A DNA stretch of 61,326 bases, counting the filler, from Hausera hauseri (lineage: Eukaryota): assembly GCA_046269625.1 (NCBI GenBank). It is 11 parts of 11 records of this genome, joined end to end, with 100 filler letters (N's around TTAATTAATTAA, not from the genome) between each part and the next. Parts side by side here need not be neighbours in the genome. Positions count along the whole stretch, not along the records: positions 39,260 to 43,405 come from JBJURY010735877.1; 10 more parts are not named here. One strand, written 5' to 3'. The stretch's first letter is position 1; each line of letters starts with the position of its first letter. The translations under genes and the position numbers were made by a program. A model generated the notes under the pieces. It made no database searches. It was not told the DNA's origin and saw nothing but the letters and a program-made list of their open reading frames with translations. Positions 1 through 61,326 of this stretch are shown here, piece by piece.

Positions 1-321
1 TACACAGTCTCTCCTTTCTCCGACTCCATGGACATTTACAGGGGTTGCTTCACGATTACGTAATTCATAATTCAATTTCACATTCCACATACATTTACTT
101 TTTCCTGTCACACTCCCCTTTTTTCAACCGGATCTCACACACAATTTTAACACAATAAACATAAAATATTATGTACAATATATATAATACCAACATAGCC
201 GTTGACATTCCTATACATACACACATGCATTCTATATACACACATACCCCCCTCTTTACCCTAATTTCGATTTCTAGTGTAACTTTTGCCGGTTTCCCCA
301 ACTAACAATCGGGTCCCAGCA
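1..321 (-). repeat. 3' LTR (partial) of the BEL/Pao element
   Basis: On the minus strand a purine tract is followed immediately by TGCTGGGACCCG at 321, just after the end of the integrase C-terminal region. The second LTR is not in the window, so it cannot be confirmed by identity. Confidence 0.65.
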
Positions 322-334
322 TTTCCCCCTCCTT
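322..334 (-). promoter_or_regulatory. Polypurine tract (PPT)
   Basis: Minus strand AAGGAGGGGGAAA directly before the TG start of the putative LTR. Confidence 0.7.
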
Positions 335-3300
335 GGGGTAATCCGGCTCACCGATATATCCTCTACGGTATCCGTCCAATTCAATTCATTTTTTATTTTG
401 TATAACTTATGCACTGGACTTTTAATATGTGTCACCGTTCAATCTTATCTCTACTACCCTTATGACGTTATCCGCCCATTGAAAAACCTTTGTTATTTCT
501 GCGACTGGCCAGTGATTTGACTTTTCATTTTTCTCCAACAGCCACATTTTATCTCCGATATTCAGCTTTATCTTTTCTCCTTTTATTCTCTTATTCTTTT
601 ATTCGGATAGTAGTTCACTTCTGCAGCGATCCCAATATTCTTTAATTAACTTCTGCATGTATCTCCACCTATCTGCCAAGCTGCTGTTCCTCGTTCCGAT
701 TATCTCCGAAGGGATTGCACCTTTGTGTCCAGCTATTATAAAATGGTTCAGAGACAGTATGATATCATTTTTTCAGTCATCAACGGCTCTTATTAGTGGC
801 CGATTGTTCGTTATTCCTTCGATCTCTATTAATAATGTTTCCAGCTCTTCGTCTGTCAAGGTCTCCGGGAGTAATTTATTTAGTGAGTTTTTTATTGATT
901 TGATTATAACTTCATAGACTCCTCCAAAATGAGGGGTTGCTGGAGTGTTGAATATCCACCTTATATCAGTGTCCTTGAGTTCTTTTTTAAGGCTATAGGT
1001 ATATATGTGTAATTCACACACTTCTCTATTCGCTTCTATGAATTTTCCTTTATTGTCGGAGTTTATCACCGAAGGTCTACCTCTCCGACTTATAAAGCGT
1101 TTATGAGCCTTTAAGAAGGAATTTGTGTCTAATCCGGTCAACATCTCAACATGTACCCTTCGACAGAGCAAACACGTAATTAGACAGATGTCTCTTTTTT
1201 CATGTATTAACCCTCGTCTTTGTCGCGTTTTCACCTGTCCTGCGAAATCAATTTCAACTTTGTCGAAAGCTTTAAGCGGCAATTGTGTTCTAAACGCCGG
1301 TAAGGGCGCTCCTATCGTTTGTATTCATTTCGCTTTTGACCTCTTACAGATCATACAATAATTTTGATAGGCTTTCACTAGATTCTTTATCCTGGGAAAC
1401 CAGTACTTACTACTTAACTCTGCAACTTGGTGGTTGACTCCCGCCGCGTGCCGTAAGTTTAAATGTATATCCTCAATAATTAATTTTGTTATAATGCTCT
1501 TCGACGACACTATTATCGCGTACTTTTGCTCCCAATTTAACCAAGAGGTCGTAATCAACCGGCTACACGATCTCAATACCCCTTCGTCATCTAAAACGGT
1601 GTTAGACTTTGCAATACCGCTCTTAATGATAATCTCCTTTTTAGATCGTAAATTTCTTATTTCTGTGTAAAACTCTTTTTCTTGATCTCCTTTATTATTC
1701 CTAGTTTTGCTTTTCTTCTCAGCTGTACTTCACTTAAATTATTATTCTTCGCCCTTTCTGTTATTTCTCTTACCTTTTGTTTAATCACCTCTTCCCAACG
1801 GGATCTGGCACATTGTTCGATATTATCCACATTATACTGACTCTGATACTCTCCTTCTGTTGTACTGTTTCTAAAAGACATCAGTGCAAACGCGTCCTTT
1901 CTCCTTTCCTCATCCTTTGGTTTAGTAGTTCTCTGGGTTGAACAGGTCATTGATCTTTTGTCTTTCTGAGAAACTCTGGACCATTCCACCACTCTATTTT
2001 GTCTCTTAACTTGTAGACATCTAGTCCCCTAGAAAGGTAGTCCGCTGGGTTGTGTTTTGACTTTACATAATTCCATTGTCTCCCGTCGTTTCTTCTTAGA
2101 TAAATCCTACTCTGTTCGCCATGAACGTTTTGTAATACTTACTGCAGTCTTTTATCCAATACAGTACGTTCATGCGATCCGTCCACTACTGTATCTTCTC
2201 CTTCTTGTTGTACAGAGTTTTTCTACTTTTCTACCCAGCTTGACTCCTATACAGGATGCCATCAGTTCCAGTCTTGGTATGGCGACAGACTTTACCGGTG
2301 TCATCTTACCTTTCGAGCATATGATCACTACTTTAATTTCTCCTTCCACTGTCGATCTTAAATAGGCGACCGCCCCATACCCCTATGTTGAAGCGTCGCA
2401 GAAAATATGTATCTTACTGTCATCACCTTCCTTAAAATATAAATACCTTGGTACCTTTATTGTACTCAGGTTTTCCATTACTTCTGCCCATATCCTTATT
2501 TTCTCACTTAATTCTTTTGGGACCTTTTCGTCCCAATCTACTTTCATCATCCATAGTTGCTGTAGAAACACTTTACCCAACAATGTGTAACAACTGAGGA
2601 AACCTAAGGGGTCAAATATTTTCACCAATGCGATTAATAGTGTTCTTTTTGTTATCTCCATTTCTTGCTTATTACAGTCCTCGAACTCGTATCTGTCATC
2701 TTCGATTTTCTAGTTCATTCCCAACGTCTTGGTAACAACATCAGTTTTTTCCAACATGTTGAATTCCTTGGCTCGGCTTGTGGTAGGTATTATATTTAAC
2801 AATTCATTAGAGTTTGACACCCATTTGTGTGGTTCCATCCCAGCCTTTTCCAGGTCTCATTTAGCTCGCTGTATAATGAAGCAGCTTCTTTCTCAGTGCT
2901 GACTGAATCGATGCAATCGTCCATGTACGTAGAGTACTCTATCGTTTCTACGGCTCTGGCGAATTTATCTTTGAATTTTTCGGCGTTATGTCTTGACATC
3001 AGTTTCGCCAGAAATGGAGATGCGTTCAACCCAAATACGAACCAATTGAACTCGTATGTATTGTGTTTCCCATCCTTATACCATAGAAATCTTAGATATT
3101 TCTTATCTTCTTGTTTTACCTTAATCTGCAAGGACATTTCCTGGATGTCACATATGACAACCCATGGCCGTTTTCTCGTCCTTAATATAATGTCCATAAT
3201 GTCCTATTGTAATTTCGGGCCAGGATCCAGTAAATCGTTCTGACACTTTCCCCGATATTTCAAAGCAGCATCGAAAACTATCCGGCATTTTGTGGTTTGC

Positions 3301-3972
3301 CTATCAACTTTCATGACCGGAAAATGTGAAAACAGCCAAGCCGTCTCTTGTTCTTCTCGTTCTTTTACCACTCGGATATATCTTTATTTCGTATATGCTT
3401 CTATTACCTTTTCATAGGTCGCTTTTGCCTCCTCATCTTTATCTAACTTATTCTTCAGAGTTTTCAATCGTTTTTCTGCCATCCATTTATTGTTTTCCAT
3501 TTCAGATTGTATTCCTCCCTTCCATTGTAACGGCAAGCAGTATCTATTTTCTTGATGAGTCGTTTCTTTTAATATCCGTTTTATTGCCTCCTCATCTTGT
3601 TTATTCCTCTCAAACTCGTTTGCGCCCATGTTAAACTCGACCTCCCATAAGCGGCTCAGATCATTTTGAATTTCCTCTGTCCTTGTCCAAAAAGTCCTTA
3701 TGAAATTACTATTTATGTTTTTCCTTTTCTTTTTTATTTGTCTTCCACAGGTCCAGCCTAACGGAGTTAATCGCGTCACCGGCGAACCGCTTTTGCTATA
3801 TACCTCTTTGATTGACTTGTGTAACTCTGTAAAGTTCGCCACAACAATACCATTCACCTCTAAGTTGTGTGACAATGTGGGAAACCTTAAGTGCTTTAGA
3901 TGGGACTATTTTGTTTTTCTGTGGACCAGTTCACTGCCTTCATCTTTCCGGTTGGATTTTTCATAGCTATCG

Positions 3973-4072
3973 NNNNNNNNNNNNNNNNNNNNNNNNNNNN
4001 NNNNNNNNNNNNNNNNTTAATTAATTAANNNNNNNNNNNNNNNNNNNNNNNNNNNNNNNNNNNNNNNNNNNN
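3973..4072. other. Artificial contig spacer; the same spacer occurs at 8013-8112, 14022-14121, 21966-22065, 29618-29717, 35095-35194, 39160-39259, 43406-43505, 49954-50053 and 56895-56994
   Basis: Identical 100-nt blocks of N44-TTAATTAATTAA-N44. The 12-mer puts stop codons in all six frames, a standard concatenation linker. Confidence 0.99.
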
Positions 4073-5059
4073 AAAACTGATTGAAAATGTTGAAGTGTTT
4101 TGTTAATTTATTTTCCACTAAACACCATTCATGGTGAATTGGACTCGCCCTATATGAGTGAGAAGCAAGTTGCTTTCAATGGCCGATTATAAAAGATTAA
4201 AGGGGCACGTCCACTTGAATAACAGCTTCAATGTGTCTGATGAACTAAATACGTCAATTATTGTCCTCAGTCTCCTGCAAAACAAACTCATCTCCTTCAG
4301 ATGAGGTCAGCAGGCAATGGCATTCATTAGGCAGCAATTTGTTTTCTTTTTTATGTAAAAAAGTAGTACATCGTTAGTTGCAACGATAATTTCTTTTTGT
4401 CGAGTTCAACCGTGACTTTCTGACGAGAATCTCACAACACAGTTCATAATTGTCTTCATATTCCTGTAATTAAAAAATAAAATGTCAAATTTCCAGTCTA
4501 TTAATGGCGTAATTTGAACTCTGAGGATTGTCGAACTACTGAATTTTACTCCTTTGTCCGAATTTAGGAAATTCTGTTAATTTATTATGTAACTTGTGTT
4601 GGAATTTAAAAATGAATATTTAGAAATTAATTGAAACAGAAATAATTTATTTTATAATATAGGTTCACTCGGTTTAATTGCCGAAGGGGCAAAAAGGATA
4701 ATGAGTCATTTGTAGTAGTTATATTCTACATTGCAGAAATGTGCTGTCATTTGTGTGAATTAGTAAAATATATAGTTGTTCATGTATGGTGTCTCTCTGA
4801 GGAAATGGTGTTTCTCTGCGTTTGGTGATGTGAACATCGGTTGATTAACTAATTAAAATGAATATGTATGCTTTTTACCGTAGTCTGACAATTAAACAGG
4901 CGCTCAATGATTGCAATAATTAGTTTGCTTACACTCGGTTATTTTCTGGGGGTTTGACTGCTGATTGTAAACTAAAACTATGATTGTGTTGTATTTTATT
5001 TAGTGGTGTGCCCAAGATTTCCCCAAATTAGAGGGCTTTACTACCCTCTAAACATTGTG

Positions 5060-6300
5060 AGAATGTGAGGGTAAATCTGGTACGTCCAACTCTGTGCCGT
5101 TCTCCAGTGCATCCTGAAGACCGCTGTCGGAAAAATGTTCAGTCAGGATAGGTTGACAAATGCCATCATGTGACAGATTGATCAGTTCAGACCAGTGATT
5201 TGCCTTTGTGCTGTGGATGTGATCTTCTTCAGTCTCTTCTTTAGCGGGACACCAGCTCTGATTGAGAGGATTTTCTGCAGAGCAACCTGCCTCACTTCAA
5301 CATGGTTCTTAAAAGCCATCCTCTGAACCTCTTCTGATTGGTTCTTGATCCTCTGAATCATATTGTAGATGTATTGTTGCTGGTTGCTGAACTTGTTATC
5401 CCTCTTGATCTCAAACCAACTGACTGCATGCACCTCGACTATGAACTTAACGGCGTGGTACAACTTGTCTTGCGGTTCTGGCGAACAAACACCTCTCGTC
5501 CAAGAGTCAACCATCTAGCATTACTGAGAGGTCAAATTTTTCATGCATCAAATCTGGGGTCAACTGTGCCACTAAAAATTCCTCGAATATACTCCAAAAG
5601 AAGCATCTGGTCAATGCTGAGATCACCCAGAGTTTCATCAAGAAAGTGGACATCATCAAATAGACCACTAAGGGTTGTGAACTTGGTCTGTTGCAGATTC
5701 TAGTGATCAGTTTCACATAATTTATACAATGGGACGCTGAAGGCCGTGGGGCTCTTAGTTCTCTCATCAAGGAACTTTAAAACTGCGCGAAAAAGTAGTT
5801 CATTTTGTTGAAGAGAATAACCAATAGTGTGCAGTCTTCGCTTGAAATTATTTCTCACCACTGTAACAAGGCCACTTTCCCAACTAGCCTTTGTTGCTGT
5901 ATTATTACAGAGTGCTGCTTTGAAAATGATGCTCAAGTCCTTTCTTCAGTTTGATCTGTCTATCTTCACTTGTAACCTCTCTGTACATTAATGTATCTCT
6001 ATCAATCTTTGAATCAACCCCAGTACACACTAACGGATCTATACTCTCACCTTCCTTTTTATCACTCATCTCTTTCATTCTGTTCTTTTCTTGATCAATT
6101 TTGCATTTATCCAGGATTATATGTCCTACATCCAGACCAGGTTTGAGAAGATCCATAGAATGTAAGTCGAGGAAAAATGTGTTTGCAAGGCTGGCTCCTA
6201 GACAAAAAGATACGTCACCCCTAATCAGTTCCATTGCATATCTCGGAGTTTTCAAGAAACTGTAAGCACCACTCAGCATACTATCAAGATTGAACTCTCC
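5060..6300 (-). mobile_element. Degenerate DDE transposase remnant, hAT-related (hATm-like)
   Basis: Fragments GVDSKIDRDT, RRLHTIGYSLQQNELLFRAVLKFLDERTKSPTAF, DLSIDQ, NARWLT and VKFIVEVHAVSWFEIK match the recurrent pattern (C)xLHxNELPLR..LDG.T.GP / DLS.DQ / RWLT / F.V.VY..WF.IK of this transposase group. Broken by frameshifts; subfamily name is from memory. Confidence 0.6.
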
Positions 6301-8349
6301 ATCCTCGCTGTCATTGTTGATTGAGGACTGACTTAAATCTATCTACACAGCATGAGACGTGATCGTGGAGAGTAGGTCCTTGGTTTGCTTCCGCCTTAGT
6401 AAAATCTAGACACAAGCTGACTTTACTTGTATAAAAGGAAATAATATTAGAAGGACGTTAAAATAAAACAACATCAACAAATAGAATTAGACAGAAAGAT
6501 AAACAAAATTCAACATAAAATGTAAAAAATTAATAAGTTAGCTTTCCACGAGAGGTTTACCGGTGAAGATTTGGAGAATACAAACAACTTTGCTAAGACT
6601 GAAATTAAGAAGGAACTAAAAGAAGAGGAACTCAGTTATACTTAGCTTTAAACCAATCTGGAATGCTTAAATAGAGACAAAGATGAACTTCAAAAGAACA
6701 TCATAGAAACTCAGTGGTAAATAATGATGCACGGAAAGAAAGTAGAGATCCTTAAGGAAACTATAAACTCCATTAAATCGGATCTGGATGGATCGAATTG
6801 AAAGTTATGAAATCTGAAATTCGCCAAATGGAAGTAAAATATAATCAGCCAAAGATTCAAGAGGAATTACAAATACAAATGCGGAAAAATCCGTAAAAAT
6901 ATAAGACCGATAACATCAAAACAAAAGCCATAGGAAGACTAAAATCATGGGAAACGATGAAAAATATGACAAGGTGTTTTTTGGATACTAAGGGTAAAAA
7001 AAGAATTATCGTTCTAAAGACAAAATCTCTCGAACGAGAGGCATTAAATAAAGAAAGAATAGTAGAATAGTAGAACGCATACCTTTTTGAAGGATTAAAT
7101 GAAATTAAATTTTCACAATTATCTAGTTTAGCTTATGTTGTCTTGTTAGCACATATTCCTTTAACTAGGAGGTCTAATTTAGCCTTTTGTACATTAGAAT
7201 GTTTAGTTCAGATGATGGGTGCTACAACTTATTGTTTTTATACAGTAACTTCTATATTTTTCACAACTTTTAACTTTAATTTTTCCCATAAAAACAAAAT
7301 GTAATATTTTAAGTGATACAGTATAACATATAATGTTCAAGTAGACTGACAAGATGTCTCACATTCACGCACAAGGTATGACTTCGATTTACGCAACAAT
7401 TTCAAATGCAGACCGCTAAAAATGTCATTAAAACAATCAGAGCAGGCGTAACCGAAGAGTTGTAAATGTTAAGTCAGACAAAGTGATGCAGTAAAGTTAT
7501 CGCCCGTGAATATTCAAAGACAGATCATACATCTCACGAGAATTCTTTTGTTCTTGTTCATTATCCCATAATGACTAGGATTTTATTAGAAACTGGTCAA
7601 GTGCCCTTATAAAGTTGCGCCCAGGGCACGTGACCTGCTTGTCCCATCTTAATCACATCTATGGTCAATTTAGAACTGATATAATGGACCATCATACGCT
7701 GGGGGAAACAGAGATCAGGACACTTATGGAATGCAATGATGGTGTTGTCCAGTTCATTACCCATAGAATCAAAGCTCGTTCACAGCATTTGAGATGGGTG
7801 TTATTTGTTAAATTCGTAAGTTATTGCATTTATCTCAGCAGTGTTTGGATTGGTAATAAACACTCGATTAGATAGAGAGAGGCATTGGTTAGTGTAGTTC
7901 ATAAATGAATGGCTTGTTGCGTAGGCAAGACGATGACATCGTTTTAGTGCTGCTTTTTTGATTAACAAATTTTCTCTTGCCCAGTGTGTTCTTTTCAAAT
8001 ACATCTTTCAGTNNNNNNNNNNNNNNNNNNNNNNNNNNNNNNNNNNNNNNNNNNNNTTAATTAATTAANNNNNNNNNNNNNNNNNNNNNNNNNNNNNNNN
8101 NNNNNNNNNNNNCTTTTTGCAAACAGGTGCTAATGATCTGCAAGTTGATACCAACTACATTTTCGATATAACCGGCAACGAACCCCTGTCAACTCTAGCC
8201 AGATGCGCATCTGTTTTCCCTCAACCAGGTTTACCGACGGCTGTTTGCGCACATAACAACACACCATTATGCTTGGCTGTTATGTCCGACAGTGACCATT
8301 TTACTATTAACACAACAAATAAATCGTCAGCGTGGCAACCGCCAAAAAC

Positions 8350-9085
8350 CTGGTTTTCTTATTTCGAGCTGTCAATGGAAGTGGAAAAGGCACTTACTAC
8401 CAATAGATATGTGAAATCTATGAATATTCAGGTCTTAAGTATTCCCGTCATTTTGCATAAATACAACACGGTTATCGGCGATGAAACAGGTGGCGACAAA
8501 ACATTAGCATTTACTTTACCGCTGATGAATAAAATGCGTAACGTGTCGTCTTTACCCACGAACGAAATTACTCCAAAGCCTATTGTTATTGCGCCAACGT
8601 GGAATCTGCAACCAACCGAATAATGTCATAATTAGTTTCGGTCGTATTTTGAATTTGAACAGCATTCTATTAAATAGCCTAAAAGATCTTGTTCCATGTG
8701 ATCTTATATTATCGTCTCCGTCTGTTGTAGTAAAAGCCACACAATTAGGTTATATAAAATTGATGAGCTTGCAAAGTGTTGTACTCGACAAGGCTGATAT
8801 GCTGTGGGATGAATCGTTTAGGGGTGTTGTATCGGACATTTTAACTAGAACATCTATACGGACATCTCGTGCAGTTAGTAAGGAACCGATTGGCAGCCAG
8901 TTAAATATGTGCAATGCAATGATTCCCCAACAGATCATAGACGCAGATAGTAATATTGTTCCGATGGATACACTTCCCATTGGTAAAAGCGAAAATACGC
9001 ATCATTTGATTCCGACTGTATCATATAAATTTATGCGAATATGCAAGTCAAAAATGCTAATCACACATCTGAGTACTTTGAAGAA
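8350..9085 (+). pseudogene. DDX28: DEAD-box helicase (DDX28-like) pseudogene fragment, intronless
   Basis: Q-motif region (FSYFEL..MNIQVLSIPVIL), degenerate motif I DETGGDKTLAFTLPL, IVIAPTWNL (Ia), and VVLDKADMLWDESF resembling DDX28 LVLDEADTLLDESF. Catalytic residues are mutated and the frame shifts. Confidence 0.75.
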
Positions 9086-9131
9086 AACCGGTATAAATTC
9101 CGCTGAGCCCAGTAAGGTGCCCAGATATATT

Positions 9132-9655
<524 letters not shown>

Positions 9656-9794
9656 CATACAAGGACCTCGGCTACTCCGAAATTTCCGACCCGTCGCGGC
9701 GAGGCTGAAGCTCCGGCCGCCGACCCTACGCCATTGGGTCAGGTGGCACCGCTTGTAGACGCCCCACGACACGCGCCTGGCTACACGACCTCTC

Positions 9795-10006
9795 CATATT
9801 TCCTCTTCTTTTCTTTAAATAACAAACACATTTGCATAAATGCATTAACACACTTAAACACTGCGGCTATCTACAACATCTCCACTTTTCTTCGCTCATC
9901 TGACTTTTACCTCACACAACACGGCTCAACGGTACCTCTCGTTGGGAATCTGCGACCTTCTTCAACTTATATCCACCTCCACATATACTTCCGCATCCGT
10001 GGTGGC
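9795..10006 (+). other. Ubiquitin-like domain in frame with Gag (ends FRIRGG|M)
   Basis: FLFFSLNNKHICINA..TAAIYNISTFLRSSDFYLTQHG..LHIYFRIRGG, about 70 aa, aligns by eye to the ubiquitin pattern (IFVKTL-GKTITLEV..helix..RLIFAG..LHLVLRLRGG). Continuous with Gag in ORF 9533-10597. Confidence 0.75.
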
Positions 10007-11079
10007 ATGAATTTATCGACTACCATAAACACCACGGATAAAACCAGCACGAAACCAAAATCTGTCATACTGCTTCAAAAACCCTCTCCTGCTTTCACCA
10101 ATCATACTGCACCTACTACCTCTTCCGTTCCTTTCCCTAATTGCACCGAATTATTCATTGACAACCAAGGTTCCAGCAAAACTCGGTTGCAATTCCATCA
10201 ACTGTGTCTACAGGCAAACAATTTCACCGACCCCTTAACCAAGGAACACAATCTTCTCTTCTTACTCCCTAACAATATCAAAACACGCATTCACAACATC
10301 CTTGAAATATTTGAACTTCCTGATCCATACCCACAGCTCTCCAACGCTGTTCTTAAAATCATAGAACCCTCAATGGACACCATCATACAACGCTTCTTCT
10401 ACGACAATTCCATAGGAACACAATTATTATCAGAAATTTTACGCACGTCATTGGCACATCTGCACACTCTCGGCGTCCTAAAAGACACAATCCCGAACTA
10501 CTGCGTCATTACCCTCTTAACGCCTTACCCATCCAAATTCGGGCCCTACTTACTGAGGTGGAGGACTCCACGACCCTTGAAAAATTGGCCGAATTAGCCG
10601 CTAAAACACACGATATTCTGCAATTAAATTCCCCACCAGTCGTTTCGGCGGCAGTTGCCCCTAACGATATTCAATACAATAACATATTAATAGAACAACA
10701 ACTCAGTCAGCTACGTGCTGAAAATATTGCACTACACGCAACAATTAACAAAATGAACAACAAATTAAACAAGCTTTCCCTGTCCCGGCGAAAAGATTTT
10801 GGTGTTGACAGCGCCCATTCTGCATGTAGAAACCGGTCACCATCGCCTGTGCGGTCGCCAATCTAGTATTATTACAGCAGATTCAATAAGAATTCCAAGA
10901 AATGCTGCCTAGGGTTCAAATTTTACAACAAAAGTTTTTTCACACATCGTTGCTTGCATTTACCACAAAAAATCTGAAAATCAAGCCCGTAAGTGCATTT
11001 CAGGCTGCACTTTCAAAACAGATACAAACAATGGACGTATTACTTTTTCTTCTAATAGTCGTTCTAGTTCGCCTTTTCG

Positions 11080-11128
11080 AAAAAACTAAATTTGCCGCCA
11101 GAAGTCACCGCAAACTCTGGCAAAGGCA
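11080..11128 (+). promoter_or_regulatory. -1 ribosomal frameshift signal (gag-pol), copy A
   Basis: A AAA AAC then gag TAA; after a 6-nt spacer, stem TGCC-GCCAGA / TCTGGC-(AAA)-GGCA. Pol is in the -1 frame. Confidence 0.85.
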
Positions 11129-14100
11129 CTACTTCACTTTCTGAATGCCGACATGCCTCTTTGGCTGTCTTTACTCTAAAGGCTGCAATCACCGCTCCTA
11201 CAACGCAATCCGTTGACTTCCTCATTGATACGGGTGCAGCGATTTCCTTATTACCACCATCATTTCATGTACAAAATTCATAATTCAGAATTAAACCGCT
11301 TCATGTCAACTGCTTCACATCTCTGGCACGGCTAAATTATCTTTCATCTTACCAAAATTCCCTTCACCTTTCCACTGGACGTTTACAGTTGCCAACGTCC
11401 AGACGGCAATTCTAGGGTCCGATTTTCTATTACATTATAATTTATTAGTTGACTGCAGTCAACGATGTCTGAGGAGTGGCATCACTGGCAGCATTACTGA
11501 GCATGTCAATAGCATTTTGATTACCGTGCAGTCGATCGAGACACGGAGGTCAATTTTGGGAAAATCAATACATAATTGAAATTTCCATAATAGTAATTCA
11601 AATTGTAAATTTTTAAATAATAATATTGATATTCAATCGAGGTTCGATGTCGATAAATGTGGTACTGTCACCAATATTCATTCACTTGACGAAATCACTT
11701 CATCCAACACTATTTTTAATTCGACCATCTTACACCAAGTACCACTTGACTGCACGTCACAGAACAATTCACAAATCGCATCCGCTACTACTCAAGCTGC
11801 ATCACCATCGCCACCGAATCTCTCACAGTTGCCTACAACTTTACAACATTTGGTTACCATAACATGTCCACGTGCACATAAAAAAGATCGTTCGTTTACC
11901 TCAACAAACAGCACTGTACATTACATAATTACACAGCATCAACGACCAATACGTCAAAAGGTACGACCACTGTTATCTTCTTGTAGACAGGACGTAGAAG
12001 CCGAATTTCTCGAACTAGAACGCTCCGGCATTGTATGCCGTTGCAAATCTCCTTGTTCGTCACCTTTGCACGTTGTAAAAAAAAGGACGGTAATTTTAGA
12101 CCATGCGGTGACTACCGATAGTTGAACAACTTGACCATGGTGGATGCCTGCCCCTTACCATTCATCAAGGACATCCTGCATCGTCTTAATTCAACTACCA
12201 TTTATTCGACCATCGATTTGGCCAAAGCATACCATCAAATACCGGATGCACCCGACGACATAGAAAAAACTGCTGCCACTACTCCTTTTGGTCTCTAGGA
12301 GTACCTGTTTATGCCTTTCAGTTTGCGAAACGCCCCACAGACCTTTCAGTAACATATTAATTCGATTCTCTCAGATTTACCGTTTGCGCACCCTCATATT
12401 GATGATATTCTGATCGTTTCGTCTTCGGCCAAACAACACGAGGAAAACCTTTGCGCAATATTCCAACGCCTTAACCACCATAATCTTTAAGTCAATTTCG
12501 ACAAATACCATTTCTCCAAAAGCACATCAACTTTTTGGGCCACATTATTTCACAAGATGGCCACTCTCCTCAACCCGACCGAGTTGAAGCCCTTAAAAAT
12601 ATTCGTTTACCACGTACGATTACCGAAATGCGCAGCTTCCTTGGTACACTACACTTTGTACATAAATATGTACCATACTGCTCCGAATTGACAGCACCAT
12701 TGGCACACTTAAACGGTGACAAAAAACATCAGCTAATCCAGTGGACACCTGAGTTGGTAGAAAAATTTGATAAGTTGCACGAAGGAATTAAGACCGTCGA
12801 CATTCTCGCATTTGCCACGCCTGATGCAGAACTCATCCTTACTATAGACGCTTTAACCGCTGCAGTAGGTGCTTTACTCCACCAGATCAACAAAGGAGAA
12901 AATCAACCGCTAGAATTTTTCTCTCGCAAGCTAACANNNNNNNNNNAGGTTCGATCGAAAGTTATTGGTCACCGTTCTTGATTTAAAGCATATCTCCCAC
13001 CTACTTGCCCTCGCCATTTTAATATACAAAACGATCACAAACCCTTACTTAACATTATGACTATGAAACATCCTTCCACACGCCAGGAACAAGAGATATC
13101 ATACTTTTTGACATTTGACTTTGAAAGAAGACATTCATAGGGTTAATAATTTGGTTGCCGACTTTTTATCTAGGTTGGTTAGTTCGATTAATTTTTGCAG
13201 ATTTTTGCGCAAGCTCAACTTCAATAGACCAGAAACCTTAAGACATTCTTAATTCTTTCATATCTTGCACAATTGTTGACGGCGTGGCTTCAGACACTTC
13301 CAAACCAGGTCATTCCGTAATACTTCTCGCACCATCATTGCAAAGGAAAGCATTTAATAGAGTACATTCATTACACTACCCTGGTGCTAAAGCCGCTTTT
13401 CGTTTGCTCCATCGACAAGTAACATGGCCGTCAATGCGTTCTGATGTGCAGGCATGGGTTACAGAGTGTGTGGCTTGTCAAAAATTCAAAACAACTAAGT
13501 ATTTAAAGCCACCACGATTCCACTTCCTCTGCATATCGCGTTTCGAATCAGTGCATATCGACATCTTTGGTCCTCTTCCTCCAGACAACGGTCATTAATT
13601 CATTTTCACCATGATGAATTGTTCCTCGCGATGGCCAGTAGCCATCCCTCTGCGGAGCACGAACACTGATACCATATATCTGACGTTTTCATTCGTACAT
13701 GGTTTAGCAGGTTTGGATTACCTCGCTTCATCATCACGGACCAGGGTCCACAGTTTGAATCTATCCTGTTCAAATCCCCTGTTAACCGATTGGGGATCCA
13801 TCACATACATACTATGCCTTACTATCCCCAATCGAACGGCCTTTTAGAACGCTTCCACGGAACATTGAATACGTCATTAAGAATCCTTGCAGAGTCCAAC
13901 AATAGTTGGACAAATCTTCTTCCGTTTGTTATGCTTGACTGGAGGAACACTCCGTCTACTTCTACGGGATGCTCACCTACTGAAGCCTTATTCGGAGCTC
14001 CTGTACGATCATTGTTCGAACNNNNNNNNNNNNNNNNNNNNNNNNNNNNNNNNNNNNNNNNNNNNTTAATTAATTAANNNNNNNNNNNNNNNNNNNNNNN

Positions 14101-15132
14101 NNNNNNNNNNNNNNNNNNNNNTTTTATAATGTTAATTTTATGACGATGACACAACGTTTACAAAGAATCCAAATGTATTATAGTCTGATTTTATACTTGT
14201 TTCACAGAACTTACAAGCAGAATTAATTGAAGACATTTTTTGTGTCCCGCTTCAGTAAATCTATAATTTTGTGTTTAATCAGCCATTATTAATTCTTTTT
14301 TTGTTAACAAGAAACTCAGAGTGTTTCTATGGTAAAACGTGGACGAAAATGGATGAAAATGTGAAAATAATGATACAAATAGGGCGAAAAATTGGTAAAA
14401 TTTGAAGGAAAATGGCGCAAAGTCTGTGAAAATGAGTGAAATTGGTAAAAATGGGTGACAATGGACGTTTTACGAAACAGGTGAAAAAGGATGCAAAATT
14501 GTGAAAAAGAAATGTTTTATATGGGAGCAAGTCGATTTTACGACTTACTTTCGTTTAGGAAAATCATTAATTTATTAAATTCTGAATAACTAAATAGTTT
14601 CATGATGTTTGTAATCTTGATCAATACACTTGAAATTCGAGTGGTACTGAAGGCCATGTTTGTGCATGCTATGTTGGAATTTAATTGGACGCCAGTTATT
14701 ACACACATTTATAAATGTATAATGCTACTTTACGAATACACATTCGCAACAATTTTACGTACAAAATAATGAATACATGTATTCGATATTATATTTAAAT
14801 ATTTAAATTATACATATATATAATTGTTGAGCAAATCAGTTTTTGGACATAATTAAGGTCTTATTTCGATATGCCTATTGTTTTTCTACAAACTATATGT
14901 ATAAATGTTAAGCTAAAATTTTGAGGGAAATTTACAAGGTTCGACGATTTCATTTTGTTTACAAATTGTTGTCTTAGGTAAGAAAAGTTTCATCGAAGTT
15001 CCTTAAAATTAAGGTTGGAAATTTGTTATTTAATGTTTTTATGGTAAATAACAAACAACTTTTTGTAGAATATTTGGCGGTTTTTCTGCGTAAATAAGTT
15101 GAGAATTTAAATAAGAAATAAATATTTATTAA

Positions 15133-18100
15133 TTAGTAAATCCTTTCTGTGTATTTCTTGTATTCGTCGTCGTGCGTGATATCTTTCTGACAGACAGCAC
15201 ATCGTGAAATTCTCGTCAACGAGTCGTTCTCTGTTCGGTACTGTTTTCCTACTGGTTTGGTGAATGATTCTTCAGAACTGACGGCAGCCAGGAAATAATT
15301 GGATGCGTCACGCCAATGATTACATTGTCCATCGTTGTTGTTGCATTCGATGAAGGGCAATGTGAGGAATTTCTGCATACAGCTGCCGGGTGAAATCATC
15401 GGCTGTACATGAGGATTGTCGTTGCCAAGTGCAATCTATAACAATGAACGATGACGAATGAGTCACGAATGTTACCATCGTATGACTGAATCCCGTCCAC
15501 AGTCGTCGCCATCCGACTGGACACGTTGCATATTGCATGGCGGCCTTCTGCGAGTGCCAGGAAATGACGCGAGTACTCGATCGACAAACGGAACAGCGAC
15601 TAATGTACGGCTGGATGTTTTTGGATTTTTGCGGCATCATCAAATAAGTTTCCTGTGTCGTCAGCCAATATGATCGGCCATTTCTCGAGTTGATGTGACA
15701 TCGTTTGCCAGTTCGGTCATTTTTGTCATAGAAACAAGCCATCAACGGGTCCATGTTAAATCTGACCATGCACGATCCAGGAGTTCCTGAATGACGAATT
15801 GTTTGTAATTGGCGGACAGTAGCTTTAATTGACAAACCCAAATCTGCAGTCGATGATTCACCATTGTTACTGTAACCAAGGTAACTGTATCCTTCATACA
15901 ATTTGTCTCCTGCTGGACACGACGGGATTTGTGTTGATTGTGAATGAACGGCGTATAAGAATCCCGCATCGGCGTATCCTGGTGCGCCAATTGGTCCGCG
16001 GTTGCCGTCCATTCCTTCATCACCGTCGTTTCCTGGCTCACCCTGTGGACCCTCGGCTCCATCATCGCCCTTGTCTCCCTTTTGCCCCTGCTGTCCTCTA
16101 TTCATATTCGGCAGACCTTTTGGTCCTCTGGCACCTTTGTCTCCTTTTTCACCAATTTCTCCAGCCGGTCCCATGTCACCTTTATCACCAGCCAATCCCT
16201 GTCGTCCTTCTGAACCTTGTTGTCCCTCATCACCGACGATACTGCTGCCCTTGTCACCGTTATCCCCTAATTGACCGGCCTCTCCTTGTTTACCTGAATA
16301 CACAAATCATTTGTCACTCATCTTATCTCTATCTTACCTTCATCTCCTCGTTGTCCTCGTTCTCCATCACGTCCCTTTTCCCCATTGTCTCCAGTCTCAC
16401 CTTTTGGCCCCTGTTTGCCACGTTCTCCTTTCTGTCCACCATCTCCTTCATCTCCCTCCTCGCCATTATCACCGACATTACCCTGCTGTCCAATTGGCCC
16501 CGCATTTCCTTTGTCACCGTCCATTCCAGACAATCCTTTTATACCTTTCTCTCCTTTTATCCCGCGTATACTCGGTCGTCCTTTGACTCCTTTCTGTCCT
16601 TGATCTCCTGCAGATTATCAATCAAATGAAATATTGTCAATTTATACTCACCATCTTCTCCTTCATCACCATCTTGTCCTTTATTGCCTTTCACACCCTT
16701 CGCACCTTTCGTCGGCTCTCCTTTGTCTCCTTTGTCACCTCGTTGCCCCTTTATTCCCTTCTCTCCAACATAACCACGTTCTCCTTTTGGTCCTTCTGGT
16801 CCTGGGAATCCCTTTTCTCCTTTTGCACCATCCTCACAAATCGTCATTTCTCCCTTTTCTCCTTTGACCCCCTTTACTCCGCGATTTCCCTTTACTCCTT
16901 TCATTCCCATTGGACCCTGATTACCCTCATCTCCCTGAGGTCCATCTGGACCACGTGGTCCCGGCAACCCATTGTCACCTTGGCTACCTTTGTCTCCTTT
17001 TGCTCCTTTCTCACCACACAGACCTTCCGATCCTCTGAATCCTGGCAAACCGTCATCACCTTTATCTCCTGTTGAACCCTTGTGTCCTTGTGGACCTTGT
17101 TTGCCTCTGATACCTTGATGTCCTGGTGGTCCTTGTTCACCGGGAATTGCAATTCCTTTATCGCCCTTCTCTCCAGGTGCCCCAACATCTCCAGTCGGGC
17201 CAGTCGGTCCTTTGTAACCTTTATCTCCCATAGGGCCGGTTATTCCTTTTGGACCCTGTGAACCGTTGTCGCCCGTTAGACCTTTGTCTCCTGCGTTACC
17301 CTACAACACGTTTGTTTAACAGCAATTTCTATTAACAATATTTACCTTATCTCCACTGACACCAGTCTGACCAATTAATCCCCGTTCACCTTTGTCTCCT
17401 GGTTGTCCATCATTTCCAGCGTCACCTTGTGGGCCAATGCTTCCTGGTAATCCATCAATTCCCTTTTCGCCTGGTAATGAATCGCCTTGTTGGCCAACAA
17501 CGCCTTGTTCACCCTGAGGACCTTCCAGTCCTTGTTCTCCCTTGCGACCTTTTGCACCTTGCATTCCTTGATATCCTTTCAACCCGACAATGGCTTCACC
17601 TTTTACTCCTTTATCTCCATTCACACCATTCTCTCCAACTGGACCAGTGGGGCCTATAAAAAATGAATAAAATTATGAAACAATATCTTTATTTCCCACC
17701 TTGTGGTCCATTAGCTCCTTTGTTTCCAGGTAAACCTGTTTCTCCAATTATTCCTTTGTTACCCTTTGATCCTGGAAGTCCTTGAGCTCCTTTAAAACCT
17801 TTGGAGCCATCAAAACCCTTTGGTCCTTGTGGTCCTTCTTCGCCCTTGGGTCCCTTTTCTCCTTTGTTTCCTCGGTTTCCTTTAAGACCTTGGTCACCTT
17901 TGTTTCCATTTTCTCCAATTTCTCCTGTTATTCCATTGTCTCCCTTTTCGCCTTTCATTCCCTTTATTAGACATACTCCCGAGTCTCCTGGTGCACCAGT
18001 GACACCTTTCGGCCCTAATGATGTCGTTCACTACTTTTATAAAATCGATAATATTTTATACCTTTAGCGCCTTTCTCTCCGCTAACTCCATCGTCACCGG

Positions 18101-21100
18101 GAATTTCTATTGGATTACGTGCTCCCTTTTCACCCTTGTCTCCGTCAGATCCGACGTCTCCTCGTGGTCCTTGTGGTCCGGGAAGGCCTTTTTCTCCTTG
18201 TGGACCATCGGGTCCTACCGGTCCAGTTGGTCCAGTAACTCCACGTTCTCCAGTCTTTCCTTTATCACCAAGCTGTCCTTTAACGCCCTTGGGACCGGTA
18301 ACTGATTTTCCTTTAGGTCCTTGATTGCCATCATCTCCTGGTAAACCTGGTTGACCAGGTAATCCTCTTTCTCCAGATAATCCTTTGTCACCAACTATTC
18401 CAGTGTTTCCGGATAATCCTTTCTCTCCATCAGCTCCCGGTGCACCTAAAATGATTTAGTTTTTTCACTCCCTATTCGTATGCTGTATACCTTTCATTCC
18501 TTCATCACCGGTATCGCCTTCTGGTCCCTGTGGTCCTTTTTCACCTTTTGATCCAGGATAACCATCACGCCCACGCACGCCCGATTCTCCTTTTGGTCCT
18601 CTTAAACCGACAGATCCTGCTGGTCCTGTCGCACCTTTATCTCCCTTGCTACCTTGGTTACCTGAAAATCAATTAACATTCATGCAAAATATGGATATTT
18701 TATCACCTGTTACTCGATGTTGTTCTGTTTTATCACATATAGTTTCTCCTGCTGGGCCTTCTGGTCCTTGGTTTCCCTTAACGCCCTTCATGCCTCTGAT
18801 ACCTTTTATTCCTTTGAATCCCACCAGATCTCTGCCCTTCTCACCCTTCTTACCCTTTACTCCATTTTCACCAGGTATTCCTCTTTCACCACTGTCTCCA
18901 CTGTCTCCATGTGGACCTTGTTTTCCTTTCTCCCCTGGTTTACCATCTTTTCCTGGTTTTCCAACATCTCCTTTTGCACCCTTGTTTCCCGGAACTCCAC
19001 TGTCTCCTTTGTCCCCATCGACAGCTACATATAACAATAACTAAGATTTCAATAAAATTTAATTTACCATCTTTGTATTTTCTATTAATTATGCCTTCTT
19101 CACCTTTGTTTCCCTTTTCACCTTTGAAACCAGCCGCTCCTTGTTTACCCTAGTTAATACTGGATTATAATATTTTTTATTAATTAATATTTACCTTTTC
19201 ACCTTTAATACCAGGAAGGCCTGTTCTGCCATCCTCACCTTTAAATCCCTGTGGTCCACTCTCGCCTTTCTTTCCATCTACCCCACGGTTTCCAATGTGC
19301 CCTCTTTCACCTCTTGATCCTTTTATGCCTGATTCACCTTTATCACAACCTTGACATGTTGGAATTGTTGTTCCTTTGTCTCCTTTTACTCCTTGAGATC
19401 CAGGATTTCCCGGTTTACCGCTACTTCCTTTGTCACCAGGATTTCCTCTTGGTCCTGTTGGACCGACCTTTCCAACACCTGGATATCCCTTATCTCCTTT
19501 ATCTCCTGGTAATCCCTTATTTCCCTTTTCACCCCGTTCTCCTACATCTCCAGGAACTCCTGTTGTTCCTCTTTCAGCAGTCTTGGCCATCGGACCAGTT
19601 TTTCCTTTCGTTCCTTTTTCGCCAGGCATTCCTTGACAACCTTCAGGTCCTGGTCGTCCAATATCTCCGGGTTCTCCAGGATTTCCCTTTTCTCCTTGTG
19701 GTGCTTGTCCACATTCAGGTCCAAGTGGCCCTTGTTCTCCACGAAATCCTTTATCTCCCATATCTCCCTTTAGACCATCTGTACCAGTTCGTCCTGGAAA
19801 ACCTTTTTGACCTTTATCTCCCAGGGGTCCTTGTCCACCTTTCAATCCTTTAGGGCCTGCGCAATTGTCAACATTCTGAAAATTCAGTGCTTATATTTAA
19901 AATTGCAATATAAATATACCCCTGGTAATCCCTTGTTTCCTGGTAATCCTCTCTCTCCATCTAGACCTGTTGGTCCTTGTTCTCCTTTTTCACCTTTATC
20001 TCCTATTGGACCTCGGATTCCGTCAGCTCCAACGTCTCCTTGTGATCCAGCTGTTCCAGGATTTCCTCTGTCTCCTTGGAATCCCTACATTATTTTAAGT
20101 TGTTTTAAAGTTATTTACTCGAAAATGAACCGTACTATAACACACAGTATTCAAATATCTCAAACAGACCAAATTACGCAATCGAGCTTTTCAAATTTTA
20201 TTATAAACTTGTTCGTTTTATACAAATTTTGAGCTTTGATAAAATTGTATTCCTTTTTCGAATCTTGTTCGACTTACATTCGATAGCTGCTCACGCGTTT
20301 ATCAAAATTCGTACGTGAGTGAACAAACCGAATACTTACAGAACAATAATCGTAAAAGTGAATTGCTAATTTATCAAAGATCGATATCATGAAAAATCCT
20401 CTTAATTTGAAAGTTACAGTTGCTTTAATTTGCCTTTGCAGGATAACAATATTTTCTTATTAACGAGAATGATGTTTTAAAATTATTGAACAAGTTATCA
20501 TAAACGTGTGGTACAGTAAGATCTCTTTCCTAGTTTGTTGGATTTACCTTTGGTCCAACTAAACCCTGACTTCCTGTGGCACCCGGTAAACCTCTCGGTC
20601 CGTCTTGTCCCTAATCAAAAATAGATAATAATTTTACTACAACATTTCATACATTGGCTCCAGGTGGTCCCATTGCTCCTTTTTCTCCCTTATATCCAGT
20701 CGATCCCTAGAATGAAAGAAATAAACCCATTTTTCTACTTACGCTCAAATACCTTTTGACCAGGTTCACCTTTGCTTCCAACTGTGACGCTTGGTATAAT
20801 AACTGGAACTTCACAATCTTTTCCAGTATCGCCTCTCATTCCTCTATCTCCCTTATCACCAGTTTGCCCAACAACCGTTTCGTCAGGCATGGACGGTCCT
20901 CTTGGTCCTTGTTTTCCAGTTGCTCCTTTTATGCCTTTATCTCCTTGGATACCTTCGCAACCTTTGAAGCCGGTAATTCCTTTTTGTCCAATTATTCCCT
21001 GGGATTAGATTAAATTTTTATTCGAGATACTTAAATTACAATTTCTCCAATATGTCCTGGTCTGCCTTTTTCTCCTACGTCACCCTTTTCTGCGGGAATT

Positions 21101-21729
21101 ACGTATCCTGATGGACCCTTTTCTCCGGTGTCTCCATCTTCACCTCTTTGTCCTTTACTTCCTAGTAAACCTGGCAGGCCATCTTTTCCCGGATCTCCAG
21201 CTTCACCATCACAACCTGGGTCTCCTTTTACCCCTTTCACTCCTCTAATTCCGGGAAATCCCTGACAACAAAATAAAATTAACATAAACATATGAATGAA
21301 TTACTGGAAATCCATTGGTACCTGGATAACCTGGTTCACCTTCTGCTCCCTTAAATATTATTATTGAGTAATACTTATACATTCATATTTTACTTGTTCG
21401 CCTTTTGGACCCTGCATTCCCATAATTCCACTTGGTCCTTTAACTCCTTTTGGACCTGGTCTGCCTTTGAGACCTTGTGGTCCTTTGACGCCAGGTAATC
21501 CGGTTGGTCCTGGTGGCCCTGGCATTCCCTGGGGTCCTTTTGGTCCGATACAGTTACATTTATCCGGTGTGCATATTTTCTTACAATCCGGTATTACAAT
21601 ATCATCATATCCAAATACATTGGACACCAGCATCAACGTACATTGAAATGCTAATAATCTGAATGAATTATTCGTTATATCGATTATCAATTTCGAGATA
21701 TTTTATACTTACAATTGCAAATTTTTCAT
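15133..21729 (-). CDS. COL4A: Type IV collagen alpha chain (multi-exon, apparently complete)
   Basis: Spliced N-terminus [22 protein letters not shown] (signal peptide; intron 21712-21659), Cys-rich 7S region [12 protein letters not shown], long interrupted Gly-X-Y domain, C-terminal NC1 with two HSQ..CP..L(Y/W).G(Y/F)S..GSCM..SRC.VC repeats. Introns are canonical GT-AG, e.g. 15475-15436, 15837-15787, 16337-16294, 16651-16608, 17345-17301, 17699-17654, 18061-18015, plus one intron of about 460 nt near 20085-20547. Confidence 0.97.
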
Positions 21730-22065
21730 TATTCGTTCACTGAAAATGTGTAACTCGCTTCCAAGAAGTGGATATCACAGTTGAAATCCGGGTATAACAA
21801 TTCAGTGAATGTACCGAATGGGAAAATTTTCATTATTTATATCAATTTATTGTAATAGTTACATAATTCGGTTTGTTAGGATTATCAGTTAGTATTCTGC
21901 CAGAACACCGAATTAGTCATTGGAATATGTTGTTTGTGCTTGTATTAAATAAGCAACAAATTGTTNNNNNNNNNNNNNNNNNNNNNNNNNNNNNNNNNNN
22001 NNNNNNNNNTTAATTAATTAANNNNNNNNNNNNNNNNNNNNNNNNNNNNNNNNNNNNNNNNNNNN

Positions 22066-22250
22066 CCGATCGATTCGATCAATACTGCACTGTGCAGCGA
22101 TCGATTTGTGAAATGTGCAAAAATGTGCCTAGCAACGGTGCCTAACGGCACCGTTGCCTAGCACTTTATGGATCGATAGTGTTCCATGTGCACTATCGAT
22201 CGGCACTTGTGCAAATCGATTTATCGATCCAACCCCCCCCGGGGGGTTGA
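22066..22250. repeat. Nested inverted repeats forming a Y-shaped hairpin plus a C8/G6 palindrome
   Basis: GCAACGGTGCC(22132-42)/GGCACCGTTGC(22147-57); GATCGATAGTG(22171-81)/CACTATCGATC(22191-201); outer ATCGATTTG(22100-08)/CAAATCGAT(22212-20); CAACCCCCCCCGGGGGGTTG(22230-49). Confidence 0.85.
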
Positions 22251-22290
22251 GCCAGAAGCGGTATTTTCCCCCTACTGAATAAATCACTCG

Positions 22291-23054
22291 GTGGAAAAAA
22301 TCCAAAGCATGCCATCTTTTCGATTATCTTTATCGCGAAATAATATTGCGTTGAATTTTCAAAATTCCGTTAGAGGGAGTCGTAGTTGCAAAAGTGACAT
22401 TGGCAGTGGATTAATTGACTCGAATGACAAGAGTCTTTTGAATAATAGCCAACAATTATCAGCGGCAACTGTCAGATCGTCAACGCTTGACATTTATTCA
22501 AAATACTTTTAACTATGATTGTTCGAACATTGAGAATTTGTGCTATCCACAAAGCGCTACAGGTACTCTCAGAATGACGGAAATCGATATGTTTGATAAA
22601 AATAATGTCTTCTTCAGCCATTGGTGAAGAAAAATATGCAACACTGAGACCAAAAGATATTCGAAAATCATCAGCAAAATTTACCGGTTCGAATCAATTC
22701 AAACATAAAAATATGTCAAGTAATCTCGTTCATCCTCTTCCTCTTCCAGCTTATGGTGAATACCTTGCGCCATTGAACGATTTTCTCATTAAAGAATCAT
22801 GTCCTACTTGGCCACATAATTACAAAAGCAGTACAGCTTTAATGCTATTCATTGCTTTAATTCCTTTGCGGAATACACGATCATTTTGGAAAAGAGATTT
22901 AGAACGTCTTTTACATTGTATTATTTTGGGTTTGGATTATAAAAAATATCTAGTGCATGAAAAATGTAAAATTCTGTTACTAAAAATTTTGGGAACTCTG
23001 TGTCCAGAACAACAAGAGTTTAAGATTTTAAATCTTTTCATGATGGGATCCTAA
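22291..23054 (+). pseudogene. fry: Furry/FRY-like gene fragment, intronless, broken
   Basis: HPLPLPAYGEYLAPLNDFL..ALMLFIAL..W...LERLLHCIILGLDYKKYLVHEKCKILLLKIL matches the Furry segment PLPMP..GGY.APL..YL..W..HLP.LLH...LGLDH....V.EHCK.L.LNLL. Bounded by stops. Confidence 0.8.
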
Positions 23055-23099
23055 AAAATCAATGTTGTTTACGAATGGCAATAGTAAAAAAGCAGTATT

Positions 23100-24300
23100 T
23101 CGAACACCGAACATAGACCTAGGAGTCGTTTATTTGACGATTTATTTCCAAATGTAGAATCTACTAAAATGTAAATATCGAGGATATGGATAGAAAACTA
23201 CAACGGACGTTGTCCAGCTATATTGTAACGAGTACTGCTACGTTAATTACTTTGTCGAAAATACAATCAAACTGTCAAACGAAATACAGTTTACTTAATT
23301 CGGAAAAGTCGATCCCGACCAGATAAAACAATGTGACACCAGTACAGATGTTATGTGTAAAAGACCTACGCCTATTTTTGACGTTCAAGGTAGAACGACT
23401 GTAATGCTGGACGATTTCAGAGATTCAACTAGTTGTTCAATACGAGTTATGGCTTTGAACAGGGAAGATCTGGGTCCACCTTCAAAAAATTCCGCTTGTA
23501 CCATTGCGGTAGCTAAACTAGAAGAATCAGAACAAGTTAAGGGTGTCAGAATAAACAAAACATCAGTGTTTATTGGTTACACAGTACTCAAACCAATGGA
23601 AAAATGCTGGAATACTGTTTTCCGGCGACTCGTTATGGTCAAAAGGAACGTCTGCACCGTTATCAGCGGCCAAATTTCAAAAAACGATATGATTACATGA
23701 TTTACTGTGTTCAAGAACATTTCACGATTGAAGGTCTGGGCGAGAAATACGTATGATAGCGGACACAAAGACTCTACGAAGATTGACGATTTCTATGGCG
23801 ATTCCATTATTCCTCCGTGTGAATTTGTCCCTGGCTATGCACAAAAGCCGACGTGAAGAAAAGATTTCTTAGACATTTCGAATAGGGACCATTCAAATTT
23901 GGATGTTCTTAGAAACAATTCGTTATTAATTAAGTCCGTTGAACAATTCCTCACGTTCTCATATGCGTGCAGTGCAATCTATGATTTCATCGGATACAAT
24001 CTTATTATCAAAGTATCAACAAATGGTTTGCCACGAACACTAAGCGTTAGTGATATTCGAACGATGGAACATAGTGTTTGTATCAGCTGAAAATCTCGTG
24101 GCATAACTGACAGTACGGCACCAATAACTGGGTTCATTGTGAACTTGATTAATCAGTATAGAAATAAATTTAAAACTGTACCAGTCGAACACAGTGCTCG
24201 AACGTTTTACATGAACAATGTTACTTGTTCGTCAGACTTTACTTCTCAAATTAGGTCCCAAAATGTGACTCAAAAGTGACCATATCGATCTGAAGGGTTT
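23100..24300 (+). pseudogene. Degenerate fibronectin type III repeat gene fragment
   Basis: SIRVMALNREDLGPPS, LKVWARNTYDSG and APITGFIVNL are typical FN3 strand motifs. Multiple stops and frameshifts; parent gene not identifiable. Confidence 0.6.
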
Positions 24301-24759
24301 TCGAATTCAAGGAACGGCTCCTCAGTTTGTAGATACTAATATCCTCTTACCACAAAGACAGATCAGTTCACACGGTGCCCATTTCAATTTAACAGCATTT
24401 GCTTCCAGTTAAAATTGTTCAGCGCAATAATTCTATATCAAAATCACATCGTCAATGCTTGGTCATGATGAAAATACTGTCATGGTGCTCAGCAAAACCA
24501 CAGTCAAACACAGGTTGGTGAAGTTCTTTTTACTAGTTTGCGCACACCGGTGCGGCCATCTTTTGCGCATTTACAAATCCTTCATAGCTCGCACCATTTT
24601 TCATTTTAAAGGTTTTTAAGCTCAAAATCTTTGGATATTCCTTTATCCCAATGATCACTTGCCACTGCTACCCCGACTGCACGCTCATACTTCTTGTTAA
24701 CACAGAAGGAAACTGCCAAAGTTCCCCATGCATTTCACCATTCTCATGGGATTACTTCG

Positions 24760-24989
24760 CTGCAACTCTCCCTCCTTGTTTTTAGCAATAATCAACACAT
24801 TACAACCGTTAAAGCTTCACTCAACGCCACAGGGCAGCTACTATACACATCTTTATCATCCTCACTCAACATGTCTAACTTTTATTTCACACATCGAGGT
24901 ATCGGTGTACATCCTGTCGACTCTTGTCTTTCGTATGGCACGAACGTCCAGTCACCTATCTTATACTCCATTTTCGCCTCCGGGGTGGA
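24760..24989 (+). other. Ubiquitin-like domain upstream of Gag, copy B (ends FRLRGG|S; one frameshift)
   Basis: LSLLVFSNNQHITTVKA..TGQLLYTSLSSSLNMSNFYFTHRG.. then, after a frameshift near 24945, TYLILHFRLRGG. Confidence 0.75.
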
Positions 24990-26003
24990 TCGGATCCCAA
25001 TAAATCCTTCTTGGATGACAAATCCACGAATACAGGCAACATCTATCGTTTGCCACAATCCCAACTGTCACGAGGTTCGTTAAATTTATCTTGTGTGGAA
25101 ATTTTCCTCGACAAAAACAACTCCAGCAAACCATGGTTCCAATTCCAACAACAGTGGCTAAAATCAAACAATATCACTGATTGTTTTGTGCGAGCCAATA
25201 GTCTTAATTCTTCTGCCTGCCAACATCAAGCAGCAGATTAGTAACATCTCCGAGCTGCTCCAATCCTCGACACCTTACGAGACACTCTGTGAAGCTGTAC
25301 TGCATGTAACGGTTCCTTCGATTGACAATATAATACAAAAGTATTTTAACGACCACGCGATAGGAAACCAAACGGCCATTCTACAGCTTAGCGTTCTAGG
25401 AGTGACACCTACTAATGACGCGGATTTAATTCGCCATTATTTCATATCATCTTTGCCCACCTCAATCACAGACTAGCTCACCGTTGTCGACAAGTCCACT
25501 GCTATCGAAAAACTGGCAATAATGGCTGACAAATTCTTTGAGGTTCTTCATACCAACAGTTTTCTTCCTATTGCGGCTGCAACCACATGCGTTCCAACTA
25601 CAGGCACAAAATTTTTTACTCAGCAATTGCGAATGATGCAGCAACAGTTTGACAAGTTACATCAGTCAGTTTCGGCCATTACTACCCAACTAAGTAATCT
25701 TAATTGGCTTCAACGAAGTGAAACCAAACCTTCAAGGGAGATAAGCATTTTCAGACACTCTACTCGATCCATTTTACCTGGCGGACGCATGACTTGCTTC
25801 TATCACACGCGATTTCGAAGGGATGGTAGGAAATGCTTTATGGGCTGTCGGTTCTACAGCGAACGGTACGCTGTGGATAACCCTCTTTGCGTCTATCACA
25901 ATAAGTTCCGGTCACAGGCTAGATCATGTGTGCCTGGTTGTAAACATTACAACGATAAATCTTCTCGTTTTTCTTCCGCTTCTTTCTTTTCTCCAAATCC
26001 TTC

Positions 26004-26075
26004 AAAAAATTAATAATGCCGCCAGATTTTACGGTATATTCTGGCGAAGGCAATATCCCTCAATCATCTGGCCGT
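26004..26075 (+). promoter_or_regulatory. -1 frameshift signal with predicted pseudoknot, copy B
   Basis: A AAA AAT TAA; stem GCCAGA(26021-26)/TCTGGC(26040-45); loop ACGGT can pair with GCCGT (26071-75). Confidence 0.85.
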
Positions 26076-29000
26076 TTCAACACAGCCTCTGCAGCTTTTC
26101 TGTTGAAAGATGCACTGTTATTCAGAGATGCTTCACATATCGACTTCCTTATAGACTTGGGAGCTGCCTTTTCGCTCCTTCCATTACCCTTCACTCCTAC
26201 ATCCACTATAATTTCCTGTCCACCTCTTTTCACTGCCACTGGTCAACCGTTGCACGTTGCATGAACCACGGAATTGACTTTCACATTCGCCAACTTGCCA
26301 GATAAGTTTGTCTGGAAGTTCCACGTGGCCAATATTAAATCGCCCATAATAGGCTCAGATTTTCTTGCCGCACATGACCTATTGGTCGATTGCAAATTCG
26401 GCTGTCTTTTAAGCAGGAACTCGATTGCAACTCCAAACATGTGTCTCGTAGACAATCTAGCTAGCAATTCATTGCATTCATCTGTGAACATGCTGAACGC
26501 TTCGTCATTTATAAAAAAACTTCCGAAAAAGTCGGTAATATTTCAATTATGAACGACAATCATAAATCTATTCTAAAACAAAAATCCAAATTAAACGCCG
26601 ACAGTATCGTTGCCAGTTGCTTTTCCTCAATTACTGGAGCTGTTCTTTCTAATAATATGCCTCAGTCATTCTTATCTGTGGACTCCGATCTTAAATAGTA
26701 CATCACAACGTCATGCTTTCGCCTAGTTAAAAGAGACATCAACTTCAAGCTCTCATCCTCAATTTATCATCAAATAGTAACAGAGCATCAGAGACATATC
26801 AAACAAAAGGTCATACCCTTGTCGCCACGTAGACGTAAAGCTGTGAAACAGGAATTTAATGAATTAGAAAGTTCTGGCATCATTCGGAGATCAAATTCAC
26901 CGCGTGCTTCTCCTCTTCATGTAGTGGTAAATAAAGGTGGTACCTATAGGCCATGTGGCGGCTATCGACAATTAAACAACCTAACTATTACAGATGCCTA
27001 TCCACTACCACCCATTAAGGATATTCATCATGGCCTCAATAATACCAATACCTATTCTACCATTGATCTGCACAAGGCCTACCATCAAATTCCTGTTGCA
27101 CTTGATGACATTCCAAAAATTGCTGTCATCACACCATTTAGCCTTTACGAATATATCTTCATGCCTTTCGGCCTACGTAGTGCATCTCAAACCTTTCAGC
27201 GCCATATTGATACCGTTCTTTCTGGTCTTGATTTTGTTTATCCATGCATAGATGACATATTAGTTGCTTCCAGCTCCATCAAACAACATCATGAGCACCA
27301 TAGAATTATTTTTCATAGATTGCACTAAAGAAACATGCAAATTAATTTCGCCAAATGCAATTTCTTCCAGAAACGCATCAACTTCCTAGGCCACATAATT
27401 ACTCCCGAAGGTCATTCGCCTTAGCCTGATCGCTTACAACAATTGAAAAATGTGAAATTACCAATTACCACTACCGATATGAGGGATTTTCTCGGGACAC
27501 TTCAATTCGTATACAAATATGTGCCACACTGCTCCGAACTAACTGCATCTTTCGCAGACCTCTCATCCGGGAAGAAAAGGCAACTAATCCATTGGATTCC
27601 CGATCTAGTTAACCAATTTGATCGCCTTCGTGATTGTCTGAAATCCGTTAAAATCCTGGTTTTCTAAAACCGAACGCGCAACTAATATTAACCACCGATG
27701 CCTCAACCACAGCCACTGGTGCGATATTACACCAAATACACAATGGTGTGGATGAATCGTTAGAATTTTATTCTCGAACGCTTACGCAAACAGAAAGCCG
27801 ATACTCAACATTCGATCGCGAACTCCTGGCCATAGTTCTGGCGGTAAAGCATTTTAAGCATTTGCTCCTATCACGTCAATTCGTCATCCAAACCGACCAT
27901 AAACTTCTACTTTATATCATGACATTAAAACAGCCATCATCCAGGCAAGCACGTCAGATATCATATCTGTCGACACTTAGTTTTTTTATAAAATATATTT
28001 CTGGCACCGAAAACTTAGTAGCAGATTTTCTGTTGCGATCGGTCAACTTAATTACATTTCAGTCAGTTTTCTCCTCTGAAGTCCTGAGAAGTAATCAGTT
28101 ATCATCTGATATTCTCCCAGCGTTTCAATCAGTTGCGAGCATTGATGACATCGCCTACGACACATCCAACTCGACTAATGAGAAAATCATTTTTGCTCCA
28201 TAGCTACAAAAGACAGCTTTCAATCACTTTCACTCTCTTCATCATAGGGTTCAAAAGCCAGATTTCGTCTACTGCAACTCCACGTTGTATGACCAACTAT
28301 GCGTACAGATGTACAGATCTGGGTTAATGGATGTGCAGCATGCCAGCAAAACAAGGTCCACAAACACCTCAAACCACCACTTTACCACTTCCCTTGCACA
28401 TGTCGTTTTGACACTGTTCATTTGGGTCTTGTCGGTGCTTTACCATCCGATAACGGCTATCAATATATCTTATCTATGTTGGATCGCGCTTCTCGCTGGC
28501 CGGAAGCCGTTCCTCTTCGATCAACGAATACCGACTCAGTTGCAAGTGCATTTACCAAGATATGGGTCAGCCGTTTTGGCTCACCACGTCACATCAAAAC
28601 GGACCAGGATCCGCAATTTGAAGCTGATCTTTTCAAATCTCTCGTAAAGCACTTTGGGATAGCCCATTTCCATACTACGCCTTACCATCTCCAAGAAAAT
28701 AGTCTTCTTTAGAGATTTCATCGCAGCATGAAGATTTCCTTAAAAATCCTGGAAAACAACAATCATAACTATACCTCAATTCTTCCCCTTGTCCTACTCG
28801 GTTGGCGCAACACTCCATCCACTACCACCGGCTATGTCCCAGCTGAAGCTCTCTTTGGGACACCAATTCATGCCCTATTTGAGCTCTCCAATCTCGATGA
28901 CAGCCGGTTGCATGAAGTTATTCGTGCGGCACAGTCACACTTTGTAGACGTCAACTCAAACGCATTTTTCCGCCTCACAAATAATGACAAATTTTATATT

Positions 29001-31519
29001 CCAGAGGACTTATACTCAGACAAGTTTGTATGGTTGAAGGATCCGTCACCTTCTGGTTTTCGGCCTCAAGACGTTGGTCCTTACAAACTACTCAACTTTC
29101 TTCGCACACCGCTACTATTTTACGCAAGGACAAACCTCAAAATGTATATATCTGTAACACCAGAATTCTTCGTTGGAGATGACCAGGATAACAGTCTTAT
29201 TTTGAATCCTAATTCTAACCTCTCCCTTCGAGCAATCTTCTAATTTCCTTGATGATTTTAATCCTTTGCAGCAATCACTTTCGCTCCACAATCAGCTCTC
29301 TTCACTTGCGTCACCATCCACTGCTCCGTTACCATTTACGTCGCCGTCGTCGCCTAAACATCTACTACTCATTTCATCTTTATCGGACGATTCGCTTCCA
29401 TCTTCTGTCACGCCTTCCTCGCGTGTTCCTTTTCCTTTTTCAGGCTCTTCTCCACTTTCACTTCTTCATGAAGCATTCTCCCAAAACAACACAAAATCTA
29501 CAGTACATCTCTTAGACAACTCCACAAGCACCAGTAGCATCTAACAGGTCACGCCGAGTGACATATAGTACTTATACCAGGGAGAAATTCATAGATGGAA
29601 CTCAATGTCTAACAGGTNNNNNNNNNNNNNNNNNNNNNNNNNNNNNNNNNNNNNNNNNNNNTTAATTAATTAANNNNNNNNNNNNNNNNNNNNNNNNNNN
29701 NNNNNNNNNNNNNNNNNACACTTATTAACATCACTTTTTCTAATTATCAAATGCAACTTTATTAAAATTTTGGTTGAAAAATATAATTTATCAAAATGAA
29801 AATTTTGTCAAAGTTTAAAATTTCTAAACGTACTGGGCGAGAGTTGAACAATTGCCAAACAATATCACATTGAAAACTTCCAATTGTGTTAATTTGATTT
29901 CATTGGCAATTTTATTTTCATATGTTTAATCTGCGTTATATTATGCACCTCTCTAACTGTGTTATTAAAAACCACATGTGCCTGAAAGAAATGTTTGCTT
30001 CTTAGTTCACATGACAATATAGTTGAACATGGACGAACTAAAGACATTCCCCGTGCACATTAATTCTTATCCCAATATTCAAGGCCAATTCAACGGTGAT
30101 GTCGCAAATGAACAAGTGCTTGAAAAGTTAATTTTTGAATATTTTTTGTAGGTTGCTTTGCTTCATTAGTAACTACTTTTCCATAATCGGCTTGCAATTT
30201 CTTCACTTGTGTAAGTGATATAAAAGTTTTGACACATTATTGAACGGTAAATTCATATTGAACTTATTCTAAAACGAGTTACCTCGTAACCGGGCAACAA
30301 AGTGCTAATATGCACCATAGTATTGAGAGAAATCATCACAAACCTATGAATCTTTTACGCAGAATATACGGAACTTCTTCATTATACGCACACTCAAAGA
30401 AAACAATAGGCAATGAAAATTTCATTCTGTCTTTGCTAATGTGCAGTCGAAATAAACATTTTCCTTTCAAATTCGCTCAATTGTATGCGAATGGTCGATC
30501 AAGTGCAAAAGGAGTTTCGTAAATTAGCGACCAATTATTGAAACATAAAAATACCGAATCCGTCTTCAATTGTTGACATGATTTACTCATTTACAAATTA
30601 CCAATTAAATCGAACCAAGGGTTTATGGAGTAAGAATAAATCCAATTAAAAATAATAATTATCAATTCTCTTCACAAATTTTACTATTTCCGTCGATTTC
30701 CTTCAGTTGCAATATAAGATTACTCAAGTCGATTCAAATCGATTCAAATCCGAATGATTAAGGTAATTTAATCCAATGAGAGCTTTCGATTCAGCAATAC
30801 AACTTTCATATCTTGACTCATCCTGATAATCCAATAGCCAATCGACATTGACAACGATATTGCTTTCCATACAAAAAATATAACCGGGAATTTTTCTCTT
30901 TTCTTCACCTTGAAACCATCTGGAATGTCCACGCCTAGTATATCGTTCCAAAACTGTTTCCCGGATAAATGAGTGGAATAACACGGAACATAAGTTTCGT
31001 TACCCATAATTACGAATTTCTCCCTGTAGGGTTTGAATTTCTTCTCCAACTCGCTCTGAGTCAAATCAGACTTGAATAATATAAACAGATTATCCGCATT
31101 TGTAGAGAGTTCTAACCTGCTCCCGAAACAGGTTATAATTCTTAGAGTTTCTACAAAAAATGGTCAAGAAGGATTTTAAAGAATTATGAGAATGATTAAA
31201 TTGCCAGTTTTTTCTAACCAGAACATTACTTCAGAAAAATCCAGTCTGCGCAGAAATTGAATAAAAAAATTGAATAAATTTTTTGATTAAAAATAGCAGA
31301 ACGCAGCTGAAAAATTTTTATTGCTTTTAACAAAAACAAAAAAAAATTTTTCCTCAGCAATTGTATCGTTGGGATGACGTTTGATCGGCTAAATCCCGAC
31401 TCCATAGTGGTCCCATTCTTGGTGATTGGTTCACTTGGGCGATGGCCAGCGCTTCGTGAAATCTGCTGTTTCTCCTTGGCTACTACTGTTTTTGTACGAT
31501 TGTCTGTGGCATATTGACT

Positions 31520-34500
31520 GTGAATTGAGTTGACGTCGCATTATTGTTGCAAGCGCAATACCCTAACCTGTTGAAACGCGCAACACAACCAACACAGAAA
31601 GAGGTTAAAACATCACACTTTCTCGTCACATCATGTGACCAACCGATTCGGCAACCCCGGAAGGAGCTTGACCCTGTTAAGAGAGCAGCTGCGTAAGCCG
31701 AATTCCGACACCTCCAAGAAACAGGCATCATACGCCGCTCCATATCACCGTCGGCATCACCATTGCACATGGTTCCAAAAAAGGACGGATCATACCGGCC
31801 TTGTGGTGACTATAGAATGCTAAATAACGTCACCACCCATGATTCATGCTCAACACCCTTGGTACCAGATATATTGCATCGTCTACATGGTGCAGCAATA
31901 TTTAACACAATCGATCTGTTAAGGGCATACCACCAGATCCAAGTGGCTACCGAAGACATTCCAAAAACGGCCGTAATAACGCTTTTTGGTTTGTTCGAGT
32001 ATCTACGTATGACTTTCGGCTTACGGAATGCAAGTCAAACATTCCAACGCCACATAGACCAAGTCCTCATCGACATGCCTTACGCAATCCCATATATAGA
32101 CGATATATGGATTGTATCACCCGATGAAGCGACTCACAAAACACATCTCGAACATGTGTTTCATAGGTTGAATGAAACCAACTTACAGTTGAACATAAAC
32201 AAATGTTCATTTTTCAAAACTGAAGCCGTATTTCTCGGACTTCGATTAACCCAACATGGTCACAGTCCACTTCCTGAGCGACTAAAAACAATCAAACAAA
32301 TACCTAAGCCATCCACAATGGCTGCACTTCGAAGTTTCCTTGGCACCATAAACTTCTGCCATCGCTACATTCTGCATTGTTCGAAAATCCTATCACCTCT
32401 ATCTACTGTAAGCCAAGGACCCAAAAAAATCCCAGGTAAATTGGACAGATGACGCTAAACAGGCATTTGCCAATGCAAAAATGGCGCTTCTACACCTACC
32501 TACACTACACTATCCTAAACGAGATGCACCGTTTATCTTAACAACAGATGCATCCACAATCGCTGTAGGTGCCATGCTTGCTTAATCAGTCGATAGCAAA
32601 AATGCTCCCATTGAATTCTTTTCCTACAAATTCAATTCGGCTGAGCAACGCTATTCAACCTTTGACCGAGAATTACTAGCCATAATCTTCAGTGTCAAAC
32701 ACTTCCGACATTTCCTCGAAGAAAATGTATTTACAATTCGTACGGATCACAAACCACTTATTCAAATGATGAGTATAAAGAACCCATCCTCTCGTCAAGA
32801 GCGACACATTTCATTTCTATCAGAATTTTCATTCCAGTTAAAACACATAACTGGAAAAGATAACACAGTTGCTGACTTCTTTTCAAGAACTGGGATATTG
32901 ACAATATCCTTTGACCCTATTTTCACGGAAGAGGTTCTCCGATCATACCCTCCACATGAAGACGACGTTAAGTTCTTCAACACAGTCGACACAAAGGATG
33001 GAATACATTACAATACCATCCTCAATGGTTGTCCACGCCAAATTCTGGCAGCACGCCTAAGGAAACAGGCGTTTGACACCATTCACAACATCCATCACAC
33101 TGGATCGAAAGCCACAGCTCGCTTATTAAGCAGTAGAGTTTGTTGGCCTCGTATGCTAAGCGATATAAAGCGGTGGACAAAAGAATCTTCGCTTTGTCAA
33201 CAATACAAAGTCAACAAGACTATAAAACCCCCAATCTTACACTATCCTACTGGCTCACGGTTTGAAACCATCCACATGGACAGAGTAGGACCACTTCTCG
33301 AATGTAACGGATATCAGTACATCCTAACCATTCTCGACCAAGAAACAAGATGGCCCGAAGCCATTCTAATCCGTCAAATAACAACGCAAAGCGTTGTGGC
33401 TGTATTGCTGAATACAGGGATCTCTCGGTCCGGAGTACCCAAAAACATTATAACAGATCAATATACCCAATTCGAGTCAGCCATGTTTAAGCAATTAACC
33501 AAGTCGCTTGGTTCAAAGCATATTCACACATCGCCCTATCATCCGCAGGCGAATGGTTTGATTGAACGATTTAATCGTACACTCAAATCATTCCTACGAA
33601 TTTTATGCCATGAAAACAAGAATTAGCTGGATGCATTACCCATCATGCTATTAGGATGGAGAAACACTCCGAACACTAGCACTGACACCTCTCTCTCTCA
33701 CAACTATTATTTCGTGCCCACCTTACATTACCATAAGATTTGGTGAGCAATGAGGAAGTAACTTCAATTCCTGCTCTCAACCAAACCCGGAAGCATTTCC
33801 TGTCAATAGACACAAATCCTGCATTCCACAACAATCACAAGAAACCAATCATGCCCAAGAACCTACAAGATGTATCTTTTGTCTGGCAAAAAAACCAACA
33901 AAGACACTGTCTTGAACCGTATTATACGGGCCCCTATAAGCTCATAGAAATCACTAAGCACAACGCCAAAATACTGCGCGACAATGAGGAACATATAGTC
34001 CACTTGTCTAACGTAAAACCAGCATTCAGTTATCATGATTCGGATACCAAATATCCTATAGAACAGAACATACCAAGCATGTCAGACGCAGACAAGCTTC
34101 GACAAAACTATGAAAAAATTGATCCATTTAATATGGACACTACAGTAACCTATAACCCAACCCCGGTCCAAACTGAAACAAATATTGGCCCAACGCCCAT
34201 ACTTCCGGAAACAAAACGTACGACCATACGTAGTCAAACCCCTGCCGCACCGGTATCAAGTCGCACCAGGAGTGCATCAAAGATACCCCGACTTCATTGA
34301 AGTCCTACCGTAACCAAACAGCAAATGCCCGATTGCATGCAGCATGCATGTCGCATCAAAGCAGGTGGGGATAAAGCCCAGTGTCGAATCGACACTCGTT
34401 CATACCACTTTTTATACACCACATACAACCAGGCGACTAACTAGAAGCTCGCTGAAAAGCCAAACAATTCTCCATTTGACACAGTTAGAACCGTTGCCCC

Positions 34501-34830
34501 ACTACGAATTTGCATTGTGCACAACCCTTTTGCAATGCCATTTCGTCGTCAATCGCTTAACACAAAACCCATCGACACGCCCCACCTTGATACCATTCAT
34601 TCACATACCTGGTTGCACGCAGCGTAGATGCTGCACCAAAACAGGTGGGGGTCAAACCCACAGTGCCGAGACCGGCACTCACTCATGCCGTTTTTAATAG
34701 GCAACGAGTACGCTAGATTCAACCATCTCTGAAACCCTAGCGGGTGCAGGAGCACTAAAGGATGTCGGGGAAAGTCGGGAAAAGATGCCGATTCAGCGCG
34801 GGTAAAAGAGGCACAAGGGTCTAACATCGT
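31520..34830 (+). mobile_element. Ty3/Gypsy pol (RT-RH-IN) of a related subfamily, 5'-truncated, with 3' non-coding region
   Basis: HMVPKKDGSYRPCGDYRMLN, DLLRAYHQI, FGLRNASQTFQR, YIDD; TTDAS, YSTFDRELLA; integrase IHMDRVGPL, YHPQANGLIERFNR, GPY motif (YTGPYK). Few stops. Confidence 0.93.
34325..34697 (+). repeat. Two diverged ~90-nt direct repeats (34325-34415, 34605-34697), each with conserved hairpins
   Basis: TTGCATGCAGCATGCATGTCGCATCAAAGCAGGTGGGG..AGTGTCGAATCGACACTC..TTTTT versus TTGCACGCAGCGTAGATGCTGCACCAAAACAGGTGGGG..AGTGCCGAGACCGGCACTC..TTTTT. Confidence 0.8.
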
Positions 34831-35196
34831 TCAATTCAGTTATATAAAAACTTCTAAATGCATCATTTGCAAATGTTGTATAAACATGATACAATTACCA
34901 TTTAAAATTAACAAAGGAAAGAAATTTTGACTAATTCTTAAATTTACAATTGAATAATTAGTAAACCAATATTTTAAAAGTACTACTATCAACAGATTAT
35001 TAGCAGACCACATGAACAATATTACGTAATTTTTGTATTCATTAAACAATACAAATAAACTAACGTGATGGCAGAGCAGCGCCTTTAAGAAATGNNNNNN
35101 NNNNNNNNNNNNNNNNNNNNNNNNNNNNNNNNNNNNNNTTAATTAATTAANNNNNNNNNNNNNNNNNNNNNNNNNNNNNNNNNNNNNNNNNNNNAA

Positions 35197-35343
35197 CTAA
35201 TATTTGAGAATGATCAAAGAATTCCAAATAAAATTTGGTTTGATAAAGAAGCAGGAATAAGATCAAAATATCTTGATAAATTATTACAGGAACATGATAT
35301 TACATTATACCACACTAATAGATTTAAAGTAATTTTTGTCTGA
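35197..35343 (+). pseudogene. Short retroviral-type integrase fragment, Polinton/Maverick-like
   Basis: LIFENDQRIPNKIWFDKEAGIRSKYLDKLLQEHDITLYHT resembles the R.P.K(L/I)W.D.G.EF...LL....I..Y.T segment of Polinton integrases. Confidence 0.55.
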
Positions 35344-35499
35344 GATGCACTATTAGTACTTCGGGATTTTCAAAATATTTATTTTTTAACTAAACAGAAT
35401 GCATCTTTGGAACAAGTAAACATTTTATATATGCCAAAGCAAGTCCAAAATTATGGGTAGTCTTATGAATATCTTTAATAATACTACCGTATAGAGATG

Positions 35500-35790
35500 T
35501 TATTTATCACACTTGTTAGTATTCCTTTATCTATCAGTATAATATTGTTTTATAAGCCCTCGAATTTTGTGAAAGTACCAAAAAATTAATATATCTCATT
35601 TGACCCAGGGAATTAAGCAAATCCTGAATATCATAAATAATTGCTCTCGGATCTGCATATTTCTCGGGTAACTTCATGGGTTCTTCTAATATTTTGATAA
35701 ATCTTTCTAAACATTGATTGACGCTATCATAATCGTCCCAAATATGAGAATCGCCGTCTTTAACGAATGTTCGAAATGTCATGAAGTGGT
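35500..35790 (-). pseudogene. ERH: Enhancer of rudimentary homolog, divergent or pseudogenised copy
   Basis: WDDYDSVNQCLERFIKILEE..IIYDIQDLLNSLGQMRYINFLVLSQNSRAY is collinear with ERH (YADYESVNECMEG..YEE..ITYDISQLF.FID.L.DL.CLV....TY). C-terminus disrupted. Confidence 0.8.
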
Positions 35791-36539
35791 CGTTTGTATA
35801 TACTAAACGAAACCGAAACTCAAAACAGAAACCGAAAGTGTTATAATTGTACAGTTGAATTATGAATTGTATGTAAATAATTAAATTCCAAGTCCAAACC
35901 ATCGTATCCAAATGGAAAGTACGAATAAACCGACAAATGAATCAATTAAAAATTCGAAATTTATTATGTAAATCTAAAAATGTAATGTAAATAAACGGAT
36001 CTCGACTGCTATATAAGTCGATGTACAGAGACAGTAGTTGTCACTGTTAATCAGTTAAATACAATTCAGCAAGTATTACTATTAGACAAATTTGTTCAGT
36101 TATTCCAAGATATCAGCAAATTTGACGATTTGTATTCGAGACATTGATTCCGTTGATTTGAACTTCCTTATGTTGCTGATCTGACATTCTTATTATTGGT
36201 ACGGTATAGTTGTTTTTATTTAAATAAATTATTGTATCTTAAAATCTTCTATAGTTTTTCCGTCACTCCTTACGAGGGACTTGTACCACACTAAGTTCTA
36301 AAATCATTTTAAAATCTATAGTTAAGACGAGAGTTTCATAATCTACGCAAGACACCGCACGCAGTACACGCATCATAAAATAGTGCAGACATTCTAACGA
36401 GAACGTAAAACTTATCTGCTTAAGTAATATTATCTCAAATTTGCATTTTACTCATTGTTATAGTTGGGTGTTGGATAGGGCCCACCTTCAACTACTAACA
36501 GTAGCCTTAATAAAACTGTCGCTAATGATCGATAAACAT

Positions 36540-37060
36540 CAGATGAATGGACAGACTGACATATTTACTAATTGACCTTCGTTCACCAATTTAACGTACC
36601 ATCGAGTATTTCTGTTGAAATTAAATAGATCAAAAATGTCTAAAAATATACCTATAACAACATATTTCTCCGAAGATACCATTTCAAATGTCCAGTTAAA
36701 TCTTCCATTTAAAATACCGATTTCTCCACTGGCTTTTCCTGTTGACATATGTCCGAAAAGGACTGGACAAAGACAATTTTCAAATCAATTACCACATCCG
36801 TCGAAAACCAAAAATCTTGTGGGAGAAATTATTTTGAGTTGTATCACACGTTATACTGCTCTAAGTTTAGTCAAGAAAAAAATTAAGAAAAATAAAACAT
36901 CGGCAAAATCACTCTGGCCACTTGATCCAAAATTTACAATCGTCAGTCCGGAGATGGTCGAGGTGACTCCCGATTCTACAAGGAACGAAAATTTCGATGG
37001 TCCGCAGAATTGTTTGCCCTCATCAACAGATAACTCACATATCTGTGTTCCATCATTTAT
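36540..37060 (-). pseudogene. Possible CUB/EGF extracellular-protein gene remnant
   Basis: CLCPVLFG followed by FNWTFEMVSSEKYVVIGIFLDIFDL resembles an EGF end plus the CUB W.I....I.L.F..FDL strand pattern. Weak. Confidence 0.3.
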
Positions 37061-37110
37061 ACATAATTTGGTTAGGGGACCGAGCGTACCCGCCCCCGCT
37101 GCGCCACGTC

Positions 37111-37333
37111 CCCTTTCCCTTCTTATTTTTTTATAATAAACATGTCTACACATTGAGGGTTACGCATAAACAAACGGCACATATTCTTTATTCTGAATTA
37201 TCCTCTTTTTTCGGCTTCTCCGATTTTTATTATGTGTTCAATGGTCTAATTTTCCTACCTTACGACTCTGTCATTTTTTACATCCGGGAAAAATTCCATG
37301 ACTCTCACTGTCCATTTTCGTACCCGCGGTGGA
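37111..37333 (+). other. Ubiquitin-like domain upstream of Gag, copy C (ends FRTRGG|S; one frameshift)
   Basis: FPFLFFYNKHVYTLRVTHKQTAHILYSELSSFFGFSDFYYVFNGLIF.. then, after a +1 shift in an A run near 37290, TLTVHFRTRGG. Confidence 0.75.
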
Positions 37334-38386
37334 TCAGACCTTGACCCTTCTGCCGAAATTTTAACCAAAACCAGGTCTGGTCGTCGTTCTCGCGACCCCA
37401 CACTATCTACATCTCCGAATCTCCCCTGCACAGATTTTCTCCTAGATAAAACGAACTCGAGCCGCACTTGGTTACAGTTTCACTTGCAATGGGTCAAAGC
37501 CAATCACTACAGATTTCTTTCTGCGGGTTAACAGTTTGCTGCTATTACTTCCAGCTAACATTAAGCAGCAAATCAACAATCTTGCTGACATACTTTCTTT
37601 TTCAAGCCCGTATGACATGCTTTACGAATCAGTTCTGCATATCACCGACCCTTCCATTGACAGCATAATTCAAAAATACTTCAATGAGCACGCCATGAAA
37701 AAGAAAAAACAATCGGACTTCCTAAAAACTGCAATCTCTCAATTGAGTTCTTTAGGCGTGACTCCTATAAACAATGCCGATCTCCTTCGTCAGTATTTTC
37801 TTTTATCTTTGCCTACCTCCATCAGGGCGCTGCTGACTGTGGTAGATGACTCTACTGCCCTTAAAAAGCTCGCCATCTTGGCAAACAAAAGCTTTGATAT
37901 TTTGCAATCCAGTAATTCACAGCCAGTAGCTGCAGCAACCGCTCACACACCTTTACACACAGACAACACTTTATTTGCAAAACAACTGCATATGATGCAG
38001 AAGTAATGCGACACACTACAACAGGCAATTTCTGCGATAACAGCTTAACTCAGTGACTTATCCGTACCTCGAGGAAGCGAAAACCGTATTTATCGCAATC
38101 GCAGTTTTTCCAGACATTCTTCTCGGTCCAAGTCTAGAGATGGTAGAATGACGTGTTTTTATCACAGTAAATTCCGCAGAGACGCAAGGAAACGTGTTTT
38201 AGGCTGTCGATTTTATGACGAACGTTATGCAGTAGACAACCCTATCTGCATTTATCACACAAGGTATCAATCCAAGTCTATGTCATGCGTGCCAGGATGT
38301 AAACATTATAAAACGAATCCCAGTTTTTCTCCATCTTTTTCGCCTCCTCGCACTGACCATTCCTCCTCTTTCTACCAAGAAGTCTC

Positions 38387-38458
38387 AAAAAACCAATAAT
38401 GCCACCAGATGCCACGGCACATTCTGGTACAGGCAATATCGTTCAAACTACCGGCCGT
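38387..38458 (+). promoter_or_regulatory. -1 frameshift signal with predicted pseudoknot, copy C
   Basis: A AAA AAC CAA TAA; stem ACCAGA(38404-09)/TCTGGT(38423-28); loop ACGGC pairs with GCCGT (38454-58). Confidence 0.85.
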
Positions 38459-39299
38459 TTCAACACCTACTCTGCAGTCTTTCTGTTGAAAGCTGATCTG
38501 TTATTTGGAAACACATCACACACAGATTTCCTCATTGATTTAGGAGCTGCCTTTTCACTTCTTCCTTTGTCTTTCGCTCCTACATCTAGCACAGTTTTCT
38601 CTCCTCCACTTTTTACTTCCTGTGGTTAACCTTTAAACATTGTAGATACCACAAAACTGACTTTCACATTCTCCAACCTACCAGGGAAATTCTCCTGGAA
38701 ATTTCACATAGCCAACATCAGATCGCCCATGATAGGGTCCGATTTCTTGGCTGCACACGATTTTTTAGTCGACTGCAAGCATAAATGCCTCCTGCGCAGA
38801 AACTTCGTTGCAAATTCTAACAAATGCTCACCAAACGACCCATCGGACACTTTGTTTTCCTCTGATCATTCAAATGTCAATTTGGCATCCTGTTCATCGG
38901 CTGATAACAACTCACTTAACAGTTCATCAATATTTTCAATCTGGTCAAGTGGGAACAAATCAGTCTTGAAACAATCGGCTAAACCAAATGTCATTAATGA
39001 ATTATTCAGTTATTCTACACCAATTACAGCCACTGACTCTTTCAATAATGTGCCTTCATGATTGTTATTGTTGGGTTCTGATCTTAAATCCTACATTAAA
39101 ACTTCTTGTTTCCGTACTCTTAAGAAGGACATCAATTTCAAGCCGCATTCTACAACATANNNNNNNNNNNNNNNNNNNNNNNNNNNNNNNNNNNNNNNNN
39201 NNNTTAATTAATTAANNNNNNNNNNNNNNNNNNNNNNNNNNNNNNNNNNNNNNNNNNNNGGTAGCCCACATGTCGCTCCACATTTGTTTTCCATTTACT

Positions 39300-41135
39300 T
39301 TCTTCGTAAGCCTTTAAGAATTTGCCGAAGGGTGTAATAATAGCCGTTAAAATTTTTCACGAAAATTCTGTCAAGGTGAATATCTCAACCATTTATGATT
39401 GCTTGAATTATAGCTTTTACTAATTGAATTAAGAAGTATATAACTAGAAATCCTGACGCGGCTTGTCTGAATATCAGGAATCGTTCCCATATTTTGTATA
39501 ATATTCCCATGGTTACCTTCTTGTAATAGCCAACACCAAATAATGACTCCCATTTTGCTTGGTAACGCGAGTCCTCTAATATTGTATGCATTGCTCTGTT
39601 TAGTTCATGTGTGCGCTGACGGGGAAAAGCGAGAAATTGTCTAAACGCTTCTACTTCTTTTGATCTATAAATACCCTTCGCGGCTGTATCTTGAAACTTG
39701 TCATCGGTTATTCCTTTTATTAGGTTCGTACCTGTCAGCTTGGTAGGTGGTGTGATAATACCACCGTTCGGTAAACTTACCCAGTCGGTTTCGCTACGTC
39801 TAAACATCGGCTATCCTAAGCTAGTCTTACAGTCTCTCACAATTGTTGGTTGAGTGGCGTTTGCCAACAACACTTTGGTAATTGGTGTTACTAATCTCGG
39901 TACGTCCTGATATATCACTGGGAGTTCTTGTATACACCTCTTCCCTTCCACATTTATCGGTACGTCTTTCTCCTTGCACTCATAGGTTAATAGAACCTCT
40001 GAGGTTACTCGTCCGTAAACACTTTCCTTCATTGGAATTATTGATGATGCCAACTCGGGATTTGCGTATATTAGAGCTAGTTTAGTTATCATGATTTCCA
40101 AACCCAATTTGCAGTCGTTTGTTATCATCTTATGGTACAACTCGGCTATTCCGGCTTGTCCTTTATAGTAGAAACAGTCGTCTCTGTTCTTCAAGTAGTC
40201 TTCGATCCGCATTCCCTGAGTCTTAGAGTTTGAACGCTCTGGCGTTTATTTCTGTCTCGGCTACGAAAATCCGTCATAGTTGGTGGCATACATTACAACG
40301 TCGCATCTCGTGAGTATAGCTTTCTTTACAAATTTTAATCCATGAGTATCAGAAATCAATATAGTGGGTGTATACTGTTCAGCTACATCTTCTCTGGTTT
40401 TAGAGTTACTTTCTGTGCTACTTACATATCGTCTTCCTGTCGTCTCGTTGAATTTATGTTCTTTAATTCTGATAAAGTTGTAATCGGTCTTGGCTGGGGG
40501 TTCCCAAATTACTACGGAACTTTGAAACGGCCTGTGCCATCGTGAATGTGGCACTTGTGGTTCTGGGTGTAAAATTTAGTAACACTATGAAACATCACTT
40601 TCTGAATATGCATTTCGGTTTCGTAAAATTCTACTACCACGACGTTTGGCTCTAATACTTTTCCGGTATAGTATTCTGTACTTCTACAATGTCCCCTGTG
40701 CATATCTAGTCTTTCTGCTGCTACTTTATACATTCTGATTATTTTTTCTTGCTGCATTTCCAGTTCCATACCACCCCATTTTATTCCTTCCATTTCTCTA
40801 GCTTGCTTACAATGCTGACGTTATAAATTCATCGGAATTATTTGGGTTGTTGGCTTGATTATTAACGAGTGCCCATGTATCAATCCACAATGGAAGATTC
40901 TGCGAGATCGCCGCAATATACATTCTACTCCATCCAAGGTAATTAGTTCGCGTTGTTGATATAGCACATAATTTTTCTCCTTCGTTTCTAATTTGTGTGG
41001 CCTCGCGTCTTCGCACATTTCTAAGTCCATTAATGAGTATTTTTGGCCAAATCTAAATTTGTCACAATCATATGCTGTAACTGCGCCCATTTGTCTTATC
41101 AACATCATCATAGTCAACAAGTTGATTAGCCAGTT
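39300..41135 (-). pseudogene. Chuvirus-type (Jingchuvirales / herpes gB-like class III) envelope glycoprotein, endogenous and decayed
   Basis: Hydrophobic leader then AYDC (41075-41064)..YSLMDLEMC..YQQ..EC..FHCG..HS, NVVV, LYHKMITNDCKL..NP..SEVLLTYEC..RCIQELPV..TPITKVL, GIY..FP.QR, and a TM region WERFLIF..SGFLVIYFLIQLVKAIIQAIING. Motif order is that of chuviral G proteins. Several stops and frameshifts. Confidence 0.85.
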
Positions 41136-43405
41136 CGATTCGTTTCCTCTGCGATTTTCGGTTACATTTCGTAGCAGATCTTCGAATCTATTGTTACCGA
41201 AGAAGGATCTATTCTGATGTTCTTCCTTTTTTTCGAATAACTTAGACCAGTTCATTTCTCGAGGTAATTTCCTGGCGGCCCTTCTTGCCAAGCTAGTGGC
41301 CTTGTTGAATTCATTTTCTTGATGTGGTTAGTTTTAACGGCCAGATATAGCAACACTTTTCTCAATTCTTCTATGATATTTTCTACCATAATTCTCTCGA
41401 TTATCATTTTATTGCTTAAGGTACTTCTGAATAATTTATACCGAAGGCCTTTCATAGCCTTTGCGGCACTCGCTACGGCTTTCTCTTTTTCATCTAATAC
41501 ATCACCGCCGAGGTTAGAGTGGTTTACTATTTGTATTAAGTTTTTCATAAGTTTGTTTAGTTCCTTATTATCCGCACTGAATGTCGGTATGGACATTTGT
41601 CTCAACTCTGATTAAATCTCCAGTGTAGTCGATTTCCTCTCGTGTTTTCCGCGGCCTACCGGGAGGACGCTTCTGTTTTGTTACAGCAGGTATACTGCTG
41701 TTAATAGGTACCAAATTTTTATCGTATTGTTCATTATCTTCGTCTGTATGCAGGTACTTGAAATATACTACTGCATCTCGAACTGATATTATTCGCCCTA
41801 CCTGCTGTTCTGCTTTAGCCTTCCTTATCGCCTCTTCCTTTGTTTCATCGATAGTGGTGGTTACCACTAACTGGTTTGTTTGGCCTGGAATAATTCCAAC
41901 CTCTATCAATAATACTCTACTCGTCTAGTATCTTTCCTCTAAAATAAAGTCTATAGCTCAGCTCATGGGCGTATCCATTGTCCTTTATCCACAGTAATAC
42001 ATCTTTTACCAGGGAGCGCGTATTGAATTCTTGTTCTTTTTCGTCCATCCAGTCTGATACTATCTTTACTGGTATTATTTTCTCTGCCTTTGCATTAAGA
42101 TTTTAGCATATTCCTTAAGTAAGAACTTAGGTACCGCACTAGAAATCGTACCTTTGCTCGCTAATTTAGTTAAAGTGGGAACTAGATGACTTAGTTGATT
42201 TTCAGTGAGGTTTACTTCAATTAATTGAGTTAAATCTTTCTCGGGTTGTACCGGGTCCAGAAGCATTCCTACGTTGAACCTTTGGTCTGGAGAGTATATC
42301 TCCATTTCATCCAGTCGTATTCGGGTTTTCGGATTCTCGGAAATCATTGCGTCTAAATAGGCTTCCCAATCTGGTTAATTTTCGTTATCCGGCAGTTGAT
42401 AGCTTTTTGACGGTGTATCAGTTGGCCTGTCCACACTTGCGGTCCATGTAGTTTTTCTGAGTTCTTGTAGTTTCTGTTGCATTTGGACCATTTTCGTCGT
42501 TCGAAAACATCGTCCATTAGTGGACGTTTGGTGGAGCAGTGTTAACAACGAACATAATTCTTCGGGTGGAATTAAACCCTTTTCTTGATATTTCTTTAGT
42601 TCAGACGTGACATCTCTTTGCCATGTTTGAACGAATTGTGACTTGTCAGCTTTTTCTGCTTCTGTAAGGGCGTATTTGTTTTTATAAACTTCGAGTTCTC
42701 TAGCTAGTTCATCTAATCTTATCGCTCTCCGCTTCGTCTTAATGCAAGTTTCTTCGACTTGTTGTATCTGCCGCAACAATTGTCTTAGCCTCTCGTCACT
42801 AATTTCTGCCATCTCTGCCATCAATAGCGCTAATTCATACATGTCGTTAATACTCTTCGAATCAGAATCTACCGCATCTAATACGTTTTTTACAAATTTG
42901 ATCTCTTCGAAACTGAGGTGGTGGTCGTTCTTTATTTTAATTAGTTCAGTATGGAGTCTTTGATCCGTTCCATCCATCCATTCTTGTGGCTGGTGTAAGA
43001 ACTTAACTCCTTCTTCCACGATTGCCCGATGTTCAGGACAAAAGTCCAAGGTTTTAAGATCTCGGATCGAGATTTCTTCGATAGGATTGGCTGTCAAATA
43101 CCGTATTCCTTTCAGGCGGACATCTCTCAATCGCGGGTAAAAGTCGCAGGTTAAATTCCTTTTTCGCATAAAGTTGGTTTCCTCTATCATCTTGTACATA
43201 TCGTCTAGCATCATCATTTCTTATTTCTTTTCCATGAAGTCCAATTGACGTAATGCTTCAATTTGAGTCCGGATGTCAATTTCGGCTTTCATCGTATCTA
43301 GATTTCAGGCGTCTTCTTCTAACCGCTTTTTTACTGTAAGCTCGCTCTCCGGAAATTCGTTCTTCCGGCTACTTATTAATTCGCTCAACCTTGTTATTAC
43401 TTTAG
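41136..43405 (-). pseudogene. Long decayed ORF upstream of and collinear with the glycoprotein: coiled-coil, ubiquitin-like domain, AT-hook
   Basis: Consecutive minus-strand ORF pieces (43217-42375, 42347-42075, 41909-41568, 41605-41252, 41291-40821) linked by single stops or frameshifts. Ubl-like segment at about 42076-41860; KRPPGRPRK at 41672-41646. No RT or integrase motifs. Confidence 0.65.
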
Positions 43406-44214
43406 NNNNNNNNNNNNNNNNNNNNNNNNNNNNNNNNNNNNNNNNNNNNTTAATTAATTAANNNNNNNNNNNNNNNNNNNNNNNNNNNNNNNNNNNNNNN
43501 NNNNNTATTACATGTATTGTTTTACTTGCAAAGTATTACTTCTACATTTACCTGTATTTTACATATACCTTATCTATATTTTTTTGCCATATTACATACA
43601 TATTGCCTACATATATTTGGCATATGTAAACATTTGTATCGTGATAGACTAGTAAACGTTTTAGCGCAAATCAAATATATCAAATTGCAGAATTTTGAAG
43701 TAAAACTTCGTGATAAATTATTTCGTGAATCAATATTTGTTGGCCTTATCTGGAAATTGCGACATTGTTTTTGATGCATAACACGAGTTTGTTGTGGAGA
43801 TTTAGAAATGGATAGTAATGATTAAAATGGAACTGTTGAGTTAATAAGAAAAGGACGGATGACAGGTCAAAACGATGTACGTGTTTGATTATAATTCGAA
43901 GGAAAACAAATGTTAATGTGGATTATCTGAAAAGAATGCAGAATTAGGGAGATTAATTTGTTTCTTTATGGATATATCTAACAAATGTCCGATTGTCTAT
44001 TTAGCATGGAGTTTTTATGCCGTTTCTCATGAAAATGGATTGATTGCACTGCCAGATTGTTCTCATTTATTGATTTGACATGTCGTCCCATAAAAATATT
44101 TCATGAAACTGTTGGACAGTACAATGAAATAAATTCCGGGGCAATTATTTACAATATACTAATTTTCTCAATAAATTATGTAAAACTAAATTAAAACTAG
44201 TTGACGTCTTCATG

Positions 44215-44628
44215 AAAATTAGAAATAACCGATTTACCCGACATCAGCTTCAGGAAGCCTACAAACGTGTTTTGACTTTTGGAATAAGGTGATTGAACTT
44301 TATACAGTTATTTTACAGTATTTTCTATAAAAATATTCGTCACAGTTATGATAAATTAGGTAAAATATACAGAAACTTAAATCTGGGGTAAATATTTCCA
44401 TATCTGAATTTTGTCAATATTTTAAATTCTAATCAAAACCAATAACATTTTCTTTGAATTTATAATTAACTACATAAAATACAACGATAGATGTTTATAA
44501 TTATTCTATTCCATTTGACATAGAAGTTGTGAATTTCATAAAATTAGAAATAACCGATTTACCCAACATCAGCTTCAGGAAGCCTACAAACGTGTTTTGA
44601 CTTTTGGAATAAGGTGATTGAACTTTAT
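44215..44628 (+). repeat. 89-bp direct repeat (44215-44303, 44540-44628) containing a probable 66-nt exon with both splice sites
   Basis: Both copies read tag|AAATAACCGA..GGAATAAG|gtgatt, with a single mismatch. Confidence 0.85.
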
Positions 44629-44660
44629 TCGTTCTCGACACCCCCTTATTATTATAGTAG

Positions 44661-45177
44661 ATGTGTCTGCCTAATATTCACAAGTAAATGTCCTTTCATT
44701 GTGCAGATCATGCAAGGTTTTGTTGATTTGGAACAGCAGAACACCATCCGACTGAAATCCTCATCTCGATATCGACTCGAGGAGGCAACCATAGCGTTAG
44801 AGAAAAAATTCGTCAGCCCTCTGTCAAAACATGCCCCTGATCTAGTCAGAAATCTTGTTACGAAAAATGTCGACTCAAAAACCAACGGCATTTCCAATCC
44901 AGACCGGCTGAGTTGCGATTCGACTAAAATGACGACATCCGCTGATATGTTTGCCGAACAGGGTCAGAACACAGTGCGCAAAAAGAACGTGTCTCCCGAT
45001 ACTGAGACGCCGTCGTCGCCGGTGCTTCATCAACCGGACTCGCCTGCGTTCTGTGAAACAAAATTCGATTATTTCGTATCAGAGACGCCAGTAATCATTT
45101 TGCCGAATGATCCTCCAACGAAGTCCCAGTCATTTAAAATTGCGCCACCAATTGCTCCAAAGCCAAAACGCAACTGA
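44661..45177 (+). CDS. Probable 3'-terminal coding exon of an unidentified host gene, ending in a PPIAPKP SH3-ligand-like motif
   Basis: Open, more GC-rich frame after a 44-47 nt GT-AG intron, in phase with the duplicated exon; ends KIAPPIAPKPKRN*. AATAAA follows at about 45188. Confidence 0.55.
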
Positions 45178-46305
45178 GTCATTGAAAATAAAAAACACCC
45201 ACTCTGAAGATTAATGGACTGTCAGTATTAACTATAAAACGTGTAATAATATTTTAATACTGTCATTTTTAAAAGGTTTTTAAATGAAGTGAAGTCTTGA
45301 GTTTTTATTTGTTATTTTTTAATACAACACAGGTTATCTCTTTGTCTTCTTTTTGAATTTATTATCATATTTTTGTTTGGCTACTAATTTTGTGAGAAAT
45401 ATTTATGACAATATAAAGTATATAGTCATGAATATTGCGCAAAATATCAACCAACACTTTATAGTTATTTCAGAAATAGTAAATTATGGATAATGTATAT
45501 AGTTAATTTCTAATTTTAAAAAAATTACAAATTTTCGAGTGTCCAATATTTATGAAATTTCGACAACCAGGACTTTTTTCTATACTGTATGTTTAGCAAT
45601 GGAATTTTTGCGCCAACAGTTTGGAACTATTGTGTATTCCATAAGTGTTGGTGTGTAGTAATGATGAGCTTGTGTGCATTACAATAACCTATTAATACAT
45701 ACTAATCCATTAAGGCTAAGGAATCTGATTAACATTATTTTTAAAATTGGTGAGTTTTATTGTACCAATAAACGAAGACAAAAATATATATATTAAATTA
45801 GAACTTTGGGCGAAAAGCACTATTGCAAAACTATAAAAGCAATGTAGTCCTATTCAAAAGTTGAAAATTATTTTAAATATCTGTGAAATGATAAATAATG
45901 TTTGAATAATCTTTAATCGAAATTCATCCAAATTAACCAATAAAGTGTCACATTGTTCATAATTTTCATCAGTGTTTTCTTTTGAGTATTTTCATTTATG
46001 ATAAAATATAATTGACAGGCGAATAATACAAGGTTATCATATTAGACCACATTACATCAGTGTATTGCATAATCACTGTAATGCATAATTATATAATTAT
46101 TGTGTAATTAGAGTATTTGCATATTGAATTTATTTCACAAACACAATAAAAAAATTTTTACGAATACAAAAGAAAAGTCGAAGCATCAAAATCCACAATT
46201 TCCCGAATTCACCGGAGTTACTAAATTTAGAAGCCACATATTTCATTTTGTTCTAATGTTTCATTTTAACAATAAATGAATTTTGAACAATCAAATTAGT
46301 CGGAA

Positions 46306-48639
46306 ATGATTTTCAATTTCTTTATCATTTGTAAAAATTTATTTATTAGCAATTTCTCAAATTATTATTGAAAAATTTAGTAACATTGATTAGTAGTGCC
46401 TTATCACAAATTCAACCAAAATGCACTTTGCCGCCATCAGTTATTTTGTCAATATTCTCCATTGAAAGTGGACGAGAAACTGTCACCGATATCAAATCGA
46501 ACAATTTGATATCGATCAATTATTATTTTGATGGACTGTGTCACAGTATCCAAAATACGACTAATCCTTATCCAAATGCTGAAGAGGACTACATGATAAT
46601 ATTTCAGAATAGGTTGTTATTCTTATTTGGATGACGTTATTGATGAAATTAAGGACGAACGGCTGTTTTTTCTGCTATCGGATGTTGCCGAGGAGTCCGT
46701 ACGTGATGCAGTACAGCCACTCGACGTGCGCATCGGACATCACAGCGATTTGTAGTAATTTGGAGAATCTGGAATTTGAAACGGGATTTGCCAGAGCTCG
46801 GTCACAATCGGTCGATTTCAACTGTAAACGAATTGTCGAAGGTGTTTACCAGTTCAACTACAAAATAACGAAATACAGTGGTATCTGTGATCAACCGGAC
46901 AATCTCATTCGTGCCTGTCAACAGCAGGGATCGCCATTGAGGGACAACAACGTCTTTACGATGAATTTCAAATTCTGTTCGCAAATTGATCCGACAAAAG
47001 TTTGGGTTTTCCTTTGTGTTGGTTTGTAACGGATTGCTGATAGAGTGGAGGTCATATTAAATATGTTCCGCACGATTTCACTTGGCGTTGTTATGGGCAA
47101 TGGTTCGATAAATATAAGAACATTTTTGGTGCATTGGAGTTTGACTCGATGGAAGAGAAATTCCGATTTCGGTGTATTTTGACTCGAATTGATCAGCAGG
47201 ATCCGACGAAACGGACTTGGGGTGAGATTCTTTATGGGCATTTGAATTTGCGGAATAAAATCAAATCAGACATGTTACTAAACGTAGACGGCAATTTATT
47301 ACGTCAGTATGAAAATGTTAAATTGAAAATTTCTGCACTTCTACACTATCTTTCCCATTTGCTTGATATGGTTAATTCTGCAGGTATTTCGTCTGATGCT
47401 GACTGTAAAACACTCGACACCGGTATCATCAATGCTCCAATCCGATTAGAAGCCAAACCCGCCTTAGATCCGATGATCAGTATTAAAGATATGGAACCCA
47501 ATTGTAAACTGCCGACAAACTTTACCGGGAATTGGTTCTATCCCAGTGAGTTTACGACAACGGTGGTCATCAACTCGACACACATCTACTATCGACGAAA
47601 ACGAAGTCAGGATGAAATCGAAGAAATCTATTTCGTGTGTAAACAAGTCCAGGAATCTCGTTATCTGATGACAACTGTTACCAAGGGGAAATGGTATTGT
47701 TATGATTTCATTGAGTTGTGTTTATTGGTTCAGTGATGTTGATTTCACATGTTTCCATTTTCTGCCAAGACATCAAAACATCGTCCGATTTCGCATGGGC
47801 CGGCCATTCGGTAAACGATTGTGGAAGAGCACGCAGGACGCCAATACAGTCCAGTTCGACATGCAGAAAATGTTCCGTGAGGCATGCCATTGGAATTCGT
47901 TTACACTCAATTATTTGGACTGGGTCTACGAATATTATATTCTCAATCCCCCGGTGCCAGTCAATTGTCCAATTCAGGGACGGTTCTTCTTCACACAGAA
48001 AGGCCAACCTGCCGAATTATATTTCACGAAAATCCCCGGTGGTATGACCCCTCGTCCACGACTGCAGGTCGTTTGTAACACGTCATTGGAGCCGGCAATT
48101 AACAGTTGCTACGAGAACCCGAAACAACTGTATCTGGATGTGGAACGATGCATGAGATTGGATTTCACCGGCCGACCGATATCTGAATACGATATTGCCG
48201 ATAACATTTTGACATGTGTCGGCTATTGGATGGAGGACACGAAATCATTCCTCATCACATACGATATGGAAGATCCTGTATTTTGATGAATGTTACTCAA
48301 TTGATATTGTTATTGATTATTCAGGTGAATTACAATTTCCGTTGTTGGGTCTATCGTCGACTAGATCTCAGTACATATCTATTGTCACGTAGTCAGGGTA
48401 CACATTGCAGTAAAATACAAACGGCTGAGTCAAATGGACCATCGACTGGTGCATCATTGGGCATTGAGTTAATGCAGAATGAATTGGAATACGACGGATG
48501 TCCAATGTCATACGATGATGGCAGAGATCCTTATGAGAATCCGTATGTGTTCCGTGTTTATGCGGCGGCGACATCGATTGGCTGTTCTTACCCCATCGTA
48601 TTGTCTGTCGTTATTGTGTTTTGGTCTGCTCTTCTGTAG
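46306..48639 (+). CDS. Secreted Cys-rich, probably GPI-anchored uncharacterised protein (DUF7042/7043/7044-type invertebrate family), multi-exon
   Basis: Spliced leader MIFNFFIILTLISSALSQ (intron 46331-46380); motifs CYRMLPRSPYVMQY, EEKFRC, CKLPTNFTGNWF, CFHFLPRHQNIVRFR, NCPIQGRF.F, LTCVGYWMED.KSFLITYD..D, FRCWVYRR; hydrophobic C-tail after small residues (AAATS). Family name recalled, not searched. Confidence 0.8.
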
Positions 48640-50057
48640 TGATTATCCATACATATCTTTGTTGGCTGTGAATATTCTGTTGTGTATATCACTCAATAAT
48701 TTTACTTAGTTTTTTTTTATCAGTACATTTATTCGTCTTTTAATTACTATATAGATTTATTCATTTTCTGTTTAATTTATCATTTTTATTGGGGATATTG
48801 AACAAGTGCCGGATGCTGATACACTTTTGAACGTACATATTGCGTTTTTGTTTTGTTTGGCGATGTGGGACTTTGTGGGGATAGTTAAACAAGTACCGTA
48901 AAGCAGATTTCAATTATTATAATGTTCAATGCAATTTCTATCCAACAATCATAAACTACTCATTAATTTCTTTGCTATAAGGAAGTAGTCAATAAACTAG
49001 TTAACTAAATCAACATAAATGAGACATTTGCGACACGTAATTTGTTACTTAAAAGTAATTTGCTCACGAACAAAGAAAATGTGAAGTAAACATGGTGACA
49101 GATTTTTTGAAAATTCCCATGACTTCAATCGTTTTTTTAGGATTTTTTTATCTAATTTTAAGTAGTGTTTAATCAATGATGATTTTCTGATATATTTAAA
49201 TGAATCATTTTCAAATTGGTATATTAGCATATAAATCAATCTGTTGTTGTACTTCATTTTATTAAATTGAAATGCTTTATACTGTAAACAGTGTGTATGG
49301 TTACAAAATTAACTATATTCCTTTCTTTGATGTCAAGTAGAACAATTCATAGATAGGGTAAACTCAATGTTTATGTATGGTTAGCTAATTGAATATTGCA
49401 GTATAAAATGAATGTCATAAATACAATTTTTGCACACTGAAATTATTCAGCATTCATGAAAAAAATTATCCTAAGATTACAATTGAACGGAAAGTGAATT
49501 TTGATGAATTTACGCAATGTGCAGCTGGTGTTAGAAATGGTAAATTAACAGTAGGATTCTTTTGGAAAAACATATTAAGTTAAAAACTATTTATAAATGT
49601 CTTTTAGGACAATAACGTTGCAGAATTTGTTCCATGTTCTTTATTTAACGTTCTACTATTTCGATATTATTAAGATCTTCGTCGGGTAACATGGGTCGGG
49701 CACACACAATTTGTTGTATATAAGTACATCATGGTTACCTTCAAAAATGTTGTCCATGGAAAATAATCAAAATTTAAATAAATACGAAAAATATCCCAAC
49801 CGATAAATAAAATTATCAACATGAACTGCACATGACACTTTATAAATATCCCCATAATTATTCCTAATGAATGTAATATTTATGACATTTGACTAAGTAT
49901 TTTGTTGTTTTGTTATGTTATGCACAAATGAAGAAATATTGGCAACCGATTACNNNNNNNNNNNNNNNNNNNNNNNNNNNNNNNNNNNNNNNNNNNNTTA
50001 ATTAATTAANNNNNNNNNNNNNNNNNNNNNNNNNNNNNNNNNNNNNNNNNNNNTAGC

Positions 50058-50240
50058 GACGGCCATGTCGGATTTTTAGTGAAAACGTCCTTGCTTTAAT
50101 GACGGATATGTCGGCTTTTTAGTGAAAAAGCCTTGTCGTTACACTATATAATTGTATATATAAATGACGAGCGAGCCGGACTTTAGTGAAAAAATGTCGC
50201 CCAGTAACGACGGCGAGTCGGACTTTTAGCACGAACGTCA
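50058..50240 (+). repeat. Four degenerate ~42-nt tandem repeats (GACGG..GTCGG.TTTTAGTGAAAA)
   Basis: Units start near 50058, 50101, 50166 and 50210 and share GACG-N4-5-G(T/C)CGG..TTTAG. Confidence 0.7.
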
Positions 50241-50916
50241 TGTTCGTATAGTGGAAGTTGAATGTCTTTAACTACGGACGATGTGCCCGTAAACAATCTT
50301 TGTGTAGATGTCGTTTACGATTGGGTTTTGTCGCTAATCTTTTCCTCGTGACAAAGGTCACGCGTCATTAGACAAAATAGGTCATGAGACAAGCATGTCG
50401 AAAGCTTTTCCTCGTGATTGATGTTACGGGTCACTGCCCAAGGTCACTGACAAAGGTTGTTGATGACGTGTGCAAACATGTCGTGTGCAAACGTGCTGTG
50501 TACAAATACTGCTGACTTGGCTTTGTCTGTAAACGCTAACTCGGTCCTGTTTGTAAACGTTTAGGAAACAAGTTACAAGATTAGTAAAAGTTAGTGTTGT
50601 TAAGAAAAAAGGATTTATATTTGTAAAAGAATTTATGTCTAGTGTTTATATTCAACAATGTTAGTTTAAAAGTTAGTTTGGCGCCCACCGTGCGTCGGTT
50701 TTGCATCGATTGCGCATTTTGTTCCGCCTGTTTTCATCCATGGGGAAATTTTGCTATGGTCGCGGCCGCCGACCGATCCGTAAACACTAATGTTTATTCA
50801 ACCTAAAGTTCAACAGTTACTACCGTCGATTCATGAAATTCTGAAATTAATCATGTAACGGTTGAAGAGATACCCGAAAAGAAATACAACGTCTGGATAT
50901 TATAATCAGTCACGAA

Positions 50917-53700
50917 CAGTGGCGTACCAGGAGATTGTGGCGCCCGGGGCCGACTGATTGAATTGCGCTCTCCTCTAAAGAAATCTAGCGATTACCTTTT
51001 TTTAGACGTAACAGAAGAAATTTTTTAATTTGAAGAAACGCGGCTTATTTCGGAAAAATGCTACTTAATCTTTAAAAATAACCAACTTATTAAAACAGCT
51101 GTCACATTTATGGCATTAAGACTTGGATGTATGTATTTAGAGAAAACAACTGACAAGTTAGAGAAACAATACAACATACATAAGCAGTGTGTATCATCAC
51201 ACAACACTGTCTCAGATAAAAAGAAACACGAGAGGGTGGAGAACCCATGATTGTCACTGTGAGGTCATAAATCACAAATGTCGCTTACGATATTTAGCTG
51301 CTGCGAATTGCGCAATAACTGTATGAAAGTCAGTGGTGTCAGCAAGTTCCTTCTCAATGGAGATGATGGCGAGGGCATTCAATCTGGCTTACGACATTGT
51401 TGATCGCAAGTAAGACTTGATCAGCTTCACTTTGCTGAATGCTCTTTTACATGAGGCAACCGACAGAGGGAGGGTTAGAAAAATTTTAAGCGCAGTGTTG
51501 AGGTTACGAATTGCAGGAAGTCTTTTGCAGATAGTCTCGTTTGCATTTTGTCACTGTGAAATGCAATAAGTTCGTGACGGATACGTTTCATCTCTTCCAG
51601 TAGATCCTTACCATTGACGTGGGAGTGATACTTCTTGGCAAAGTTGGAAATTTCTTTTCCCAGGCGGTGTTCATTATATTCTGATAAGGTTATGAGGTCA
51701 TTACAGTTCAAGAAGCCGAAATCAGTTTGAATGGCATAGAGATCTTCAAAGCGGCGATTAATTTCAGCGATCATGTTGTCCAAAACTTCGGATAAATGTA
51801 TAGTCATTTTCTGCTGCGGAGTAATGTGGAAGCCATCATCTCTCGCTAGTTCACTGAGCATAGTCTTCGTTTGCGTCTTCTTTTCTCCATAGTAATGTTG
51901 ACACCATGTTCATCACACAGATTTTCAGCATACTGAACAGATTTTTGAACAACATTTTCTCGCATTTGTAAATGGGTAAGAAGGGCTGTCACCAGCTACC
52001 TGGAGGTTTTTGTTCGCCACATCCACCGTTCGTAGCACAGCATGCCACAGGTGCAAATGGGCAAGAAAAGAGAACTGAGACATCTGATCAATAAGAACTT
52101 CAGCATCAAAACGTGTTTCCGGTGTTTCATCTTGGCTAATAAGGTCTTCGAAGGCGGCAATGATTTCGGGATGTTGAGTAGCATATGAGATTAAGACTGT
52201 GAGCATTGTAGAGAACGTGACGAACTAGCGAATTCAATTGAGAAATATGAGTTCGAACAACCCGATTCTTGCCGGACATATTTGCAGCATTGTCGTAACT
52301 CTGAGCCATGTCATCTTGCAAGGGCAGCTGATCTTCTCTCAATTTGCCAATAATTTCTTCTGCAATTGCTTCTCCCGTCTTCCCGCGACATATAACAAAG
52401 TCGACAAAGCTTTCCAAGACTTTCTCAATTCCATCTCCAGCAATTTTGACATATCTGATTTGTTGTGCCATCTGCTTAACATGGGAGACGTCGGGAATTG
52501 TGTCAAACATTCTAGAGAAGTACTTAGCCTCTCGAATGTCGGCCAAAATGGTTGCACGAATTTTTCCAGCGATAAGAGAAATAAATTCATTTTGTATGTC
52601 ACAGACTCCTTCTAAGTGATATTAGACAGATGGGTTTTCAGAACACTGTCGTATTTCGAAGAAGCTTAACAGTCTCGCGGAAGTTACCAGCATTTGTCGA
52701 GTCTGCCAAACATTCTGAGTGGCCTCTGAAAGCCTAATTTGTCTTTGCAAAATACAGTACGATATCAAAGATGCGCTTTAATATCTGCGTCCATGTGTTC
52801 CTTTACTCTTCTATTTCTCTCTGCAATGCATTATCCAAGGTTCCCTCATGTTTTATACCTGCCTGCAGATTTTTCCACAGATGAAAGGCCTTCTTGTGCT
52901 GTATTGAATTTTCGTGTTCGCTAATTCTTGGATTTTGTTTTCTCCATGTTGAAAATCCCTCCTTGCTGTTAAATGCAAATTTCATTTCCAATGAAAAAAG
53001 AATGCAAGGGAAGCAAAATGCTGCAAATTTCCTAAGTGAATAATACCGCCATGATCTTGGAACCGTAGTCCAATTCTGAAGAACTTTTGTGAACCATACT
53101 ATTGACAATCATCGTCCATTTTCTGATTTCGCAAAGTGAGTATCCCTATTGCAAAATGTTTGTAGGCCGCGACGAACTAATTCACATCGAATATTGTCCG
53201 GAATGGGTAGGGGCCATTCTCCTACGTCGTCAAGCATTTCAAGACATTGGTTCACCTCATTGGCATCTGCGTGCTGCGCCTGTTCTAAATGATATGTTGG
53301 CTGCAGAATATGTTTGGAAATTGTGTTAAGGCCATCATCTGTGGTTGCTGGTGCTGTCTCTGTCAAGCTCTCAACCATCCTTCCTCCCGTGTCGATGGCC
53401 TCATTCCCATTAACAATCATTATCTTCTCACCGCCACGTTCCACTTGTTGCTCTTCTATCAGTGCATCCTCTTCCTTCTGAAGTCTGCTGACACAGTGGG
53501 CAGTGACGCAGATGGTTTATGGAGTCACGCATCAAGTAGCCTGGGTGCCTTTGCGTTTTCATTAGCCTCTTCCCGTCTCCTTTTCCTGACTTTAGTGCCA
53601 CTTTCTTTCCGTTGCAATGATTGCATTGGCAGCTTCATAATGATTAACCTTCAACCAGAGAATTATATAGGACAAACAACTTTGAAGAGATCTAACAATA
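50917..53700 (-). mobile_element. hAT (Tip100/ZMYM1-type) DNA transposon; decayed transposase at 53626-51272
   Basis: Terminal CAGTGGCGTA at 50917; TTF-type zinc finger (AFCFPCILF..GFSTW), AKYFSRMFDTIPDVSH..IRYV, QSYDNAANMSG, AHSLNL, and dimerisation domain TLPLSVASCKRAFSKVKLIKSYLRSTM..RLNALAIISIE. The second TIR was not found. Confidence 0.92.
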
Positions 53701-54099
53701 AGTAAGAAGGCACAATTAAACAAGTAGGTACTTACATTATATATAGGTTGTGCAGTCAACAACTGATGAGAAAAGGTTGGTAACAAATTTAATTAAATGG
53801 TATCAGACTGACCGTCATATTGACTTTTGATGATAATGACTTTATCGTGTGTTGGCTGCGTGCGCATCCACGCCGTCCACATCGTCGCCCAGCTTGGGGA
53901 GGATTGGAAAATCTCCGCCTCCTGGTATATCCGCAGAAGCGGAATTGGATCGTTTGTAATTGCTCATTGAAAAGCAACACCAGTTGTTGAAAATTTTATT
54001 ATAATCCAAAATACTTATTTGGAAACAAATTTTCCCAAATTCTAAATTTAAATTATACCTTTAATGTTACACCTTTGAATTAAATTTTTTTTAATTTAA

Positions 54100-55246
54100 A
54101 AATGTTTCTAATTTAAATTTAGAATTTTCGTTCTCGATTATATCCTCACAGAGGACAACTTATTGACGAGGTTTCGAAATAACTCTTGTCAGAAGCTACA
54201 GAATGTTTGAAATGGCACTTGAAAATTTTGACGATGGGTTGTAGCTCTTCTGGCGACATTCGTTCCCATTCACGGCGTATTGGCTGCTTCGCCGATTCTA
54301 AGGTTTTGTGATGCTTAGCACGATTCCGAGCCTTCAAAATGGATCACACGTTGTTTTCCATCGGATTGAGATCTGGCAACTAAGGTGTCCATTTTTCAGA
54401 TGTGATGAAACTCGAAAAATGGACCCGGCACCACTCCTGAATCATTTTTGCCTGTGTGCCGGGGCTAAATCCTGCTGAAACATCCACTCCGCATCCCTGG
54501 AGTTATGTTGTGTCAAACGATGTTCCATAGCCTCGATAGTTCCGCGTCAGTATAAGTTCCAGTTGACGTTAACTCCTTGATCTTGCCGCTTTAGCAAATG
54601 CCGCCTTAAGCCATAACGGACTACGGATTTTGGCGATTCTCGATGACAAGATTGCGTTGTTTATCTTGTGTGCTTGCCTCATTGTGAACATCTTTTCGTT
54701 TGTGAAGAAAATGCGCTCCCACTGCTGACTTGTGGCCAAACGCTGAAGTTAGTGATATCTTTGGAGCCGAATGCAGTTTTCTTCATCAGTGAGATGCTGA
54801 ATTTTTTCAGCTTGAACACATTGAGATTGAGCTCATTTTTGCCCATCTGCCTACTGCTTTGCAATTGATGCCGATTTCATTAATGTTCTTTCTCATGGAG
54901 ATCCACTTCTTGATGATCTTGTGGTTCGCGGAAGCATTGCCGGTGCGTTTCCATCCTTTTCTCGGATTGTCGCCTCTATGACCTCGTTTTGCACAGTTTG
55001 TTGAGGCCCATTGAGCAGACTTACAATTTCAAATTGACGCTTTCCTTCACGAAGATACTCCAAAATAGCAACACATTTGCTATATATTCGCAAGAAACAG
55101 CATAATTAAGCAGTATCAAACCGAATATATACACATTAATACAAAACGGATATAGAACTTACGAAAAGAAAAATTATTTATGAGCTAAAATACTTTCGTT
55201 TCGAGATACAGTAAACTTTAACTCCGTTATTTTGTACCACCCTGTA
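54100..55246 (-). mobile_element. Tc1/mariner DNA transposon, decayed
   Basis: TA-CAGGGTGGTACAAAA terminus (55246 leftwards); IFFTNEKMFT, FQQDLAPAH, LPDLNPME..SILKAR..LESAKQPIRREW. Confidence 0.88.
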
Positions 55247-56391
55247 TGTATTTCTAATTATTACAGAAATGGAATTTTATTTATTTACCTGCAACTGTAA
55301 ACATTTACAATGAGTATATTGATATCATCTTCGAAATTAACCAAGTATCAGCCTCTATAGGTTTGAACCATTGTTACATCTGCTAAAGGTCTGGAGATAT
55401 TAGCACCAAATGTCGATGAGACATTTGTCACAAATTTGCTTTTAATTCTCATTGAGAAATAATGAAACAGGTTAAATATAATATTTTCATTTTGTACATG
55501 TTTTAAAATTGGATGTATTTAATATTTAGAAGTTTTAGTATTTCTTTCTTTCTGTTCTCATTTCTTCCTTTCAACAATATTTTAACTAGTCGAAATGTTA
55601 GTTCTGATATTAACATTAGGTGATGAAAAATCTATTGCCAAATGCATAAACACATTAACTGCAATTTTTGAAAACCATGCTTTTGTTACCACAGCGATCT
55701 CAGTTACCCAAATTTTCCACGTTTGTATTTTTTCAAAACATGGTGGCTGTGGAGTTTTGTCAAATATCTTTTTCTCATTATCTATTTTGGAGCAGATTGT
55801 GTGTTTTTGCATTTGACAGTCGGAATATCTGAAATTGTTACTAAAAATAATAGAGGATTGATTAATAGTTTGTAATCAATTACAAATGATATTCTTAAAA
55901 TAAACTAATATCTGAACAAAAACAAATTGTCTTCAGATTTAAATTTAATTCCAATTTTTATCGTTAGCAATAAATTACTTGTTTATTACAACAATATCCG
56001 ATTCTTTGCTGATCACCATGTAAATATTAAATTTGGTTTTGCCGCAATGATATATCAGGATAGTGGACTATATCAGGATCAGGTCATTTTGGATAGTGGA
56101 TTGTTTGTAGTAGTAAAATTGTATTCATTCAAAATGGTTAACCGTGTCACATCTGTTTCAACTGAATATTATCTGGATAACATCTGGACCATTTTAAAAA
56201 TTGCTTAGAGAAAGAAATACCTTTACTTGAGAGCAATTATGAAATAATACTGAAAAAGAAACATTTCTTACTATCACTGGGCTTTTTATAACAAACAGTC
56301 AGAGACGTAAAATATTCTTCTTAATAATATGAAAAAATCTTTTCCTAATGAAGTAAAAACAACGCAATTTGAGCTTTTCAATGTTACACCT

Positions 56392-56530
56392 GCAGATGGA
56401 AGGGACACATTGCGTCAAGACCCCTCCCCTCCCCGCGGAAGAAAAAATCGATGTGGTTCGCGGATGAGCCATGGGTAGGAAAAACGATGCACACACGCAC
56501 GGTTAATAGGGAGGAGATGGATGGTACCCA
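56392..56530 (+). mobile_element. RTE-type LINE 3' remnant
   Basis: RWKGHIA followed by a degenerate W.P..GKR..GR..RW-like segment. Confidence 0.4.
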
Positions 56531-57584
56531 GTGATACACATGCAATCGTACTGTATGGATTTGAAGTGGTTTAAAAAATTTGAATTTCGCGCCAAAAATT
56601 TTTTTGTTTCAATTTTGGTTTTAACAATGGTGGCATACATTAAAAAATTAAGTGGCATACATTAAAAAATTAAAATCACAATTTTCTGGATACACACATA
56701 CACATGATTTTTTAACGATACACACATGCGCACATTTACTGTTTTAATATGTTACGTTGCGGCTTATTATTTATTTACCAGGTTACTAAGCAACAGAGCG
56801 AAAAAATAGAAATATTTTACGTTGTGGTATATTAAATAAATTATTCAACACATTTTTGTCCTCTAACAACAGTATTTGCGTTGAATGAGAATTANNNNNN
56901 NNNNNNNNNNNNNNNNNNNNNNNNNNNNNNNNNNNNNNTTAATTAATTAANNNNNNNNNNNNNNNNNNNNNNNNNNNNNNNNNNNNNNNNNNNNAAAAGA
57001 ATGTAATTAAAGTGAAATGCAGTTAATACTGGTATAGTCAAATGTGTATAAAATCGTGTGGGGTTTTTTAATGGAAATTATTGGTATCTACATTAATTAT
57101 TACTGAGGAATCAGTACCAGAGGCATTTCCATTAATGCCCCACTCCACATTTCATTAGCCACCGAACAGGCATAAATCCCCCTCCGATGATCTAAGTATC
57201 TTTACGGCCAAAATACTTTTTTTTTCTCTCTCTCGTAGACAATGAATTTACATTTAAGTCTCTCAATGGACTGTACAGATAGATTACGTAGTCTTTCATC
57301 GTTCATTTAAATCCCTGATTCGTCTGATGTGCTATCGGAAATGTTTTCGAACTGTATGTTGAAACAGCGGTAATTTATAAGATTCTCAATTTCACGACAT
57401 CGATTCACTTCTTACACAAAACATCGTGGTGCCTGAGAGGATTATTTTTGTGAGCATAGCTGTATCATCCAGATGTGGTTATTGAGCACGTATGAGCTGA
57501 ATATTTATTCTTTGATGAAATCATTTTGTTTTAACATACAGTCTGGTTTTGCTGGAAGGCACACTGGTGGTAAAGAAAAAAAAA

Positions 57585-57925
57585 TATAGTTTATAGTTTA
57601 GCCGAAGGGCCAACATCTTCACACAAGGACATGTATCCTTAAATGTTCCATTCTCCTCGATTCTGGAGGATCTCAGCTCAGTGCACTTACTCAGTTTCAC
57701 TGGATTTTTTCCTGGACCGGGCCGTTAGGCCTACTCTTTTTTTATTTCAACTACCAAGGGTTTTTAACGTGCACGACAATGTACACAGAGGTCCGATCTC
57801 ACTACCCAGAGACCTTGAGGATTTTTTTTTACTAGAAGATCCATGAGAAAAAAAGTCACCGGGATTTAAACCGTGTACTTCTAGCACTTGAGGTGGACCG
57901 TATTACCTCGAGACCACTCAGCCCC
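57585..57925 (-). mobile_element. tRNA-derived SINE with a Meta-like central motif
   Basis: Minus strand head GGCTGAGTGGTCTCGAGGT (A-box-like)..GGTTTAAATCCCGG (B-box-like), central GTGCACGTTAAAAACCC, and an (AAACTAT)n tail. Confidence 0.7.
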
Positions 57926-57939
57926 CAAAGAAGAAGGTC

Positions 57940-58190
57940 ACACAGTTATATAGTGCCTATACAGCTGTGGCTCACGAGAAGAATAATTAAAATATCCTGG
58001 ACACAGAAAAAGGCAAACGAATCTGTTTTGAAAGCAACTAATGAGAACAAAATTAATCATTTCCGATACAAGAAAACCCAGTCAAAATGCCTCAGAAATG
58101 TGGTAATAAAGTGGGGGGCGGGGGGGTGGGGGTTGGAAAACCTCAGAACAACCGGAAATAATAGCCCTGAATATCGCCAGCGTGGAGAAG
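57940..58190 (+). mobile_element. RTE LINE C-terminal ORF fragment
   Basis: LWLTRRIIKISWTQKKANESVL..GLENL..TG matches the RTE W..RR.L.ISW....NEEVL motif. Confidence 0.7.
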
Positions 58191-58571
58191 GAGGAGGCTG
58201 TATGTTGATTGAATATTCGGCATTCTGATCAGGAGGTGCTTTATTTTTTCAAAATATTTTTCAATTGTTTATTTGTGAAATTTTACGTCCATTGTGACTG
58301 TCCCCAGCCTTCTCTAATTGTTAATGCGATTACCAATATATAATGGGTTCATTTTAAATACTGTTATATCGCTATATAAAAAAATGAGTCGGAGTCTTAG
58401 ATTTCTGGTACGTCACCGCGGTCCTGGTTGTAAAGGTTTGAGTATTATTTCTTATCGTCAATTGTATATTGTACATGTTGTCGGTTCTATTTGTTTCCAT
58501 TTAGGTATTCCATGACAATAGCACGATCGTGCCTTGGTAACACCTTCACTTGTTTTTGTAAATAATGGTAG

Positions 58572-58790
58572 GATCATCATCATCATCATGAGGTGGCATG
58601 CTGTGAAGCGCAGGTCGTTATGGATCTCCATCTCGCGAGTCTTGGTGTCGCCAATCATCTCTGCTGTTGACTTACTTCGTTACCATTCACACAAACCATC
58701 CAGTCACTTCATCCTCTGTTGGTCGTCCCTTTCTTAGTTGAAACCTATTTCTTTTGTTGCCATTTTTCTCCTGTCTTTACTCATGTGTCA
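58572..58790 (-). mobile_element. RTE LINE 3' end with (TGA)n tail
   Basis: Minus strand ..GAGATGGAGATCCATAACGACC..ACAGCATGCCACCTCA(TGA)5, preceded by a GR..R..W.D-like remnant. Confidence 0.7.
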
Positions 58791-59069
58791 TTTGTTTTAA
58801 GGAAATAACCTAAAACAGTAATAAAATTTTCAGTTATTAATTTACTTTCAAGAGGAACAGAAGATTGAAGATCGTAGTGCTCCTCATGTTTGCCGACATC
58901 TCCATAGACAAACGTGAACTGACACAAAGACTACATATCTTTTATACTCTTATTTGCCTTCTTCTATTATACATGCACATAATAATCAGTTGTAATTGTC
59001 TGAGGTACTGTATACATTATTATGTTTATTGTAAGAAATCGTGTTTTATGAGACTACAATGTCGTCATG

Positions 59070-61326
59070 CAATAGAAAACTCACAAGAGGGCTAATCAAC
59101 AGGAGGATATCTGATCATCAGAAGTACACCCCCTTCGGACAAGTGTTTCGGCCCTCACTGAATTACAGTAATCTTTCGATAAGTCGTTTTCCGCTGAATC
59201 AATGAAACCTAACGATTAATGGGTACACACAATTTGCTAGTGTCTGTTTAAACAGTATAAGTATATTAATTCACGGGCCTTACAAACAGAACGATTTATG
59301 CAAGAAGGCATTACAGAGGTTGATGTACCTGTATCGTCTGAAAACGTACTTCATCCTCTATCGCCAACTACTTCTACATTCAATATAACTCAAGCAAAAA
59401 TCACAGCCACAGTGTCGTTCCAAACAGTCAAGTGAGTAGCTGAACGATAAACCGGTTAAATGTAAAACAGCAAAAACCAGCGTAAATGTAGTGTTCACAT
59501 CGTGCAAAAACGATTCACTTATTCCATCCGACAATTTTAGCTGGCTTGCACGGCGCCATGTTTTGAACGGAAATCATCTCTTTAATAATAAGCCACAGAT
59601 GAAAATTAGTAAAAGAAGTACATATCTGACAGTTTTAATTGCGTCCTGGTGTGCTCGTGCCCCGCCATGAAATGATTTTTATGATCCAGGTACCACTAAC
59701 ATTGCAACAATCGCGTTGTTTTTTAAGGCACGCTTCTACTGGACGCTAGTAAAACTATTATTTCCAAATTTTTGAGTTAAAATGTTTAATGGTTTTAAAA
59801 GGATTCAAGAGATTCGAATTTCGAAAAAAATGCAAGAGATTCGAATGCCCCATGTTTATTATATATATTATTAGAATCTTTCCCCATAGTCCTTCTTATG
59901 AAATGGGCATTGTAGGAGGCATAATCTAAAATGACTGTAGATNNNNNNNNNNACTGTTTCTGAAGTATTAGGTAGAGTTACATACCTTTGTAACCAAGAG
60001 ACAGTGCCTGGCTTCTTTTTTCGATGCTGTTTCTCCTGTTGTTGTTGGATCTCCTCATCGCCGAGCGTCAGCTCTTATAGATGAGCCTTGATAAGGGCTG
60101 AAGTCCTAAAAAGGACTATGGAGTAGTTGCGTTGAACATTTCTGCTGCCCCAGTGGAGTCTAGGAGGGTGGATGGGGTCCTCCAGGCTTTAGTGCAATGC
60201 TTGACCTCCTAGAAGTGATCCACCTCTCAAATGAGGACTGTGGTCGATCCTTCCAACGTTGTCCAGAATTGCTTGTGTTTCCAGGACGCACTGCGAGGAA
60301 GTTTTGAAAGGTCTTGGCCAGTATGTTGGTTCTTGGCCCTGAAGTAAAAATTTTCCAAAGAATACAATCAAAAGCTGGGAGAGATGAAATTGTTTTAGGA
60401 AATGGTAATGTTTCTGACTAAGGACAATAAGAGTATGTACGAACATTTCAAGCCTTTCTGGTATCCTACTACAATATCCATCACTATTACTCTTGAGATA
60501 AAGATGCAGCTGATCTAAACTGAAATTTGGTCGGCGACTGATGATTTTTATCATGAAGAGAATTAATGTTTTCCGTAAATATTTAGTTACTTAGTTAATT
60601 AGTGAAATAGATAGCTAGCTTGCTAGATAGTTAGTGAGACAGTCAGCAAGTCAGTAAATTAGTTAGTTAGTTTCTTATTTAATTAGTTGATTCGTTGGTT
60701 GGTTGATTGGCCCAAGACAGACAGCCATTAAGAAAGCCAACCACGTGTTAGGCAGACAACGCCCAGACCGATGATCAAATTCGTTATGGAGCCAAGTCAA
60801 ATCAAAGATCGTATAAAATGACTATTGTCCTTCAATGTGAAAGTTCAGAAAAGCCACAAGAGACGAAAGTCCACGGTACCCTTAATAGGTTCCTGACTGG
60901 TCTGATAGGGGACGCCCTCTGACCTGGAATAATGTCAGTAACTCGAGAACAGCGCACTCAACGAGTTGTCAGAACGCTGTCAATCAATAAATCCACCTGC
61001 ACGCGACAACCGACAATTCCAGCTCTCATTTGTTTATTCAGACCTTTTCTGTTTTCTGTATGACGCTCATTTCTAGCAATAGGTAAGAATAAAAAAACAT
61101 GCAGGTAGATTAGGGAATGTCATGTGTACAAAAGAAGGATAAAAAGTCGGCGTTGCGACCACTAGGTCTTCATTAGATAAAAAAAAAACAACATACAAGG
61201 AAATGTAAATTTGATAGTTACATAAATTCCATTTTACAAAATTGAAAGGAACAATAGAAAACTCACAAGAGAGCTAATCAACAGGAGGATATCTGATCAT
61301 CAGAAGAATACCCCCTTCGGACAAGT
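59070..61326. repeat. 75-bp direct repeat pair (59070-59144 and 61252-61326; the second runs off the window)
   Basis: CAATAGAAAACTCACAAGAG(G/A)GCTAATCAACAGGAGGATATCTGATCATCAGAAG..CCCCCTTCGGACAAGT, with 3 mismatches. Confidence 0.9.
60582..60710. repeat. Degenerate (TTAG/TTGG)n tetranucleotide microsatellite
   Basis: ttagttacttagttaattag..tagatagctagc..ttagttagttag..ttggttggttg. Confidence 0.7.

Follow-up and report, generated by a model that had tools for sequence, protein, structure and literature searches.

In the window, the 61,326-nucleotide stretch of DNA analysed here, the minus strand of one contig of 4,146 bp (39260-43405) carries a pseudogenised fusion glycoprotein gene. The gene is real (41132-39385), it follows an accessory cassette, both parts are broken, and the family to which they belong has many diverged copies. 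With a probability of roughly 0.85, the contig is a decayed copy of a many-copy, likely Burro-like, Ty3/gypsy LTR retroelement of a flatworm; its gag likely precedes the contig, and protease-RT-RNase H-integrase likely follows it. Both a chuvirus and a BEL/Pao element are improbable as the carrier.

Contig and glycoprotein gene

The window consisted of 11 unplaced contigs (3.9-7.8 kb each), with N44-TTAATTAATTAA-N44 linkers between them; the 10 linkers (window 1-61326) were identical, with 100 bases each, and the order or neighbourhood of contigs across them is meaningless. The BEL/Pao element at 1-3972 (RT, Peptidase_A17, and an integrase zinc finger by Pfam) was on a separate contig and, therefore, was no physical neighbour of the glycoprotein gene. 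The best tblastx match between the two contigs had an E of 0.55, indicating no link, and the view in the initial annotation that the carrier differed from this BEL element was correct.

Translations read with X at stops matched Pfam PF24664 (Monjiviricetes_fusion) in both halves, above its curated cut-off of 27 bits: 52.7 bits for the N-half (41327-40512; E 2.4e-14, profile 6-176 of 653) and 92.1 bits for the C-half (40572-39295; E 2.8e-26, profile 270-578 of 653). A frame-aware profile of 19 relatives gave 457 bits over 41132-39327, and no more than 26.7 bits on any of the 21 other strands. The gene was thus, as initially annotated, a nearly full-length, mutated glycoprotein of the chuviral family, and a match to a chuviral-glycoprotein profile, the absence of which had been named as counter-evidence, was obtained. 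The order of the motifs also agreed with the previous list (leader 41132, AYDC 41075, FHCG 40895, NVVV 40646, CIQELPV 39936, GIY 39675, and FP 39627), although the LY..C.L and EV..C patterns were unmatched as written and the GIY..FP spacing was loose, with a GIY-to-FP distance of 13 residues. The ectodomain was interrupted by in-frame stops at four places (40823, 40263, 40248, and 39813), the frame changed once near 40525, and a further stop (39387) came just past the membrane helix; this copy can make no envelope itself. The hydrophobic leader previously described inside a longer ORF began at codon 66 of the open frame 41327-40821, and ended in the small residues V-T-A before YDC, a predicted signal-peptidase site at which cleavage would occur. 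The previously reported C-terminal membrane anchor was likewise present (Table 1). The gB likeness of this glycoprotein type rests on the accessible text of PMC13524379. With the C-half, no match was found in PDB (phmmer) or among 2,017 candidates of a word-index protein search. None of 333 candidate stretches of GTDB was a relative.

Table 1. Features of the glycoprotein-bearing contig, in the direction of the gene
Feature	Position	Strand	Evidence or remark
Whole contig	39260..43405	-	probable internal piece of a multi-copy retroelement, both ends cut; bounded by N-linkers
Largely helical region of ~390 codons with heptad-like stretches	42234..43405	-	three stops; in relatives, the Gag-to-cassette spacer is found here
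Helical part of the conserved cassette	42100..42233	-	best of 612 tiles, 12.8 bits, E 0.0023
Predicted ubiquitin-like domain	41862..42099	-	cassette profile; frame changes near 42100 and 41910 interrupt it
AT-hook-type motif KRPPGRPRK	41646..41672	-	sequence
Helical region where some relatives have a Bcl-2-like domain	41135..41611	-	frame change near 41330
Internal hydrophobic leader	41073..41132	-	19-residue hydropathy 1.38; same position in relatives
gB/chuvirus-type (putative class III) fusion glycoprotein ectodomain, pseudogenised	39451..41072	-	PF24664; phmmer best E 6.8e-58, 33% identity
C-terminal transmembrane helix	39394..39450	-	19-residue hydropathy 2.31
Short tail to the contig end	39260..39393	-	pol would start beyond

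No gag, protease, RT, integrase, or LTR was detected on the 4.1-kb contig by Pfam, pol queries, or profile searches, whereas the same pol queries found pol on three other contigs. A contig without pol may represent a non-autonomous derivative, in which the cassette and env were kept between LTRs, pol was lost, and copying was performed by the enzymes of another element. The stop right after the membrane helix fits this reading, as does the summed contig depth, which was far higher over env than upstream, though this measure is no copy number. On the other hand, only 76 codons remained on the contig after the pre-membrane motif, and the first protease motif was 146-389 residues on in 11/11 relatives; pol would therefore lie off the contig, and its absence is expected. 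Since this copy, in addition, has stops throughout, we consider a non-autonomous derivative to be quite improbable.

On other contigs of the window, a type IV collagen gene (15320-21546, minus strand; Pfam C4, E 6e-29), an ordinary host gene, had Gly-X-Y runs split by many gaps of 35-45 bases with GT/AG ends, likely short introns, and a homologue of Enhancer-of-rudimentary was present at 35537-35941 (minus strand; Pfam ER, E 8e-11). Four decayed Ty3/gypsy-type fragments on the plus strand (9500-14021, 24650-29617, 31500-35094, and 37400-39159) had C-rich sense strands, unlike the A-rich glycoprotein family; pol matches were found in three of the four, and two shared a 300-base stretch at 75%. 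A broken DEAD-box helicase (8114-9179, plus strand), possibly a retrocopy or captured gene, was located directly 5' of a gypsy gag-like frame. Broken frames at 51478-53516 (minus strand) with a weak DUF4371 match (E 0.011) are presumably a decayed DNA transposon, which we take to be of the hAT type.

Region upstream of the leader

The leader is internal because a ubiquitin-like cassette and an AT-hook lie upstream of it. In many relatives, a conserved block of ~155 residues was found between Gag and env. A profile of this cassette (11 copies from 10 relatives), aligned with frameshifts allowed to each of the 22 contig strands, gave 49.8 bits on 42233-41862; the other 21 strands gave at most 21.0 bits, and triplet shuffles at most 22.8 bits (0/200). 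The profile detected 12 of 31 relatives, 10 of which were the training set and two (L001 and L002, see below) were held out; cassette-bearing relatives were mostly metagenome proteins. The helical part of the contig copy was also aligned by hhalign (E 0.0022, probability 13). An alignment of eight cassette copies matched ubiquitin, NEDD8, and ISG15 (single-domain E about 0.003), and AlphaFold2 on the cassette alignment of the relatives gave a pLDDT of 90, in which residues 80-159 of a relative had the ubiquitin fold (Foldseek E 1e-4; Z 11.8, rmsd 1.8 over 76 residues). A ubiquitin-like domain is thus predicted upstream of env in the contig, with the fold modelled in a relative and tied to this copy by the profile. 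Since it had no C-terminal Gly-Gly, this domain would be a binding module, not a conjugated tag. The first 75 residues of the cassette of the relative were predicted to form a helical bundle, with one helical-repeat row, importin-13 (Z 10.4). A TFIIS N-terminal domain, considered for this helical part, was backed by no result.

The motif KRPPGRPRK is, we assume, an AT-hook; similar motifs were present before env in 5 of 20 relatives, and also in L002. In the segment between this motif and the leader, a putative Bcl-2-like domain was weakly seen. Directed tests on 41135..41611 (13, 17, and 3 of 500 shuffles) did not exceed the best of 20 other strands, and a first Bcl-2-like profile was at chance level (98/200 shuffles). 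No Bcl-2-like match was obtained with hhalign in the contig copy, and all 12 of its pairwise alignments were under Z 2.5. Atlas returned only low-recognition bacterial matches for 41611-41255, which were dismissed as chance. In some relatives, a Bcl-2-like domain precedes env: Pfam Bcl-2 was found in 3 of 4 aligned pre-leader stretches, at best with E 2.3e-5 and under the cut-off. Their structural model had a low pLDDT (49.5), and the Foldseek rows listed were of the Bcl-2 family with E 0.14 or worse; in a wide structure search with this low-confidence model (best Z 6.3), CED-9 and BHRF1 were level with unrelated helical proteins.

At E 0.01, no Pfam family matched the outermost part of the contig (42234..43405); profiles of Gag and pol, and blastp against the 31 relatives, gave no match either, and its 281-aa upstream frame had no usable match in Atlas. 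A possible second helical repeat (42902-42729) was weak (5.1 bits, E 0.55). In Pfam, no BIR, MATH, or ankyrin match was found upstream of env on the contig, where heptad-like stretches were present.

Homologous proteins and gene order

Scanning 1.84 billion proteins in full by HMMER with the glycoprotein C-half yielded 266 matches at E 0.001, and 13 at 1e-30. The best matches were long proteins (1,582, 2,627, 1,299, and 2,855 aa) with 31-33% identity. Among the best 17 of the 266 matches (E up to 5e-21), 10 had protease or pol after the glycoprotein, two had cassette or accessory parts before it, and five were glycoprotein-only fragments; none of these 17 had RT or integrase before the glycoprotein. 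Complete relatives had the order Gag-CCHC-env-PR-RT-RH-IN in one frame, with pol families of the Ty3/gypsy type by Pfam. A second search, with P0005 as the query, added eight env-before-pol polyproteins. P0005 (HBK71150.1) is a complete env-pol polyprotein filed under a Flavobacteriaceae metagenome bin, and is likely animal DNA in a bacterial bin.

Three loci were recovered from 595 candidate stretches in a metagenome scan. L001 had one frame of 3,426 aa with a cassette, env, three proteases, RT, RH, and IN. L002 had the order Gag-CCHC-cassette-AT-hook-Bcl-2-like-leader-G, as in the contig, with one stop before env, and L003 was gag-env-pol with no cassette. Relatives show the gag-cassette-env-pol order in one frame. 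No LTRs or long direct repeat were found in these three loci. The stop in L002 is a lone TGA (3058-3060) between the Gag-cassette-Bcl-2-like frame and the in-frame leader and env, and may be due to either decay or programmed read-through.

Several relatives had further domains. Two to seven aspartic-protease-like domains, together with C2H2 fingers and ankyrin repeats, occurred among P0154, P0159-P0164, and L001; ankyrin was found in P0154, of 4,844 aa. The cassette was doubled in P0157 and P0160, and long tails followed the integrase in relatives, one with an Ig domain (P0165). A separate frame of 496 aa after the L001 polyprotein (10617-12107, plus strand) matched the RNase_T exonuclease (E 1.4e-5), and the leader region of P0019 may, by eye, hold a similar domain. 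In P0123, the PF24664 glycoprotein was behind immunoglobulin domains, possibly a host-domesticated protein or a mis-called fusion.

The reverse arrangement, in which env follows integrase in a BEL/Pao (Anakin- or Tas-like) or canonical gag-pol-env Ty3/gypsy element, exists in this glycoprotein family. PF24664 followed gypsy RT/integrase in the lower-scoring P0023 (E 2e-17) and P0038 (E 3e-12), and BEL DUF5641 in P0062 (E 1e-10), which is assigned to BEL at large by this domain. The AT-hook-type motif also speaks for this arrangement, as integrases can end in basic GRP motifs, and the sense strand of the contig is A-rich like that of the BEL contig. This last resemblance, raised in the initial annotation, was real (A fractions of 0.378 and 0.380, respectively), but did not serve as a link because the env-before-pol relatives L001 (0.398) and L002 (0.377) were equally A-rich. 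Moreover, the 2.2 kb upstream of the leader had no pol match and contained the cassette instead, and the best match had an E of 7e-58, compared with 1e-10 to 2e-17 for the relatives with this arrangement. Together with the tree test described below, these results largely refuted env after integrase, which we regard as very improbable. Maverick, DIRS, and Troyka elements were also considered as carriers, and were discarded since no gene matching them was present.

Phylogenetic analysis

Trees were based on the glycoprotein C-half: 139 of 163 proteins passed the length filter, and 41 fragments were dropped, leaving 98 rows. In the FastTree of 98 rows, the gene was placed in a 26-member env-before-pol clade (0.975) and, within the tree, in an 18-member cassette subclade (0.988). 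For IQ-TREE, 42 of the 98 rows were used, leaving out three near-twins and 53 free-standing glycoproteins; the env-before-pol side had an SH-aLRT of 99 under both LG+G4 and LG+C20. Inner groups had support of 81-83 only, and their members were partly unlike those of the FastTree cassette subclade.

In the AU test, a clade of the gene, the BEL-associated env (P0062), and two neighbours, a group named after the tree had been seen, was rejected (p 2e-5), while a place beside all 19 other glycoproteins was not rejected (p 0.28). The Anakin/BEL-Pao framing of the initial annotation was not sustained, since this grouping was rejected and the closest relatives were of the Ty3/gypsy type. The nearest relative was only 32-33% identical and the branch was long, so that the tree alone leaves the position of the gene unfixed; the cassette match, which is independent of the tree, does more than the tree to place it.

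Copies and host

One public run (X1) contained the contig (0.39 of words), and no RNA run containing it was listed among the public runs. In X1, 7,495 contigs at ≥80% identity covered all 30 bins of the contig, although this number is no true copy count and X1 may be the source of the assembly. By identity, 340 of these were at ≥99%, 994 at 95-99%, 2,850 at 90-95%, and 3,311 at <90%, i.e., 6,161 of 7,495 were under 95% identical, and 715 of 921 variant places were transitions. Since the X1 contigs extend across the whole contig, the latter belongs to a repeat family. The copy spectrum resembles that of an amplified, ageing transposon family, in which env and the upstream part spread together.

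These copies also bear on an endogenised gene of a chuvirus or another negative-strand RNA virus, or a contaminant virus contig. PF24664 is defined on Monjiviricetes, a named chuvirus glycoprotein (P0051) was among the matches, and the AU test allows a place beside free-standing glycoproteins. Of 10 matches whose identity was checked, P0051 alone was a named chuvirus glycoprotein, with an E of 3e-11, against 7e-58 for the best retroelement. In Pfam, no N or L homology was found upstream, where the cassette is that of retroelement polyproteins; thousands of diverged contigs span env and the upstream part alike; and none of 364 candidate stretches in IMG/VR was a relative of the query. A viral origin was, therefore, largely refuted, and we judge it to be extremely improbable. 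The proposal in the initial annotation of an enveloped LTR element was borne out, whereas its alternative of an endogenised virus was not, the closest relatives being Ty3/gypsy-type polyproteins with env before pol.

A DUF7042/7043 gene on the next contig of the window had 16 relatives at E 1e-10 (best identity, 74%). All 12 organism-named relatives were from flatworms, with 57-65% identity; we take their genera to be trematodes, cestodes, a monogenean, and Macrostomum. The host is, therefore, probably a flatworm, provided that the contigs are from one organism.

Putative function of the intact element

The following steps are modelled on known membrane-protein biogenesis. An intact element would produce one polyprotein, of which Gag and the accessory domains would remain cytosolic. 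The internal leader would thread the glycoprotein into the ER, where signal peptidase would cut after V-T-A, and the C-terminal helix would halt transfer and bring the chain back to the cytosol, in which the aspartic protease of the element would release RT and integrase. The glycoprotein trimer would then let particles fuse with other cells, namely, cell entry. In elements with a Bcl-2-like domain ahead of the leader, the latter would remain attached to this domain as a tail anchor.

A more far-reaching proposal, which we offer tentatively and regard as on balance unlikely, is that the contig belongs to a Burro-like lineage which is deeply divergent and heavily amplified, in a flatworm from neither of the two planarian families in which Burro is reported. 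The helical-ubiquitin-like-AT-hook-Bcl-2-env series would then be an old, fixed module of gag-env-pol elements, in which one hydrophobic helix may serve both as the Bcl-2 tail anchor and as the env signal.

Comparison with known systems

As far as the accessible texts of PMC6431247 and PMC13524379 go, the architecture of this locus is already in print, and the locus itself is ordinary. The ubiquitin-like cassette, the AT-hook, and the Burro layout published in PMC6431247 were overlooked in the initial annotation. An apparent chuvirus fossil is re-filed here as a retroelement envelope, and mistaking such envelopes is a common trap in the glycoprotein-based counting of endogenous viral elements. 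The modest addition is a very divergent family and a cassette (helical, ubiquitin-like, AT-hook, and sometimes Bcl-2-like) in 12 of 31 relatives. Should the host not be a planarian of the families known for Burro, envelope elements carrying apoptosis and ubiquitin cargo would have a wider range. On an AT-hook or cassette in such elements, nothing further was found in a literature sample with few subscription papers, which makes this a weak negative.

Similar to the glycoproteins of Chuviridae/Jingchuvirales, the contig gene had PF24664 and the series of leader, ectodomain, and membrane helix. It differed from them in its position behind a retroelement cassette, its many copies, and the E of only 3e-11 with the named chuvirus match. 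Anakin, described in the available part of PMC7642597 as Pao elements of mosquitoes with a chuvirus-like glycoprotein, has the same glycoprotein family on an LTR element. Unlike this BEL/Pao element, the contig had no pol upstream, its relatives were of the Ty3/gypsy type, and grouping with the BEL env was rejected.

According to the text available from Chary and Hayashi (eLife 2026; PMC13524379), GAG-ENV-POL errantiviruses with an HSV/gB-type ENV occur in Nematoda, Bryozoa, and Platyhelminthes, and the supplement, in the part available, includes Schmidtea elements of up to 215 copies. The contig resembled these errantiviruses in the env type, putative gene order, probable host phylum, and a leader and membrane helix around the ectodomain. 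That survey, as described there, is of intact elements only, whereas the contig copy is decayed and partial; ubiquitin, Bcl-2, AT-hook, and Burro are not mentioned in the main text as available.

The closest described system was Burro/GYPSM1 of planarians, Ty3/gypsy elements in which a single frame encodes Gag-(ubiquitin-like)-(BCL2)-Env-Pol (Jurka 2007 and Grohme 2018, via the accessible text of PMC6431247). The same text describes giant LTR retrotransposons of about 30 kb and high copy number, with ubiquitin/SUMO-like, BCL2, MATH, BIR, ankyrin, and Smc-like coil cargo, and decayed fragments with stops and frameshifts in Dugesia japonica. The available parts of PMC8532177 and PMC13465017 cover the expression of Burro1, its control by PIWI, and its reported occurrence in Dugesiidae and Geoplanidae; PMC13465017 also reports, second-hand, that a Burro1 cargo domain protects planarian stem cells. 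Unlike Burro, the contig had no BIR, MATH, or ankyrin match, and the putative Bcl-2-like domain was weakly seen in this copy; the helical domain before the ubiquitin-like domain and the AT-hook are not named in the account of Burro in PMC6431247, within its accessible text. The likeness was set by the published description rather than by direct sequence comparison with Burro, and the full extent, LTRs, gag, and pol of the element would lie beyond the 4.1-kb contig; by this analogy, the element would work like Burro and membership in Burro is likely, none of its defining features having been contradicted. As in Burro (PMC6431247, in the same text), the env is akin to mononegaviral fusion glycoproteins and is in frame with upstream accessory domains, and the two also share a predicted ubiquitin/SUMO-like domain ahead of env, a high copy number, a (probable) flatworm host, and decayed copies.
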